64,000 nucleotides of DNA from Chrysomallon squamiferum (taxonomy: Eukaryota; Animalia; Mollusca): the NCBI GenBank assembly GCA_012295275.1, contig CM022668.1, positions 5,270,001-5,334,000 of the forward strand. The letters run 5' to 3'. Positions within the stretch are counted from its first letter, which is position 1. Each line of letters starts with the position of its first letter. The notes under the pieces were generated by a model. The model was not told the DNA's origin. It did no database searches and saw only the letters and a list, made by a program, of their open reading frames with translations. The position numbers and the translations under genes are program-made. Shown one piece after another: positions 1 through 64,000 of this stretch.

Positions 1-205
1 TTAATAGCGATTTTTCCTTAAGTCCGCCGGCCACTTCAAAATTTAAATCGTCAATAAATGAATGTCTCTGGGTTATTAACTTGTTCTTTTTGTAGAACCG
101 GCATGTCTGTGTGTGACGTAGTATCCGAAATGTTACTACCAGAATAATGATGATTAAAACCAAAACAAGAATTTTTCTTCGGAATAGCGACACCGTGTAC
201 TCCAT
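1..205 (-). CDS. 5' part of a type II membrane protein gene (Golgi glycosyl-/sulfotransferase-like topology), running off the left window edge
   Basis: Polypyrimidine AG acceptor at 257/256 and ATG at 205. The frame is open to the window edge: MEYTVSLFRRKILVLVLIIIILVVTFRILRHTQTCRFYKK..., i.e. a short basic tail, a single TM segment and a stem. The family is not identifiable from this fragment. Confidence 0.55.
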   Translation of the reverse strand, partial: MEYTVSLFRRKILVLVLIIIILVVTFRILRHTQTCRFYKKNKLITQRHSFIDDLNFEVAGGLKEKSLL

Positions 206-312
206 TTTCTTGTACAGTTCAACTCATTTCCGTCCTGTCGTTTTTCACGAAAGACCTAAAAAAAAGAGAAAAAATAATGGTTTGTTTTACATCAAATATG
301 TAACCGTAACTT

Positions 313-365
<53 letters not shown>

Positions 366-464
366 GAAGAAGAAGAAGAATCTTAATAATGTTTTTAATT
401 ATAATAAATAAATAAATATCACTAGTACAAGTACTGCTGCCGCTGCTACTACTACTACTCCTGT

Positions 465-505
<41 letters not shown>

Positions 506-877
506 GTAATATTAATAATAGTAATACTTATACTAAAAAGCTATTAATAATAATAAAAATAAACAAACAAACAAAAATAAATTAAATATAAATTAAATAA
601 ATGAATAAATAAAAAAAAAAGCTTCTCATTAGTACCTCGTAGCTTGAAAGGGGCGCTAAGATTTTCTGTTTAATTATTATGCTACATTATTGTCAGTTAA
701 CATTTAACAAATAGAGGTTTTAAAGATTTTATAACTTTGGGCCTATTTAGCAGACCCGAATCAAACATAAAACAAAATAAAATTAAAAAATTAAAAACTG
801 TATGTACCTGGCGAAAGATGAAGGTTTTCTTAATCTACAAACTACCGAAGATATAAAAAGTAATTTAATCTCCAGGT

Positions 878-908
<31 letters not shown>

Positions 909-1213
909 TCTGTTTTGTTATAGTTACTTTTCATATTATTTTTATTATTATATCAGAATTGATATATTATTATCACTGTTATTCTGTTTTCTTCCTTTTT
1001 ATTAACATTGTTCACTTTTACCGCTGATTAGTTTTGTTCCTTTTTACTTTTATTTGCTCTATAATATTTTTATATAATCCTCTCAAAGAAATTTCAATAC
1101 TCTTATTAGAATACCTCTCAATTTAGGGTTGAAGTGTTAAAATTGATGATTATTATTCAGTGTTCAAAATGTGTAGCTGAAATCTGAAAAAAAAAAAAAA
1201 AAAATAAAAAAAT

Positions 1214-1220
<7 letters not shown>

Positions 1221-1284
<64 letters not shown>
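1221..1284. repeat. (AG)n microsatellite
   Basis: Pure dinucleotide run; similar runs at 5795-5872 and 21640-21705. Confidence 0.95.
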
Positions 1285-1287
<3 letters not shown>

Positions 1288-2099
1288 CAGTTTTTGTGGC
1301 ATATTTGTGACTGATGAATGACATTTACAATTTTTTATATTGTAAATGCTTACATCTGCTTTCTTATGTATCGCTGTTTTTCCACGAACACTGTTTTATT
1401 ATTGTTGTTGTTGTTGTTGTAAGATAACTTTCAGCAACAGCTCTCGTGGAACAGGGGAAATAATTCTATAATAATAATTTATTAATTTTTCGCACGTCAT
1501 GTTTTTTTTTTTTTTGTATTCTTTTTTTATCTTACTCAGCAGTAATGACGTCAAATTTTTGATCCAGTAAACAGTTAATTGTTTCTTTTATTATAAATCA
1601 GTGGACATGCACTATTTTTAAGTCACTGTTTGAAACATTTACTTACTATTTATAAGAGGCAGACATCACCAAACTGTACGCATCCATTTTACCAAAATTC
1701 TGTAATTACGTCATTTATTTGGGATAATCTGATTGGTTAAAGCGAGTGTTCTTGGCTTTTAATGTAAAAGAATAATATGAAATTTTGTTTTATTATTTAG
1801 TTTGTTTATTACTGTTGTGAACATTGCTTTTGTGGTTGTTACTGATGTTGTTGTTGTTATTATTATTAATTTATGAGTAGATAAATGAACGAACGAACGA
1901 ACGAATAAATTAATTAAATTAAAAAATAATAAACAAATAAATGTTTTTCAAAGCGGATCTGTTGTAGTATGAAAAGACTTACAATATCAGCCGTGGGGTG
2001 TATTTTCGGTGAATATATTATTACATATATTTAACTATTTCTAGTCGAACAGTTAAAAAAAAAAACGAATAAGTAATAGAACAAACAAATCAAAAAAGG

Positions 2100-2121
2100 A
2101 TAATAATAATAATAATAATAA

Positions 2122-2152
<31 letters not shown>

Positions 2153-2245
2153 AAGAAGAAGAAGAAGAAGAAGGAGAAGAAGAAGAAGAAGAAGAAGAAG
2201 AAGAAGAAGAAGAAGAAGAAGAAGAAGAAGAAAGAAAGAAAGAAA
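2100..2245. repeat. Compound (AAT)n(AAG)n microsatellite
   Basis: Trinucleotide runs; similar compound arrays at 316-380 and 3929-4055, and (TTA)n at 8808-8868 and 40738-40804. Confidence 0.95.
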
Positions 2246-3093
2246 AAGGAGCCGATGTTTATCTCTCAGTAATGGCTCGGATACGTTGCGGTCGTATGTA
2301 TGGCGGGAGTCTTTCCCTAGGGCGGGCAGACGTCTGCTTTCGAGCTCTCTGTCCTCTGTGCTGCACTCATCATGCAGCACGTTGATTTATTTTCTATGAT
2401 GAATTATATAAATAGCTTTAATATATATTAAAACAGCGGGGTGTCCGGAAACTGAAGGCGTCAGTAAGCACTGATATATTTTTAGCATTATTTTATGCAT
2501 TTGCCATCGAATAATACTAATACAAAAAAAAAAAAAAAAAAAAAAAAAAAGATTAAAATTAAAATTAAAAAACATTTCACAGCGTGGCAAATATTACAAA
2601 TTCATTCAGCTTCATTAAATAAATCATTAAATAAATTAAATAAAAAAATGAATGAATAAATAAATACACAAACGTATTTTTTTTTACAAAACTGTTGAGG
2701 CAAAAATTGCTACGAGGACGATACAAATAGTGGAAAATGCACCGAAGATTTTTATTATGGATTTTTATTATGGATTTAAAAGACTAGACGTATTATAGAC
2801 TTACTAGTCGTTTTATGGATTTACCAGTGTGGGTCTGTGACGAGTTCACTAACTTACTCGCAAGGCTACTTACCAGTTAGACTGAGTGTAGAGGTTAGGC
2901 GCTGATTAAGATAGGTCTGCTGGTTTTATATCTCTGATGTGAAATAATTTATCAAAATCACACCAAACCAACCCAGCCCAACATAACGCTACAGCAAAAT
3001 ACATAACAACATAACACATCATAACAGAAGTCAAAATAAAGAAAATTCTGAAGAAGACAAAACAGCAGAAAATTTTAATAAATATGTACAAAT

Positions 3094-3649
3094 TCATATG
3101 ACAGAATGTATTACCAGTTTTGCAGCGTAAAGTAAACAGAGAGAAAGACAAGCACTAAACACAACATTGAAACCAGCTGAAAAACTGAGAGCGCGGGGGA
3201 CGGTGAACGTTACGAAGGAAGAAATAGAGATGGCGCTGTTCATTGGCAGGTTAAACGGAAATGGAGATGTCTCCATTGTGACTTTTTGAGTTGTAGCAGT
3301 GAGATTAAGTTGTTTTGAATTATTTTTTGCTTCATTGTTCTTCACGTCAGCGCCAGCCGGCATTCCTCTTGTCTTGACAGGAAAATATTTCGCTGCCGTT
3401 TCGGAAATAGTTCGTACTAATGGAAACCGTCCCTGGTTGCAGATTACCCCTTTAAAATCGTCCATATCTAGAGACCAAAACATGGCGCCGGCAACACCGC
3501 GTGACACCATCCAGTTAATCTGAAAAGCAACGATATAATTCAAAACAGCGATTTATTTTATTTTCGAATATTCATTTAGCTATGTAATATATAATATATA
3601 TAGTAATCAATAATAATAAAAAAAAAAAATCGTGTTTATTCTCTTTCTG

Positions 3650-3680
<31 letters not shown>

Positions 3681-3949
3681 TTTGCTGATTGACTGACTAC
3701 TTGATCCGTTATTTTTATTTATTACTGCTGATAGGAGTTCTTCACCTTTATCGCGATACTTTGTTGATTATCGAATCCAACCCAGGTATGATCAAGGAAG
3801 GCGTATGGAGATTTCTGAACCTCGTCCCATTCAAGTGTTCCCCCTTTCTGCAACATCAGACAAATCTGAAAGAAAAACAAAAATGCCTGAATGAAAACGA
3901 GAGAAAGCAACAGACTGATGCGAAAAAATAATAATAATAATAATAATAA

Positions 3950-3980
<31 letters not shown>

Positions 3981-4919
3981 AAGAAGAAGAAGAAGAAGAA
4001 GAAGAAGAGGAGGAGGAGGAGGAGGAGGAGGAGGAGGAGGAGGAGGAGGAGGAGAATAATTACATCATCGTCGAGATCATCATAATAATAATATATTGAA
4101 AGTATGCCATAGAGACAAACCTGACTATTATTATTATTATTATTATTATTATTTGCATTTGTATTTATTTCATTATTAAGTTACTGGTAATCAATTTATT
4201 TTGAAGTCTAAAGATTCATTCATACACTGTATTATTCAACAATCAAGAATTACTAAAAGATCTTCTTTTTTTTTTTTTTTTTTCGGTCCATTGAAATAAG
4301 TTCCTTTAAGCGATAACAAATTGGTCCTTCTACAGAAAAAAGAAATTCTTATTATTTTCCAGATGTTAGAGTTCTTTGATTTATGAAATTAACAGCGCTT
4401 TACCTCGACATAAGACAACTGTCCTGCTGTCATCCGAAACGGCCCAGCCTTTCCAGGCCCAACAACAGGTGCACCAACTTCCGTTTGAGTAGAATTTTGT
4501 AAAGTAAACGATGCACCAAATCCAGCGATGCCAACAACGATTTTATCTACAGCTGCACCTCTCCTAATCCACATATCTAGAGCTGATTCCTGTGTAGTTT
4601 AAATAAACAAACAAACAAATAAATAAATGAACAACAACGACAATAATACCGATAACACTTATAACAACAACAACAACAGCGACAAGGACAACAACAGTAA
4701 TAATTATGTTGATGATGATGATGATGATGATGATAAAAGGATACAGAACTTGTTTTAATAACAACTGAATGTGATAGTTTCAGTTAGAAATATTTAACAA
4801 TTTTCCATATTTATAGTAATAGCAGTTGTTTTAATAATATTTGTAATGTAATAAATAATAACAGTAGTCATATTGCTTGTGGTAAAATAGTAGTGGTAGC
4901 TGAGGAAGAAGCAGTAAAA

Positions 4920-4952
<33 letters not shown>

Positions 4953-5261
4953 CAGCAGCAGCAGCAGCAGGAGCAGTAGTAGTAATCGTAATAATAGCAG
5001 TCGTAGAATAAACAGATGAAGCTGTATTATCTACAGTAGTAGTAAAAAGCTGCAGGAACATCGACAGCTGAAGTAGTAGCAGTAGTAAATAAAAAAATAT
5101 ATTTACCAAACTTAAGGAGGGTGAAAATCGTTTATCATTGGCCCGGTGATAGAGAGGGGAGATAAGTCCAGCAATCTTATTCCAGGGACCATGAAAGTTA
5201 TATCCCATTAGATTTATGAAGTCAACAGCGCTGAAATTTAAAATACAAAATTTATCTATTA

Positions 5262-5292
<31 letters not shown>

Positions 5293-5791
5293 TTTATTTA
5301 AATTATTTATTTATTTATTTATTTAAATTATTTATTTATTTATTTATCTTTTTTATTATTTTTTTTCTTCATATTTTAATTTAATTTAATTTAACCGGCG
5401 GTTATTAGGTGGTTAGAGAAACAGTTTTAATCTCATTGATATCACCATAAATGTGTCCACACAGAGCTCAAACTACCGTGAAGAATTGATTTATACACTT
5501 ACTTTGATATACGTTCCACCTGAAAACCTTTGTCAACCAGATGTTTACCAACAGGACAGGCAGCGGAAAGGATCAATTTCGAGCTTCCCGTCTCTTCGGC
5601 TTCTTTCTGAAAAGCAGCTTGCAAACCCTTTAAAATAAAAATAAAAATAATAATAATGATAATGATGATGATGAAGATGATGATGATAAATAAATAAATA
5701 AAATTTAATCAAAAGATGAATGAATATGTTATTAAAAATGCAATACTTTTTTGTCTTTTATATTTATTTAATTTCATTGGCATCAGTATTT

Positions 5792-5876
<85 letters not shown>

Positions 5877-7272
5877 TGAAAACGTAGACCTATTACCTAC
5901 CTCTAAAAGTCGAGACAGGCCTTCCTTGGTTTCCGGAGGATTTCCCGGAAACTCCCAGTCAACGTCTAGTCCATCGAATTTCCATTTCCGGAGAAACGCG
6001 AGTGCGTTTCGTACAAAAATGCGTCTCGTCTGCTCGGACAAAACTAGAAAAGCAAGAACCTTATTCGCCTCAGTTGTGCCCCCTACCGAAATCATCGTCA
6101 GCAGACTTGGCGTTTCTGTTTTTAAGTTGTTGAATTCTTCGTAATGTCCGCCATTGTCGTTGCCATTAATATCGTTAGCGTCGGTTGGAATAAGTTCTAA
6201 AGAATCTCTGTTGATCGAGACGAATGAGTAAATGATATGCGTACACAGGTCTGTTGGGATATCCTTAATCGTGAACCGAACATCTGGGTGCCCGGCCTTG
6301 GCAGACCAGTTAGGAAAATAACACACTTTCTTGAACGGCAAAACTGGAAAATAATAATATTAAATAATAATTTTTTAAAAATGTAATAAACATAAATAAA
6401 AATAAAATAAATGAAACAATTAAATTTAATTAGATGCGATTTTAAAATTCTAATCGACATTCATCACTTTTTGAAAATAAATAAATAAATCAATAAATAA
6501 ATGTTAAAAGACAAGTTAAATGTAAGTTGCAGCAATGTTAATCGTTTCTTAGCAGAACTGAGCTAGAGTGGTGTTGAACAGTTACTTTTGTACTGCTTTG
6601 TATTAAACTGTCCAGAATTCGTAGATATTTTTTTTTTTTTAACAAGAACACGATATCATTTGGAATGGTTCACTATGTTTCCACGGTCAGTAATTAACCT
6701 TTTGTTTTCATTATAAATCAACGAAAATAAATAAATAAAGAAAGAAAGAAGAAAAAAAAAAAAAAAAAAAAAAAAAATCAACGAACATACAAACAAATAA
6801 AATATTATACATATTAAACAAAGAAGAACGCAAACAAATATGTAAATCAATAATATAAGTAATAACCAACCAACCAAACAAATAAATAACATAAATAATC
6901 TTGATAAAATATACATCAAAAAAATACTCACCAGCTTCGTTCATCAAAAGAAATATAAACGCAGACTTAAACATGGCATCCATTAGTTTCCTAAAATAAA
7001 AATAAAATAAATTAAAAATACACTTGAGAAAAAATATATTGATAGATTATTTTCATCTGAAATTAAAGAATGGCGTTTGTGTTGTACAAATTCATGACAC
7101 AAACTAATTTTGTATTTTCACATTTTTTTCGTTTATTTTTTCAAGATGCACAATATCTATTAGTAACAGAGTACACCCGTAACATAATATTCTTATAAAA
7201 ATTCAATTCATCGTTGTGTAACTCTGTTTTATGTGCATATCTCACAGGATAATCTTACCTTGAGTTTCTCAT
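3094..7272 (-). CDS. GH18 chitinase (~498 aa) with signal peptide and C-terminal hydrophobic (GPI/TM-like) tail
   Basis: Exons 7272-7259, 6990-6932, 6343-5901, 5627-5503, 5230-5107, 4589-4404, 3865-3746, 3519-3094. All have GT-AG boundaries and consistent phases (1497 nt). Motifs: KKVCYFPNWS, LCTHIIYSF, ISVGG, FDGLDVDWEFPG, DFINLMGYNFHGPW, WVGFDN, GAMFWSLDMDDF. The start could instead be the ATG at 6983. Confidence 0.9.
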
Positions 7273-7830
7273 ATTCCAAAATGACTCCTACATCTTATTT
7301 ATCGCTTAAAAAAAGTAAAAACCAAAAAACATAGTACTTTATTCAGGTATTTCAGAATTAACATTTATTTTATCATTAGCGATTAATATTCAAATTATTA
7401 CCTGCATATATCGTTTTGTAAATATCTTCGTAGCAACATTAATGGCGGAACAACACGCTGTGAAATGTTATGTTTGTTGTCAAAGGAAAGAAGAAAAAGC
7501 AAACAAAAATATCTGAGGTATTAAAATTTATTTAAACTTGTTCCTCGGAGGTCGATGTTTGGCGGTCGATAAAAATGCGTTTTGCTCCAGAATGCGGAAA
7601 ACTATTAAAGAAACTGGAGAGAGATGTTCATAAAAACACGTAAACAGTTTTAGAAAGATTTTCCTGAACTGTCAAACGAGGTGATAAACGTTGATTTGGT
7701 TTCATGTTTTGTGCTTAGGATTGGTAGTCGTCTTCTTTTTTAAAGAAAATATTGAGATTTAAACATGTTTTAAAAAAATATATATATATTCTGTACTTCT
7801 AATTTGTTCTAAGAGGACGGTTAAACATTA

Positions 7831-7861
<31 letters not shown>

Positions 7862-8682
7862 ATAATAATAATAATAATAACGATAATTATGAATATAATG
7901 ATGATGATGATGATGATAATAATAATAATAATAACGAAATTATGAATATAATGATAATGATGATGATGATAATGATAATAGTAATAATAATAGTAACGAT
8001 AATTATGAATATAATGATAATAATGATGATGATGGTGATGATAATATCAACTTTTCTTTATTTCTGTAAGATATGCATATACACACGGACAGACATACAG
8101 ATAAGTAGCGAGAAAAACAGAAAGGAAGGGAGGTGTTAGCAGTGGTAGATGTAGTTTAATAGTAGTAGCAGTAGTAATTACTGAAGTAGAAACAGTAGCA
8201 ATATATGTAGTTACATAATGCAAAAAGTGTATAGTAGCCGCAATATTAGGATAATAGTAGTATTATTAGTAGTAGTGTTAGCAGTAGCAGTGGTAGCAGT
8301 GGTATTTTCACATTTCTTTCGTTTATTTTTTCACGATGCGCAATATCTATTAGTAACAGAGTACACCCGTAACATAATATTCTTATAAAAATTCAGTTCA
8401 TCGTTGTGTAACTCTGTTTTATGTGCATATCTCACAGGATAATCTTACCTTGAGTTTCTTATATTCCAAAATGACTCCTACATCTTATTTATCGCTTAAA
8501 AAAAGTAAAAACAAAAAACATAGTACTTTATTCAGGTATTTCAGAATTAACATTTATTTTATCATTAGCGATTAATATTAAAATTATTACCTGCATATAC
8601 CAAACCAAAGCACAAAACATATAAAACAAAATCAACGTTTATCACCTCGTTTGACAGTTCAGGAAAGGCTTTCTAAAACTGT
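7112..8682. repeat. Local duplications in the chitinase 5' region: direct 7112-7408 ~ 8302-8599; inverted 7645-7714 ~ 8610-8682
   Basis: Near-identical ~300-bp direct copy that includes the chitinase exon-1 donor (its ATG is changed to ATA). It is immediately followed by a ~70-bp reverse-complement copy. Confidence 0.8.
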
Positions 8683-8804
8683 AGTAGTAACAGTAGTTAT
8701 AGTGGTAGTCAAATTGCAATGGTAGCGGTAGTAGTAGTCGTGATTGCGGTGTAGATAGATATTAATAGGGGTAGTAGTACCAGCAGCTGTATAAGTATTG
8801 CGTG

Positions 8805-8868
<64 letters not shown>

Positions 8869-8971
8869 TAATGAGATTTGATGACCGAAGCCGGTGAGTA
8901 TTTTCTTTATGTATATTTCATTAAAATTATTTATATTATTTATTATGGATAGTTAGTAGTTACTTATATTA

Positions 8972-9016
<45 letters not shown>

Positions 9017-9089
9017 CAACAACAGCAAAAAAACTAACAATTTTAATTATATATTTTTTTTATTAATGATCTATACTATAGTGAGTACA

Positions 9090-10470
9090 AATAAACACTT
9101 TTAAGCTAAGAGTACAGTCAAGAGTTATGTACCATGAACTACGATACGCGCTGTTCGATTGTTGCAAACCGGTTTTCATTTCTCACAGATTGAAACGTAC
9201 ATCAGTGTTAGCATTTAGTACAAATAGCAATAACTTCATTTTCTTCTTTGTTTTTCTCGTTTTAACCAGATAATCATCTACACCTGGTTTTGGTTTCGAA
9301 GAATCTTAACATTATAAAACTGAAATTTGCCAAAAACGAACACGGCCTTAAGAAAGGGGAAATCACTCGTTAACTCTGAGTGTCATGCAATGGACTGTCT
9401 TGATGAAAATTATAAATATAATTGATTTAAAGACAGAATATTTATGCTTGCCACTACTGTGGACTGGCAGGTAAACGCTTGTATAGTCTAATACAATCAG
9501 TTATTGTAAGAGCTCTAGGTTGTTTTGATTTTAATGAGTTAGTCAGTGAATAGAAGTATCGTAAAACAAAACGAAATCGTTTAATATTTCAACTTAAAAG
9601 TTTAATTGTTTTAGAAGTCAGTAAGATACAACAATAGCTTTCACTTTTGATTATTCATAATTAACATACGTACTTCATTGATAAATACTTTTCCCAATAA
9701 ATATTTTAAAATAAAATGAATTATTCAATACTGCTGCTTTTGATATATCGGTTTCAACAAGTAACTTTGAAAACTATGAGCGCATGGGTGACGGTGAACG
9801 TTACGAAGGAAGAAATTGTGATGGCGCTGTTGATTGTCAGGTTAAACGGAATGTGACTTTTTGAGTTGTAGCAGTGAGATCAGGTTGTTATGAATTATTT
9901 TTTGTTTCTTTGTTCTTCACGTCAGCGCCAGCCGACATTCCTCAGGTCTTGACAGGAAAATATTATGCTGCCATTTCGGAAATAGTTCTTACTAATGGAA
10001 ACCGTTCTGGTTCTGGTTCAGTGGTTGCAGTAGTCCCCTTTAAAATCGTCCATATCTAGAGACTAAAACATGGTGCCAGCAACACCACATGATACCATCC
10101 AGTTAATCTGAAAAGCAACGATATAGTTCCTAACGACGATTTATTTTATTTTCGAAAATTTATTTAGCTACGTAATATAAAATCGTTTTCTTTCTCTTTC
10201 GATTATTTATTTATTAGTCGCTGATTGATATATTTCCGTTATTTTTTTATTTTTTTTATTACTGCTGATACTATAGGAGTTCTTCACCTTTATCGCGATA
10301 CTTTGTTGATTATCGAATCCAACCCAGGTATGATCAAGGAAGGCATATGGAGATTTCTGAACCTCGTCCCATTCAAGTGTTCCCCCTTTCTGCAACATCA
10401 GACAAATCTGAAAGAAAAACAAAAATGTCTTAATGAAAACGAGAGAAAGCAACAGAGTGATGCGAAAATA

Positions 10471-10519
<49 letters not shown>

Positions 10520-11285
10520 TGATGGAAGTACACCATAGAGACTAACCTCATAATTGTTGCATAGCAAAATTTCTTTTTATTTATTCATTTTTCTTTATTA
10601 TTATTATTCGAATTTTCTAATCAGATAATTCATTTATACACCTTATAATCGGCTTATTAATTAGAATCATCAAAACATCTTAGTTTGGTCCATTGAAATG
10701 AATTAAGTTAAAAGACAACAAATTAGTCTTTATATTATTATTACTGTTGTTGTTGTTATTACTATTATTATTTTCCAAAATGTTAATTTTTTGCTTCTTT
10801 GTAAATTTAACAGCGCTTTAAAATAAAATTAACTACTCAGTACTGCTGCTTTTCAACAAGTAACTTACCACATCTGCAAAGAATATTTGATTATTCATGG
10901 TAACAACAGCAACAACCACCACCACAAAATTGACCAGTACTTTATAAACAAAACTGAGTTTAGTGATTAACCTGGGTTTGGTTTTGGATATAAATTATAA
11001 TGAAAATTAATGCCTACTGTCTATTTTTATGCTAATATTGTAAGATGTTTTCCCCAGTCACTCACTGGGAAACACAAATATACTAAATGCTAAGACTGAT
11101 GTTTGCTTACAGATGGGGAAACAAATAACATACATTTTATTGATCACGCCAATTTTTAAAATTGCCCACAGTGAAAGTAAATATAATGATCAGTTGTTCC
11201 CAGGTGTGACTTAATTTAAACTGTGTCTGTATCCTTTTTTCCAGATAAGAACTACATACCCTGTGTCTACTAAATAAGAAACAAA
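9090..11285 (+). promoter_or_regulatory. Upstream cassette of caspase copy 1: putative non-coding first exon (donor at 9470/9471), intron, acceptor near 11243
   Basis: CTGTGGACTGGCAG|GTAAAC is conserved in the paralogous cassettes, and TTTTTTCCAG lies ~42 nt before the ATG. IRF-E-like AAAAGTGAAAGC at 9637-9648 (-) and kB-like GGGGAAATCAC near 9356. Confidence 0.5.
9780..10820 (-). pseudogene. Partial chitinase duplicate (last two exons plus flanking introns)
   Basis: Exon 10407-10288 encodes the same peptide as 3865-3746. The last-exon copy starting at 10107 has TGG->TAG in the MFWSLD motif and indels. Homology stops near the exon-6 donor (~10820). Confidence 0.85.
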
Positions 11286-14200
11286 ATGTCTAACACTTTG
11301 CGAATGGATGCAGAGGATGAGGGAGGTGTTGATTTCAGATGTGTACTACTTAAAGTTGCTGGTGACCTGGTCAACAAGGACATTGATTCTCTGAAATTCT
11401 TGTGTCGCGAGTTTGCTCCATTGAGTCGACTGGAACATATAAAGAAGGGAACTGAACTGTTCAGCCTTCTTGAGAAAACAGGCAAACTGAAAGAAACAAA
11501 TAAGTGGGTTTTGGCCGAGATGTTAAAACGTATTAAGAGATTAGATCTGGTGGAAAAATTGCAGGTTGATGAGAAAGTACTGGATAAATATCTGTCCATG
11601 TATGGATCACATTTTTCACCATACAGAAATCTGCTTCTTGATCTTTCTGATGAAATCGGTGAAGAGGACTTGCATAAGTTGTTGTTTTGTTTTGCAGACA
11701 TTCCTAGTTCAAAGCTAGAAGACATTCACAGGGTGGTGAATTTTTTTCTAATTCTTGAACAGATGAAAAAAATTAGTCCTGGAAATGTTGACATTTTGGA
11801 AGGTTCTCTTAAGCAGATAGGAAGATTAGATTTAGTAGAAAAAATAAAGAACTTCAAACAGAAGATGAATGTAAATACAACATCTACAGTGGATCAGTCA
11901 GCTGTGATTAGGACTGCAAATAAACCTGAAGAACCAATACACCTTCCAATACAAAAGATGCAAGTAGAATATCCCAGTGAGCCAACAAAGCCTGGTAGGA
12001 CAACAGCAAGGGTTGTACCAAAGACTCCTCAGCCAACACAAAGTCCTCCTTCAGAACCAGGTAAAAAAAAAATCCCCAAAACCTTCTTAAACGACCCAAG
12101 ACTCATAAAACTGATAACTTAATTTGTATTGTAACTTTATTTTTATCCATTTGCATTACTGTATCAAAGAAACAAAATTAATGTAGAAATATTCCTGTAA
12201 ATGATCAGATTACATCAGTGTTTCTGTAAGTTATTTTCAAGCAAGGATTTCCATATTTTAACTTATCTTATTAGTTCTATCAATTATTTAAACTTTTCTA
12301 TTATTTATTATGCCTTCAACAATTTCAACTTTACTATTATTAGCAAACATTTATCAGCAATAAACTAAAATGTATTTACACTTTTTGTTTGCAGTTCAAA
12401 ATATTCACTTTAAATTGAAATGCTTAGTTTTACTTCCTTGTATTAATTAAGCCCTTTATTTTTATTTTTTTCTTCATTGTACTGTGTCAAATTTGTAGAT
12501 CTGTATTTAAATAGTGATTCTCTGGTTCATTTCTGAATTAAACAATTAATACGGTTATATCATTTTGACATACCAACAATGTTTTAACTTTGTTTTCTAT
12601 TTTATTTATTACATTTTGTTCATTATTCATTCATTCATTCATTCATTTATCATCATTATAATTATCATCATCATCTCATATTATTATTATTATTATCACA
12701 TTTGTTTATTTATGTTAAATTTTCTTAATTTTTAATTATTATTTCATTCATTTCTCATATCTATATATATTTCTATATATCTATATATATTTTTTCAGCT
12801 ATACCTGATACACTAATCCGTGATATTGCTCTGCATATATCAAACACGCAGTTCTTTGCCCTTGGAACCCAGTTGAATATTCCTGAATTAACACTACAAA
12901 ATATGAGTCAGGATCACCATTCACCTCTCGACAGAAATACTAACATGATCAAACTATGGCTCCAAACGATAAATAGCACTCATGATAGAAAAAAGATAAT
13001 AACAGATTTGTCCAAGGCCATGAGGAACTGCGAAATGACACAAATAGCAGCAGCACTGGAAACCATGTTTGGAATACAGCCACAAGGTAATGTTTTTGTT
13101 TGAAGTAAATCAGCACTCTGAAAATACAAACCAGTTGGCAAATATTCTAGAGTTCAGAGAGTGAAAAGTTTAAGCTATTACAGTGTCATTACCATTATCC
13201 CTCAAGATTTTATCACAAACTTACATTCACCAGTGAGTAAATTCCTTTATGATTTTATGTCACTAGTTACATTTTATATGTGTGTGTGTGTAATTTTTAT
13301 TTATATCTAAAATTTTAACTGCTCTTTTTATTTTTTATGAAAATATTTTGGTTTCAGATCCTAAGATCAGCAGTAGAGAACCAAGAGCAGATGAAGCTAC
13401 CACAACAGGTAAATATACATTTTATTAAATTTAAATTGGTTTTGGACAACATTTTTTTCTAATAAAGATCAGAATAAAAAGATATTTGTGACTTTGTTAC
13501 TTTTTAAACAGTCAGTATAAATGTGTTTACATCCAGTTAATTATTTTATCAGTCTAATTACTTTTATTCAAATACTATGTTATTAGCAAACCTGTATTCA
13601 ATAATTTATAAATATGCATACAAAATGTATTTAAACTATTTGTTTGCATTTGTGTGAGTGATTAATTGTGTGTGTGTGTGTGTGATTTTTATTTATGTTG
13701 AAAGTTCCATCTGCTGTTTTTATTTTTTATGAAAATATTTTGGTTTCAGATCCTGAGATCAGCATAAGAGAATCTAACAGAATAGGTAATTATACATTTT
13801 ATAAATTTTTCATTGCTTTTAGAGAAATTTGTTTTTCTAATAATGAAGTACTTTTTAAATAGAAAGTATAAATCTGTTTACTTCCAGTTGATTATATTAT
13901 TTGTGTTTGGAGGCCAGTCTTTTCTACAATATACAAGAAATTTTGTATTACTACAGGTCAAGTAAACATAAACATTTAACATGAATTTAATCTGACCATA
14001 CTATTGACATGTAATATTGCTAGTCAACAGAACTTGAATTTAATAATAAAGGTAATTTATTTCTGGTACTTTTTCCATATGGGTTGAAGAAAAAAAAAAA
14101 TATGACCTTAGATCTGGTACCATCATGTATTTTATTTCTATTTTTTTGAAAGAACAACAAGAAATAATTAATCTGCGTAGTTCTACTCTTTGTTATTTTA

Positions 14201-17200
14201 CGTTGTTATTATTAGCAAATAATTGACATCGCAAAACAAATAAAGAAATAAGATTAAGCTGCATTTTTATTTTTATTTTATAGCAGAATGTACCTTCAGT
14301 TCTCTTACTTATTAATTTTTAATTTTTCACTTATTTGTTGAAAATCACCAGAGAATAAGCAGTTAGAAAGAACAGATGCAGATCAGGATCCTTTCCGCTA
14401 CTACAAAATGGATGCTAATCCTCGAGGTATATTTTCAAATAAATATTTTACTAATTTGGGATCAGCAAAAAGAGGCCTTTTTAAAAATACTATTAGATTT
14501 GGGAAATGTAGTGGAGATGTATAATGTCATACACATAAACACTCATTCCTTTTTTTTTTTTTTCAGTGCTGTTTATGCAGACCAGCACTGCAAAAGATTT
14601 GATTCCCCAGTGTATAAGTCATGTTTCCCTGCTCTTACTGCACTCCTCTATATCTTGATGAGTGATTCATAAACACAGACCCAGTCTGGACTTTCCACAT
14701 TTATATCACTGTATCTCTCCCTCATTCTGTCTCTTTGTTTCTCTTTGTCTATCTCCCTTAAATTTATTCTTTATAATTCCATTAAATGTTTTTTTCTTCT
14801 CGTTTATTCTAGGAATATGTGTAATAATAAACAATAGAAATTTTTACATTGATCCAGTGAAGCCAGAAGCTAAAAAGTTGGAAGAAAGAAAGGGAACTGA
14901 TGTAGATGCTGGTAAGTTTTACTTAGAAAGAAAATAGCAGTAACAACAACAGCAACTATAGTAATAATAAAAATAACAGCATCAGTAACAATAACAATAA
15001 TAATGATAAAACAGTTTAAAAATATGTAAACAAATTTTATTTCTAGGTAAGCTGAAAGAAACCTTTTAAAAAAAACATTTGGTATTTATGTTTGAACACA
15101 CACATACACACATCAGTTATCATACTTAGTTTAAAAAGATGTATAATGTTTCCTTTCTAGGAGAACTGAGAAAAACTTTCAGTAATCTTCAATTTATCGT
15201 CAAAGAAAAAACAAATTTGACTGACACTGACATGGTTGAGGCTGTAAAGGACCTGGCTTTCTTTGATCACAGTGACTATGACTGTGTTGTGTGTTGTATT
15301 TTGTCACATGGAACTGAAGGTGCAATATACGGAAGTAATGGTTGTCTTGTAAAGGTCAGAGACTTGACTGAACCATTTAGACCTGAGTCGTGTCCAACAC
15401 TGAGTGGGAAACCAAAGTTGTTTTTTATGCAGGCTTGTCAGGGGAAGGAAAAACAACTAGGTATGTATGGCAGCTGTTAAAAATAATTTCTCAAAACTAC
15501 ATATATGATTTTTTGTTGTATTTAGTCACATACATATTAAACTGGTTGGCCTAAATCTGTGCAAATTGTCATCTCATTCTTTAATATATGAGAAAGATGT
15601 TTTGGGATTGAAGAATTTGCTACAAGTTCATACTGACATTGTCACAAATGATACATTTTTTAGGTTTTTGTGTTTATTTGCTCTAAAATATTTCATGTAT
15701 AGTTACAAATATCAGTATGGGTTTTGGTGTGAGTTTGTATGCAACTAGGATTAATACTTTTAAAATATCAGAACTTGATTTCTGATACATCTATTACAGG
15801 ATATGATACCCAGATAGACAGTGATATTGACATGGATGTTCAGCAGGAAGAAACAAACCCAGAAGAAGGAACAAACCCACAGGCAGAAAAAATCCCAAAT
15901 GAAGCAGATTTTCTGCTAGGATATGCCACAGTACCAGGTTTTGCGTCTTTCAGATCAAAATCAACTGGAACATGGTACATCACAAAACTGACAGAAACTT
16001 TAAATAAATGTGCTAAAAAGTAAGTAAATGGATTTTAGGATTGTATGAAATTTTAAGGGGAACCTTAATAATCAGCTTGAAGATTACAACTAATGTATTC
16101 TTGCAGAAATGACATATAATGCAGAAACATGGACACAAACAAGACAGACAAAGAACAAACTAACAACCAGACAAAATAATTGTTAAGCATCACATCATGA
16201 CCAAAAACCAACTCACCTGTATAAGATAAAACAAAGGTCATAGATATCTCTGATCAGGTTAGAAGCAGAACACAACAGCTGACCGATGATGATGAAATTT
16301 TAAAAATAAACAAATATTTTTTAATCTATATTGAGTTAGTCAGTCTTGTGACATCACTGAAATGTTGTCTTGAGGATTATTTTATTAGTATAAAAAAGAG
16401 GATCATCTACCTGTTCAGGAGATGAAGACATGCAGTTTACAAATTACTTTTATGATCACAATATTGACTGCTCGTTTGGAAATAAATGGCAGGTTCAAAC
16501 ACCTTTTAGTACTGTTTATGTTTACATATTTACAACTAGTTGCATATTTAAAATAAAAACAGAAGTGTACAATATTTGGGTACCATTATTGGCTATGACT
16601 TTGGTACTGTTCTTTGTGATCTTGACTAAGTGTTTAGTGATTTCACCTTGTTAACTAATACTGTTAGCTGGATGATGATTTTTCTAGGCAGAGCAAATTG
16701 ATTACTATAATAAAAACTGTCAATCAGTAAATCACAAAATTTAATAGAATGCATGCACATTATGTATAATATATATAATGTACATATGTTAGAAACATCT
16801 GTTACATATATGACTGTATTTTAGTTGGAACCTCCCAAGGAATGTTCCTACATTATCATGTTATCTAAAATGTACAAGAAATCATTTTCATTCTCCTTTC
16901 TGATCTTTAAAGAAAGTAATAAAAACATAATGCAGCTGGGACATTCATAGAGATCTCTCTTATATATATATATATAGTTAAAATATATATTTTTTTTTAG
17001 CTTCTGTATATGTTACTAGAATATTACTATTTATTACTTTTTTAAAGTTTATTTTCATTTTATTTATTTTTCAGAGAGGACATCTCTAGTTTGCTGCTGT
17101 TAGTAAATCATGAAGTATGTAAAGCAGACGCGACGATGGCAGGTGGTAGGTACAAGCAGTCACCAGCACTGTTCAGCACTTTGAGGAAGAAGCTGATATT

Positions 17201-17207
17201 CCGATGA
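11286..17207 (+). CDS. CASP8: Caspase-8-like initiator caspase, copy 1 (DED-DED-DD-p20-p10, ~658 aa), apparently intact
   Basis: Exons 11286-12060 (two DEDs, each with RLDL), 12799-13086 (death domain-like), 13358-13408, 13750-13785, 14352-14426 (YKMDANPRG), 14813-14911 (ICVIINN, ERKGTDVD), 15161-15460 (ILSHG, GKPKLFFMQACQG), 15800-16019 (IPNEADFLLGYATVPG), 17075-17207 (KQSP..STLRKKLIF). Phases are consistent (1977 nt). The symbol means caspase-8/10-like; orthology was not tested. Confidence 0.9.
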
Positions 17208-17444
17208 AGGACATTTTTTCATTTGTTTTATTTATTTTCAGTTGATGTTTGAACAACTCTGGTATAATCATGTTCATGTTTTATATTTTAACAGTTCTTA
17301 AATGTTTACATAATTAATGTCCGAAAATGGGGGTAACTACACAAAAACTAAGTAACAGTGTGTATGCAAACATACATGGGCTATTTAGAAACTTGGTTAT
17401 ATAATTAGTGGAAGTTCCATTATTTTATTCTGTAGTACAAACTC

Positions 17445-20400
17445 AAGTGATTCCTTTGTTTGTTAAGGAAGATACAATGATGAAAATTACATAGATATTC
17501 AAAATAACTGATTGTTATTTTATGGTGTAGTAAAGTTGCTAATTTGTTTAGAGAAATATAAAAAGTGTACATTTGATCTGTTTGAAAATAGTATCTAGTT
17601 TCTTGATTGTTTATCCACATCAGTGATGATATATACACTACATATACAAAAGCTGAAATAAATAAATACTTTATCAAATAATAACAGAAGGTTAACTTTT
17701 TAAATGTTTTATTTTTCTCTGCTGTATACAAATTCAAAAGAAACTCAAAAATACACAAAGTAAAAGTCAACAGTTTTCCCCCTTATACAATAATATCTAC
17801 TGCTAAATTTATCATGTACCAACAAAATGCACACCTATATACTATAGCAATTATTAATTTGCTTTCATTTATTACTTCTGTTTGTTTTTCTCAGATAATT
17901 AACACCTTGTCATGTGACGCTATTATAGTCTGCTACCCTTTAGACCGGACGAGCCAAATTTTAGGTATCAATACCACTCAGACTAGTCACTGTGACAGTA
18001 TTTTAGTTTTAAATCCAAGCTAAATTTTATAGGCTTTTTAATATTTTGTTTGTTTGTTTTTGCATGAAAAGTAAAAGAATAAATAAGCTCTGTTAACTTT
18101 AATGTTAGTGTTTCCTATTAAAAATGGACTAACAAACATTTGGTAAATTTTCAAGTGATTCAACTGTTTCAGAATTTTGCTTTTTAATATTTATAATTTT
18201 TATTTTTTGTTTGTTTTTGCATGAAAGATAAAAACACTAAATGCATTCTGTAAATTTTAAAATATTGTTTCTTGTTAAAGTGGACAAACAAACACCTGGT
18301 ACATTTTCAAGTGATTGCTTTGTTTGTTTGTTAAGGAAGATACAATGATGAAATGTTCAAAATAATTGATTCTTAATATATGGAGTAGTAAAGTTGTTAA
18401 TTTGTTTAAAGAAATGTAAAAAGTGTATGTTTGAAAATTGTATATAGTTTCTTGATTGTTTATCCACATGCATTAATGTTTCAAAGATAATATATATTAA
18501 TAACAACCTTGTATATAATATAAAATTTGTTGCCTCCCTAATTATGAATCATGTAATTCTTAAAGGAATTTTGTTTTGAGTTTGAAATGTATTTCTGCAT
18601 GAGAGTTAAAGAAAGAAGAGAAAGAATTTTGCCCTTTTTGAACTATTTAATTTTATTTTGTATTTCGTATCCATATATATCTAGTTTTACTGATCATAGT
18701 CTAAATATAATCAGTATATTTTAGACATAATATATTTATAAGATAAAATGAATTCTGTAAACTTTAAAGTTATTGTTTCTTGTTAAAGTGGATAAACAAA
18801 CATTTGGTACATTTTCAAGTGATTGCTTTGTTTGTTAAGGAAGATACAATGATGAAAATTACATAGATATTCAAAATAACTGATTCTTATTTTATGGTGT
18901 AGTAAAGTTGCTAATTTGTTTAAAGAAATATAAAAAGTGTACATTTGATCTGTTTGAAAATAGTATCTAGTTTCTTGATTGTTTATCCACATCAGTGATG
19001 ATATATACACTACACATACAAAAGCTGAAATAAATAAATACTTTATCAAATAATAACAGAAGGTTAACTTTTTAATGTTTTATTTTTCTCAGCTGTATAC
19101 AAATTCAAAAGCAACTCAAAAATACACAAAGTAAAAGTCAACAGTTATTCCCCCTTATACAATAATATCTACTGCTAAATTTATCATGTACCAACAAAAT
19201 GCACACCTATATACTATAGCAATTATTAATTTGCTTTCATTTATTACTTCTGTTTGTTTTTCTCAGATAATTAACACCTTGTCATGTGACGCTATTATAG
19301 TCTGCTACCCTTTAGACCGGACGAGCCAAATTTTAGGTATCAATACCACTCAGACTAGTCACTGTGACAGTATTTTAGTTTTAAATCCAAGCTAAATTTT
19401 ATAGGCTTTTTAATATTTTGTTTGTTTGTTTTTGCATGAAAAGTAAAAGAATAAATAAGCTCTGTTAACTTTAATGTTAGTGTTTCCTATTAAAAATGGA
19501 CTAACAAACATTTGGTAAATTTTCAAGTGATTCAACTGTTTCATAATTTTGCTTTTTAATATTTATAATTTTTATTTTTTGTTTGTTTTTGCATGAAAGA
19601 TAAAAACACTAAATGCATTCCGTAAATTTTAAAATATTGTTTCTTGTTAAAGTGGACAAACAAATACCTGGTACATTTTCAAGTGATTGCTTTGTTTGTT
19701 TGTTAAGGAAGATACAATGATGAAATGTTCAAAATAATTGATTCTTAATATATGGAGTAGTAAAGTTGTTAATTTGTTTAAAGAAATGTAAAAAGTGTAT
19801 GTTTGAAAATTGTATATAGTTTCTTGATTGTTTATCCACATGCATTAATGTTTCAAAGATAATATATATTAATAACAACCTTGTATATAATATAGAATGT
19901 GTTGCCTCCCTAATTATGAATCATGTAATTCTTAAAGGAATTTAGTTTTGAGTTTGAAATGTATTTCTGCATGTTAATTAAAGAAAGAAGAGAAAGAATT
20001 TTGCCCTTTTTGAACTATTTAATTTTATTTTGTATTTCGTATCCATATATATCTAGTTTTACTGATCATAGTCTAAATATAATCAGTATATTTTAGACAT
20101 AATATATTTATAAGATGAAATGAATTCTGTAAACTTTAAAGTTATTGTTTCTTGTTAAAGTGGATAAACAAACATTTGGTACATTTTCAAGTAATTGCTT
20201 TGTTTGTTAAGGAAGATACAATGATGAAAATTACATAGATATTCAAAATAACTGATTCTTATTTTATGGTGTAGTAAAGTTGCTAATTTGTTTAAAGAAA
20301 TATAAAAAGTGTACATTTGATCTGTTTGAAAATAGTATCTAGTTTCTTGATTGTTTATCCACATCAGTGATGATATATACACTACACATACAAAAGCTGA

Positions 20401-20632
20401 AATAAATAAATACTTTATCAAATAATAACAGAAGGTTAACTTTTTAATGTTTTATTTTTCTCAGCTGTATACAAATTCAAAAGCAACTCAAAAATACACA
20501 AAGTAAAAGTCAACAGTTATTCCCCCTTATACAATAATATCTACTGCTAAATTTATCATGTACCAACAAAATGCACACATATATACTATTGCAATTATTA
20601 ATTTGCTTTCATTTATTACTTCTGTTTGTTTT
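17445..20632. repeat. Tandem duplication, 1372-bp unit, ~2.3 copies, downstream of caspase copy 1
   Basis: Matching short ORFs are offset by 1372 (17814/19186, 18275/19647, 18783/20155). The unit has internal sub-repeats, and a related single copy lies at ~46250-46930 behind copy 3. Confidence 0.9.
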
Positions 20633-21529
20633 TGTGTTGCTCTTTCTATTACATCAATCAACTCACAAAGCTAAAACATTTTAATAAACATTTATGCATT
20701 CATTTTGAATTTCGTGATGCAATTTCTTTTAACAATGGTTTAATTAAATCAGCTTATTTTATTTGCATTCACACTAACATAAATTAATATGTAACAAGCA
20801 TTAACGTTTTCACTTTGATTTTCTTTACATTTGGTTTAAAATGATGTTTTATTAAAATCAGTCTATTTAATTTGCATTCAAACTAACTTAAACCAGTTAG
20901 ACATATTTTCTTGTGAGTACTTTTAGATATATAACCGATGATTTGATGTGCTGAAGTTAATTTTGTTATCACAGTGCCACAATTTAAAACACTTCATTTG
21001 TATTACTCTTTTGTTTATTACATAAATCCAGCATTTGTTTATTAAATTACTATTATTATTATTTTTACACTATTTTAAGGTAACAAGCAATTTTCCAAGT
21101 TATAGATTATTTTAGACATTTTATGTACAGTAGAATATTTTGGAAACCAAGCTTTCACCAGTGGCTCTATTTGAATTATTTTTGTTGCTTCATATTAGTA
21201 TTGATGTTCGAATGTTTGATTTAAAAATATTTTCATAAACTAACTCTTGAATTTAAATATTTTTTCATTTGTATAGTAATAAAACATTTTCAAACCCAAC
21301 ACTTTTTAACAGATCAGATTTAATTATTTTTTTTAATTCATATTAAACAAAAGAAGAAGAAGAAGAACAAAGCAATGGCCATTTAGAATCATAAGAATTC
21401 AAACAGGTGAAGGAATGCAGATATTAATAAAATCAGTAAAATTAGGCAGTTACCAGCTTTTTAAATAAGAAGAATCTGCCTTCTGCCACTTTTTTATTCT
21501 GTCTGCCATGGATTTAGTTCTTCTGATCA

Positions 21530-21569
<40 letters not shown>

Positions 21570-21635
21570 ATGCACACACCACGCTGACACATACACCTTC
21601 ATATACATTTTCCTGTGGTTTAACATGTATGTATG

Positions 21636-21707
<72 letters not shown>

Positions 21708-22333
21708 AGAAAATTCTTTGCCAGCTGTTTTTAGAATCACGTGGTTAAAATCTGTTATTTTCTATAGTTGTTAATTCTGAATATATCTGTTTTCTAAGCA
21801 TTTAAAACATACTAAAGACAGTTCATTGTGATCCTACAGCAGATAATATCTTCTGTATTAACACCTGCAAAATGCAGCAACGTTCATTATAATACTAACA
21901 AATACTGAAATTTTAACAATATGTCATATAGTAAAAGTATGTTTATTTTTTTTATTATATATATATATTTTTACAATAAAATAAGTTTTTGGATTTCATA
22001 TAAACATCAGGACAGCGAAAAACCCCAGGAAAACGAGGAAATCAAATAATACACCAATACACATATAAATTAATACATATTTTTATCTTAATTAACATTA
22101 TGCAATAAATTAAATTAAATAGGTCTTTACGAGAATTGTTTAGTAACTGTAGTTAACTGAAACAAACTGATAACACACCTGACCCCTCTGCCATACATGA
22201 TTGACAGCTAGTACTGACCAATGACTAACGAGCATGCGTGCATCATCATTTGTCGGCCATTAAACAAACAGGTAGTTAGACAACAATGAATCGTTTGTGT
22301 TATTCAACGCGTGCGGAAGCCTAACCACAACCG

Positions 22334-22530
22334 TAGTAAAGAGATGTGTAACAGCGGCGATATATTGATAGCTATCCAGAACGAATAGTTGTGTAAAATT
22401 CGTGTCTTTTCCAAAGCAGAAAGCAACTTTATAAAAGCCTGAAATCTATTACTTTATACGGAAGGCCACAGGAACACCTAAATCCATTTTATTAGTAATA
22501 TAAATTTGCCCTTTTGATATTTGAAGACAC
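22334..22530 (+). mobile_element. Degenerate THAP-domain remnant (copy a)
   Basis: Frameshifted translation gives VKRC..SYPERI..VKFVSFPK..GRPQEHLNP, resembling the THAP zinc-finger N-terminus of DNA-transposon proteins. Paralog at 26986. Confidence 0.5.
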
Positions 22531-23850
22531 AGTAAATGTTTTGATATTAAACTGATTCCAAGTGCATAATGAGATGTCACTTTACATACAGTTCACTGTA
22601 CAATAAAAACAATTTATATATACTTTTCTGACATAAAGTATATATATTTTTTTCTGACTACATATAAGAAAAAATAGAATTATTTAATTTCATGCAACAC
22701 ACAGTACTAAAATTATAAATGAAATTTAAGACAAGTAATAAAATATTTATTTATTTATTTATTTATTTATTTTTTTGGTAAAATAAGTTTGTGAATAAAC
22801 AGCTGTTAAAATTTAATTAAAATAACTGTTACCACTTTTTTATTGGAATAAAAAATGTAAGAAAAAGAAAAAAGAGAAAAGAAATAAGACAAAAAGAGAA
22901 GATAATAAAAAGGAAAAGAGAAATAGGAAATCAAAACTTTTGAATAATTCATACAGTATTAACGTCTGTCATTGTTTTCATGCATGGAAATTTTAAGTTT
23001 TTTAAATTTTCTGCCATTTAAAACAAAGTTAAAACTATTCAACTGGAGATGTACTAATTCAGTTACTGAATGAGAAAAGTATATCACTTAGTTATTATAC
23101 CCGTTGTGTATATTTACAATAAATATCTCATTAAAATAAGCAAACTGCACTTGACTTGTTGAAACGGATTAATGTACAAGGAAGAAAGATTATTACTTTA
23201 TTTTTATTATTTTAACTAGATTAAATGAACAAAATTGGTTATTTTATCTTTTGGCTTTATTTTAAAGAAATAAAAACAAATCTACAAAATTTGATTTATA
23301 TAACAAAAAAAAAAAAAAAAAAAAAAAAACCAATCACATACTGTTTTCATAACTGCTTTTCTCAAAGACCTAATATAATTATTTCAACATTAAACTTTAT
23401 CATGGATAAACATTTACACAAGAATAAAATCTAAGAAAAACAGAAAACATCTGATAAAAAAAAAGTAAATCCCCCCCAAAAATCAGAGAAAAGTAACAAA
23501 GGCAGAATCTGGACTGTAATGTTCAGCTATAAGTTTGCATAAGCAGAAATTGTTTTACTTCTGATGCTGTTAACTCTGTATTTTTGTTATTACTATTATT
23601 ATTACTATTATTATTATATATATATGTATTATTGTTTATTTTTTAAATCAAAGCCCAATTTATTTCAAAGTGTGAAATACTTTGTTACATTTTTAATTAA
23701 CAAGGAAAAGAGAAGAAAAGAAATCAGATTCTCTTATTTGGTCAACTAGGTTAAATATTTATAAACAGAATATAAAACATAAAGTTTTTATTGTTCAAAA
23801 AAAAAGAGAGAAAGAATTACCACTTTGGATCCAAGTTTGTAATAGAAAAA

Positions 23851-23914
<64 letters not shown>

Positions 23915-24214
23915 TATAATAAACTTATAGTATGTGTCCATTAGTTCAACTATGTTTATGGAGTTAATTTATTAAACAAAAGTCGAAACATCAGGAAGAT
24001 TAATTAAATAAATAAATAAAAAAAAAAAGAACGGAAGAAAAACAACAAAAAATGAATGAACGTACAAACAAATAATAATATAATAAATATTAAACAAACA
24101 AGAACGCGAACAAGTAAATAAATAATATAAGGAATAATCAACCATCCAGCTAACCAACCAAACAAATAAATAACATAAATAATGTTAATAAAATATAGAT
24201 AAAGAAAATACTCA

Positions 24215-24274
24215 CCAGCTTCGGTCATCAAAAGAAATAAAAACACAGACAGAAACATGGCAACCATGACTTTT
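24215..24274 (-). pseudogene. Orphan copy of the chitinase signal-peptide exon with flanking intron sequence
   Basis: TTTTAG|AAAAGTCATGGTTGCC...GAAGCTG|GTGAGT encodes MVAMFLSVFLFLLMTEAG versus MDAMFKSAFIFLLMNEAG at 6990-6932. No downstream chitinase exons are nearby. Confidence 0.75.
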
Positions 24275-25069
24275 CTAAAATAAAACAATAAAAACATATA
24301 CTGGGGAGGGGAAAAAAATGAAAAGTGTGTTGTATTATTACTATTATCATCATTATCATTATTATTATCATTATCGTTATCTTTGTTATTATTATTATTA
24401 TTATTATTTAATGAGCGGTTGATATGGACTAATTTATAGATTATATCTATCTATCTATCTATCTATCGCTAAAATCTTTGTTTCATTTTATTTCATTTTA
24501 TTTATTTATTTTACCTATTCCAGTCATGTATAATTAATTGCATTTAAACTTCGGATTAAATGTAATTTCAGGACATTTAGATTGGAGTTATTTCCCGTTC
24601 GTTTTATTCTCAATAGTTAAAAAGATTGGATTTAGATACTTACAAACAAACAAACAAACAAACAAATAAGCAAATAAATAAATAGTGAATTATATATATA
24701 AAAATAATAAAAATTAAAAAATATATAAATAAAATAACAGGGCTTCGGAGGGAGTTTGTGTTACGCAAGATCTACTTTTTTTCGTACCTCTTGTTTGAAG
24801 AGTCGGAAAAGTTTTAATAATAATAATAAGAAGAAGAAGAAGAAGAAGAAGAAGCAAGAAAAAAATATATAAAATAATTAAATTTAAAAAGTAAAGAAAA
24901 AGAAACAGTGGCTCTGAAGTAAATTGTTGATTTTATTATTTATTTATTTATTATAGTTTATCTCTCTCTCTCTTTCAATACATAAATTACCAACTATAAT
25001 TATTAGTACTAATGTATGTATATCAGGTACAACAAAAATGTTGTTGTTTTCGTAACCTTTGTTGAACTT

Positions 25070-25990
25070 TTTTTATTTTGTTAATGATCTGTATTCAAGC
25101 TAACAGTACAATCACGAGTTACGAGTCATCAATTACTTTCTTTACGTTACGGTGTGTTCGATTGTTGAAACCGATTTGACCTCCGACTTAAGAAGGGGGA
25201 AAACCCTTGTGTGACTCCGGCCTTGAGAAAGGGGAATACCCTTGTGGGACTTCCAGTGTCATGCTATGGACTGTCTTGATGAAAATTATAAATATAATTG
25301 ATTCAAAGATAGAAAATTTATGCTTGCTATGGCTGTGGACTGGCAGGTAAACGCTTGATAGTCTAATACAATCAGTTATTGTAAGAGCTTCAGCTTGTTT
25401 TGATTTTAATGAGTTAGTCACTGAACAGAAGTATCGTCAGACGAAACGAAATCGTTTAATAGTTCAACATAAAAGTTTAATTGTTTTAGAAGCCAGTAAG
25501 ATACAACAATAATTTTCACTTTTGATTATTCATAATTAACATACGTACTTGATTTATACTAGTAGATACTTTTCAAACAAATATTTTAAAATAAAATTTA
25601 TAACTCGATACTGTTTTAACAAGTAACTTACCACATCAGGAAACAATATTTGATTTTTTGTTGTAACAACAACAACAAATAGACGAGTATTTGATGAACA
25701 AAATTTAATTTAGTCAGAAAACTACCAATATTTGGTATATAGTTGGACATAAATTATAAGGAAAATTAATGACTGCTGTCTGTTTAGTTCTTTCTTATGC
25801 TGACATTGTCAGGTATTTACCTAGTCACTGTCTGGTAAACAAAAATGTACTAAATCCTAAAGCTGTGAAAAGATATAATATAGATTTTACTGATCACCCA
25901 ATTAATTACTTTTGCTGAAACACTTGTATTCCCACAGTGAAAGGAAATATAAACATCAGTTGTTCACTGGTGTGCCTTAATTTAAACTGT
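25070..25990 (+). repeat. Copy of the caspase upstream cassette with no coding exon
   Basis: Colinear similarity to 9090-9770/10820-11240 (GGACTGGCAGGTAAAC, GAAGTATCGT, TTTTCACTTTTG, CAGTTGTTC..GGTGTG..TTAATTTAAACTGTG). Confidence 0.75.
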
Positions 25991-26985
25991 GTCTTAAGAT
26001 CTGTTATTTTCATAATAATAATAACAAATATTGAAATTTTAACAATATATCATACAGTAAAAGTAGGTTTATACTTTTTATTATACATATATTTTTACAA
26101 TGAAATAAGTTTTTGGATTTCATTTAAAAGATATAAACATCAGGACAGCAAAAAGAATTGTTATTTTTGGCGAAATTAATCACTACAAACTGTATACACT
26201 TATAGATAATACTCATTTACAACAAAATAATATAAATATATTTTTTATATTTAAATATAAATAAATAAGATATAATAAAAAGACGTTGAGTCATTTTCTA
26301 ACAACAAACTGTGCATAAGGATGTTTTACTGTTTAAACTGCTTTATTAATTTGTTGTTTAAGGTTGTTTTTTTATGTTTTTTTCTTGGTTTTTTTAAAAT
26401 AAGAAAATGAATACATTTCTGAGCTGTGAAGAGATAAAATCCAAAGTTAAAGTGAAAGCATTTTTCTGAGATTTTTTCTGGTGTGCTTTTCAAATTTGCT
26501 CATTTACATAATTTTTCTTCTTCTTTATCATTAGTATTTATTTCTCTTCTCTGGTGTTCGTTCAATAAATGTATTTTATTGTTATTTGAATTACATGCTT
26601 TAGGCGCATTTATAAAAAGAACAAAACAAAACAATAAAAAAGAAAAAAACAACCCAACAACAAACACACAAAACCCCCCAGGAAAACGAGGAAATCAAAT
26701 AATACACCAATACATATATAAATTAATACATATTTTTATCTTAATTAACATAATGCAATAAAGTAAATTAAACAGGTCTTTACGAGAATTGTTTAGTAAC
26801 TGTAGTTAACTGAAACAAACTGATAACATAACTGACCCGTGTGCCATACATGATTGACAGCTGGTATTGACCGATGACTAACGAGCATGCGTGCATCATC
26901 ATTTGTCGGCCATTAAACAAACAGGTAGTTAGACAACAATGAATCGTTTGTGTTATTGAACGCGTGCGGAAGTCTAACCACAGTC

Positions 26986-27175
26986 GTAGTAAAGAGATGT
27001 GTAACAGCGATGATCGCTATCCGGAACGAATAGTTGTGTAAAATTCCTGTCTTTTCCAAAGCCAGAATGAAATTTATAAAAGCCTGAAATCTATTAGTTT
27101 ATACGGAAGGCCACAGGACACCTGAATCCATTTTATTAGTAATAAAAATTTGCCCTTTCGATATTCGAAGACACA
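26986..27175 (+). mobile_element. Degenerate THAP-domain remnant (copy b), inside a duplicated block (~22010-23560 ~ 26670-28290)
   Basis: VKRC/CNSDDRYPERIV/VKFLSFPKP/LKSISLYGRPQ/HLNP with stops and frameshifts. Confidence 0.55.
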
Positions 27176-27431
27176 GTAAATGTTTTGATATAAAACTGAT
27201 TCCAAGTGCATAACGACATGTCACTTTACATACAGTTCACTGTACAATAAAAACAATTTATATATACTTTTCTGACATAAGGTATATATTTTTTTCTGAC
27301 ATAAAATATATATTTTTTTCTAACATAATTTTTTTTTTTTTTCTGACTACATACAGGAAAAAATAGAATTATTTAATTTCATGCAACAAACAGTACTAAA
27401 ATTATAAATGAAAGTTAACAGAATTAATAAA

Positions 27432-27462
<31 letters not shown>

Positions 27463-29489
27463 GGTAAAATAAATTTATGAATAAAACAGCTGTTAAAATT
27501 TAATTAAAATAACTGTTACCACTTCTTTATTGGAATAAAAATGTAAGAAGTGAAAAAGAAAAAAGAAAAGAGAAATAAGACAAAAAGAAAAAGAGAAATA
27601 AGAAATCAAAACTTTCGAATTATTCATACAGTATTAACCTGTCTGTCATTGTTTTCATGGATGGAAATGCTAAGTTTTTAAAATTTTCTGCTATTTAAAA
27701 GAATAGTTAAAACTGTTCAAGTGACCTATAAGGCTGGAGATGTATTAATTCAATAACTGAATGAGAAAAATATATCACTTAGTTATTATATCCGTTGTGT
27801 ATATATTTACAATAAATATCTCATTAAAATAAGCAAAGTACACTTGTTGAAAATGATTAATGTATAGGGAAGTAACATTGTTACTTTATATTTATTATTT
27901 TGTATATGATCACCATAAATAACACAGTTTAAAAAATATTAAAACTAGATTAAATGAACAAACATTATTATTTTACCTGTTTGCTTACCTTTAAAGAAAA
28001 CAAAACAAATGTAAAAAATTAATATAACCAAATTATAAAAAAAGAAAAAGAAAGAAAGAAAGAAAATAAAAAACCCAGTCACAATGAAAACAGTAACTAC
28101 TTTTGTCAAAGACCTAATATAATGATTTCATCATGGATAAACATTATTACAAGAATAAAGACTAAGAAAAACAGAAAACATCTTATATAAAAATAATAAA
28201 AAATCAGAGAAAAGTAACAAAGGCAGAATCTGGACTGTAATGTCCAGCTATAAGTTTGCATAAGCAGAAATTGTTTTACTTCTGATGTATTTCACATGAC
28301 AAAACTCATTGACAACACACAACTTAAACACCAACTGTTTCTCTTTTAAAGTGTTTATTTAACAGTGTTTCCTTTGATAACGTGTACACAGTATGTAAAA
28401 AACAAAATCAGTTGATTAAGTAAATAAAAATTTAAAAAAAACAAGATTAAACAGAAATAAATAAATAAATAGATAAATGTAATAAAAATAACGTATATAC
28501 TGGTGATGATTTGCTTAAGTTAATAAATTCTTAATAAAATTTGATCAGAATGTATTTTTTCTTTCGACTAATTTTGTAATTCGTAGAAAAAAAAACTGAC
28601 TATAAGAATTTTAAAAAAATGTATAATTCGGTTACCTCCCTTTTGGTGTCGGAGTTAACTTTGCTGTGCTGAGAGGTCAGTTTGGTTAGAATCCAGATTT
28701 TATAATTATGATTTTGAAAATTTCAGCATTTGCATTTTGTAAACACAACATTTTATTATTTATTACATCTTTAAAATGTTCTAAATTTTTATTTTTTGTT
28801 TATGCAATTGCTCGAACAAAATACAAATTAAATAACAAAAAAAGAAAGTAAACAATAAATGATAATAATCACTATAAGTATTTAAAAATAGAAGAAAAAA
28901 TGCAACAAATATAATTTATAATTATGCAAAAAATATCAAAAAAAACATCTTCAGTGATGAAAATAGTGATGTCGGTGATTATGACAAAATGTTAAGTATA
29001 TGTTTCTGTACTGCTGTTTATTTATAAACAGAATATAAATCATAAAGTTTTTATTGTTCAAAAAGAAGAGAAAGAATTACCACTTCGGATCCAAGTTTGT
29101 AATAGTAAAAAAGAAAAAAACACACAAAACAAACATATATATATATATATATATAAAAATAAATAAAAAAATAAATAAATAACAATACAAATAAATACAA
29201 TATAATAAATATTAAACAAACAAGAACGCAAACAAGTAAATAAATAATATAAAGAATAACCAACCATCCAACTAACCAAAGAAAAAATTAAATAAATTTA
29301 TAAAAGTAAAGAAGAAAAACAGTTGCTCTGAAGTAAGTTGTTGATTTTATTATTTATTTATTTATTTATTTATTTATTATAGTTTATCTGTCTCTCTCTC
29401 TCTCAAAACATAAATTACCAACTATAATTATTAGTAGTAATGTATGTATATCAGGTACAACAAAAATGTTGTTGTTTTCGTAACCTTTG

Positions 29490-30450
29490 GTGGACTTTTT
29501 TTATTTTGTTAATGATCTTAATTTTGTTAATAAAGCTAACAGTATAATCACGAGTTACGCGCCATCAATTACTTTCTTTACGCTACGGTGCTGTTGGATT
29601 GTTGAAACCGATTTCACCTCCGACTTAAGAAATTATAAATATAATTGATTCAAAGACAGAATATTTATGCTTGCCACTACTGTGGACTGGCAGGTAAACG
29701 TTTCATAGTCTAATACAATCAGTTATTGTAAGAGCTTTAGGTGGTTTTGATTTTAATGAGTTAGTCACTGAACAGAAGTATCGTAAAACGGAATGAAATC
29801 GTTTAATAGTTCAATTTAAAGTTTAAGTGTTTTGGAAATCAGTAAGATACAATAATAGTTTTCACTTTTGATTATTCATAAATAACATACATACTTGACT
29901 TATACTAGCAGATACTTTTCAAACAAATATTTTAAAATAAAATTAATAACTCAATACTTTTTTCATAGCTATGTTTTAAGAAGTAACTTCCATATCAGTA
30001 AACAATATTTGATTATTTGATGTAAAAGAAACAACAAATAGACGAGTATTTGAGAAACAAAATTTAATTTAGTCAGCAAACTACCAAGGTTTGGTATATG
30101 GTTGGATATAAATTGTACTGAAAATTAATGACTGCTGTCTGTTTAGTTCTTATGATGACATTGTCACATTACCCCAGTCACTCACTGGGAAACAAAACTA
30201 TACTGAATGCTAACACTGATGTTTGCTTACAAAGTTCCAGATGTGAAAACATATAATATACATTTTACTCATCAGCTCAGTTATTTAATTGTTTTTAAAT
30301 ACCTGTAGCGACACAGTGTTTCGTTGTCTGATCAATGTAATAATCAGCTGTTCTCAGGTGTGACTTAATTTAAACTCTGTGTACAGTTTTTTTTTTTTCA
30401 AGAAAAGAACTGTATACCCTGTGTCTAATAAATGAGAAACAAAAATATGA
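29490..30450 (+). repeat. Copy of the caspase upstream cassette ending in a stub of the first coding exon's 5' UTR
   Basis: Ends TACCCTGTGTCTAATAAATGAGAAACAAAA, matching 11256-11285, then breaks off. Confidence 0.7.
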
Positions 30451-31089
30451 AGGTGCGTTAATTGTAAGAATTAATTCTTTCTTATGATGATATTGTCAGA
30501 TATTTTCCAGAGTCACTGTCTGGGAAACAAAAATATACTAAATGCTAAAGCTGTGAAAACATATAATATAGATTTGTTATTTTCTATAGTTGTTAATTCT
30601 GAATATATCTGTTGTTTTCTAAGCATTTAAAACATACTAAAGACAGTTCATTGTGATCCTACAGGAGATAATATCTTCTGTATTAACACCTGCAAAATGC
30701 AGCAGCATTCATTTAAATAATAACAAATATTGAAATTTTAACATTTATCATACAGTAAAAGTATGTTTATACTTTTTGTTATATATATATTTTTACAACA
30801 AATAAGTTTTCGTAACATTTTGGACATTATTTCAGTCCGTAACTATACAAACCTAATTGTGATCAATGTGATAGTGATGTTATACTGAATCTGTATTTTC
30901 CTGGAAACTGTAGGAAAATCAAAAAGTGCTGAATCAGGAATTCGGGGAAAACCTTTACTTTTATTTAGAATTTTTCCTAACTGGTTTGTCTAATCAGTAA
31001 CCTACAACTCATGTGAGTCGCTAATAGAACAGACAACCAATCATACCCACACAAAAAAAAAAAACAAAAAAAAACCATACATTTTTATT

Positions 31090-32282
31090 TTTTATTTTCG
31101 TTAATGATCCATATTCAGTACAAATAAAACCTTTAGCTAACAGTACCAACACCAGTTACTCGCCACGAACTGCGCATGCTTTCGCTAAGCTACGGTGCTG
31201 TTCGATTGTTGCAAACCGGTTTTTATTTCTCACAGTTTGAAACGTACATTTTCAAGAAAGCGTCATTCTCTATGTTTTCTGGTTTTAGCCCAGACAATCA
31301 TCAGCAACCGGTTTTGGCTGCCAGGTATCTTGACATTACAAACGAACAGGGATTTAAGCAAGGGAAAATCCCTTTTTGGAAAGTCGTGGAAGGGACTGTG
31401 CTGATCAAGTTATAAATATAATTCCACTGAAGGATAGAATATTTAAGCTTGTACTAGCTGTGGACTGGTAGGTAAAAGCGTAACGTAGTTTAAAAGAATC
31501 AATTATTGTCTAAAAACAACCAGTTATTGTCTTAAAACAACGTGTTAATGTTATTAACATTGTGACAGTGTTAGGTTTCGTTGATTTTAATGAGTCGGTC
31601 ATGGAACAAATACGAAACGAAATGAAATCGTTATTTCAGACGTTTTTAAAACTTTAACTTAAACGTTAAACTATTTCAGCAGTCATTGAGTTTGAACTTA
31701 AGTTTTCTCTTTTGATTAATAATAAATAATATACGTACTTCATTAATAGTTACTTTTCCCAAAACATATTTTTAAATATAATTAATTATTCATTACTGTT
31801 GCTTTTTATTGATCGGTTTTAACAAGTACCTTCCCATATCTGTAAGGAATATTTGATTATTGATGGTAATAACAATAACAACAACAACAAAAAATAGTCC
31901 AGTACTCGATAAACAAAATTTTGTCCGTAAATTACCAAGGTTTGGTATATGGTTGGATATAAATTGTAATTAAAATTAATGACTGCTGTCTGTTTACTTC
32001 ATATGCTGACATTGTCAGATATTTTCCACAATCACTGTCTAGGAAGCAAAACTATACTAAATGCTAAGACTGATGCTTGCTTACAGATGTGAAAACATAT
32101 AACATACATCTTATTATCACCCCAATTTTTTATTTTATAAAAATATCCGTATGCCCACAAGGAGTCTGTGAAAGTAAATATAATGATCAGTTGTTCATTG
32201 GTGTGACTTAATTTAAACTGTGTCTGTATCCTTTTTTCCAGACAAGAACTACATACCCTGTGTCTAATAAATAAGAAACAAA
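31090..32282 (+). promoter_or_regulatory. Upstream cassette of caspase copy 2 with a canonical kB-like site
   Basis: GGGAAAATCCC at 31362-31372 (GGGATTTTCC on the minus strand fits GGGRNWYYCC). GAAACGAAATGAAA near 31613, donor-like GGTAGGTAAA near 31470, acceptor TTTTTCCAG near 32241. Confidence 0.5.
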
Positions 32283-35200
32283 ATGTCTAACGCTTTCCGA
32301 ATGGATGCAGAGGACGAGGGAGGTGTTGATTTCAGATGTGTACTACTTAAAGTTGATGGTGACCTGCACAAGGAGGACATTGATTCTCTGAAATTCTTGT
32401 GTCGCGACTTTGCTCCATTGAGTCGACTGGAACATATAAAGAACGGAACTGAACTGTTCAGCCTTCTTGAGAAAACAGGCCAACTGAAAGAAACAAATAA
32501 GTCGGTTTTGGCCGAGATGTTAAAACGTATTATGAGGTTAGATCTGGTGGAAACATTGCAGGTTGATGAGAAAGAACTGGATAGATATCTGTCTGTGAGT
32601 GGATCACATTTTTCAGCATACAGAAATTTACTTCTTGATCTTTCTGATGAAATTGGTGAAGAGGACTTGCATAAGTTGTTGTTTTTTTCTGGAGACATTC
32701 CTAGAGCAAAGCAACAAAAGATTCACAGTGTGCTGGATTTTTTTCTCATTCTTGAACAGATGAAAAAAATTAGTCCTGAAAATGTTAAAATTTTGGAAGG
32801 TTCTCTTAAGCAGATAGGAAGATTAGATTTAGTAGAAAAAATAAAGAACTTCAAACAGAAGATGAATGTAAATATAACCTCTACAGTGGATCAGTCAGCT
32901 GTGATTAGGACTGCAAATAAACCTGAAGAACCAAAACACCTTCCAAAACAAAAGATACAAGTAGTCTATCCCAGTGAGCCAACAAAGCCTGGTAGGACAA
33001 CAGAGAGGGCTGTACCAAAGACTCCTCAACCAACACAAAGTCCTCCTTCAGAACCAGGTAAAAAAAAAAAAAAAAAAAAACCCAAAACCTTCTTAAATGA
33101 CCCAAGAATCATGTATTGTAAATTCTTATTTTCACAAAACTAAAAAATAAAGAAAAAAGATAAAAGCAGTGTAATAATATTCCTGTAAATGATCAGATTA
33201 CATTGGTGTTTCTGTAATTTATTCTCAAGGATTTCCATATTTTAACTTATGTTATTAGTTTTATCAATTATTTAAACTTTTCTATTATTTATTATGTCTT
33301 CAACAATTTCAACATTACTAATAAACAAAATAATACCACAATAAAATGGAAAATGTCAACATCTATAATTAATCAGTGTAATTACTTTTATTCAAATACT
33401 TTATTATTAGCAAACATTTATCACCAGTAAACTAATAAAATCAATAATATATAAATATGTATTTATACTTTTTGTTTGCATTTCAAAATATTCACTTTAA
33501 ATTGAAATGCTTACTTTTACTTCCTTTTATTAATTAAGTTTCTTATTTTTATTTTTTCTTCAGTATTATGTGTGAAATTTGTAGATCTGTATTTAAGTAG
33601 TGATTCCCTGGTTTCTTTTCTGAATTAAACAATTAATCCTTTTGACATGTTTTCACTTACATAGAACATTTAGATCTGTATTTAAGTAGTGATTCCCTGG
33701 TTTCTTTTCTGAATTAAACAATTAATCCTTTTGACATGTTTTCACTTACATAGAACATTTAGATCTGTATTTAAGTAGTGATTCCCTGGTTTCTTTTCTG
33801 AATTAAACAATTAATCCTTTTGACATGTTTTCACTTACAAGAACATTTAGATCTGTATTTAAGTAGTGATTCCCTGGTTTCTTTTCTGAATTAAACAATT
33901 AATCCTTTTGACATGTTTTCACTTACATAGAACATTCTACTTACAAAGATCAGGGACTGTCTTTAGTTATCTCTTTCTTTTTTTTTTCTTTCTTTTGTTA
34001 ATTATTTGTCTATTTATCGATTACATTTTGTTCATTATTCATTCATTGATTCATTCATCATGATTATAATTATTATCATTCGATTCATTGTCATCATTGT
34101 ATTATTATTATTTTTATCATATTTTATGTTTATGTTAAATTTTTAATTATTCATTATTGTTTGATTCATTTCTCATATATATCTATATATATAAATGTAT
34201 TTTTTTTTCAGCTATACCTGATACACTAATCCATGATATTGCTCTGCATATATCAAACATGCAGTTCTTTGCCCTTGGAACCCAGTTGAATATTCCTGAC
34301 TTAACACTACAAGATTTGAGTCAGTATCACCATTCACCTCTCGACAGAAATACTAACATGATGAAACTGTGGCTCCAAATGATAAATAGCACTCATGATA
34401 GAAAAAAGATAATAAGAGATTTGTCCAAGGCCATGAGGAACTGTGAAATGACACAAACAGCAGCAGCACTGGAAAACATTTGGAATACAAGGTAATGTTT
34501 TAGTTTGAAGTAAATCAGCTCTCTGAAAACACAAAACAGTTGGCAAATATTCTAGAGTTCAGAGAGTGTAAAGTTTAAGCTATTTCAGTGTCATTACCAT
34601 TATCCCTCAAGATTTGATCACAAACTTTCATTCACCAGTAACTGTTTTTCTTTAATGATTTTTATGTCTCCTGTTACATTTTATGTTTATATATCATTGT
34701 GTGTGTCTGTTTTTATCTATTTTTAAAAGTTCTATCTGCTGTTTTATCTTTTTTTTTAATGAAAATATTTTGGTTTCAGATCCTGAGATCAACAGAAGAG
34801 AACAAAGGACACATGAAGCTAACAGAACAGGTAATTGTACATTTTATAAATTTTTCATTGCTTTCAGAGAAATTTATTTTTCTAATAATGAAGCACAGAA
34901 TAAGAAGATTATTTGAGATTTGTTACTTTTTTAAACAATGTTTTCACTTACATGGAACATTCTAATTCCAAAAATCAGCAAATTATCTTTATTTTTCTTT
35001 TTTCTGTTTGTCTATTTATTTACTACATTTTGTTCTTTGCTCATTCATTCATCATCGTTATATTATTATTATTATTATTATATTTGTTAATTTATTAAAT
35101 TTTCTTAATATTTGTTTATTTTTTCAATCCTTTTTTCATATTTTGTTTTTTCATTTTAACTCTTTTTTTCAGATTTGAAATAGTTAAACTTTTTTAGGAG

Positions 35201-37054
35201 TCATTACCAAAATTCCGTCTGCTGTTTTTTATTTTTTATGAAAATATTTTGGTTTCAGATCCTGAGATCAGCATTACAGAACGAAGAGCAGATGAAGCTA
35301 CCACAACAGGTAAATATACATTTTATTAATTTTAAATTGCTGTGGAACAACATTTTTTTCTAATAAAGATCAGAATAAAAATATATTTTTCTAATAACGA
35401 AGAAGAGAATAAGAAGACATTTGAAACTTTGTTACTTTTTAAACAGTCAGTATAAATGTGTTTACATCGAATTAATTGTTTTTTCAGTCTAAATACTTTT
35501 ATTCAAATACTATGTTATTAGCAAACATTTATCACCAGTAAACTGATAAAATCAGTAATTTATAAATATGTATACAAAATGTATTTAAACTATTTATTTG
35601 CATTTGTGTGAGTGTTTTATTTATGTGTGTGTGGAATGTTTATTTATGTCGAAAGTTCTATCTGCTGTTTTTATTTTTTATGAAAATATGTTTCAGACCC
35701 TGAGATCAGCATAAGAGAACAAAGGACCCATGAAGCTAACAGAATAGGTAATTATACATTTTATAAATTTTTCATTGCTTTTAGAGAAATTTGTTTTTCT
35801 AATAATGAAGTACAGAATAAGAACATATTTGAGATTTTGTTACTTTTTAAATAGAAAGTATAAAGCTGTTTACTTCCAGTTGATTTTATTATTTATTTTT
35901 GGAGGCCAATCTTTTCTATTTAAAATATACGAGAAACTTTGTATTACCACAGGTCAAGTAAACTTAAACATTTAACATAAAGTTAATCTGACCATAATAT
36001 TGACATGTAATATTGCTAGTCAACAACACTCGAATTTAATAATAAAGGTAATTTATTTCTGGTACTTTTTCCATATGGCTTGAAGAAAAACAAAAATGAA
36101 ACCTAGATCATGTATTTTATTTATATTTTTTGAAAGAACAACAAGAAATGATTCACCTGCATAGTTCTACTCTCTGTTATTTTATCATTTTACGTTATTA
36201 TTAGCAAATAATTGACATCGTAAAACAAATAAAGAAATCAGATTAAGCTGCACATATTTTAATTTTATAGCAGAACTTACTTTGAGTTGTGTTACTTATT
36301 TATTAATTTTTAATTTTTAATTTTTCAATTATTTATTAAAAATCACCAGCAAATCAGAATCCAAACGTCGTACAGCAGTTAGAAAGAACTGATGTAGACC
36401 AGGATCCTGTCCCCTACTACAAAATGGATGCTAATCCTCGAGGTATATTTTCAAATAAATATTTTACTAATTTGGGATCAGCAGGAAGAGGCGTCTTTAA
36501 TAACAGTAATAGATTTGGTACAAACAATATAGGTGAGAGGTATAATATGTCAAACATACATATTCATTCATGTTTTTATGCCTTTGTGATTTGTTTGGTG
36601 CTGTTTTTGTTTAGACGATTTCACTCTCTGAAAGAGATAAAATGAAAAAAAAAATATGAAAAAAGGATTGAAATTCATGAATAATTAGGAAAAGTTAATA
36701 AATAAACAAATATAATAATAATAAGATAATGATGATGAATGAATGAGCAAACAACAAAAACATTCCCCAGTGTATAAGTCATGAATCCCTGCTCTTATTC
36801 CACCTAATGTATTCTGATGAGTGATTCTTAAACACAGACAGACTGGGTTTCCAAGTTTCATCTCTCATTCTGTCTCTCTGCTTCTTTCCGTCTACCTGCC
36901 TTATATTTATCCTTTAAATATATAAATGTATGTTTTTTTTTCTGTTTTATTCTAGGAATATGTTTAATAATCAACAATAGAGATTTTAAGAAGGATTCAG
37001 TGAAGCCAGGAGCTAAAATGTTGGAAAAAAGAGAGGGAACTGATGTAGATGCAG
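32283..37054 (+). pseudogene. Caspase-8-like copy 2: frameshift at the end of the DD exon (DED-DED-DD-only product or pseudogene); remainder lost in the gap
   Basis: Exons 32283-33057, 34212-34491 (280 nt versus 288 in paralogs), 34780-34830, 35259-35309, 35697-35747, 36350-36442, 36956-37054. The stop comes at 34495 if unspliced, or 4 nt into the next exon if spliced. Confidence 0.8.
33583..33937. repeat. 89-bp minisatellite, 4 copies, in intron 1 of copy 2
   Basis: AGATCTGTATTTAAGTAGTGATTCCCTGG... at 33583, 33672, 33761, 33849. Confidence 0.95.
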
Positions 37055-37382
37055 GTAACTTTTACTTTGAAAGAGAATAGCAGTAACAACAACAACAACA
37101 ATAGTAGTAATAATAAAATAACAGCATCAATAACAATAACAGTAATAATAATATTGGTAATCAAATTAATCAAATAATTATAAGATAGTAATTGTAATAA
37201 AAGTAATAATAATGGTAATGAAGTTTCATTTACATATGGCAAGTATCTTTCTCTCTCTCTTATACATAGTGTTTTTGAAATGAAATCCATACAACATTTA
37301 GATATTTATGCAGAGATTTATTCATTTCCATAATTAATTATATCCCATTTTTTTCAATTTCTGAATATGTATAGCAGTTGCA

Positions 37383-37582
37383 NNNNNNNNNNNNNNNNNN
37401 NNNNNNNNNNNNNNNNNNNNNNNNNNNNNNNNNNNNNNNNNNNNNNNNNNNNNNNNNNNNNNNNNNNNNNNNNNNNNNNNNNNNNNNNNNNNNNNNNNNN
37501 NNNNNNNNNNNNNNNNNNNNNNNNNNNNNNNNNNNNNNNNNNNNNNNNNNNNNNNNNNNNNNNNNNNNNNNNNNNNNNNNNN
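37383..37582. other. Assembly gap (200 N)
   Basis: Run of N; the round size suggests a scaffold join of unknown true length. Confidence 0.99.
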
Positions 37583-38116
37583 TTTTATTTTCGTTAATGA
37601 TCCATATTCAGTACAAATAAAACCTTTAGCTAACAGTACCAACACCAGTTACTCGCCACGAACTGCGCATGCTTTCGCTAAGCTACGGTGCTGTTCGATT
37701 GTTGCAAACCGGTTTTTTATTCTCACAGTTTGGAAACGTACATTTTCAAGAAAGCGTCATTCTCTATGTTTTCTGGTTTTAGCCCAGACAATCATCAGCA
37801 AACCGGTTTTGGCTGCCAGGTATCTTGACATTACAAACGAACAGGGATTTAAGCAAGGGAAAATCCTTTTTGGAAAGTCGTGGAAAGGACTGTGCTGATC
37901 AAGTTATAAATATAATTCCACTGAAGGATAGAATATTTAAGCTTGTACTAGCTGTGGACTGGTAGGTAAAAAGCGTAACGTAGTTTAAAAGAATCAATTA
38001 TTGTCTAAAACAACCAGTTATTGTCTTAAAACAACGTGTTAATGTTATTAACATTGTGACAGTGTTAGTTTTCGTTGATTTTCTACATACCCTGTGTCTA
38101 ATAAATAAGAAACAAA

Positions 38117-40734
38117 ATGTCTAACACTTTGCGAATGAATGCAGAGGACGAGGGAGGTTTTGATTTCAGATGTGTACTACTTGAAGTTGATGGTGACCTG
38201 CACAAGGAGGACATTGATTCACTGAAATTCTTGTGTCGCGAGTTTGCTCCATTGAGTCGACTGGAACATATAAAGAACGGAACTGAACTGTTCAGCCTTC
38301 TTGAGAAAACAGGCAAACTGAAAGAAACAAATAAGTGGGTTTTGGCCGAGATGTTAAAACGTATTATGAGGTTAGATCTGGTGGAAACATTGCAGGTTGA
38401 TGAGAAAGAACTGGATACATATCTATCCATACATGGATCAAATTTTTCACCATACAGAAATCTACTTCTTGATCTTTCTGATGAAATCGGTGAAGAGGAC
38501 TTGCATAAGTTGTTGTTTTGTTCTGGAGACATTCCTAGAGCGAAGCAACAAAAGATTCACAGTGTGCTGGATTTTTTTCTCATTCTTGAACAGATGAAAA
38601 AAAATTAGTCCTGAAAATGTTGACATTTTGGAAGGTTCTCTTAAGCAGATAGGAAGATTAGATTTAGTAGAAAATATAAAGAACTTCAAACAGAAGATGA
38701 ATGTAAATATAACCTCTACAGTGGATCAGTCAGCTGTGATTACATTTGGAAGGACCAGTACACGTGAAGAACAAGTACAACATCCAAAACAAAAGATACA
38801 AGTAGTCTATCCCAGTGAGCCAACAAAGCCTGGTAGGACAACAGCGAGGGTTGTACCAGAGAATCCTCAACCAACACAAAGTCCTGCTTCAGAACCAGGT
38901 AAAAAACAAAAAAAAAAACAACCCCAAAACCTTCTTAAATGACCCAAGAATCATGTATTGTAAATTTTTATTTTCACAAAAAATAAAAAAAATAAAAGCA
39001 GTGTAATAATATTCCTGTAAAGGATCAGATTACATTAGTGTTTCTACCATTTATTCTCAAGGATTTCCATATTTTAACTTATCTTATTAGTTCTATCAAT
39101 TATTTCAACTTTTCTGTTATTTATTATGCCTTCAACAATTTCATCATTACTAATAAACAAAATAATACCACAATAAAATGGAAAATGTCAACATCTATAA
39201 TTAATCAGTGTAATTACTTTTATTCAAATACTTTATTATTAGCAAACATTTATCACCAGTAAACTAATAAAATCAATAATATATAAATATATATTTATAG
39301 TTTTTGTTTGCATTTCAAAATATTCACTTTAAATTGAAATGCTTACTTTTACTTCCTTTTATTAATTAAGTTTCTTATTTTTATTTTTTCTTCAGTATTA
39401 TGTGTGAAATTTGTAGATCTGTATTTAAGTAGTGATTCCCTGGTTTCTTTTCTGAATTAAACAATTAATCGTTTTGACATGTTTTCACTTACATAGAACA
39501 TTTAGATCTGTATTTAAGTAGTGATTCCCTGGTTTCTTTTCTGAACTAAACAATTAATCTTTTTGACATGTTTTCACTTACATAGAACATTTAGATCTGT
39601 ATTTAACCAGTGATTCCCTGGTTTCTTTTCTGAATTAAACAATTAATCCTTTTGACATGTTTTCACTTACATAGAACATTTAGATCTGTATTTACGTAGT
39701 GATTCCCTGGTTTCTTTTCTGAATTAAACAATTAATCCTTTTGACATGTTTTCACTTACATAGAACATTCTGCTTGCAAAGATCAGGGAGTGTCTTTAGT
39801 TATCTCTTTCTGGTTTTTTTCTTTCTTTTATTAATTATTTGTCTATTTATCGATTACATTTTGTTCATTATTCATTCATTGATTCATTCATCATCATTAT
39901 AATTATTATCATTCGATTCATTGTCATCATTGTATTATTATTATTTTATCATATTTTTATGTTTATGTTAAATTTCTTAATTATTCATTATTGTTTGATT
40001 CATTTCTCATATATATATATATATTTATTTATTTATTTTTTTCCCAGCTATACCTGATACACTTATCCGTGATATTGCTCTGCATATATCAAACACGCAG
40101 TTCTTTGCCCTTGGAACCCAGTTGAATATTCCTGACTTAACACTACAAGATTTGAGTCAGTATTATCATTCACCTCTTGAGAGAAATACTAACATGATCA
40201 AACTGTGGCTCCAAATGATAAATAGCACTCATGATAGAAAAAAGATAATAACAGATTTGTCCAAGGCCATGAGGAACTGTGAAATGACACAAACAGCAGC
40301 AGCACTGGAAACCATGTTTGGAATACAGCCACAAGGTAATGTTTTTGTTTGAAGTAAATCAGCTCTCTAAAAACACAAAACAGTTGGCAAATATTCTAGA
40401 GTTCAGAGAGTGTAAAGTTTTAAGTTATTTCAGTGTCATTACTATTATACCTCGGAACTTTATCACAAAATATCATTCACCAGTAACTAAATATTTTTAT
40501 GATTTTATGTATCTAGTAACATTTTATATGTGTGTGCGTGTGTAATTTTTATTGATTTCTAAAGTTTCATCTTCTGTTAATATTTAATGAGAAATTTTTC
40601 TTTGAGATCCAGAGATCAGTATAAGAGGGAAAAGGGCACATGAAGCTAACAGAACAGAAGAGGTAATAATACATTTTATAAATTTTTCATAGCTTTTGGA
40701 CATTTTTTCTTTATTCATTCATTCATCATTATTA

Positions 40735-40802
<68 letters not shown>

Positions 40803-43800
40803 TAGCTTATTTATTAAATTTTCTTACTTATCTGTTATTCTATTGCTTTTTCACATTTTTATTTTTATTTGAACTTTTTCTTTCACAAAGTGGAAAGATT
40901 AAACTATTTCAGTGTTGTTATCTTCTCTGTTTACTTTTTATGAAAATATTTTGGTCTCAGGTAAAGAAATCAGCATGAGAGAACAAAGAGCACAGGTATC
41001 TAACAGAACAGGTAATTATATATTTTATTAATTTTTCATTGCTTATTTTTCTAATAATGAAGTACAGAATAAGAAGATATTTGTGACTTCGTTACTTTTT
41101 AAACAGTTAGTATAAATCTGTTTACATCCAGTTGATTGTTTTATGAGTCTAATTATTTTTATTTAATATTATATTATTAGCAGTAATTTATAGTAATTTA
41201 TAAATTTATATATACAAAATATGTTTTTTACCTTTTCTATCTTTTAAACAAAAGTATACATTTTAAAATTTTTCTGTTTGTTTTCAGTTGATTGAACATA
41301 TTTATTTTGTTACTTTTTAAATTTTTGGAGGCCAGTGATTTTATTATGGAGGCCAGTCTTTTCTGTTTAAAATATACGAGAAACTTTGTATTACCACAAA
41401 TCAAGTAAACTTACAACATTGTAACATGAATTTAATCTGACCATAATATTGACGTGTAATATTGCTAGTCAGTATCATTCCAATTTAATAAAGGTAATTT
41501 ATTTCTGGTATATGGCTTGAAGAAAATAAATAAAAAATGTGACCTTAGACCTGGTACCAATATGTATTTTATTTATATTTTTTTAAAGAACAGCAAAAAA
41601 AATGATTCACCTGCTTGGTTCTAGTCTTTGTTATTTTATCATTTTCTATTATTATTAGCAAATAAGTGACATCGCAAAACAAATAAAGAAATCAGATTAA
41701 GCTGCATATATTTTAATTTTATAGCAGAACTTACTTTGAGTTGTGTTACTTATTTATTAATTTTTAATTTTTGAATTATTTATTACAAATCACCAGCAAA
41801 TCAGATTCCAAACGTTGTACAGCAGTTAGAAAGAACTGATGTAGATCAGGGTCCTGTCCCCTACTACAAAATGGATGCTAATCCTCGAGGTATATTTTCA
41901 AATAAATATTTTATTAATTTGGGATCAGCAGGAAGAGGCCTCTTTAATAACAGTATATTTGGTACAAACAATATAGGTGAGAGGTATATGTCACACAAGC
42001 ATTTTCATTCATCTTTTTTTATGCCTTTGTGATTTGTTTGATGCTGTTTATGTTTAACTATTTCACTCTCTGAAAAAAAGAGTTAAAATGAAAAAAAATA
42101 TGAAAAAGGATTGAAATTACGAATAATTAGAAAAAGTTAATAAATAAACAAATATAATAATAATAAGATAATGATGATGAATGAATGAGCAAACAACAAA
42201 ATGTAGATTTGAATTCCCCAGTGTATAAGTCATGAATCCCTGCTCTTATTCCAGCTAATGTATTCTGATGAGTGATTCTTAAACACAGACAGACTGGGTT
42301 CTCCAAGTACGCATCTCTCATTCTGTCTCTCTGCTTCTCTCCGTCTACCTGCCTTATATTTATACTTTATATTTCCATTAAATGTATGTTTTTTTCTTCT
42401 GTTTTATTCTAGGAATATGTTTAATAATCAACAATAGAGATTTTCAGAAAGATTCAGTGAAGCCAGGAGCTAAAGATTTGCAAATAGAGAGGGAACTGAT
42501 GTAGATGCAGGTAACTGTTACTTTGAAAGAGAATAGTAGTAACAACAACAACAACAATAGTAATAATAAAAATAACAGCATCAGTAACAATAACAGTAAT
42601 AATAATATTGGTAATAAAATTACTTCTAATGACAAATAATTATAAGATAGTAATTGTAATAAAAGTAATAATAATGGTAATGAAGGTTTGTTTACATATG
42701 GCAAGTATCTTTCTCTCTCTCTTATACATAGTGTTTTTGAAATGAAATCCATACAATATTTAGATATTTATAGAGAGATTTATTCATTTCCATAATTAAT
42801 TATATCCCATTTTTTCACCTTTCAGAATATGTATAAAGGAAGGAAATCAATGCTCAAACACCATCTATTAAATTTTATTTTTTTTTTTTTTTTCATACCA
42901 ACATACACATACACACACATCAGTATTTCATACAAATTTTATTTCTAGTTACGCTGAAAGAAACCTTTTAAAAAAAATATTTGATATTTATGTTTGAACA
43001 CACACATACACACATCAGTTATCATACTTAGTTTAAAAAGATGTATAATGTTTCCTTTCTAGGAGAACTGAGAAAAACTTTCAGTAATCTTCAATTTATC
43101 GTCGAAGAAAAAACAAATTTGACTGACACTGACATGGTTGAGGCTGTAAAGGACCTGGCTTTGTCTGATCACAGTGGCTATGACTGTTTTGTGTGTTGTA
43201 TTTTGTCACACGGAGACAAAGGTGTGATATACGGATGTAACGGTTTGCCTGTACGGATCAGAGACTTGACTGGACCATTTAGACCTGAGTCGTGTCCAAC
43301 ACTGAGTGGGAAACCAAAGTTGTTTTTCATGCAGGCTTGTCAGGGTGAAGAAGAACAAAAAGGTATGTATGGCAGCTGTTAAAAATAATTTCTCAAAACT
43401 ACATATATGATTTTCTGTTGTATTTAGTCAGATACATATTATACTGAGTGGCCTAAATCTGTGAAAATTGCCATGTCATTGTTTAATACATGAGAAAGAC
43501 ATTTTGGGGTTTAAGAATTTGCTACAAATTTATACTAACATTGTCCACAAATGATAACATTTTTTGTGTTTATTTGTTCTAAAATACTTCATGTATAGTT
43601 ACAAATATCTGTATGGATTTTGGTATGAGTTTGTATGTAATTAGGATTAATATTTTTAAAATATCAGAACTTAATTTCTAATACATCTATTTACAGGATA
43701 TGATACAGAGATAGACAGTGATATTGAAAAGGATGTTCAGCAGGAAGAAACAATCCCAAATGAAGCAGATTTTCTGTTAGGATATGCCACAGTACCAGGT

Positions 43801-45415
43801 TTTGTGTCTTACAGATCAACATCAACTGGATCCTGGTACATCACAAAACTGACAGAAATTTTAAATAAATATGCTAAAAAGTAAGTAAATGAATTTTATA
43901 ACTGTATAAAATCTTAAGGGGAAACTTAAGAATCAGCTTGAAGATTACAACTAATGTATTCTTGCAGAAATGACATATAATGCAGAAACATGGACACAAA
44001 CAAGACAGACAAAGAACAAACTAACAACCAGACAAAATAATTGTTAAGCATCACATCATGACCAAAAACCAACTCACCTGTATATGATGAAACAAAAGTC
44101 GTAGATATCTCTGATCAGGTTAGAAGCAGAACACAACAGCTGACCGATGATGATGAAATTTTGAAAATATACAAATATTTTTTTTAAACTATTGAGTTAG
44201 TCTCAGTCTTGTGACATCACTGAAATGTTGTCTTGAGGATTATTTTATCAGTATAAAAAAGAGGATCATCTACCTGTTCAGGAGATAAAGATATGCAGTT
44301 TACAGATTGCTTTTATGTTCACAATATTGACTGCCTGTTTGGAAATAGATTGGAGGTCAAACACCTTTTAGTACTATTTATGTTTAGATATATACAACTG
44401 TTGCATTATTAAAATAAAAATAGAAAAACACTGGTTTAAGAAGTTTGGGTACCACTGTTTGCTGTGACTTTGTCTAAGTGTTTTGTGATGTCACATGTTG
44501 TTAACTAATACTGTTAGCTGGATGATGATTTTTCTAGGCAGGGCAAATTGATTACTGTAATAAAACTTTCAATCAGTAAATCACGAAATTTAGTAGAATT
44601 CATGCACACGATATGTAATATATATAATGTACATATGTTAGAAACATCTTTTACATATGACTGTATTTTAGTTGGAACCTGTGAAGGAATGTTCCTACAT
44701 TATCATGTTAACTAAAATGTACAAGAAATCATTTCGGTTCTCCTTTCTGATCTTTTAAGAAAGTAATAAAAACATAATACAGCTGGGACTTACATACAGA
44801 TCTGTTTTATACATATATATATTTAACTTTTTTTTATTTTTTTTTATATTTTTCAGAGAGGACATGTATATGTTATGTAAAGAAAACGATGAATATTACT
44901 ATTTATTACTTTTTAAAATTTATTTTCATTTTATATATTTTTCAGAGAGGACATCCTCAGTTTGCTCTTGTTAGTAAATAATGAAGTATGGAAACGGAAC
45001 GCCACGATGAATTATGGTACATACAAGCAGTCCCCAGCACCATTGTACACACTGAGGAAGAAGCTGATATTCAAGTGAAGCAGAACTTTTTAAACTGTAT
45101 ATATTTTTCAGAGAGGACATCCTCAGTTTGCTCTTGTTAGTAAATAATGAAGTATGTAAAGAAAACGCCACGATGAATGATGGTACATACAAGCAGTCCC
45201 CAGCACCATTGTACACACTGAGGAAGAAGCTGATATTCAAGAGAAGCAGAACTTTTCATTTGTATAGTTATTTTAAACTGAATATATATTTCAGAGAGGA
45301 CATCCACGATTTGCTGCTGTTAGTAAATAACAAAGTATGTAAAAGAAATGTCAGAATGATGAAGCAGTCACCAGCACTGTTCAGCACATTGAGGAAGAAG
45401 CTGATATTCACGTGA
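38117..45415 (+). CDS. Caspase-8-like copy 3 (DED-DED-DD-caspase) with two 1-nt homopolymer frameshifts (pseudogene or consensus errors) and three alternative last exons
   Basis: Exons 38117-38898 (A8 instead of A7 at 38597-38604), 40048-40335, degenerate microexon 40607-40662, 40961-41011, 41797-41889, 42413-42510 (98 versus 99 nt), 43063-43362 (SHG, QACQG), 43697-43880. Terminal exons: 44946-45078, 45112-45415 (read-through) and 45295-45415. Confidence 0.75.
39415..39769. repeat. 89-bp minisatellite, 4 copies, in intron 1 of copy 3
   Basis: Same unit as 33583-33937, period 89. Confidence 0.95.
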
Positions 45416-47530
45416 AGGACATTTTTTCATTAGTTTTATCTTTTATTTGAAGTTTTGTTTATTTGGAAGTGATGTTTTCCAGAATTAACCATATATTATT
45501 GCAGGTAAATTATTGAAAAACTCTCACACTTCCTATCTATCTGTGCTAACATCAATGAGTGGTATGAACTGAAGTAATAATAATAATAATCATAATAACA
45601 AATAAAAATAACCCCAAACCTTAAAATTAAGTAAGTTCTATATGCTTGAATGAAAGAGACATTTAGTTTGGTGCCATGTGTGAAAGAACCTCATTAGTGC
45701 CTCTTTTACCACACTTGTTTTCAGTTGTAATTTTGTTTCCTAATGTCAGAAAATGGGGTTAAATACAAAAATAAATAAATAGCAGAGCGTATGCAGTCGT
45801 ATATGGGCTATTTAGAAGAAGTCCCGTTATTTAATAAACTAAGAAACTCTGGGATTTAACAAATTCAAAATTGGCATTAAAAGCTAAAAAGTAAATTCAG
45901 AAAGGCTATCTGCAGAGTTGTAGATTGAACACCCGAGTGATGGGTATGTAAGTAGTGGCACGAGTTTTGAACAAGATCTCTTTGATCAGTGCCCTTTTTG
46001 AGAGTCTTTGTCTGCACAAGACAAAGGAAAATGCAGACAGTGGTAAATAAGTTTTAATGTTTAGTATACGCAACATACATATTGAATGATTTAAGATAGC
46101 TAAATCTATTACTGTTAAATTTTTATAGCGTTATTATGTGGTACGAACTTACTTTTATAATACAAGGTTAATGTATTTTAATAATGAGAAAGAGTATTTA
46201 GAAAGATCAAGTAACCAACTGGTCTGAATTAGTTTTATATTATTTGTCAACTCTGTTTGTCAAATTTTAGGTAGTAATACCAGTCAGACTAGTCATTGTG
46301 ATAGTTGGTGTTTCAAACAATTATCCAAATGTTATTTCAGGATAAATTACTGAAAAACATACTACACGTCTGGGTAGTATCAATTGACTGTGTGTTGATG
46401 TAATAATGATTTATTTCTTATTTGTCCAAGTGAAAGACATTTTTTCATTTGTAGAATTATTTTTTATTTTAAATTTTGTTTATTTCGAAATGTTTTCCAC
46501 AATTAACCCAACATTATTTGAGGATAAATTATTGAAAAAATCTGGCACATCCTGCTTATCTGTGATACAACAGTGAGCTGTGTGTATTGACGTACATTTG
46601 CAAGCAATTGCTTTGTTTGTTTGTTAAGGAAGCTATAGAATAATAATAACTGATTTTGAAAATATAATGGGATAAATTTGTTAATTTGCTTAAAGAAATA
46701 TAAGAAGTTGTTTTGATTGAAAATAGCATCTAGTTCCATGATTGTTTATTCACATGCATTGCTGTTTCAAAGATATGTATTAACAACAACCGTATATATA
46801 ATATAAAATGTTTTTTCTCCTTAACTATAAATTAAATAATAACAAAAGATTAATTTTTTTTCAATATTATATTTTTCTCAGCTGTATACAAATTCGAAAG
46901 TAATTTTGTACATACAAAAATTAAAATCAACAACAAACCTTATTACTCTAACGACAAAAACTTTCAGTAACAAATGTTTAAGTACTTACCAACATAGAAA
47001 TTTAAATGACTAGAAATTATATATTTTTCAAAATATAAAGTTCCAAACCATTTCTATAGCAATCCACAAAGAATTTGCTTATGCAAAGTTTGTAAATAAA
47101 TGGTCGATTTATTTAAAGATATTGAAACTGCCACATCTACTTTTGAGTGTGAGAGAATCCAGTTAAATATTATTACATCTACTATTATTAGCAGCAGTAG
47201 CATCATATGAATTTATTTATTTACCTATTTCATAGAAATACATCGTATTCGGTTTCTGTTGATAACCGATAATTACACTGTACAATACACAACCTTATTC
47301 CATAAACATGTCAAATTATATTATGCCCGTATTTTTCTTTTTAATTTATAGGTTGTTTTTGAGTTGTTGGTTTTTTCTGCTTCCAACTCTCGAAAGCATG
47401 ATGCTCCAACATCGTACTGAGTATTTTTATTTGATTGCATCTGAATCAATGAAGTTTCAATGAAAGGGTTTGGAAAGTGCCGATATAATAAAATAATTAA
47501 CATTTTGAATGTTTTCAAGTTTCCTTCTTG

Positions 47531-48000
47531 TTAATATAACGTGCGGCTGTAGAAAACAGAGACATAGCCGCTGTAATCACCAACCCAAAGCCTTCCGTGA
47601 TCGTCCTCAGCAACGGACTTTAGCCCATTCAAACCAATTCCATCACGGTTTCCTTCACAAACTACCCTTTTATGGGTTAGAACAAACATCGAGTTGTTTC
47701 CCTTATCCGCCATTACGAGATTTCCCTTTTTGTCAAAGCAAATTCCGTCGGGACACAAAGAGCACCCCATCGGTAAGAAAACGCTTAATGATTCGCCATT
47801 TATATTGAAAAAAAAATACACCTCTTTACGTTTGCTGTCAGAGACGCACACAACGTATCCGTACATGCAATCTTGCTAGGTGACTTCAGCGGGTTGATAA
47901 CTCCTTCTGTTTCTGTTAATGTCAACAATAAACACACTCGATTCTTCCATAATCTCATATCTTCTACAGAATGGCGTGTACATTGCGTTGGCAGTGATGA
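47531..48000 (-). pseudogene. NHL-repeat beta-propeller C-terminal fragment (TRIM-NHL/B-box-NHL-like), frameshifted
   Basis: LKSPSKIAC / VCVSDSKRKEVYFF..NGE / PDGICFDKKGNLVMADKGNNSMFVL / SVAEDDHGRLWVGDYSGYVSVF match NHL repeat patterns. The sequence is split over two frames. Confidence 0.65.
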
Positions 48001-48499
48001 AAGAATGAATAAATAAATAAACAACAAGCTTGCAAGATATTCATAGAGTTTAATTCCATTTATTAATAGTCATCTTACGTTTTCATTGAATTTAAATAAT
48101 TTATTTTTTAAATTCACATGGAAATTAACATAGGCTGAAAAAATAAAAATGTATATAATAAGGATTTTCATTAGAACAAGTGCCATGAAAATGGACATTA
48201 TTATTATTTGCAGTTATTGTTAATTAATTGTAGTTTAATTTATTTTCGAACATTTTATTTTAATGTCATCACAAATAACAGTCTATTACCACATATTATA
48301 CATTTAAGATATTCATTTTTCATCTTATTAATCAAAAGTATTCACATAGTGACATACTAATACAGTGAAATGATGTTTTCACTGACATTGAGAAGAAAAG
48401 AAAAAATAATTACTGCTAAATTTATCACGTACAAACAAAATGCTGACTGTTCTGTAAATGTCAGCTTGAAAATGTACAAATTGAACACTGGGCATGTTA

Positions 48500-49830
48500 T
48501 TTATTCAGGTAATGTTAAACATGAGTTGAATCATATGCCTATTAGAGGAAAACTCAGAGAAGATTGAAAAAAATACTTGCTAGTCGTAAGAAATGCTTTT
48601 AGCATTATTTAGAATGAGTTACGGATGCTAAGCCAGCAGACTTGTAGCCGGAAATGTCAGTGGGTACGGAAAAGACACAAGTGTGTTTCGTCAATCTAGT
48701 GAATCTAGGAAAACAGTTAGAAGAGACAAAGGGTGTACCAAAAGTCTTCTGTTGTTAATGAAAGAAAAATCTTACACAGGTTTAATTTTTAAGAATCAGT
48801 TTGCAACCTAATTATATACTATATTGGTCAGAAGAGGGATTAAGACTGTATCACAATTTAGTAGAAAAAGTTGCTTTATATTGGGTGCTATAGGCAGCAT
48901 TGTTCATAAAAATGAAGATGGTAAGCAGTTCTTATACTATGAATATGCTATAAAAAAAGATAAGATGGGCATTACTGTTGCCACTATGATTAGTGAAAAT
49001 GAAGCATTGCCAAGAATGTTAGATTGGAGTTAAATTTCAGATATGCTGAAAAGAAAACATTTGGATAGAACAATATTTCCTGCCCTACACTGATCAATGG
49101 TTTTTATCTTAGGAGCTCTTTTACATTTTAATAATGAAACACTGAATCAATTTTTACATTGATCATGTAAAATTATGAGTCAGCACTCTGAATTATTTTA
49201 AATATGTTCACATATGCTCTAGTCATTTCATGAATAAGGTGAACAAATTTTGCTGGGAAAAATGTAAGAAAAAAACCCAACAACTGCAGAATTTTTCTTA
49301 ATATCTTAAGTCTGGTGATAAATATTAATGACATGAAAGAAATAAGAGAACTGCTACTTGATATTTTTGTGGTTTTGTTCTCCAGTCATATAAACTCCTA
49401 GACAGACTATTTCATAAAAGCAACTGTTTTGAAATATCGATTTCAAAAGAATATTCTGATTTTGATGAATTTAATTTTGAACAAGTAGACATAAAAATAT
49501 TGCAACTTGTTTACTACAGAATTTCTTAATTTAGCTGAAGACTCTTTGTTTAAGTCAATTTCTGAAGGTATCTTAGAAAATATTAACTAAACCTGATTGC
49601 CATGTAAATTTGATGAAAATAGTAATGTTAATCCATGTTTTTCAGAAATATTTCTTCAATGTTTAAAACAAATGTATTTTGGACAAATGTAACACAGACT
49701 GAAAAATCTGCATCAGAAATTCCCAGTAGTAAAAACTTTATTCATGAATAGATGTAAACAACTAGCACAATTGAAAATAGGTTTAGAATTCTGAAATATA
49801 CTGGACTGCAAGGCAGAACCAAACTTTATA
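48500..49830 (+). mobile_element. Highly decayed NOF-FB/MULE-like transposase
   Basis: Fragments ILGAIGSIVHK..QFLYYEYAI..TVATMISEN..MLDW, SHFMNKV and AQ/IENRFRILK resemble the 'LDATGS..FYY..VAEMIS' and 'VEN.F..LK' motifs. Many stops. Confidence 0.45.
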
Positions 49831-51479
49831 TTGTATTGGTAATCAAATCCATTTTTAATGCTTGTGAATAGTGTATATTTCAGATTGTGACTGCTCAGTC
49901 GGTGTAAAAGATTAGCTGAAGATAATTATGAATTTCAGATGACCTCATTATTAATAACAATGTCAGATCATTTCTGTATTTGAAAGGTTTATTGTAGGCC
50001 TTGTGTAATATGTTTCTCAGGAATTCAATTCTAATATAATCTACATAATCTATGTTGTGAGTCTAACTGGAATGCACTCATACAAAAATGATCCTCATGA
50101 CTGTAATCACCAAAAATAGCAGTGATTTCATTACTTTATAATTTAACTACATATTGTGTCATTATATTTATATTCATCAAAAGACTGTTTAAAATAAAAT
50201 ATTTTAGATGCTGACAGTTTAACCATAACTTTTGAGGGAACTTTCTTAATAATAATAATATTGAAAATTATTTTATGCCCTGTTACACACAATAAAGAAA
50301 AACACAACAACAAACAAACGCAACGGTTTATCATGACAGAACTTGTTGTACTCATATATTTATGATGCAATATTTTCCATGTAAATACAAAGTTGTGACT
50401 TCACTGATACCTTTACAGAAATAATTTTATATTCCATTTATTAAATATAAATTCTGTAAATTCAATGATTTAAACTATATATTCATGTGAAATTATGTCA
50501 AAAGAAATGGCTTCTGTGTTATTTTCATATCAAATTAGAACCTGAATTAATATATTAAAGTGTGCATTATGCATGAACAAATAAACCAGATTTGATATGC
50601 TCGGGTGAAATTTACCTTGTGTGTCATGTTTGGTTCATACAATGAAACTTCAGTGATGAACCTGATCACAGTTCAGTGACATGGCATAAATTCTAAATTA
50701 CTGGGTGGCCAATTTCGAGGGGTTTGTGTACGAGAGTCCTTTACTTTGTTTGGTTACATTGGTAATCAGATCCACTGAGGAGGTTTCCTCATGGAAATAA
50801 AGTTCATCAGGTGATCTAAACTCTACTCCAGTATATCAAATACCATGTCTGTTTGCATACCTTAATATATTACAACATATCACTAAATGGAAATCTGATT
50901 TTATTACAAAATGGCTCCTTTTTCAACTTCTTTTTTACTTAATTTTTTTTTTTATTGTGATTTTTTTTTACTTGTTTTTATTACAGAACTTGTATTTATA
51001 TACTTTTATTACAAATTGCTATTTAACAACAGAAGTGGAGGCCAGACATTAATTGTTGATTATTAATTATCATATTGATATTTGTAATTTGGGACAAAAT
51101 CATGAGAGGGAACTTGCTCAAATTTGATAGATGCTGTAATTAAATAAATTATTGAAGGCACTGAATAAAATATTTCATTATTATTATTATTATTAAAATA
51201 ATAATAAAAATAAAATGTTAAATTAATTAAATCTAGGTTGACATATCTGATTGTCACAAATGGCCTTTGAGGTTCAAGATATTAAAGAAAAAGTAATACA
51301 AACAGTTTTTATTTACTTTATTATGAAGTGTTTCGATACGGGTGACAAAATGTGTAGTGAAGCCTACATAATTGTAAATAGAAAAAAATAACATGATACA
51401 AATATCATATAATTTTTGTCTAAACAAATCAGAAACATAACAATTACTTTAATTTGTAGGCCATATTTGAATTTTTCAG

Positions 51480-52289
51480 CTGACATAACTGATTCTGTTC
51501 AGGAAGCTGCAAAATTTATAAAAGACACTGTGAAACAAATGTTTGTCCCTTGTTCTTGCAGAGGTCAGTTAAAAACAACAACCACAACATTTAAATTACA
51601 AATTATCTTATTTATTTTTTATTTGTTTATTTATTTATTGTTTTTAACTGTTGAATATTTCTTGCACATATTCTAATGGAAATGTAGTAAACTTAGTTTC
51701 AGTTTATTATTATTATTATTAAATAATAACCGATATGCTTGGATTTTTCAAAAGAAATACAAATTAAAGTAAAGCAACGTAAAATGACGACAGTAAATAG
51801 ATTAGCAAAAATACCTTAATTTCACAATTGTTTATTTATTTATTTTTTATTTTTTTTAGTCCGGGTAAGTAATTAATGCAAGAATTCAAAAGGAAAAACA
51901 ATAGCAAATACTTGGTTATAGAGTTATCTCCTACTTGTTCCCGTAACCAAGCAATAACTCTAAACTAACGGTTTTAGAAATTCGCTGGCTTCACCTTAGC
52001 AACGCAGTTGCCATACTTCTAAAACAAATTGCATTATATATATGAAATTTTAATTTTGCTATTGTTCTGAAACATATTTTATTTTCTAATAAAAGTGAAT
52101 ATGTTTTATGTCTTAGAAGTTTTAACTGTTATTGAAACTGCGAACTATTTTTACAGCGCCTTTATTTCAGTTCCCGAGAACAGTTATAAATATGATAAAG
52201 GCAATAATGTTTGTTACACGCCCGGATCTCCTGTCCCGGAACCCATCCCTGGCGATCCCAGAGATCGGATCCGTGATAGGCGTGCCTGA
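51480..52289 (+). other. Two orphan in-frame exons (51480-51563, 52171-52289) forming an unidentified C-terminus
   Basis: TTTTTCAG|..|GTCAGT and TTTATTTCAG| join in phase 1 to give ADITDSVQEAAKFIKDTVKQMFVPCSCRVPENSYKYDKGNNVCYTPGSPVPEPIPGDPRDRIRDRRA*. GC content is raised over both. Confidence 0.4.
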
Positions 52290-52609
52290 ACCTTGAATTG
52301 GACGTGGGCATGTAAAACGAGTTTTCCATTCCATTCCATTCCACGCCTGCAGACCTGTCAGAAAGCGCGTCCGTCGTAGACGTGCTTCCCAACAGCTTGC
52401 TCTGATTAGCACGTTAATTTGTTTTCATTCATTCAGTGTTTGTTCTTGTCAAGAATGCGGACTGGTAGGTAAATGCGTGATGTAGTTTAATAGAATCAGT
52501 TATTGTCTTAAAACGAGGTGTTAATGCTATTAAAATTGTAACATCTTTAGGTTGTTTCGATTTTAACGAGTCAGGGAATCGTTATTTCTGTCGTTTTTGA
52601 TACTTAAGA

Positions 52610-53578
52610 TAGTATGGATCAATGATTTTGTTAAAATAAAAATAGGAAACTCATTGTTTGTGTACATAGTAGTACATGTTTTAGAAGTTCAATGCTTTTT
52701 GTTTTAACGAAAAATAGTGACTTTCTAATTTTTAATAAAATAATTTATAAGGCCGGTTGACGGACCTTTAATTTAAAAAGAAAAAAAAAAAATGTTGTAA
52801 AACTGACTCAAGCGTTATAATGAGTCATCTTCATATTCACGCGCCATCGTCTGTAAAAAAAAATTTTTTTTTTCTTTTATTATTATTATTATTTTTTTTT
52901 TTTGGCTGGCGACGTCGTAATAATATCTGAAAAATATATAGTACGAAACGCGTACGAGATAGTATGACGTTAGCAAAAGAGAAAGAAAGGTTTCGACCTT
53001 TGTAGCAACTTCTACTCAGTAATAGACATCTATGTATACAAAGCATTGATTAAATGACATATTTCCCCATTATACTTTTAATAATACATATTGAATTGAT
53101 TACATTAAGAAGGCATACGTATTTAAACATTTGTAAATACTAATTGGCGTTCGACGCTACCATATTGGATTTCGATCGGAAGTTTCCGTGAGCTCACGAA
53201 TATTTTTAAACTTCAAAATTAAATTATTTTGCATCCATTTTTCAGAACTTTTTAAGATTTATATTGATAAAGGTAAGGACGGTTGTTCATATTATCAAAC
53301 CATGATGTCACGCGCCTTTTCTAACTACTTTTTCAACTTAATCAAACTTTTGAAACTGGATTATGTTTGTGTAAATGCGAGCATAATAAACTGAAATTAT
53401 AATACGGAATACGATTAATGTATTAACTTTTGTAGTTGTCAAAAATGTTCCCCCTCTCAGAACCCAGTAGAAAAGAACATTTAGGGATTGTTTGTACCCA
53501 TTAAATCGAAATTTCTCGAGGCTTTTTTCCATGACGTAATTTGTGCCGTTATGTTACCGTTCCTGTTGGTCCATGCTA
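52610..53578. mobile_element. Non-autonomous DNA transposon (MITE-like, ~970 bp)
   Basis: Imperfect TIRs TAGTATGGATCAA / TTGGTCCATGCTA and TSD CTTAAGA at 52603-52609 and 53579-53585. Paralogous cassettes (e.g. ~31655, ~62112) show the empty site. Confidence 0.75.
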
Positions 53579-54189
53579 CTTAAGAATTAAACTATTTCAG
53601 CAGGCAGTAAGATACAACTAGTTTTCACTTTTGATTATTCATACTTAAAATACGTACTTCATTAATAAATACTTTTCCCAACAAATATTTTAAGATAAAA
53701 TTAATTACTCAATACTATTGCTTTTCATAGATCGGTTTCAACAAGTAACTTACCACATCTCCAAAGAATATTTGATTATTCATGGTAATAACAACCACAA
53801 AATTGACCAGTACTTTATAAGCAAAATTGAGTTTAGTGATTAACCTAGGTTTGGTATATACTGCATATAAAGTATGATGAAAATTAATGACTACTGTATG
53901 TTTAGTTCATATACTAATATTGTAAGATTTTTCCCCAGTCACTCACTGGGAAACACAAATCTACTAAATGATAACACTGATGTTTCTTTACAGATGGGTA
54001 AACATATAATATACATTTTACTGATCACATCAATTTTTTTATTTTAAAGAAATACCTGTATGCCTTGAGTGTGTCAGAGAAAGGAAATATAATCAGTTGT
54101 TCACAGGCGTGAATTAATTTAAACGCTGTCTGTACACTGTTTTCCAGACAAGAACTGTAGAACTGAGACTAATAAATAAGAACAAAATA

Positions 54190-55433
54190 ATGAACTTTAA
54201 ACTGACATTCAATGTCAACAAAATATGCATAGAATCTATAAATAAACCTGAAAAAGTACAACTTCTAAAATATGTGATGAAAGAACAATATCGCAGACAG
54301 CCACCCATTCAGGAAAAGAAGACTCATGTTTGGAGAGCAGGTTAAAAAAAAAAAAAATCTTCTTAAATGACCAAAGAATCATAAAACTTAATTTAATTTG
54401 TGTTGTAACTTTATGTTGAAAACCAAAATAATATAGAAATATTCCTGTAATTACCTCAATGTTTCTGTAATTTATTCTTTGAATCAAAGATTTCCGTATT
54501 TTAACTTTTATTAGTTCTATGAATGATTTCAACTTTCCTATTATTTATTTGTTCCTTCAACAATTTCATCATTACTAATAAACAAAATAATACCACAACA
54601 AAAAGGAAAATGACAGCATCTAATACTCAGTCTAATTATTTTTTATCCAAATACTATATTATTAGCAGACATTTATCATCAGTAAAGTAATAAAAACGAA
54701 TAATTTATAAATATGCATACAAAATGTATTTACACTTTCTGTTTTCATTTCAAAATGTTTATTTTAAATCGAAATGCTTAATTTTACTTCCTTGTATTAA
54801 TAAGTTTGTATCTATTTTAATTTTTTTCTTCTATGTACTATGGGTAATCTGTAGGTGTGCATTTTTATAGTGATTCCCTGGTTTCATTTCTAAATTAAAC
54901 AATTAATACCGTTATATCATTATATTATATTTATTATTATTATCATATTTGTTTATTTGTTACATTTTCTTAATTATTCGTTATTATTTCATTCATTTTT
55001 CATATCTGATACACTAATCCATGATATTGCTCTGCATATATCAACCAAGCAGTTCTTTGCCCTTGGAACCCTGTTGAATATTCCTGACTTAACACTACAA
55101 AATATGAGTCAGCATTCCTATTCATCTCTTGAGAGAAATATTAACATGATAAAACTATGGCTCCAAATGAGAAATAGCACTCATGATAGAAAGAAAAAGA
55201 GAAGATAATAACAGATTTGTCCAAGGCCACGAGAAACTGCGAAATGCCACAAGATAATGTTTTAGTTTGAAGTAAATCAGCTCTCTGAAAACACTAAACA
55301 GTTGGCAAATATTCTAGAGTTCAGAGAGTGTAAAGTTTTAAGCTATTTAAGTGTCATTACCATTACCCCTAAGATTTTATCACAAACTTTCATTCACCAG
55401 TGACTAAATTTCTTTATGATTTTAGTTACATTT

Positions 55434-55473
<40 letters not shown>

Positions 55474-56275
55474 TTTTATTTATGCTACTTATTTATTGAA
55501 AACCGCCAGAGAATCAGATTTAAAAAGTGGTACAGCAGTTCCAAAAAACTGATGTAGACCAGGATCCTGTTCCCTAGCAATAACAGTAATGATAATGATA
55601 ATAAAATTAATGCTAACAACAAATAACAATTTGATAGTAATAGTAATAAAAGCAATGACAAAAATGAAAGTCTGTATATGTGTGTATATGTCCCTGTAAT
55701 TTATAGTGTTTTATCTCATAATATTCATTCAATATTTAGATATTTGTTGAGAGATTTATTCACTTACGTAATTAATTATGTGCCGTTTTTTTTCACCTTT
55801 CAGAATATATACGTATGTCATAACGAAAATCACATGTTCAAACATAACCTATTGAAAAAATATTAAACATTTTTTGGAACAACACACACACACACACACA
55901 CACACACATCAATTATATATACCAAGTTTTAAAATATGTAACATTTTTCATTTCTAGTTACACCGAAAGAAACTTTTGAGAAACTTCAATTCATCATCAA
56001 ATACAAAGAAAATGTGTCGGACACTGACATGGATGAACTTGTATATAAACTGGCTTCATTTGATCACAAGAACTTTGACTGTGTTGTGTTTTGTATTTTG
56101 TCACATCGAACTGAAGGTGTGGTATACGGATGTAACGGTTTGCCTGTACGGATCAGAGATTTGACTGAACCATTTAGACCTAAGTCGTGTCCAACACTGA
56201 GTGGGAAACCAAAGTTGTTTTAAATGCAGGCTTGTCAGGGGAAGGAAAAACAACAAGGTATGTATGGCAGCTGTT
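54190..56275 (+). pseudogene. Caspase-8-like copy 4, collapsed pseudogene lacking both DEDs
   Basis: Exon 1 is reduced to 54190-54340 (linker only). The DD exon (~55003-55255) has lost its acceptor and is frameshifted, and the YKMD exon is partial (~55510-55575). The p20 exon ~55958-56258 has SHR for SHG and a TAA at 56221-56223 just before MQACQG. No p10 exons. Confidence 0.85.
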
Positions 56276-57229
56276 AAAAATAATAGGCACATTATTATTA
56301 TTATTATTATTATTATTCATTGAAGTTATTTAGGTTTATACATGTTATATTGTGTGGTCTAATTCTGTGCAGGGATGAACAGTTTGCTGTGAGTTTGACA
56401 TAAAATTAACTGACATTGTCCACGAATTGCCAAATTTTAAGATTTGCTACAAATTTGACAAAATTATACTGACATTATCCACAAATGATAAAATTTTTAT
56501 GTTTATTTCCTCTAAAATACTTCAAATATAGTTACAAATATCTGTATGGGTTTGGGTTTGATTAATTGTATCATTAAACAAAATTACTTAAATGTATGTT
56601 TCATGATTGTATAATGTATTATTATCAAGTCGCCTGTATATTATAATTAAATAATTAATGTGAACCTTAACTTGTGTTCTGTTTATTTCTGTAGAGGATA
56701 AAGAGACATACTGATTTATATAGATTTCTGCCAATTTAGCGTTTATATTCCTTGTTAGGTGGCCTATGAAGCACCTTGTTACCCTACACTGAGCCTTAAT
56801 AAAACATACAAGATGTTTAAGGGTGTGAGCCCCGTAGCAAAATTACATTTTTCTAATAAATATAAATTTCTACAAATGCAAATGCTGAGGAACTTAAAAA
56901 TCTGGAAACTGCCACATCTGCCTTTGAGAGTGAGAGAATCCAGATTAATATTATTATTATTACTATTACTACTACTACCACTACTACAAGCAGCAGTAAT
57001 ATCATATTAATTTATTTATTACTTTCAAAATAATTTATAATCTTGATCTAAATTACATATTTAAAATACTGAGTTTTTCTGATCTGTGTCTTTCATAGAA
57101 ATACATTTGTATTCAGTTTCTACTAATATAACCGATAAATCAGTCAAATTATATTACGTCGATATTTTTCTTTTTAATCGTAACCAATCCACGCACCTAC
57201 AGTGGGTACGGGAACAACCATTTTAATGT

Positions 57230-58250
57230 AGACATCATGCAACCTTGCTTTTAACGTTTCACCATTTAACATGGGGATATAGGTCGATGAACTGGTTTCT
57301 GACTGCTCTGCCTGATCAATGATTTTGGGTATTTCTGGCTCCACCTGTCTGTCAGATCGCTGGTCCTTTTCCGTGTGTATGTAACCCAGTGTTTGTTCAA
57401 TCCGGCTCTCAGTTCATTCAGTGTGAGCTCTGTCGTAGAAGACTGTACTTGTCAATTGACTTCGGCATCTGCTTCGTTACCCTTTCTCCTTTTTCCACGA
57501 GCAGCTTGTACCATGTCAGTGATGTTTCTCGTAAGACAACCGATTTGTTCTTTGACCTCACTTAAATATCGCACGCAGGCAGACATATCTTCTTCATTAT
57601 ATTTGATCGTGTTCATCTCTGACACCATCAGATTCTCCAGAAACTGAATCAACACCTGGGCTGTCGTATCCACCATCATCTTGATTTCCTTGGCATTGAT
57701 GCTGATCTGATCTGCCACTGATCCGAGTTGCCAAATTTCATTTCTTATGTCCTGAAGTAGTAGCGCTGAATTCTGAGTCCTCTGTGCTTTGACCAGGACA
57801 ACCAAATGTATAGAACCCGTGGCAAGTGTATCTGGTTCAAAGAGGAACATTCTTTATCCAGTGTATGCTTGGAACAGATAAGGTCGCATGCTGCTGAGGA
57901 CTGCTATTGATGCTGTTCAACTGAACATATGAATTTGTTGTCTGAATTTATAATGATGTCGTCCCTGCTTTTTGTTCTTCCTGATGCCTTCATTAGCAAA
58001 ACCAGAATGGAGAGGTTAAGCATAGACGTGCACGTATGGAGCAAACTCGCGATGTTCTTAACTCAGACTGAGCTTCCACGTAAAGCACATTGCACCTATC
58101 AAAATAGATCAAGGAAGGGAAGTAACTATGCTAATTTCTGGATCAGGCACGAATGTTCTTTTTGTGATGACTACTCAGTGTTTTTCTATGGAAGAAAGCT
58201 GTACACTTCTTCTTGTTAGATGTGATCTCTGGAGTCTGCAGGTAAGTGGT
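57230..58250 (-). pseudogene. Decayed coiled-coil ORF, possibly the RING/B-box/coiled-coil part of a TRIM gene (alternatively the second ORF of the Harbinger)
   Basis: ORF 57452-57850 is helical and heptad-like. Upstream frames contain CLI..LLP(F)L.LF..C and CDLICSKH..H, reminiscent of RING and B-box motifs. Many stops. Confidence 0.35.
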
Positions 58251-58729
58251 GCTTTCTAAATTGATTTCACTGATTGTCTACTTGTTCCGATTATTATTGT
58301 GATTAGTTGAATGTTCCAGATGCAGCTGAGCATGTAGTACATACAATATATTTGATTAACTGTAATGAAAGCATAACACTCCCTGCATTGCTCATTACTG
58401 AGGAAACTTTCTCTCCCATTAATAGCGGCACGATGCACGCCATGAAGCTTGCCAAATCTGGCCTGTGTCACACAATTTCTGTTAAAAACATTTACCTCAG
58501 TTTTGTTCAAGTGAAGCTTTTCAAAAAATATTTTCTATGAATAGTTTTTCTATGATAATATTTATATATTGTTATCAACATCATAACAATCTTACTGTCC
58601 ATCTTTATCATTTATTATGACAGTTTGTAGTCATTCAGTATATTTAATTACTTGGAAATTCCAGTTTTATTTAAATCATTTACTGTAAGGCTGTATTCTG
58701 AAGATTTAAAAGTGCAATTAAGTATTTAC

Positions 58730-59665
58730 AGATGTGGACTTGGCTATTCCACTGATGTTAGCTTCTATAATGAGGAGGAGCTGATGATGTTACTTTTAAC
58801 TTGAAAGAGTTTTCAGACAAAATATGTTTGGAACAGTTTTGCTTCACAAAAGATGAAATACATCATCTGTGCAATTTGCTTAGAATGCCTGACCCAGTTA
58901 ATTGTGAAACAAATTTTTGTCTGACTTTGTCTGGTTTTGAGGTGACTTGCATATACCCACATTGCTTTTGCGATTTGAGATTCCTATTTTTCGCAATCCA
59001 CTTTGCAACTGAGTTTGATCTTTAAACATATTTCTAATTACATCTTTGACAACTTTGGACACAAACTTTCATCAAGCATGGATAAATCCTCAGCTACTTG
59101 CAGACATCATTGCAAATAAAGTTCCCCTCTGAAGAACTGGTGGGGATTCATCGACGGAACAGTTCATGAGATAGAGTGATCATCAGTGGACCAAAGACAT
59201 GCTTTTAGTGGCCACAAGAGAAAGCATGACATCAAATTTCAGTCAGTGATGGCACCCTGTGCACTTGTTGTCAAGTTGCTAGGGCCATATTCTGGAACTA
59301 GAAAAGACAGAGGTAGACTTGCTGTCAGTGTTCTTCTTCCACTACTAGAAGCCAGGATGAATGATGTGAATGAATATCAATTTTCCCTATACGAAGGTAC
59401 GCCCTGAAGGATTATCTGTTGGCTTTCAACAAAAAACATGTCTGCTGTTTGACAATGTGTAGAATGGGGGCTTGGTAAAGTAGTGCAGCTGTTCTAGTTT
59501 GTGGGTTTTAGGAAGAACTTAAAACTGTTCCTGCAGCCGCATATTGACAGATATTACTTTCTGGCCCATCTGTTCACAAACTGTCACACGTGTCTGTGTG
59601 GGTCACAGACATCATTCTTCTTTGGACTGAACCCACCAACACTTGAAGAATACCTATCCTGTACT
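58730..59665 (+). mobile_element. PIF/Harbinger (DDE_Tnp_4, HARBI1-like) transposase, degenerate
   Basis: EQFCFTKDEIHHLCNLL, WGFIDGTV, QRHAFSGHKRKHDIKFQSVMAP, GPYSG, VEWGLGKVVQLF, LFTNCHTCLCGSQTSFFFGLNPPTLEEYL. Frameshifts and stops throughout. Confidence 0.88.
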
Positions 59666-59959
59666 TTTTTTGTTTTAAAAGTAAAAAAAAACAAAAACAA
59701 ATCCCAACAAAACAAACCCCCCAAAAATAAACCATGTGTTTGTAAATGATTGTATACGAAAGAAGATGTGTGTTTGGGAGTGAAAGTGTATGTAAAAACT
59801 GTTTTTTGTATTTTCAGCTTAGAAATTCACCACACCGTGTACTGTAAAAAAATACTATTTATATTGCTTGTAAATTGATAATGGATGATACATTAGGATT
59901 TATGCTTGTCAATTGCCAAGATTCTAAACTAATGAGACGACAAGGATGATTTCAATTAA

Positions 59960-60530
59960 GGAAAAAACGATCAAGAAATTATAATCAGGTATCAGTGGGG
60001 TGCAGGCAATTTTTATGTGAGTTCATTTAAAAGTAATTCCAGGGGCCTGACCATTTTGCGTTTTTTTAACTATAAAAAAACTTAGATCGTTGCACACTGT
60101 CAAATAAGCAACACTGATGTTAATTATTACCAGCAGACATATAATTAAAGCAACAGTGATTCACTCTCATTCACATTAATGATCAATTATTATTAGGAAT
60201 TTTAAAGATGGAAATAATTGCCTTTCCATCTAAGAAAAAAAAAAAAAAAAAAAAAAAAAAGAAGAGAAAAATAGGATTTTCTAAATACATCTTTGTAATC
60301 TAAAAACTGAAAGGAAAGAAAAACCAAAAGGTGTTTTTAATTAGGTGTTAAGCATTACCTGTATTACGAGACAATGAAAATAACCTGTTATAAAATCAAA
60401 AATTAGTTGAGGAAGAAGTAGTAGCTTTTTATAAAACATTGTATGCTAATCAAGACAATGATTTTACTAACAAAAATCTAGACAAAATACTTACAAACAT
60501 GGTCAAACTGTATAGAAAAGATGTAAAGTG
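59960..60530 (+). mobile_element. L1/Tx1-type LINE ORF2 remnant
   Basis: Endonuclease-like QWG..SFKSNSRGLTIL (~59992-60058), an SDHSLI-like stretch (~60156) and linker-like EEEVVAFYKTLYAN (~60409-60450). Confidence 0.55.
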
Positions 60531-61259
60531 ACATGGACAAGACGAACATTAAGGCCACCAATTTTATGTAACTGTCATATTAAAATTGGACAATAAAAGA
60601 ATTTCATTTTTAAAAGATGGGTTTGTTAAAACCAACTTTCTTACTGATGTTGAATTTTATGATTTGTTAAATTGTTTTATTATTATTATTTTTTGTTTAC
60701 ACATTCTCGGAACAAAACACAAATCAATAACACAAAAGAAAGTAAAAAACAAATAATAATAATTAAAAAAAACAAAAACAAATGAAATAGTGGTATCTGT
60801 GATTAGGATAAAATGTGAAGCTGTTTTTTATTCATTAAATATTTATAAAAATAAACATAATATAAATAATCTTAACCAAATTAACATAAAGAAAATATAC
60901 TGGGGAGGGGAAAAAAGGAAGAAAAAAGACGAAAAGTGTGTATTATTACTATTACTGTTATTATTATCAGCATCCTTATCATTATCGTTATTATCTAATG
61001 TGTAATCGTCCTCGTAGAATGGATTAAAAAAAGAGAAGAAAGAAAAAAGAATTGTAAATCGATGATTTTATTATTACTATTATTTATTACATTACATTAC
61101 ATTACATTATATCTATCTATCTGTTGTAAGAGAAAGTAAATTGCGTTAATTTTATTATTATTATTTTTTTTTTTCGAAATCAGACGACACCATTACACAT
61201 CCATAACAGTGGAAAGTACTCAATACATAAATTACCAACTATGATTATTATTAGTAACG

Positions 61260-63310
61260 TATGTGAAAACGGTACAACAAATAAGTTTTCGTAACGTTTG
61301 GGAAATTATTTCAGTCCGTAACTATATACACACCTAATTGTGATCGATGTGATAGTGACGTCATATTGAATCTGTATTTTCCTGGAAACTAAACACACGC
61401 TAAGTGCTGAGTCAGGAATTCGGGAAAAACCTTTACTTTTATTTAGAATTTTTCCTAACTGGTTTGTCTAATCAGTAACCTACAACTGAAGTGAGCCGCT
61501 AACAGAACAGACAGCCATTATACCCACAAAAAAACAAACAAAGAAAACATACATTTTTATTTTTTGTTTTCATTAATGATCCGTATTCAGTACAAATAAA
61601 CTCTTTAGCTAAAAGTACCATCACCAGTTACTCGCCACGAACTGCGCATGCTTTCGCTAAGCTACGGTGCTGTTCGATTGTTGCAAACCGGTTTTTTATT
61701 TCTCACAGTCTGAAACGTACATTTTCAAGTGACAGCGTCATTCTCTATGTTTTCTGCTTTCAGCCCACACAATCATCAGCAACCGGTTTTGGCTGCCAGG
61801 TATCTTGACATTACAAACGAACACGGATTTAAGCAAGGGAAAATCCCTTTTTGGGAAGTCGTGGAAAGGACTGTGCTGATCAAATTATAAATATAATTCG
61901 ATTGACGGATAGAATATTTAAACTTGTACTGGCTGTGGACTGGCAGGTAAACGCGTAATGTAGTTTAAAAGAATCAGTTATTGTCTTAAAACAACATGTT
62001 AATGTTATTAACATTGTGACAGTGTTAGGTTGTTTTGACTTTAATGAGTCGGTGACGGAACAGAAATATGAAACGAAATGAAATCGTTATTTCCGACGTT
62101 TTTAAAACTTTAACTTAAATGTTAAACTATTTCAGCAGTCAGTGAGTTTGAACTTCAGTTTTCTTTTTTGATTATTCATAAATAACATACGTACTTCATT
62201 ACTAGTTACTTTTCCCAAAACATATTTTTAAATATAATTAATTATTCAGTACTGTTGCTTTTTATTGATCGGTTTTAACAAGTACCTTGCCATATCTGCA
62301 AAGAATATTTGATGATTGATGGTAATAACATTAACAACAAGAAGAAAATAGACCAGTACTCAATAAACAAAATTTAGTCAGTAAACTACCAAGGTTTGGC
62401 TTTGGATATAAATTGTAATGAAAATTAATGACTGCTGTCTGTTTAGTTCATATGCTGACATTGTCAGATATTTTCCCCAGTCACCGTGTGGGAAACAAAA
62501 CTATACTAAATTCTAAAGCTGTGAAAACATATAACATAGATTTTACTGATCACCCAATTAATTAATTTTGCAGAAACACTTGTATGCCCTCACTGAAAGG
62601 AAATATAAAAATCAGTTGTTCACAGGTGTGCCTTAATTTAAACTGTGTCTTAAAATCTGTTATTTTCTATAGTTGTTAAAAATTTGTGTATATTTTATTT
62701 TTTATTATTATTTGTTTTTTCTTCAGAAAATTCTTTGCCAGTTGTTTTTAGAATCACATGCAGTTAAAATATTTTATTTTCTATAGTTGGTTATTCTGAA
62801 TATATCTGTTGTTTTCTAAGCATTTAAAACATACTAAAGACAGTTCATTGTGATCCTACAGCAGATAATATCTTCTGTATTAACACTTGCAAAATGCAGC
62901 AGCATTCATTTAAATAATAACAAATATTGAAATTTTTACAATATATCATACAGTAAAAGTAGGTTTATACTTTTTATTATACATATATTTTTACAATAAA
63001 ATGAGTTTTTGTATTTCATTTAAAAGCTATATAAACATCAGGACAGCAAAAAGAATTGTTATATTTTGGCGAAATTAATCACTACAAACTGTTTACACTT
63101 ATAGATAATACACATTTACAAGAAAATAATATAAATATATTTTTTATATTTAATAATAAATAAATAAAATGTAATAAAAAGACATTGAGTCATTTTCTAA
63201 CAACGAACTGTGCATAAGTGGGTTTTACTTTAAAATTGCTTTATTAATTTGTTGTTTAAAGTTGTTTTTTGTTTATTTATTTATTTATTTTTTAAAATAA
63301 GAAAAATGAA
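61260..63310 (+). repeat. Further copy of the caspase upstream cassette and downstream duplicated block, with no coding exon in the window
   Basis: 61280-62480 matches 30800-32050 (kB-like site at 61837-61847); 62480-63310 matches 25830-26420. Confidence 0.8.
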
Positions 63311-64000
63311 TACATTTTTGAACTGTTTCTATCTTATTTTTAAAGCAGAGTCATTATATATGATAATTCAAAGGATTTGTGACTATCATAAAGCATGACA
63401 AGAAAATTAAAATCTCTTAATGATGCATAATGGCTGAATAATAATAATAATAATAATAATAACAACAACAGTAATGATAATAATAATAATAACAACAACA
63501 ACAATGATAATAATAACTGGAGTATACAAAACGTGACGGTAACATTTATTAGGATATTTTAAAGAAACACTATAAAGATGTATTTTTATCTCTAATATAT
63601 TTTTCTCTTTCGCTGTTTAATGACAGTAATTTTAGAATCTTGGAAGTATGTAGTGGATTCAAATTTTGTGCTTTTGAATATAACTGAAAAGCTGTATATA
63701 TATATATAAACAAAAAGCTAAAATCTTCGTTTTATTTAAATTAATTTATTTTATTTTGCATATTCCAGTCATGTATAACTAATTGGATTTAAATTTTAGG
63801 AAATGTTAGACTGGAGTTATTTCCCTTTCGTTTTGTTCTCGATAGTGGTTCAAAAGCTTAGCTTTAGTCTAGATAATTACAAAATAAATTTAAAAAACGA
63901 AAGAAAAAAAATAACAATGGCTCTGTAATAAGTTGCTTAGTTTATTATTTATTTATTATAACATATTTTCTATCTATCTATGTATCTGATGTAAGTGAAA

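What the first reader, a model, noticed from the sequence alone, without database searches (positions are those of the whole stretch)
11286..17207. Caspase-8-like protease with a built-in death domain (DED-DED-DD-caspase): possible FADD-caspase-8 fusion logic
Seen: a symmetric phase-1, 288-nt exon (12799-13086) sits between the tandem DEDs and p20. It encodes IPDTLIRDIALHISNTQFFALGTQLNIPELTLQNM...NMIKLWLQ...LSKAMRNCEMTQIAAALE, which follows the death-domain pattern (LG..L.I, ML..W, L..AL..C...IA), and it is present in all four paralogs. Established: vertebrate caspase-8/10 have only DED-DED-caspase and need FADD (DED-DD) to dock on DD receptors and adaptors. Inference: exon shuffling produced an initiator caspase that could bind DD platforms (TNFR, MyD88, RIPK/IMD-like) without FADD. 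I cannot tell whether this architecture has already been reported in this lineage.
Basis: partly seen in the sequence, partly recalled or inferred. Interest (0 to 1): 0.85.

Follow-up and report, generated by a model that had tools for sequence, protein, structure and literature searches.

The report
Snail caspase-8B with built-in death domain
This is a real, spliced snail gene for a cell-death protease carrying an extra docking domain (a death domain) that likely helps it join death-signalling complexes, a design already published for mussels and oysters, so it is a new member of a known kind.

Summary
Nine GT-AG exons give an open 658-aa DED-DED-DD-caspase with His491/Cys534. The 288-nt exon folds as a six-helix death domain (pLDDT 93.6; the top seven structural matches are DDs). 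RNA contigs from 4 of 4 runs (one study) cover it and splice it onward; the upstream joint is only indirectly supported.

The architecture is already published as bivalve caspase-8B (Mc8B, Cg8B; PMC7836458), where the mussel DD is reported, second-hand, to bind Fas and FADD DDs. The nearest relative is a Gigantopelta aegis protein with the same layout (50% identity). A DD profile finds the domain in 53 of 120 listed homologs and in none of 38 vertebrate rows. The DD is therefore old in bivalves and gastropods, not a recent shuffle or a FADD fusion; molluscs keep FADD.

'All four paralogs' is overstated: only this copy is intact. One lead remains: an abalone isoform and two Gigantopelta paralogs lack the DD, suggesting an on/off cassette. 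The scan's earlier notes showed no report of this architecture.

The parts
11286..12060 (+). Exon 1: both DEDs (DED2 about aa 113-193) and a Pro/Gln/Thr-rich linker; both DEDs lie in one exon
   Evidence: PF01335, two stretches, E 4.9e-39; best PDB hits caspase-8 and cFLIP DEDs
12799..13086 (+). Exon 2: death domain, 288 nt, phase 1-1 (about aa 260-347)
   Evidence: RNA cover and 3' joint
13358..13408 (+). Exon 3: 51-nt linker mini-exon
   Evidence: GT-AG joints 13086-13358 and 13408-13750
13750..13785 (+). Exon 4: 36-nt linker mini-exon, a duplicate of exon 3's 5' part
   Evidence: 93.75% over 48 nt to exon 3 with its acceptor; joints
14352..14426 (+). Exon 5: end of linker and start of p20
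14813..14911 (+). Exon 6: p20
   Evidence: joints in 4 of 4 runs
15161..15460 (+). Exon 7: p20 core with catalytic His491 (SHG) and Cys534 (QACQG)
   Evidence: (PF00656 E 6.6e-28)
15800..16019 (+). Exon 8: Asp-rich intersubunit linker (candidate self-cleavage sites) and p10
   Evidence: (E 7.2e-12)
17075..17207 (+). Exon 9: end of p10 and stop codon
   Evidence: contig ends running on from 16019 begin with this exon's first bases
32283..37054 (+). Copy 2: exon 1 intact, DD exon 34212-34491 is 280 nt (frameshift), gene cut off by the N gap at 37383-37582
38117..45078 (+). Copy 3: DD exon 40048-40335 intact; frameshifts in exon 1 (one in an A run) and exon 6; last exon triplicated up to 45415
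54149..56257 (+). Copy 4: relic; DED exon mostly lost, DD exon without splice sites and frameshifted, stop in p20

Best explanation
The gene encodes a spliced gastropod initiator caspase of the mollusc caspase-8B type (DED-DED-DD-p20-p10) whose death domain likely gives it a second docking contact with death-domain platforms, in addition to the usual DED contact with FADD. Shown here: the domain order, the DD fold, the intact His/Cys dyad, spliced transcripts, and the same layout across gastropods and bivalves. From the literature: molluscs keep FADD, and the mussel homolog kills human cells and its DD binds Fas and FADD DDs (second-hand). Inferred: a ligated TNF-receptor-type or cytosolic DD platform recruits FADD; the zymogen binds FADD and other zymogens through its tandem DEDs; its DD, held on long disordered linkers, reaches back to join the DD layer, which raises avidity and may allow some direct docking; clustering dimerises the protease, which cuts itself at Asp sites in the intersubunit linker and activates effector caspases. 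The DD was probably gained once, before bivalves and gastropods split, and is lost or skipped in some paralogs and isoforms.
For: Architecture and fold. Catalytic motifs and an Asp-rich linker aligned with a mammalian caspase-8 linker. Splicing. Nearest homolog G. aegis XP_041374913, same Pfam set, 50.5% over 687 columns, sister at SH-aLRT 99. Its full-length model shows DED pair, DD and caspase as separate well-folded units joined by low-confidence linkers (pTM 0.39). P0031 is ADB80146, the published Mc8B. A DD is found in 53 of 120 listed homologs (52 are the profile's own seeds) and in 0 of 38 named vertebrate rows. An AU test does not reject one clade of the 20 DD-type mollusc rows (p 0.446). 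Literature passages: PMC7836458, PMC11463336, PMC10923776.
Against: No binding or activity was tested here. The window DD has no detectable pairwise similarity to the Mc8B DD (14% in alignment), so Mc8B's partners may not carry over. The profile link alone does not prove one origin, because human FADD DD scores as high on a similar profile (46 bits). Neither quick tree recovered gastropod and bivalve DD-bearers as one supported clade; one search put the bivalve group with DD-less annelid, brachiopod, chiton and deuterostome rows at SH-aLRT 99. The joint 12060-12799 is not among the 15 joints shown; support is indirect (contigs leave the genomic sequence exactly at 12060 and at 12799). The RNA runs are one study and mix paralogs or alleles.
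Confidence: 0.65

Rival explanations
1. FADD bypass: the DD docks the zymogen directly on death receptors or RIPK/IMD/MyD88-like DD platforms, so the protein is its own adaptor and FADD is dispensable for it.
For: True DD fold; FADD DD is the top sequence-profile hit in the PDB (E 4e-11) and the top Foldseek hit; Mc8B DD reported to bind human Fas DD (PMC7836458 passage).
Against: Molluscs keep FADD, and it is predicted in silico to bind DED caspases (PMC11463336). The FADD preference is slight (46 bits against 39 THOC1, 38 PIDD, 37 RIPK1; VIA ranks PIDD and ankyrin-G first or tied). MyD88 DD scores poorly (E 0.63). I found no FADD-null test in the passages read.
Confidence: 0.2
2. The DD is a regulatory or targeting module and not an activating dock: it restrains the zymogen, sets its location, or routes it to NF-kB/IMD-type signalling, and skipping the exon gives the apoptotic form.
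For: DD-less versions occur naturally: H. rufescens isoform X2 lacks exactly the 96-aa DD and is otherwise identical to X1, and two G. aegis paralogs lack it. In amphioxus bbtCaspase-1/2 (DED-DD-caspase) the DD sets nuclear location and binds FADD2 (PMC3196919 passages).
Against: Full-length M. californianus caspase triggers apoptosis in human cells (PMC10923776 passage). No DD-skipping joint is among the joints shown for this gene. The DD-less records are predicted gene models whose RNA support I could not see.
Confidence: 0.12
3. A literal, lineage-specific fusion of FADD (DED-DD) with a caspase-8 by recent exon shuffling.
For: The DED2-DD order resembles FADD; the exon is symmetric phase 1; the DD profile ranks FADD first.
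Against: DED2 matches caspase-8 (42 bits) and cFLIP (36) well above FADD (27). Both DEDs share one exon, and about 65 residues of linker separate DED2 from the DD. The same layout is in G. aegis, abalone, limpets, caenogastropods and bivalves. Six exons share the phase. An ancient capture of a FADD-like DD exon is not excluded.
Confidence: 0.03

Closest known systems
Bivalve caspase-8B: Mytilus californianus Mc8B (ADB80146 / D6BU26) and Crassostrea gigas Cg8B (AKP95634); Vogeler et al. 2021, PMC7836458, citing Sakamaki et al. 2014, PMID 25205508
   Same: DED-DED-DD-p20-p10 order, QACQG site, DD on its own exon, DD in the middle of a long linker.
   Different: Gastropod; shorter linkers (658 against 862 aa); DD sequence diverged beyond pairwise detection; both DEDs on one exon here, whereas the paper reports one exon per DED in oyster; strict orthology not resolved by my trees.
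Gigantopelta aegis LOC121387773 (XP_041374913) and Haliotis caspase-8/10-like proteins (P0006-P0008)
   Same: Same Pfam architecture (PF01335, PF00531, PF00656); G. aegis is 50.5% identical over the full length, 46% in the DD, and sister in both trees; it also has close paralogs on one contig.
   Different: Annotated by pipelines only; two G. aegis paralogs lack the DD, while the extra copies in this window are broken.
Vertebrate caspase-8/10 with FADD (DISC)
   Same: Tandem DEDs closest to caspase-8/cFLIP in the PDB, His/Cys dyad, Asp-rich intersubunit linker.
   Different: No DD: 0 of 38 named vertebrate rows score on the DD profile; they depend on FADD.
Amphioxus bbtCaspase-1/2 (DED-DD-caspase), PMC3196919
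   Same: A death domain inside a caspase prodomain that binds a FADD death domain.
   Different: One DED, and a caspase-2-related catalytic domain; a separate origin.

Membership tests
Caspase-8/10-type DED initiator caspase | Tandem DED prodomain | tested here: met
   PF01335 two stretches E 4.9e-39; best PDB hits caspase-8/cFLIP
Caspase-8/10-type DED initiator caspase | p20 and p10 with His/Cys dyad and QACQG | tested here: met
Caspase-8/10-type DED initiator caspase | Proteolytic activity, self-cleavage and activation of effector caspases | not testable with these tools
   needs an assay; reported for mollusc homologs (PMC7836458, PMC10923776 passages)
Mollusc caspase-8B (Vogeler 2021) | Two DEDs followed by a DD | tested here: met
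Mollusc caspase-8B (Vogeler 2021) | DD on a single exon of its own | tested here: met
   exon 12799-13086
Mollusc caspase-8B (Vogeler 2021) | Groups with Mc8B/Cg8B by caspase-domain phylogeny | tested here: inconclusive
   quick trees only; not recovered as a supported clade; AU test does not reject one clade, p 0.446; Cg8B itself was not identified among my rows (other Crassostrea/Magallana proteins were used)
Mollusc caspase-8B (Vogeler 2021) | DD binds Fas and FADD death domains | not tested
   reported for Mc8B only, second-hand; no complex prediction was run
Death domain (DD) subfamily of death folds | Six-helix bundle closer to DDs than to CARD, DED or PYD | tested here: met
   six helices, pLDDT 93.6; Z 10.8-13.4 for seven DDs against 9.5 CARD and 8.6 DED
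Death domain (DD) subfamily of death folds | Pfam PF00531 gathering score | tested here: not met
   21.3 bits against 22.6; 17 of 28 aligned mollusc DDs hit PF00531 at E up to 0.01, so Pfam under-calls this group
FADD-caspase-8 fusion | DED next to the DD derived from FADD | tested here: not met
   DED2 scores caspase-8 42 bits, cFLIP 36, FADD 27

The most novel reading that the evidence does not exclude
Across gastropods the death domain of caspase-8B is a 288-nt cassette that is switched by alternative splicing and by paralog-specific loss, so one locus yields an adaptor-independent, receptor-docking initiator (DD in) and a FADD-dependent, vertebrate-like one (DD out); the domain is far more widespread in mollusc caspase-8 than annotated because Pfam misses most copies.
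Probability: 0.2. Interest if true: 0.5.

Novelty: new member of a known kind. Interest (0 to 1): 0.2.

Why it matters
The architecture is not new. What this adds is range: the DD-bearing caspase-8 described for mussel and oyster extends to gastropods and is under-annotated (13 of 120 listed homologs flagged by Pfam, 53 by a dedicated profile). Natural DD-plus and DD-minus pairs (abalone isoforms, Gigantopelta paralogs) make the open question of what the DD does for FADD dependence directly testable.

Tried and rejected
No whole genome is held for the window, so FADD, death receptors and further paralogs of this organism were not checked. The word-indexed search with the DD exon alone found nothing among 35 candidates; the representative search found one unnamed 146-aa relative. 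Foldseek gave no hit at E 0.001 or better, though its top rows are DDs. Pairwise BLAST of the window DD against Mc8B found nothing. The careful tree did not finish, so only quick trees are used (61 rows, 33 rows, both chosen by me from the 120 listed homologs); the second AU test did not finish. dN/dS between copies ranged 0.42 to 1.44 on very few changes, which is uninformative. The absence of a DD-skipping joint is no evidence, because contigs drop rare forms. Phase symmetry as a mark of shuffling was rejected because six exons share it. Sakamaki 2014 is not held. Six paper searches showed no paper on a gastropod DED-DED-DD caspase or on splicing of its DD, but the library lacks most subscription journals and I saw most hits only as listings. 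Earlier scan notes: none near this place, none with all search words. No complex prediction was run.
Full report
Gene model. Splicing nine exons (11286-12060, 12799-13086, 13358-13408, 13750-13785, 14352-14426, 14813-14911, 15161-15460, 15800-16019, 17075-17207) gives 1977 nt and an open 658-aa protein, with GT-AG at every intron (one search was a first pass with wrong boundaries). Pfam finds two DEDs in exon 1 (E 4.9e-39), Death in exon 2 (E 2.9e-4; 21.3 bits, below the 22.6 cut-off) and the caspase domain in exons 7 and 8. His491 and Cys534 (QACQG) are intact, followed by an Asp-rich linker that lines up with a mammalian caspase-8 linker (the position of His491 is counted from the sequence). 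Exons 2 to 7 are all phase 1-1, so the symmetry of the DD exon is not a special mark.

Is exon 2 a death domain? Yes. A profile seeded on the mussel Mc8B linker domain and iterated over the linkers of the fetched homologs, with the window and all Gigantopelta rows left out, converged on 52 sequences. It scores the window protein 36.9 bits (E 1.8e-11) at residues 260-347. The exon alone scores 43.4 bits, against a maximum of 16.9 in 1000 shuffles. A 28-row alignment headed by the exon finds FADD DD first in the PDB (E 4e-11), then THOC1, PIDD, RIPK1, ankyrin and TNFR1 DDs. AlphaFold gives six helices at pLDDT 93.6. Foldseek's top rows are DDs, none at E 0.001 or better. VIA-align ranks seven DDs first (Z 13.4 to 10.8), ahead of the best CARD (9.5) and DED (8.6).

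Is it in mRNA? Five runs hold part of the stretch, four on record as RNA, all four from one study. Those four were laid on 10800-16400. The DD exon is covered in 4 of 4. GT-AG joints were seen for 13086-13358 (one run exactly, two more as a variant form), 13086-13750 (two runs), 13408-13750 (four), 13785-14352 (one), 14426-14813 (four), 14911-15161 (four) and 15460-15800 (two). Loose ends at 16019 continue into exon 9. The joint 12060-12799 is not among the 15 joints shown (one was hidden, and rows were dropped at the repeat before the acceptor). However, a contig in X3 leaves the genome at 12060 with 40 letters to spare, and one in X4 leaves it at 12799 with 28. No joint skipping the DD is shown, which proves nothing with contigs. 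Many contigs are 90-95% alike, so paralogs or alleles are mixed in.

Paralogs. DD-like sequence occurs in four places, but only copy 1 is intact. Copy 2 (32283-37054) has 2-nt and 6-nt deletions in the DD exon (280 nt, frameshift) and ends at the N gap. Copy 3 (38117-45078) has an intact DD exon and frameshifts in exons 1 and 6. Copy 4 (about 54149-56257) has lost its DEDs and DD splice sites and has a stop in p20. Copies 2 and 3 flank the gap and are 88-93% alike over long blocks, so a haplotype join cannot be excluded.

Relatives. The only hit of the DED search among longer proteins was Gigantopelta aegis LOC121387773, 675 aa, with Pfam DED, Death and caspase, 50.5% identical over 687 columns. 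It is the sister of the window protein in both trees (SH-aLRT 90 and 99), which marks the window as gastropod. A search with it gave 721 hits, of which 120 were listed. Pfam flags Death in 13 of the 120; the profile finds it in 53 of the 120 (52 seeds plus the Gigantopelta protein), in abalones, limpets, caenogastropods, many bivalves and one crinoid. It finds none in the 38 named vertebrate rows, nor in the Lingula, chiton, Tubifex, Lineus, amphioxus, hemichordate, Acropora or pulmonate rows. P0031 is ADB80146, the Mc8B of the literature. The trees do not recover gastropod and bivalve DD-bearers as one supported clade, but an AU test does not reject it (p 0.446). The window DD and the Mc8B DD are unalignable pairwise. 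A single early gain is thus likely but not shown.

DD in, DD out. Haliotis rufescens isoform X2 (XP_046377170, 540 aa) is identical to X1 (636 aa) except for a missing 96-residue block that is the DD, the same length as the window's exon. G. aegis paralogs P0003 and P0004 lack 94 and 117 residues covering the DD. These are predicted records whose RNA support I could not see.

Literature. PMC7836458 (passages, first part of section 10, supplement rows) defines bivalve caspase-8B as two DEDs plus a DD (Cg8B, Mc8B), reports one exon per domain in oyster, and states that the Mc8B DD binds the DDs of human Fas and FADD, citing Sakamaki 2014, which I could not read. PMC10923776 (passages) cites the same paper for apoptosis induction by the M. 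californianus caspase in human cells. PMC11463336 (passages) reports FADD in gastropods and bivalves. PMC3196919 (passages) describes an amphioxus DED-DD caspase whose DD binds FADD2. PMC10967218, PMC12066828 and PMC4558505 (passages) added nothing on this point.

Mechanism. Both DEDs match caspase-8 and cFLIP better than FADD, so this is a caspase-8 with an inserted DD and not a FADD fusion. The model of the Gigantopelta ortholog shows the DED pair, the DD and the protease as independent units on disordered linkers. With FADD retained in molluscs, the most economical reading is a two-point dock: DEDs to FADD and to other zymogens, DD to the DD layer of the platform, then dimerisation, self-cleavage and effector activation (steps from established caspase-8 biology, inferred here). 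Full FADD bypass and a restraining or targeting role remain open.

Verdict. Observation confirmed, with the paralog claim overstated. The architecture is published; this is a new gastropod member. Interest 0.2.

Noticed in passing
window 3094-10584 and 24004-24450, minus strand: Exons of GH18 chitinase-like genes (PF00704) lie upstream of copy 1, with a partial duplicate; a similar first-exon fragment lies between the caspase copies.
   Followed up: partly
window 47531-47875 and 57452-57853, minus strand: An NHL-repeat exon (PF01436) and a coiled-coil-like exon suggest a TRIM/NHL-type gene; caspase relic copy 4 would lie inside it on the opposite strand.
   Followed up: no
proteins P0073, P0074, P0079 (Patella): Limpet caspases with CARD-DD-caspase architecture (PF00619 plus a DD by profile); the two placed in the tree group with limpet DED-DED-DD caspase-8 (SH-aLRT 96), suggesting the DEDs were swapped for a CARD.
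   Followed up: partly
protein P0093 (Antedon mediterranea): A crinoid caspase-8-like protein also has DED, Death and caspase domains: either an independent gain or a deeper origin.
   Followed up: no
window 12823-13053: RNA contigs in 3 of 4 runs match both ends of the DD exon but not its middle (non-canonical ends, 229 nt); probably a more diverged paralog, unexplained.
   Followed up: no
window 44946-45415: The last exon of copy 3 is triplicated in tandem with different C-terminal ends.
   Followed up: partly
window 17435-20633: Tandem duplication of about 1.4 kb period at 98.7% identity just downstream of copy 1.
   Followed up: no
window 31090-31588 and 37583-38082: The sequence right after the N gap is 98% identical to the region upstream of copy 2, so copies 2 and 3 may be haplotypes joined at the gap.
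   Followed up: partly
window 9013-11287 against 25218-26113, 29630-30451, 61273-62667: Further copies of the caspase upstream region without a detectable coding exon 1: remnants of more duplicates.
   Followed up: no
protein P0082 (Dreissena polymorpha): A partial record joins a caspase domain to PF04598 (recalled as gasdermin); may be a gene-model artefact.
   Followed up: no
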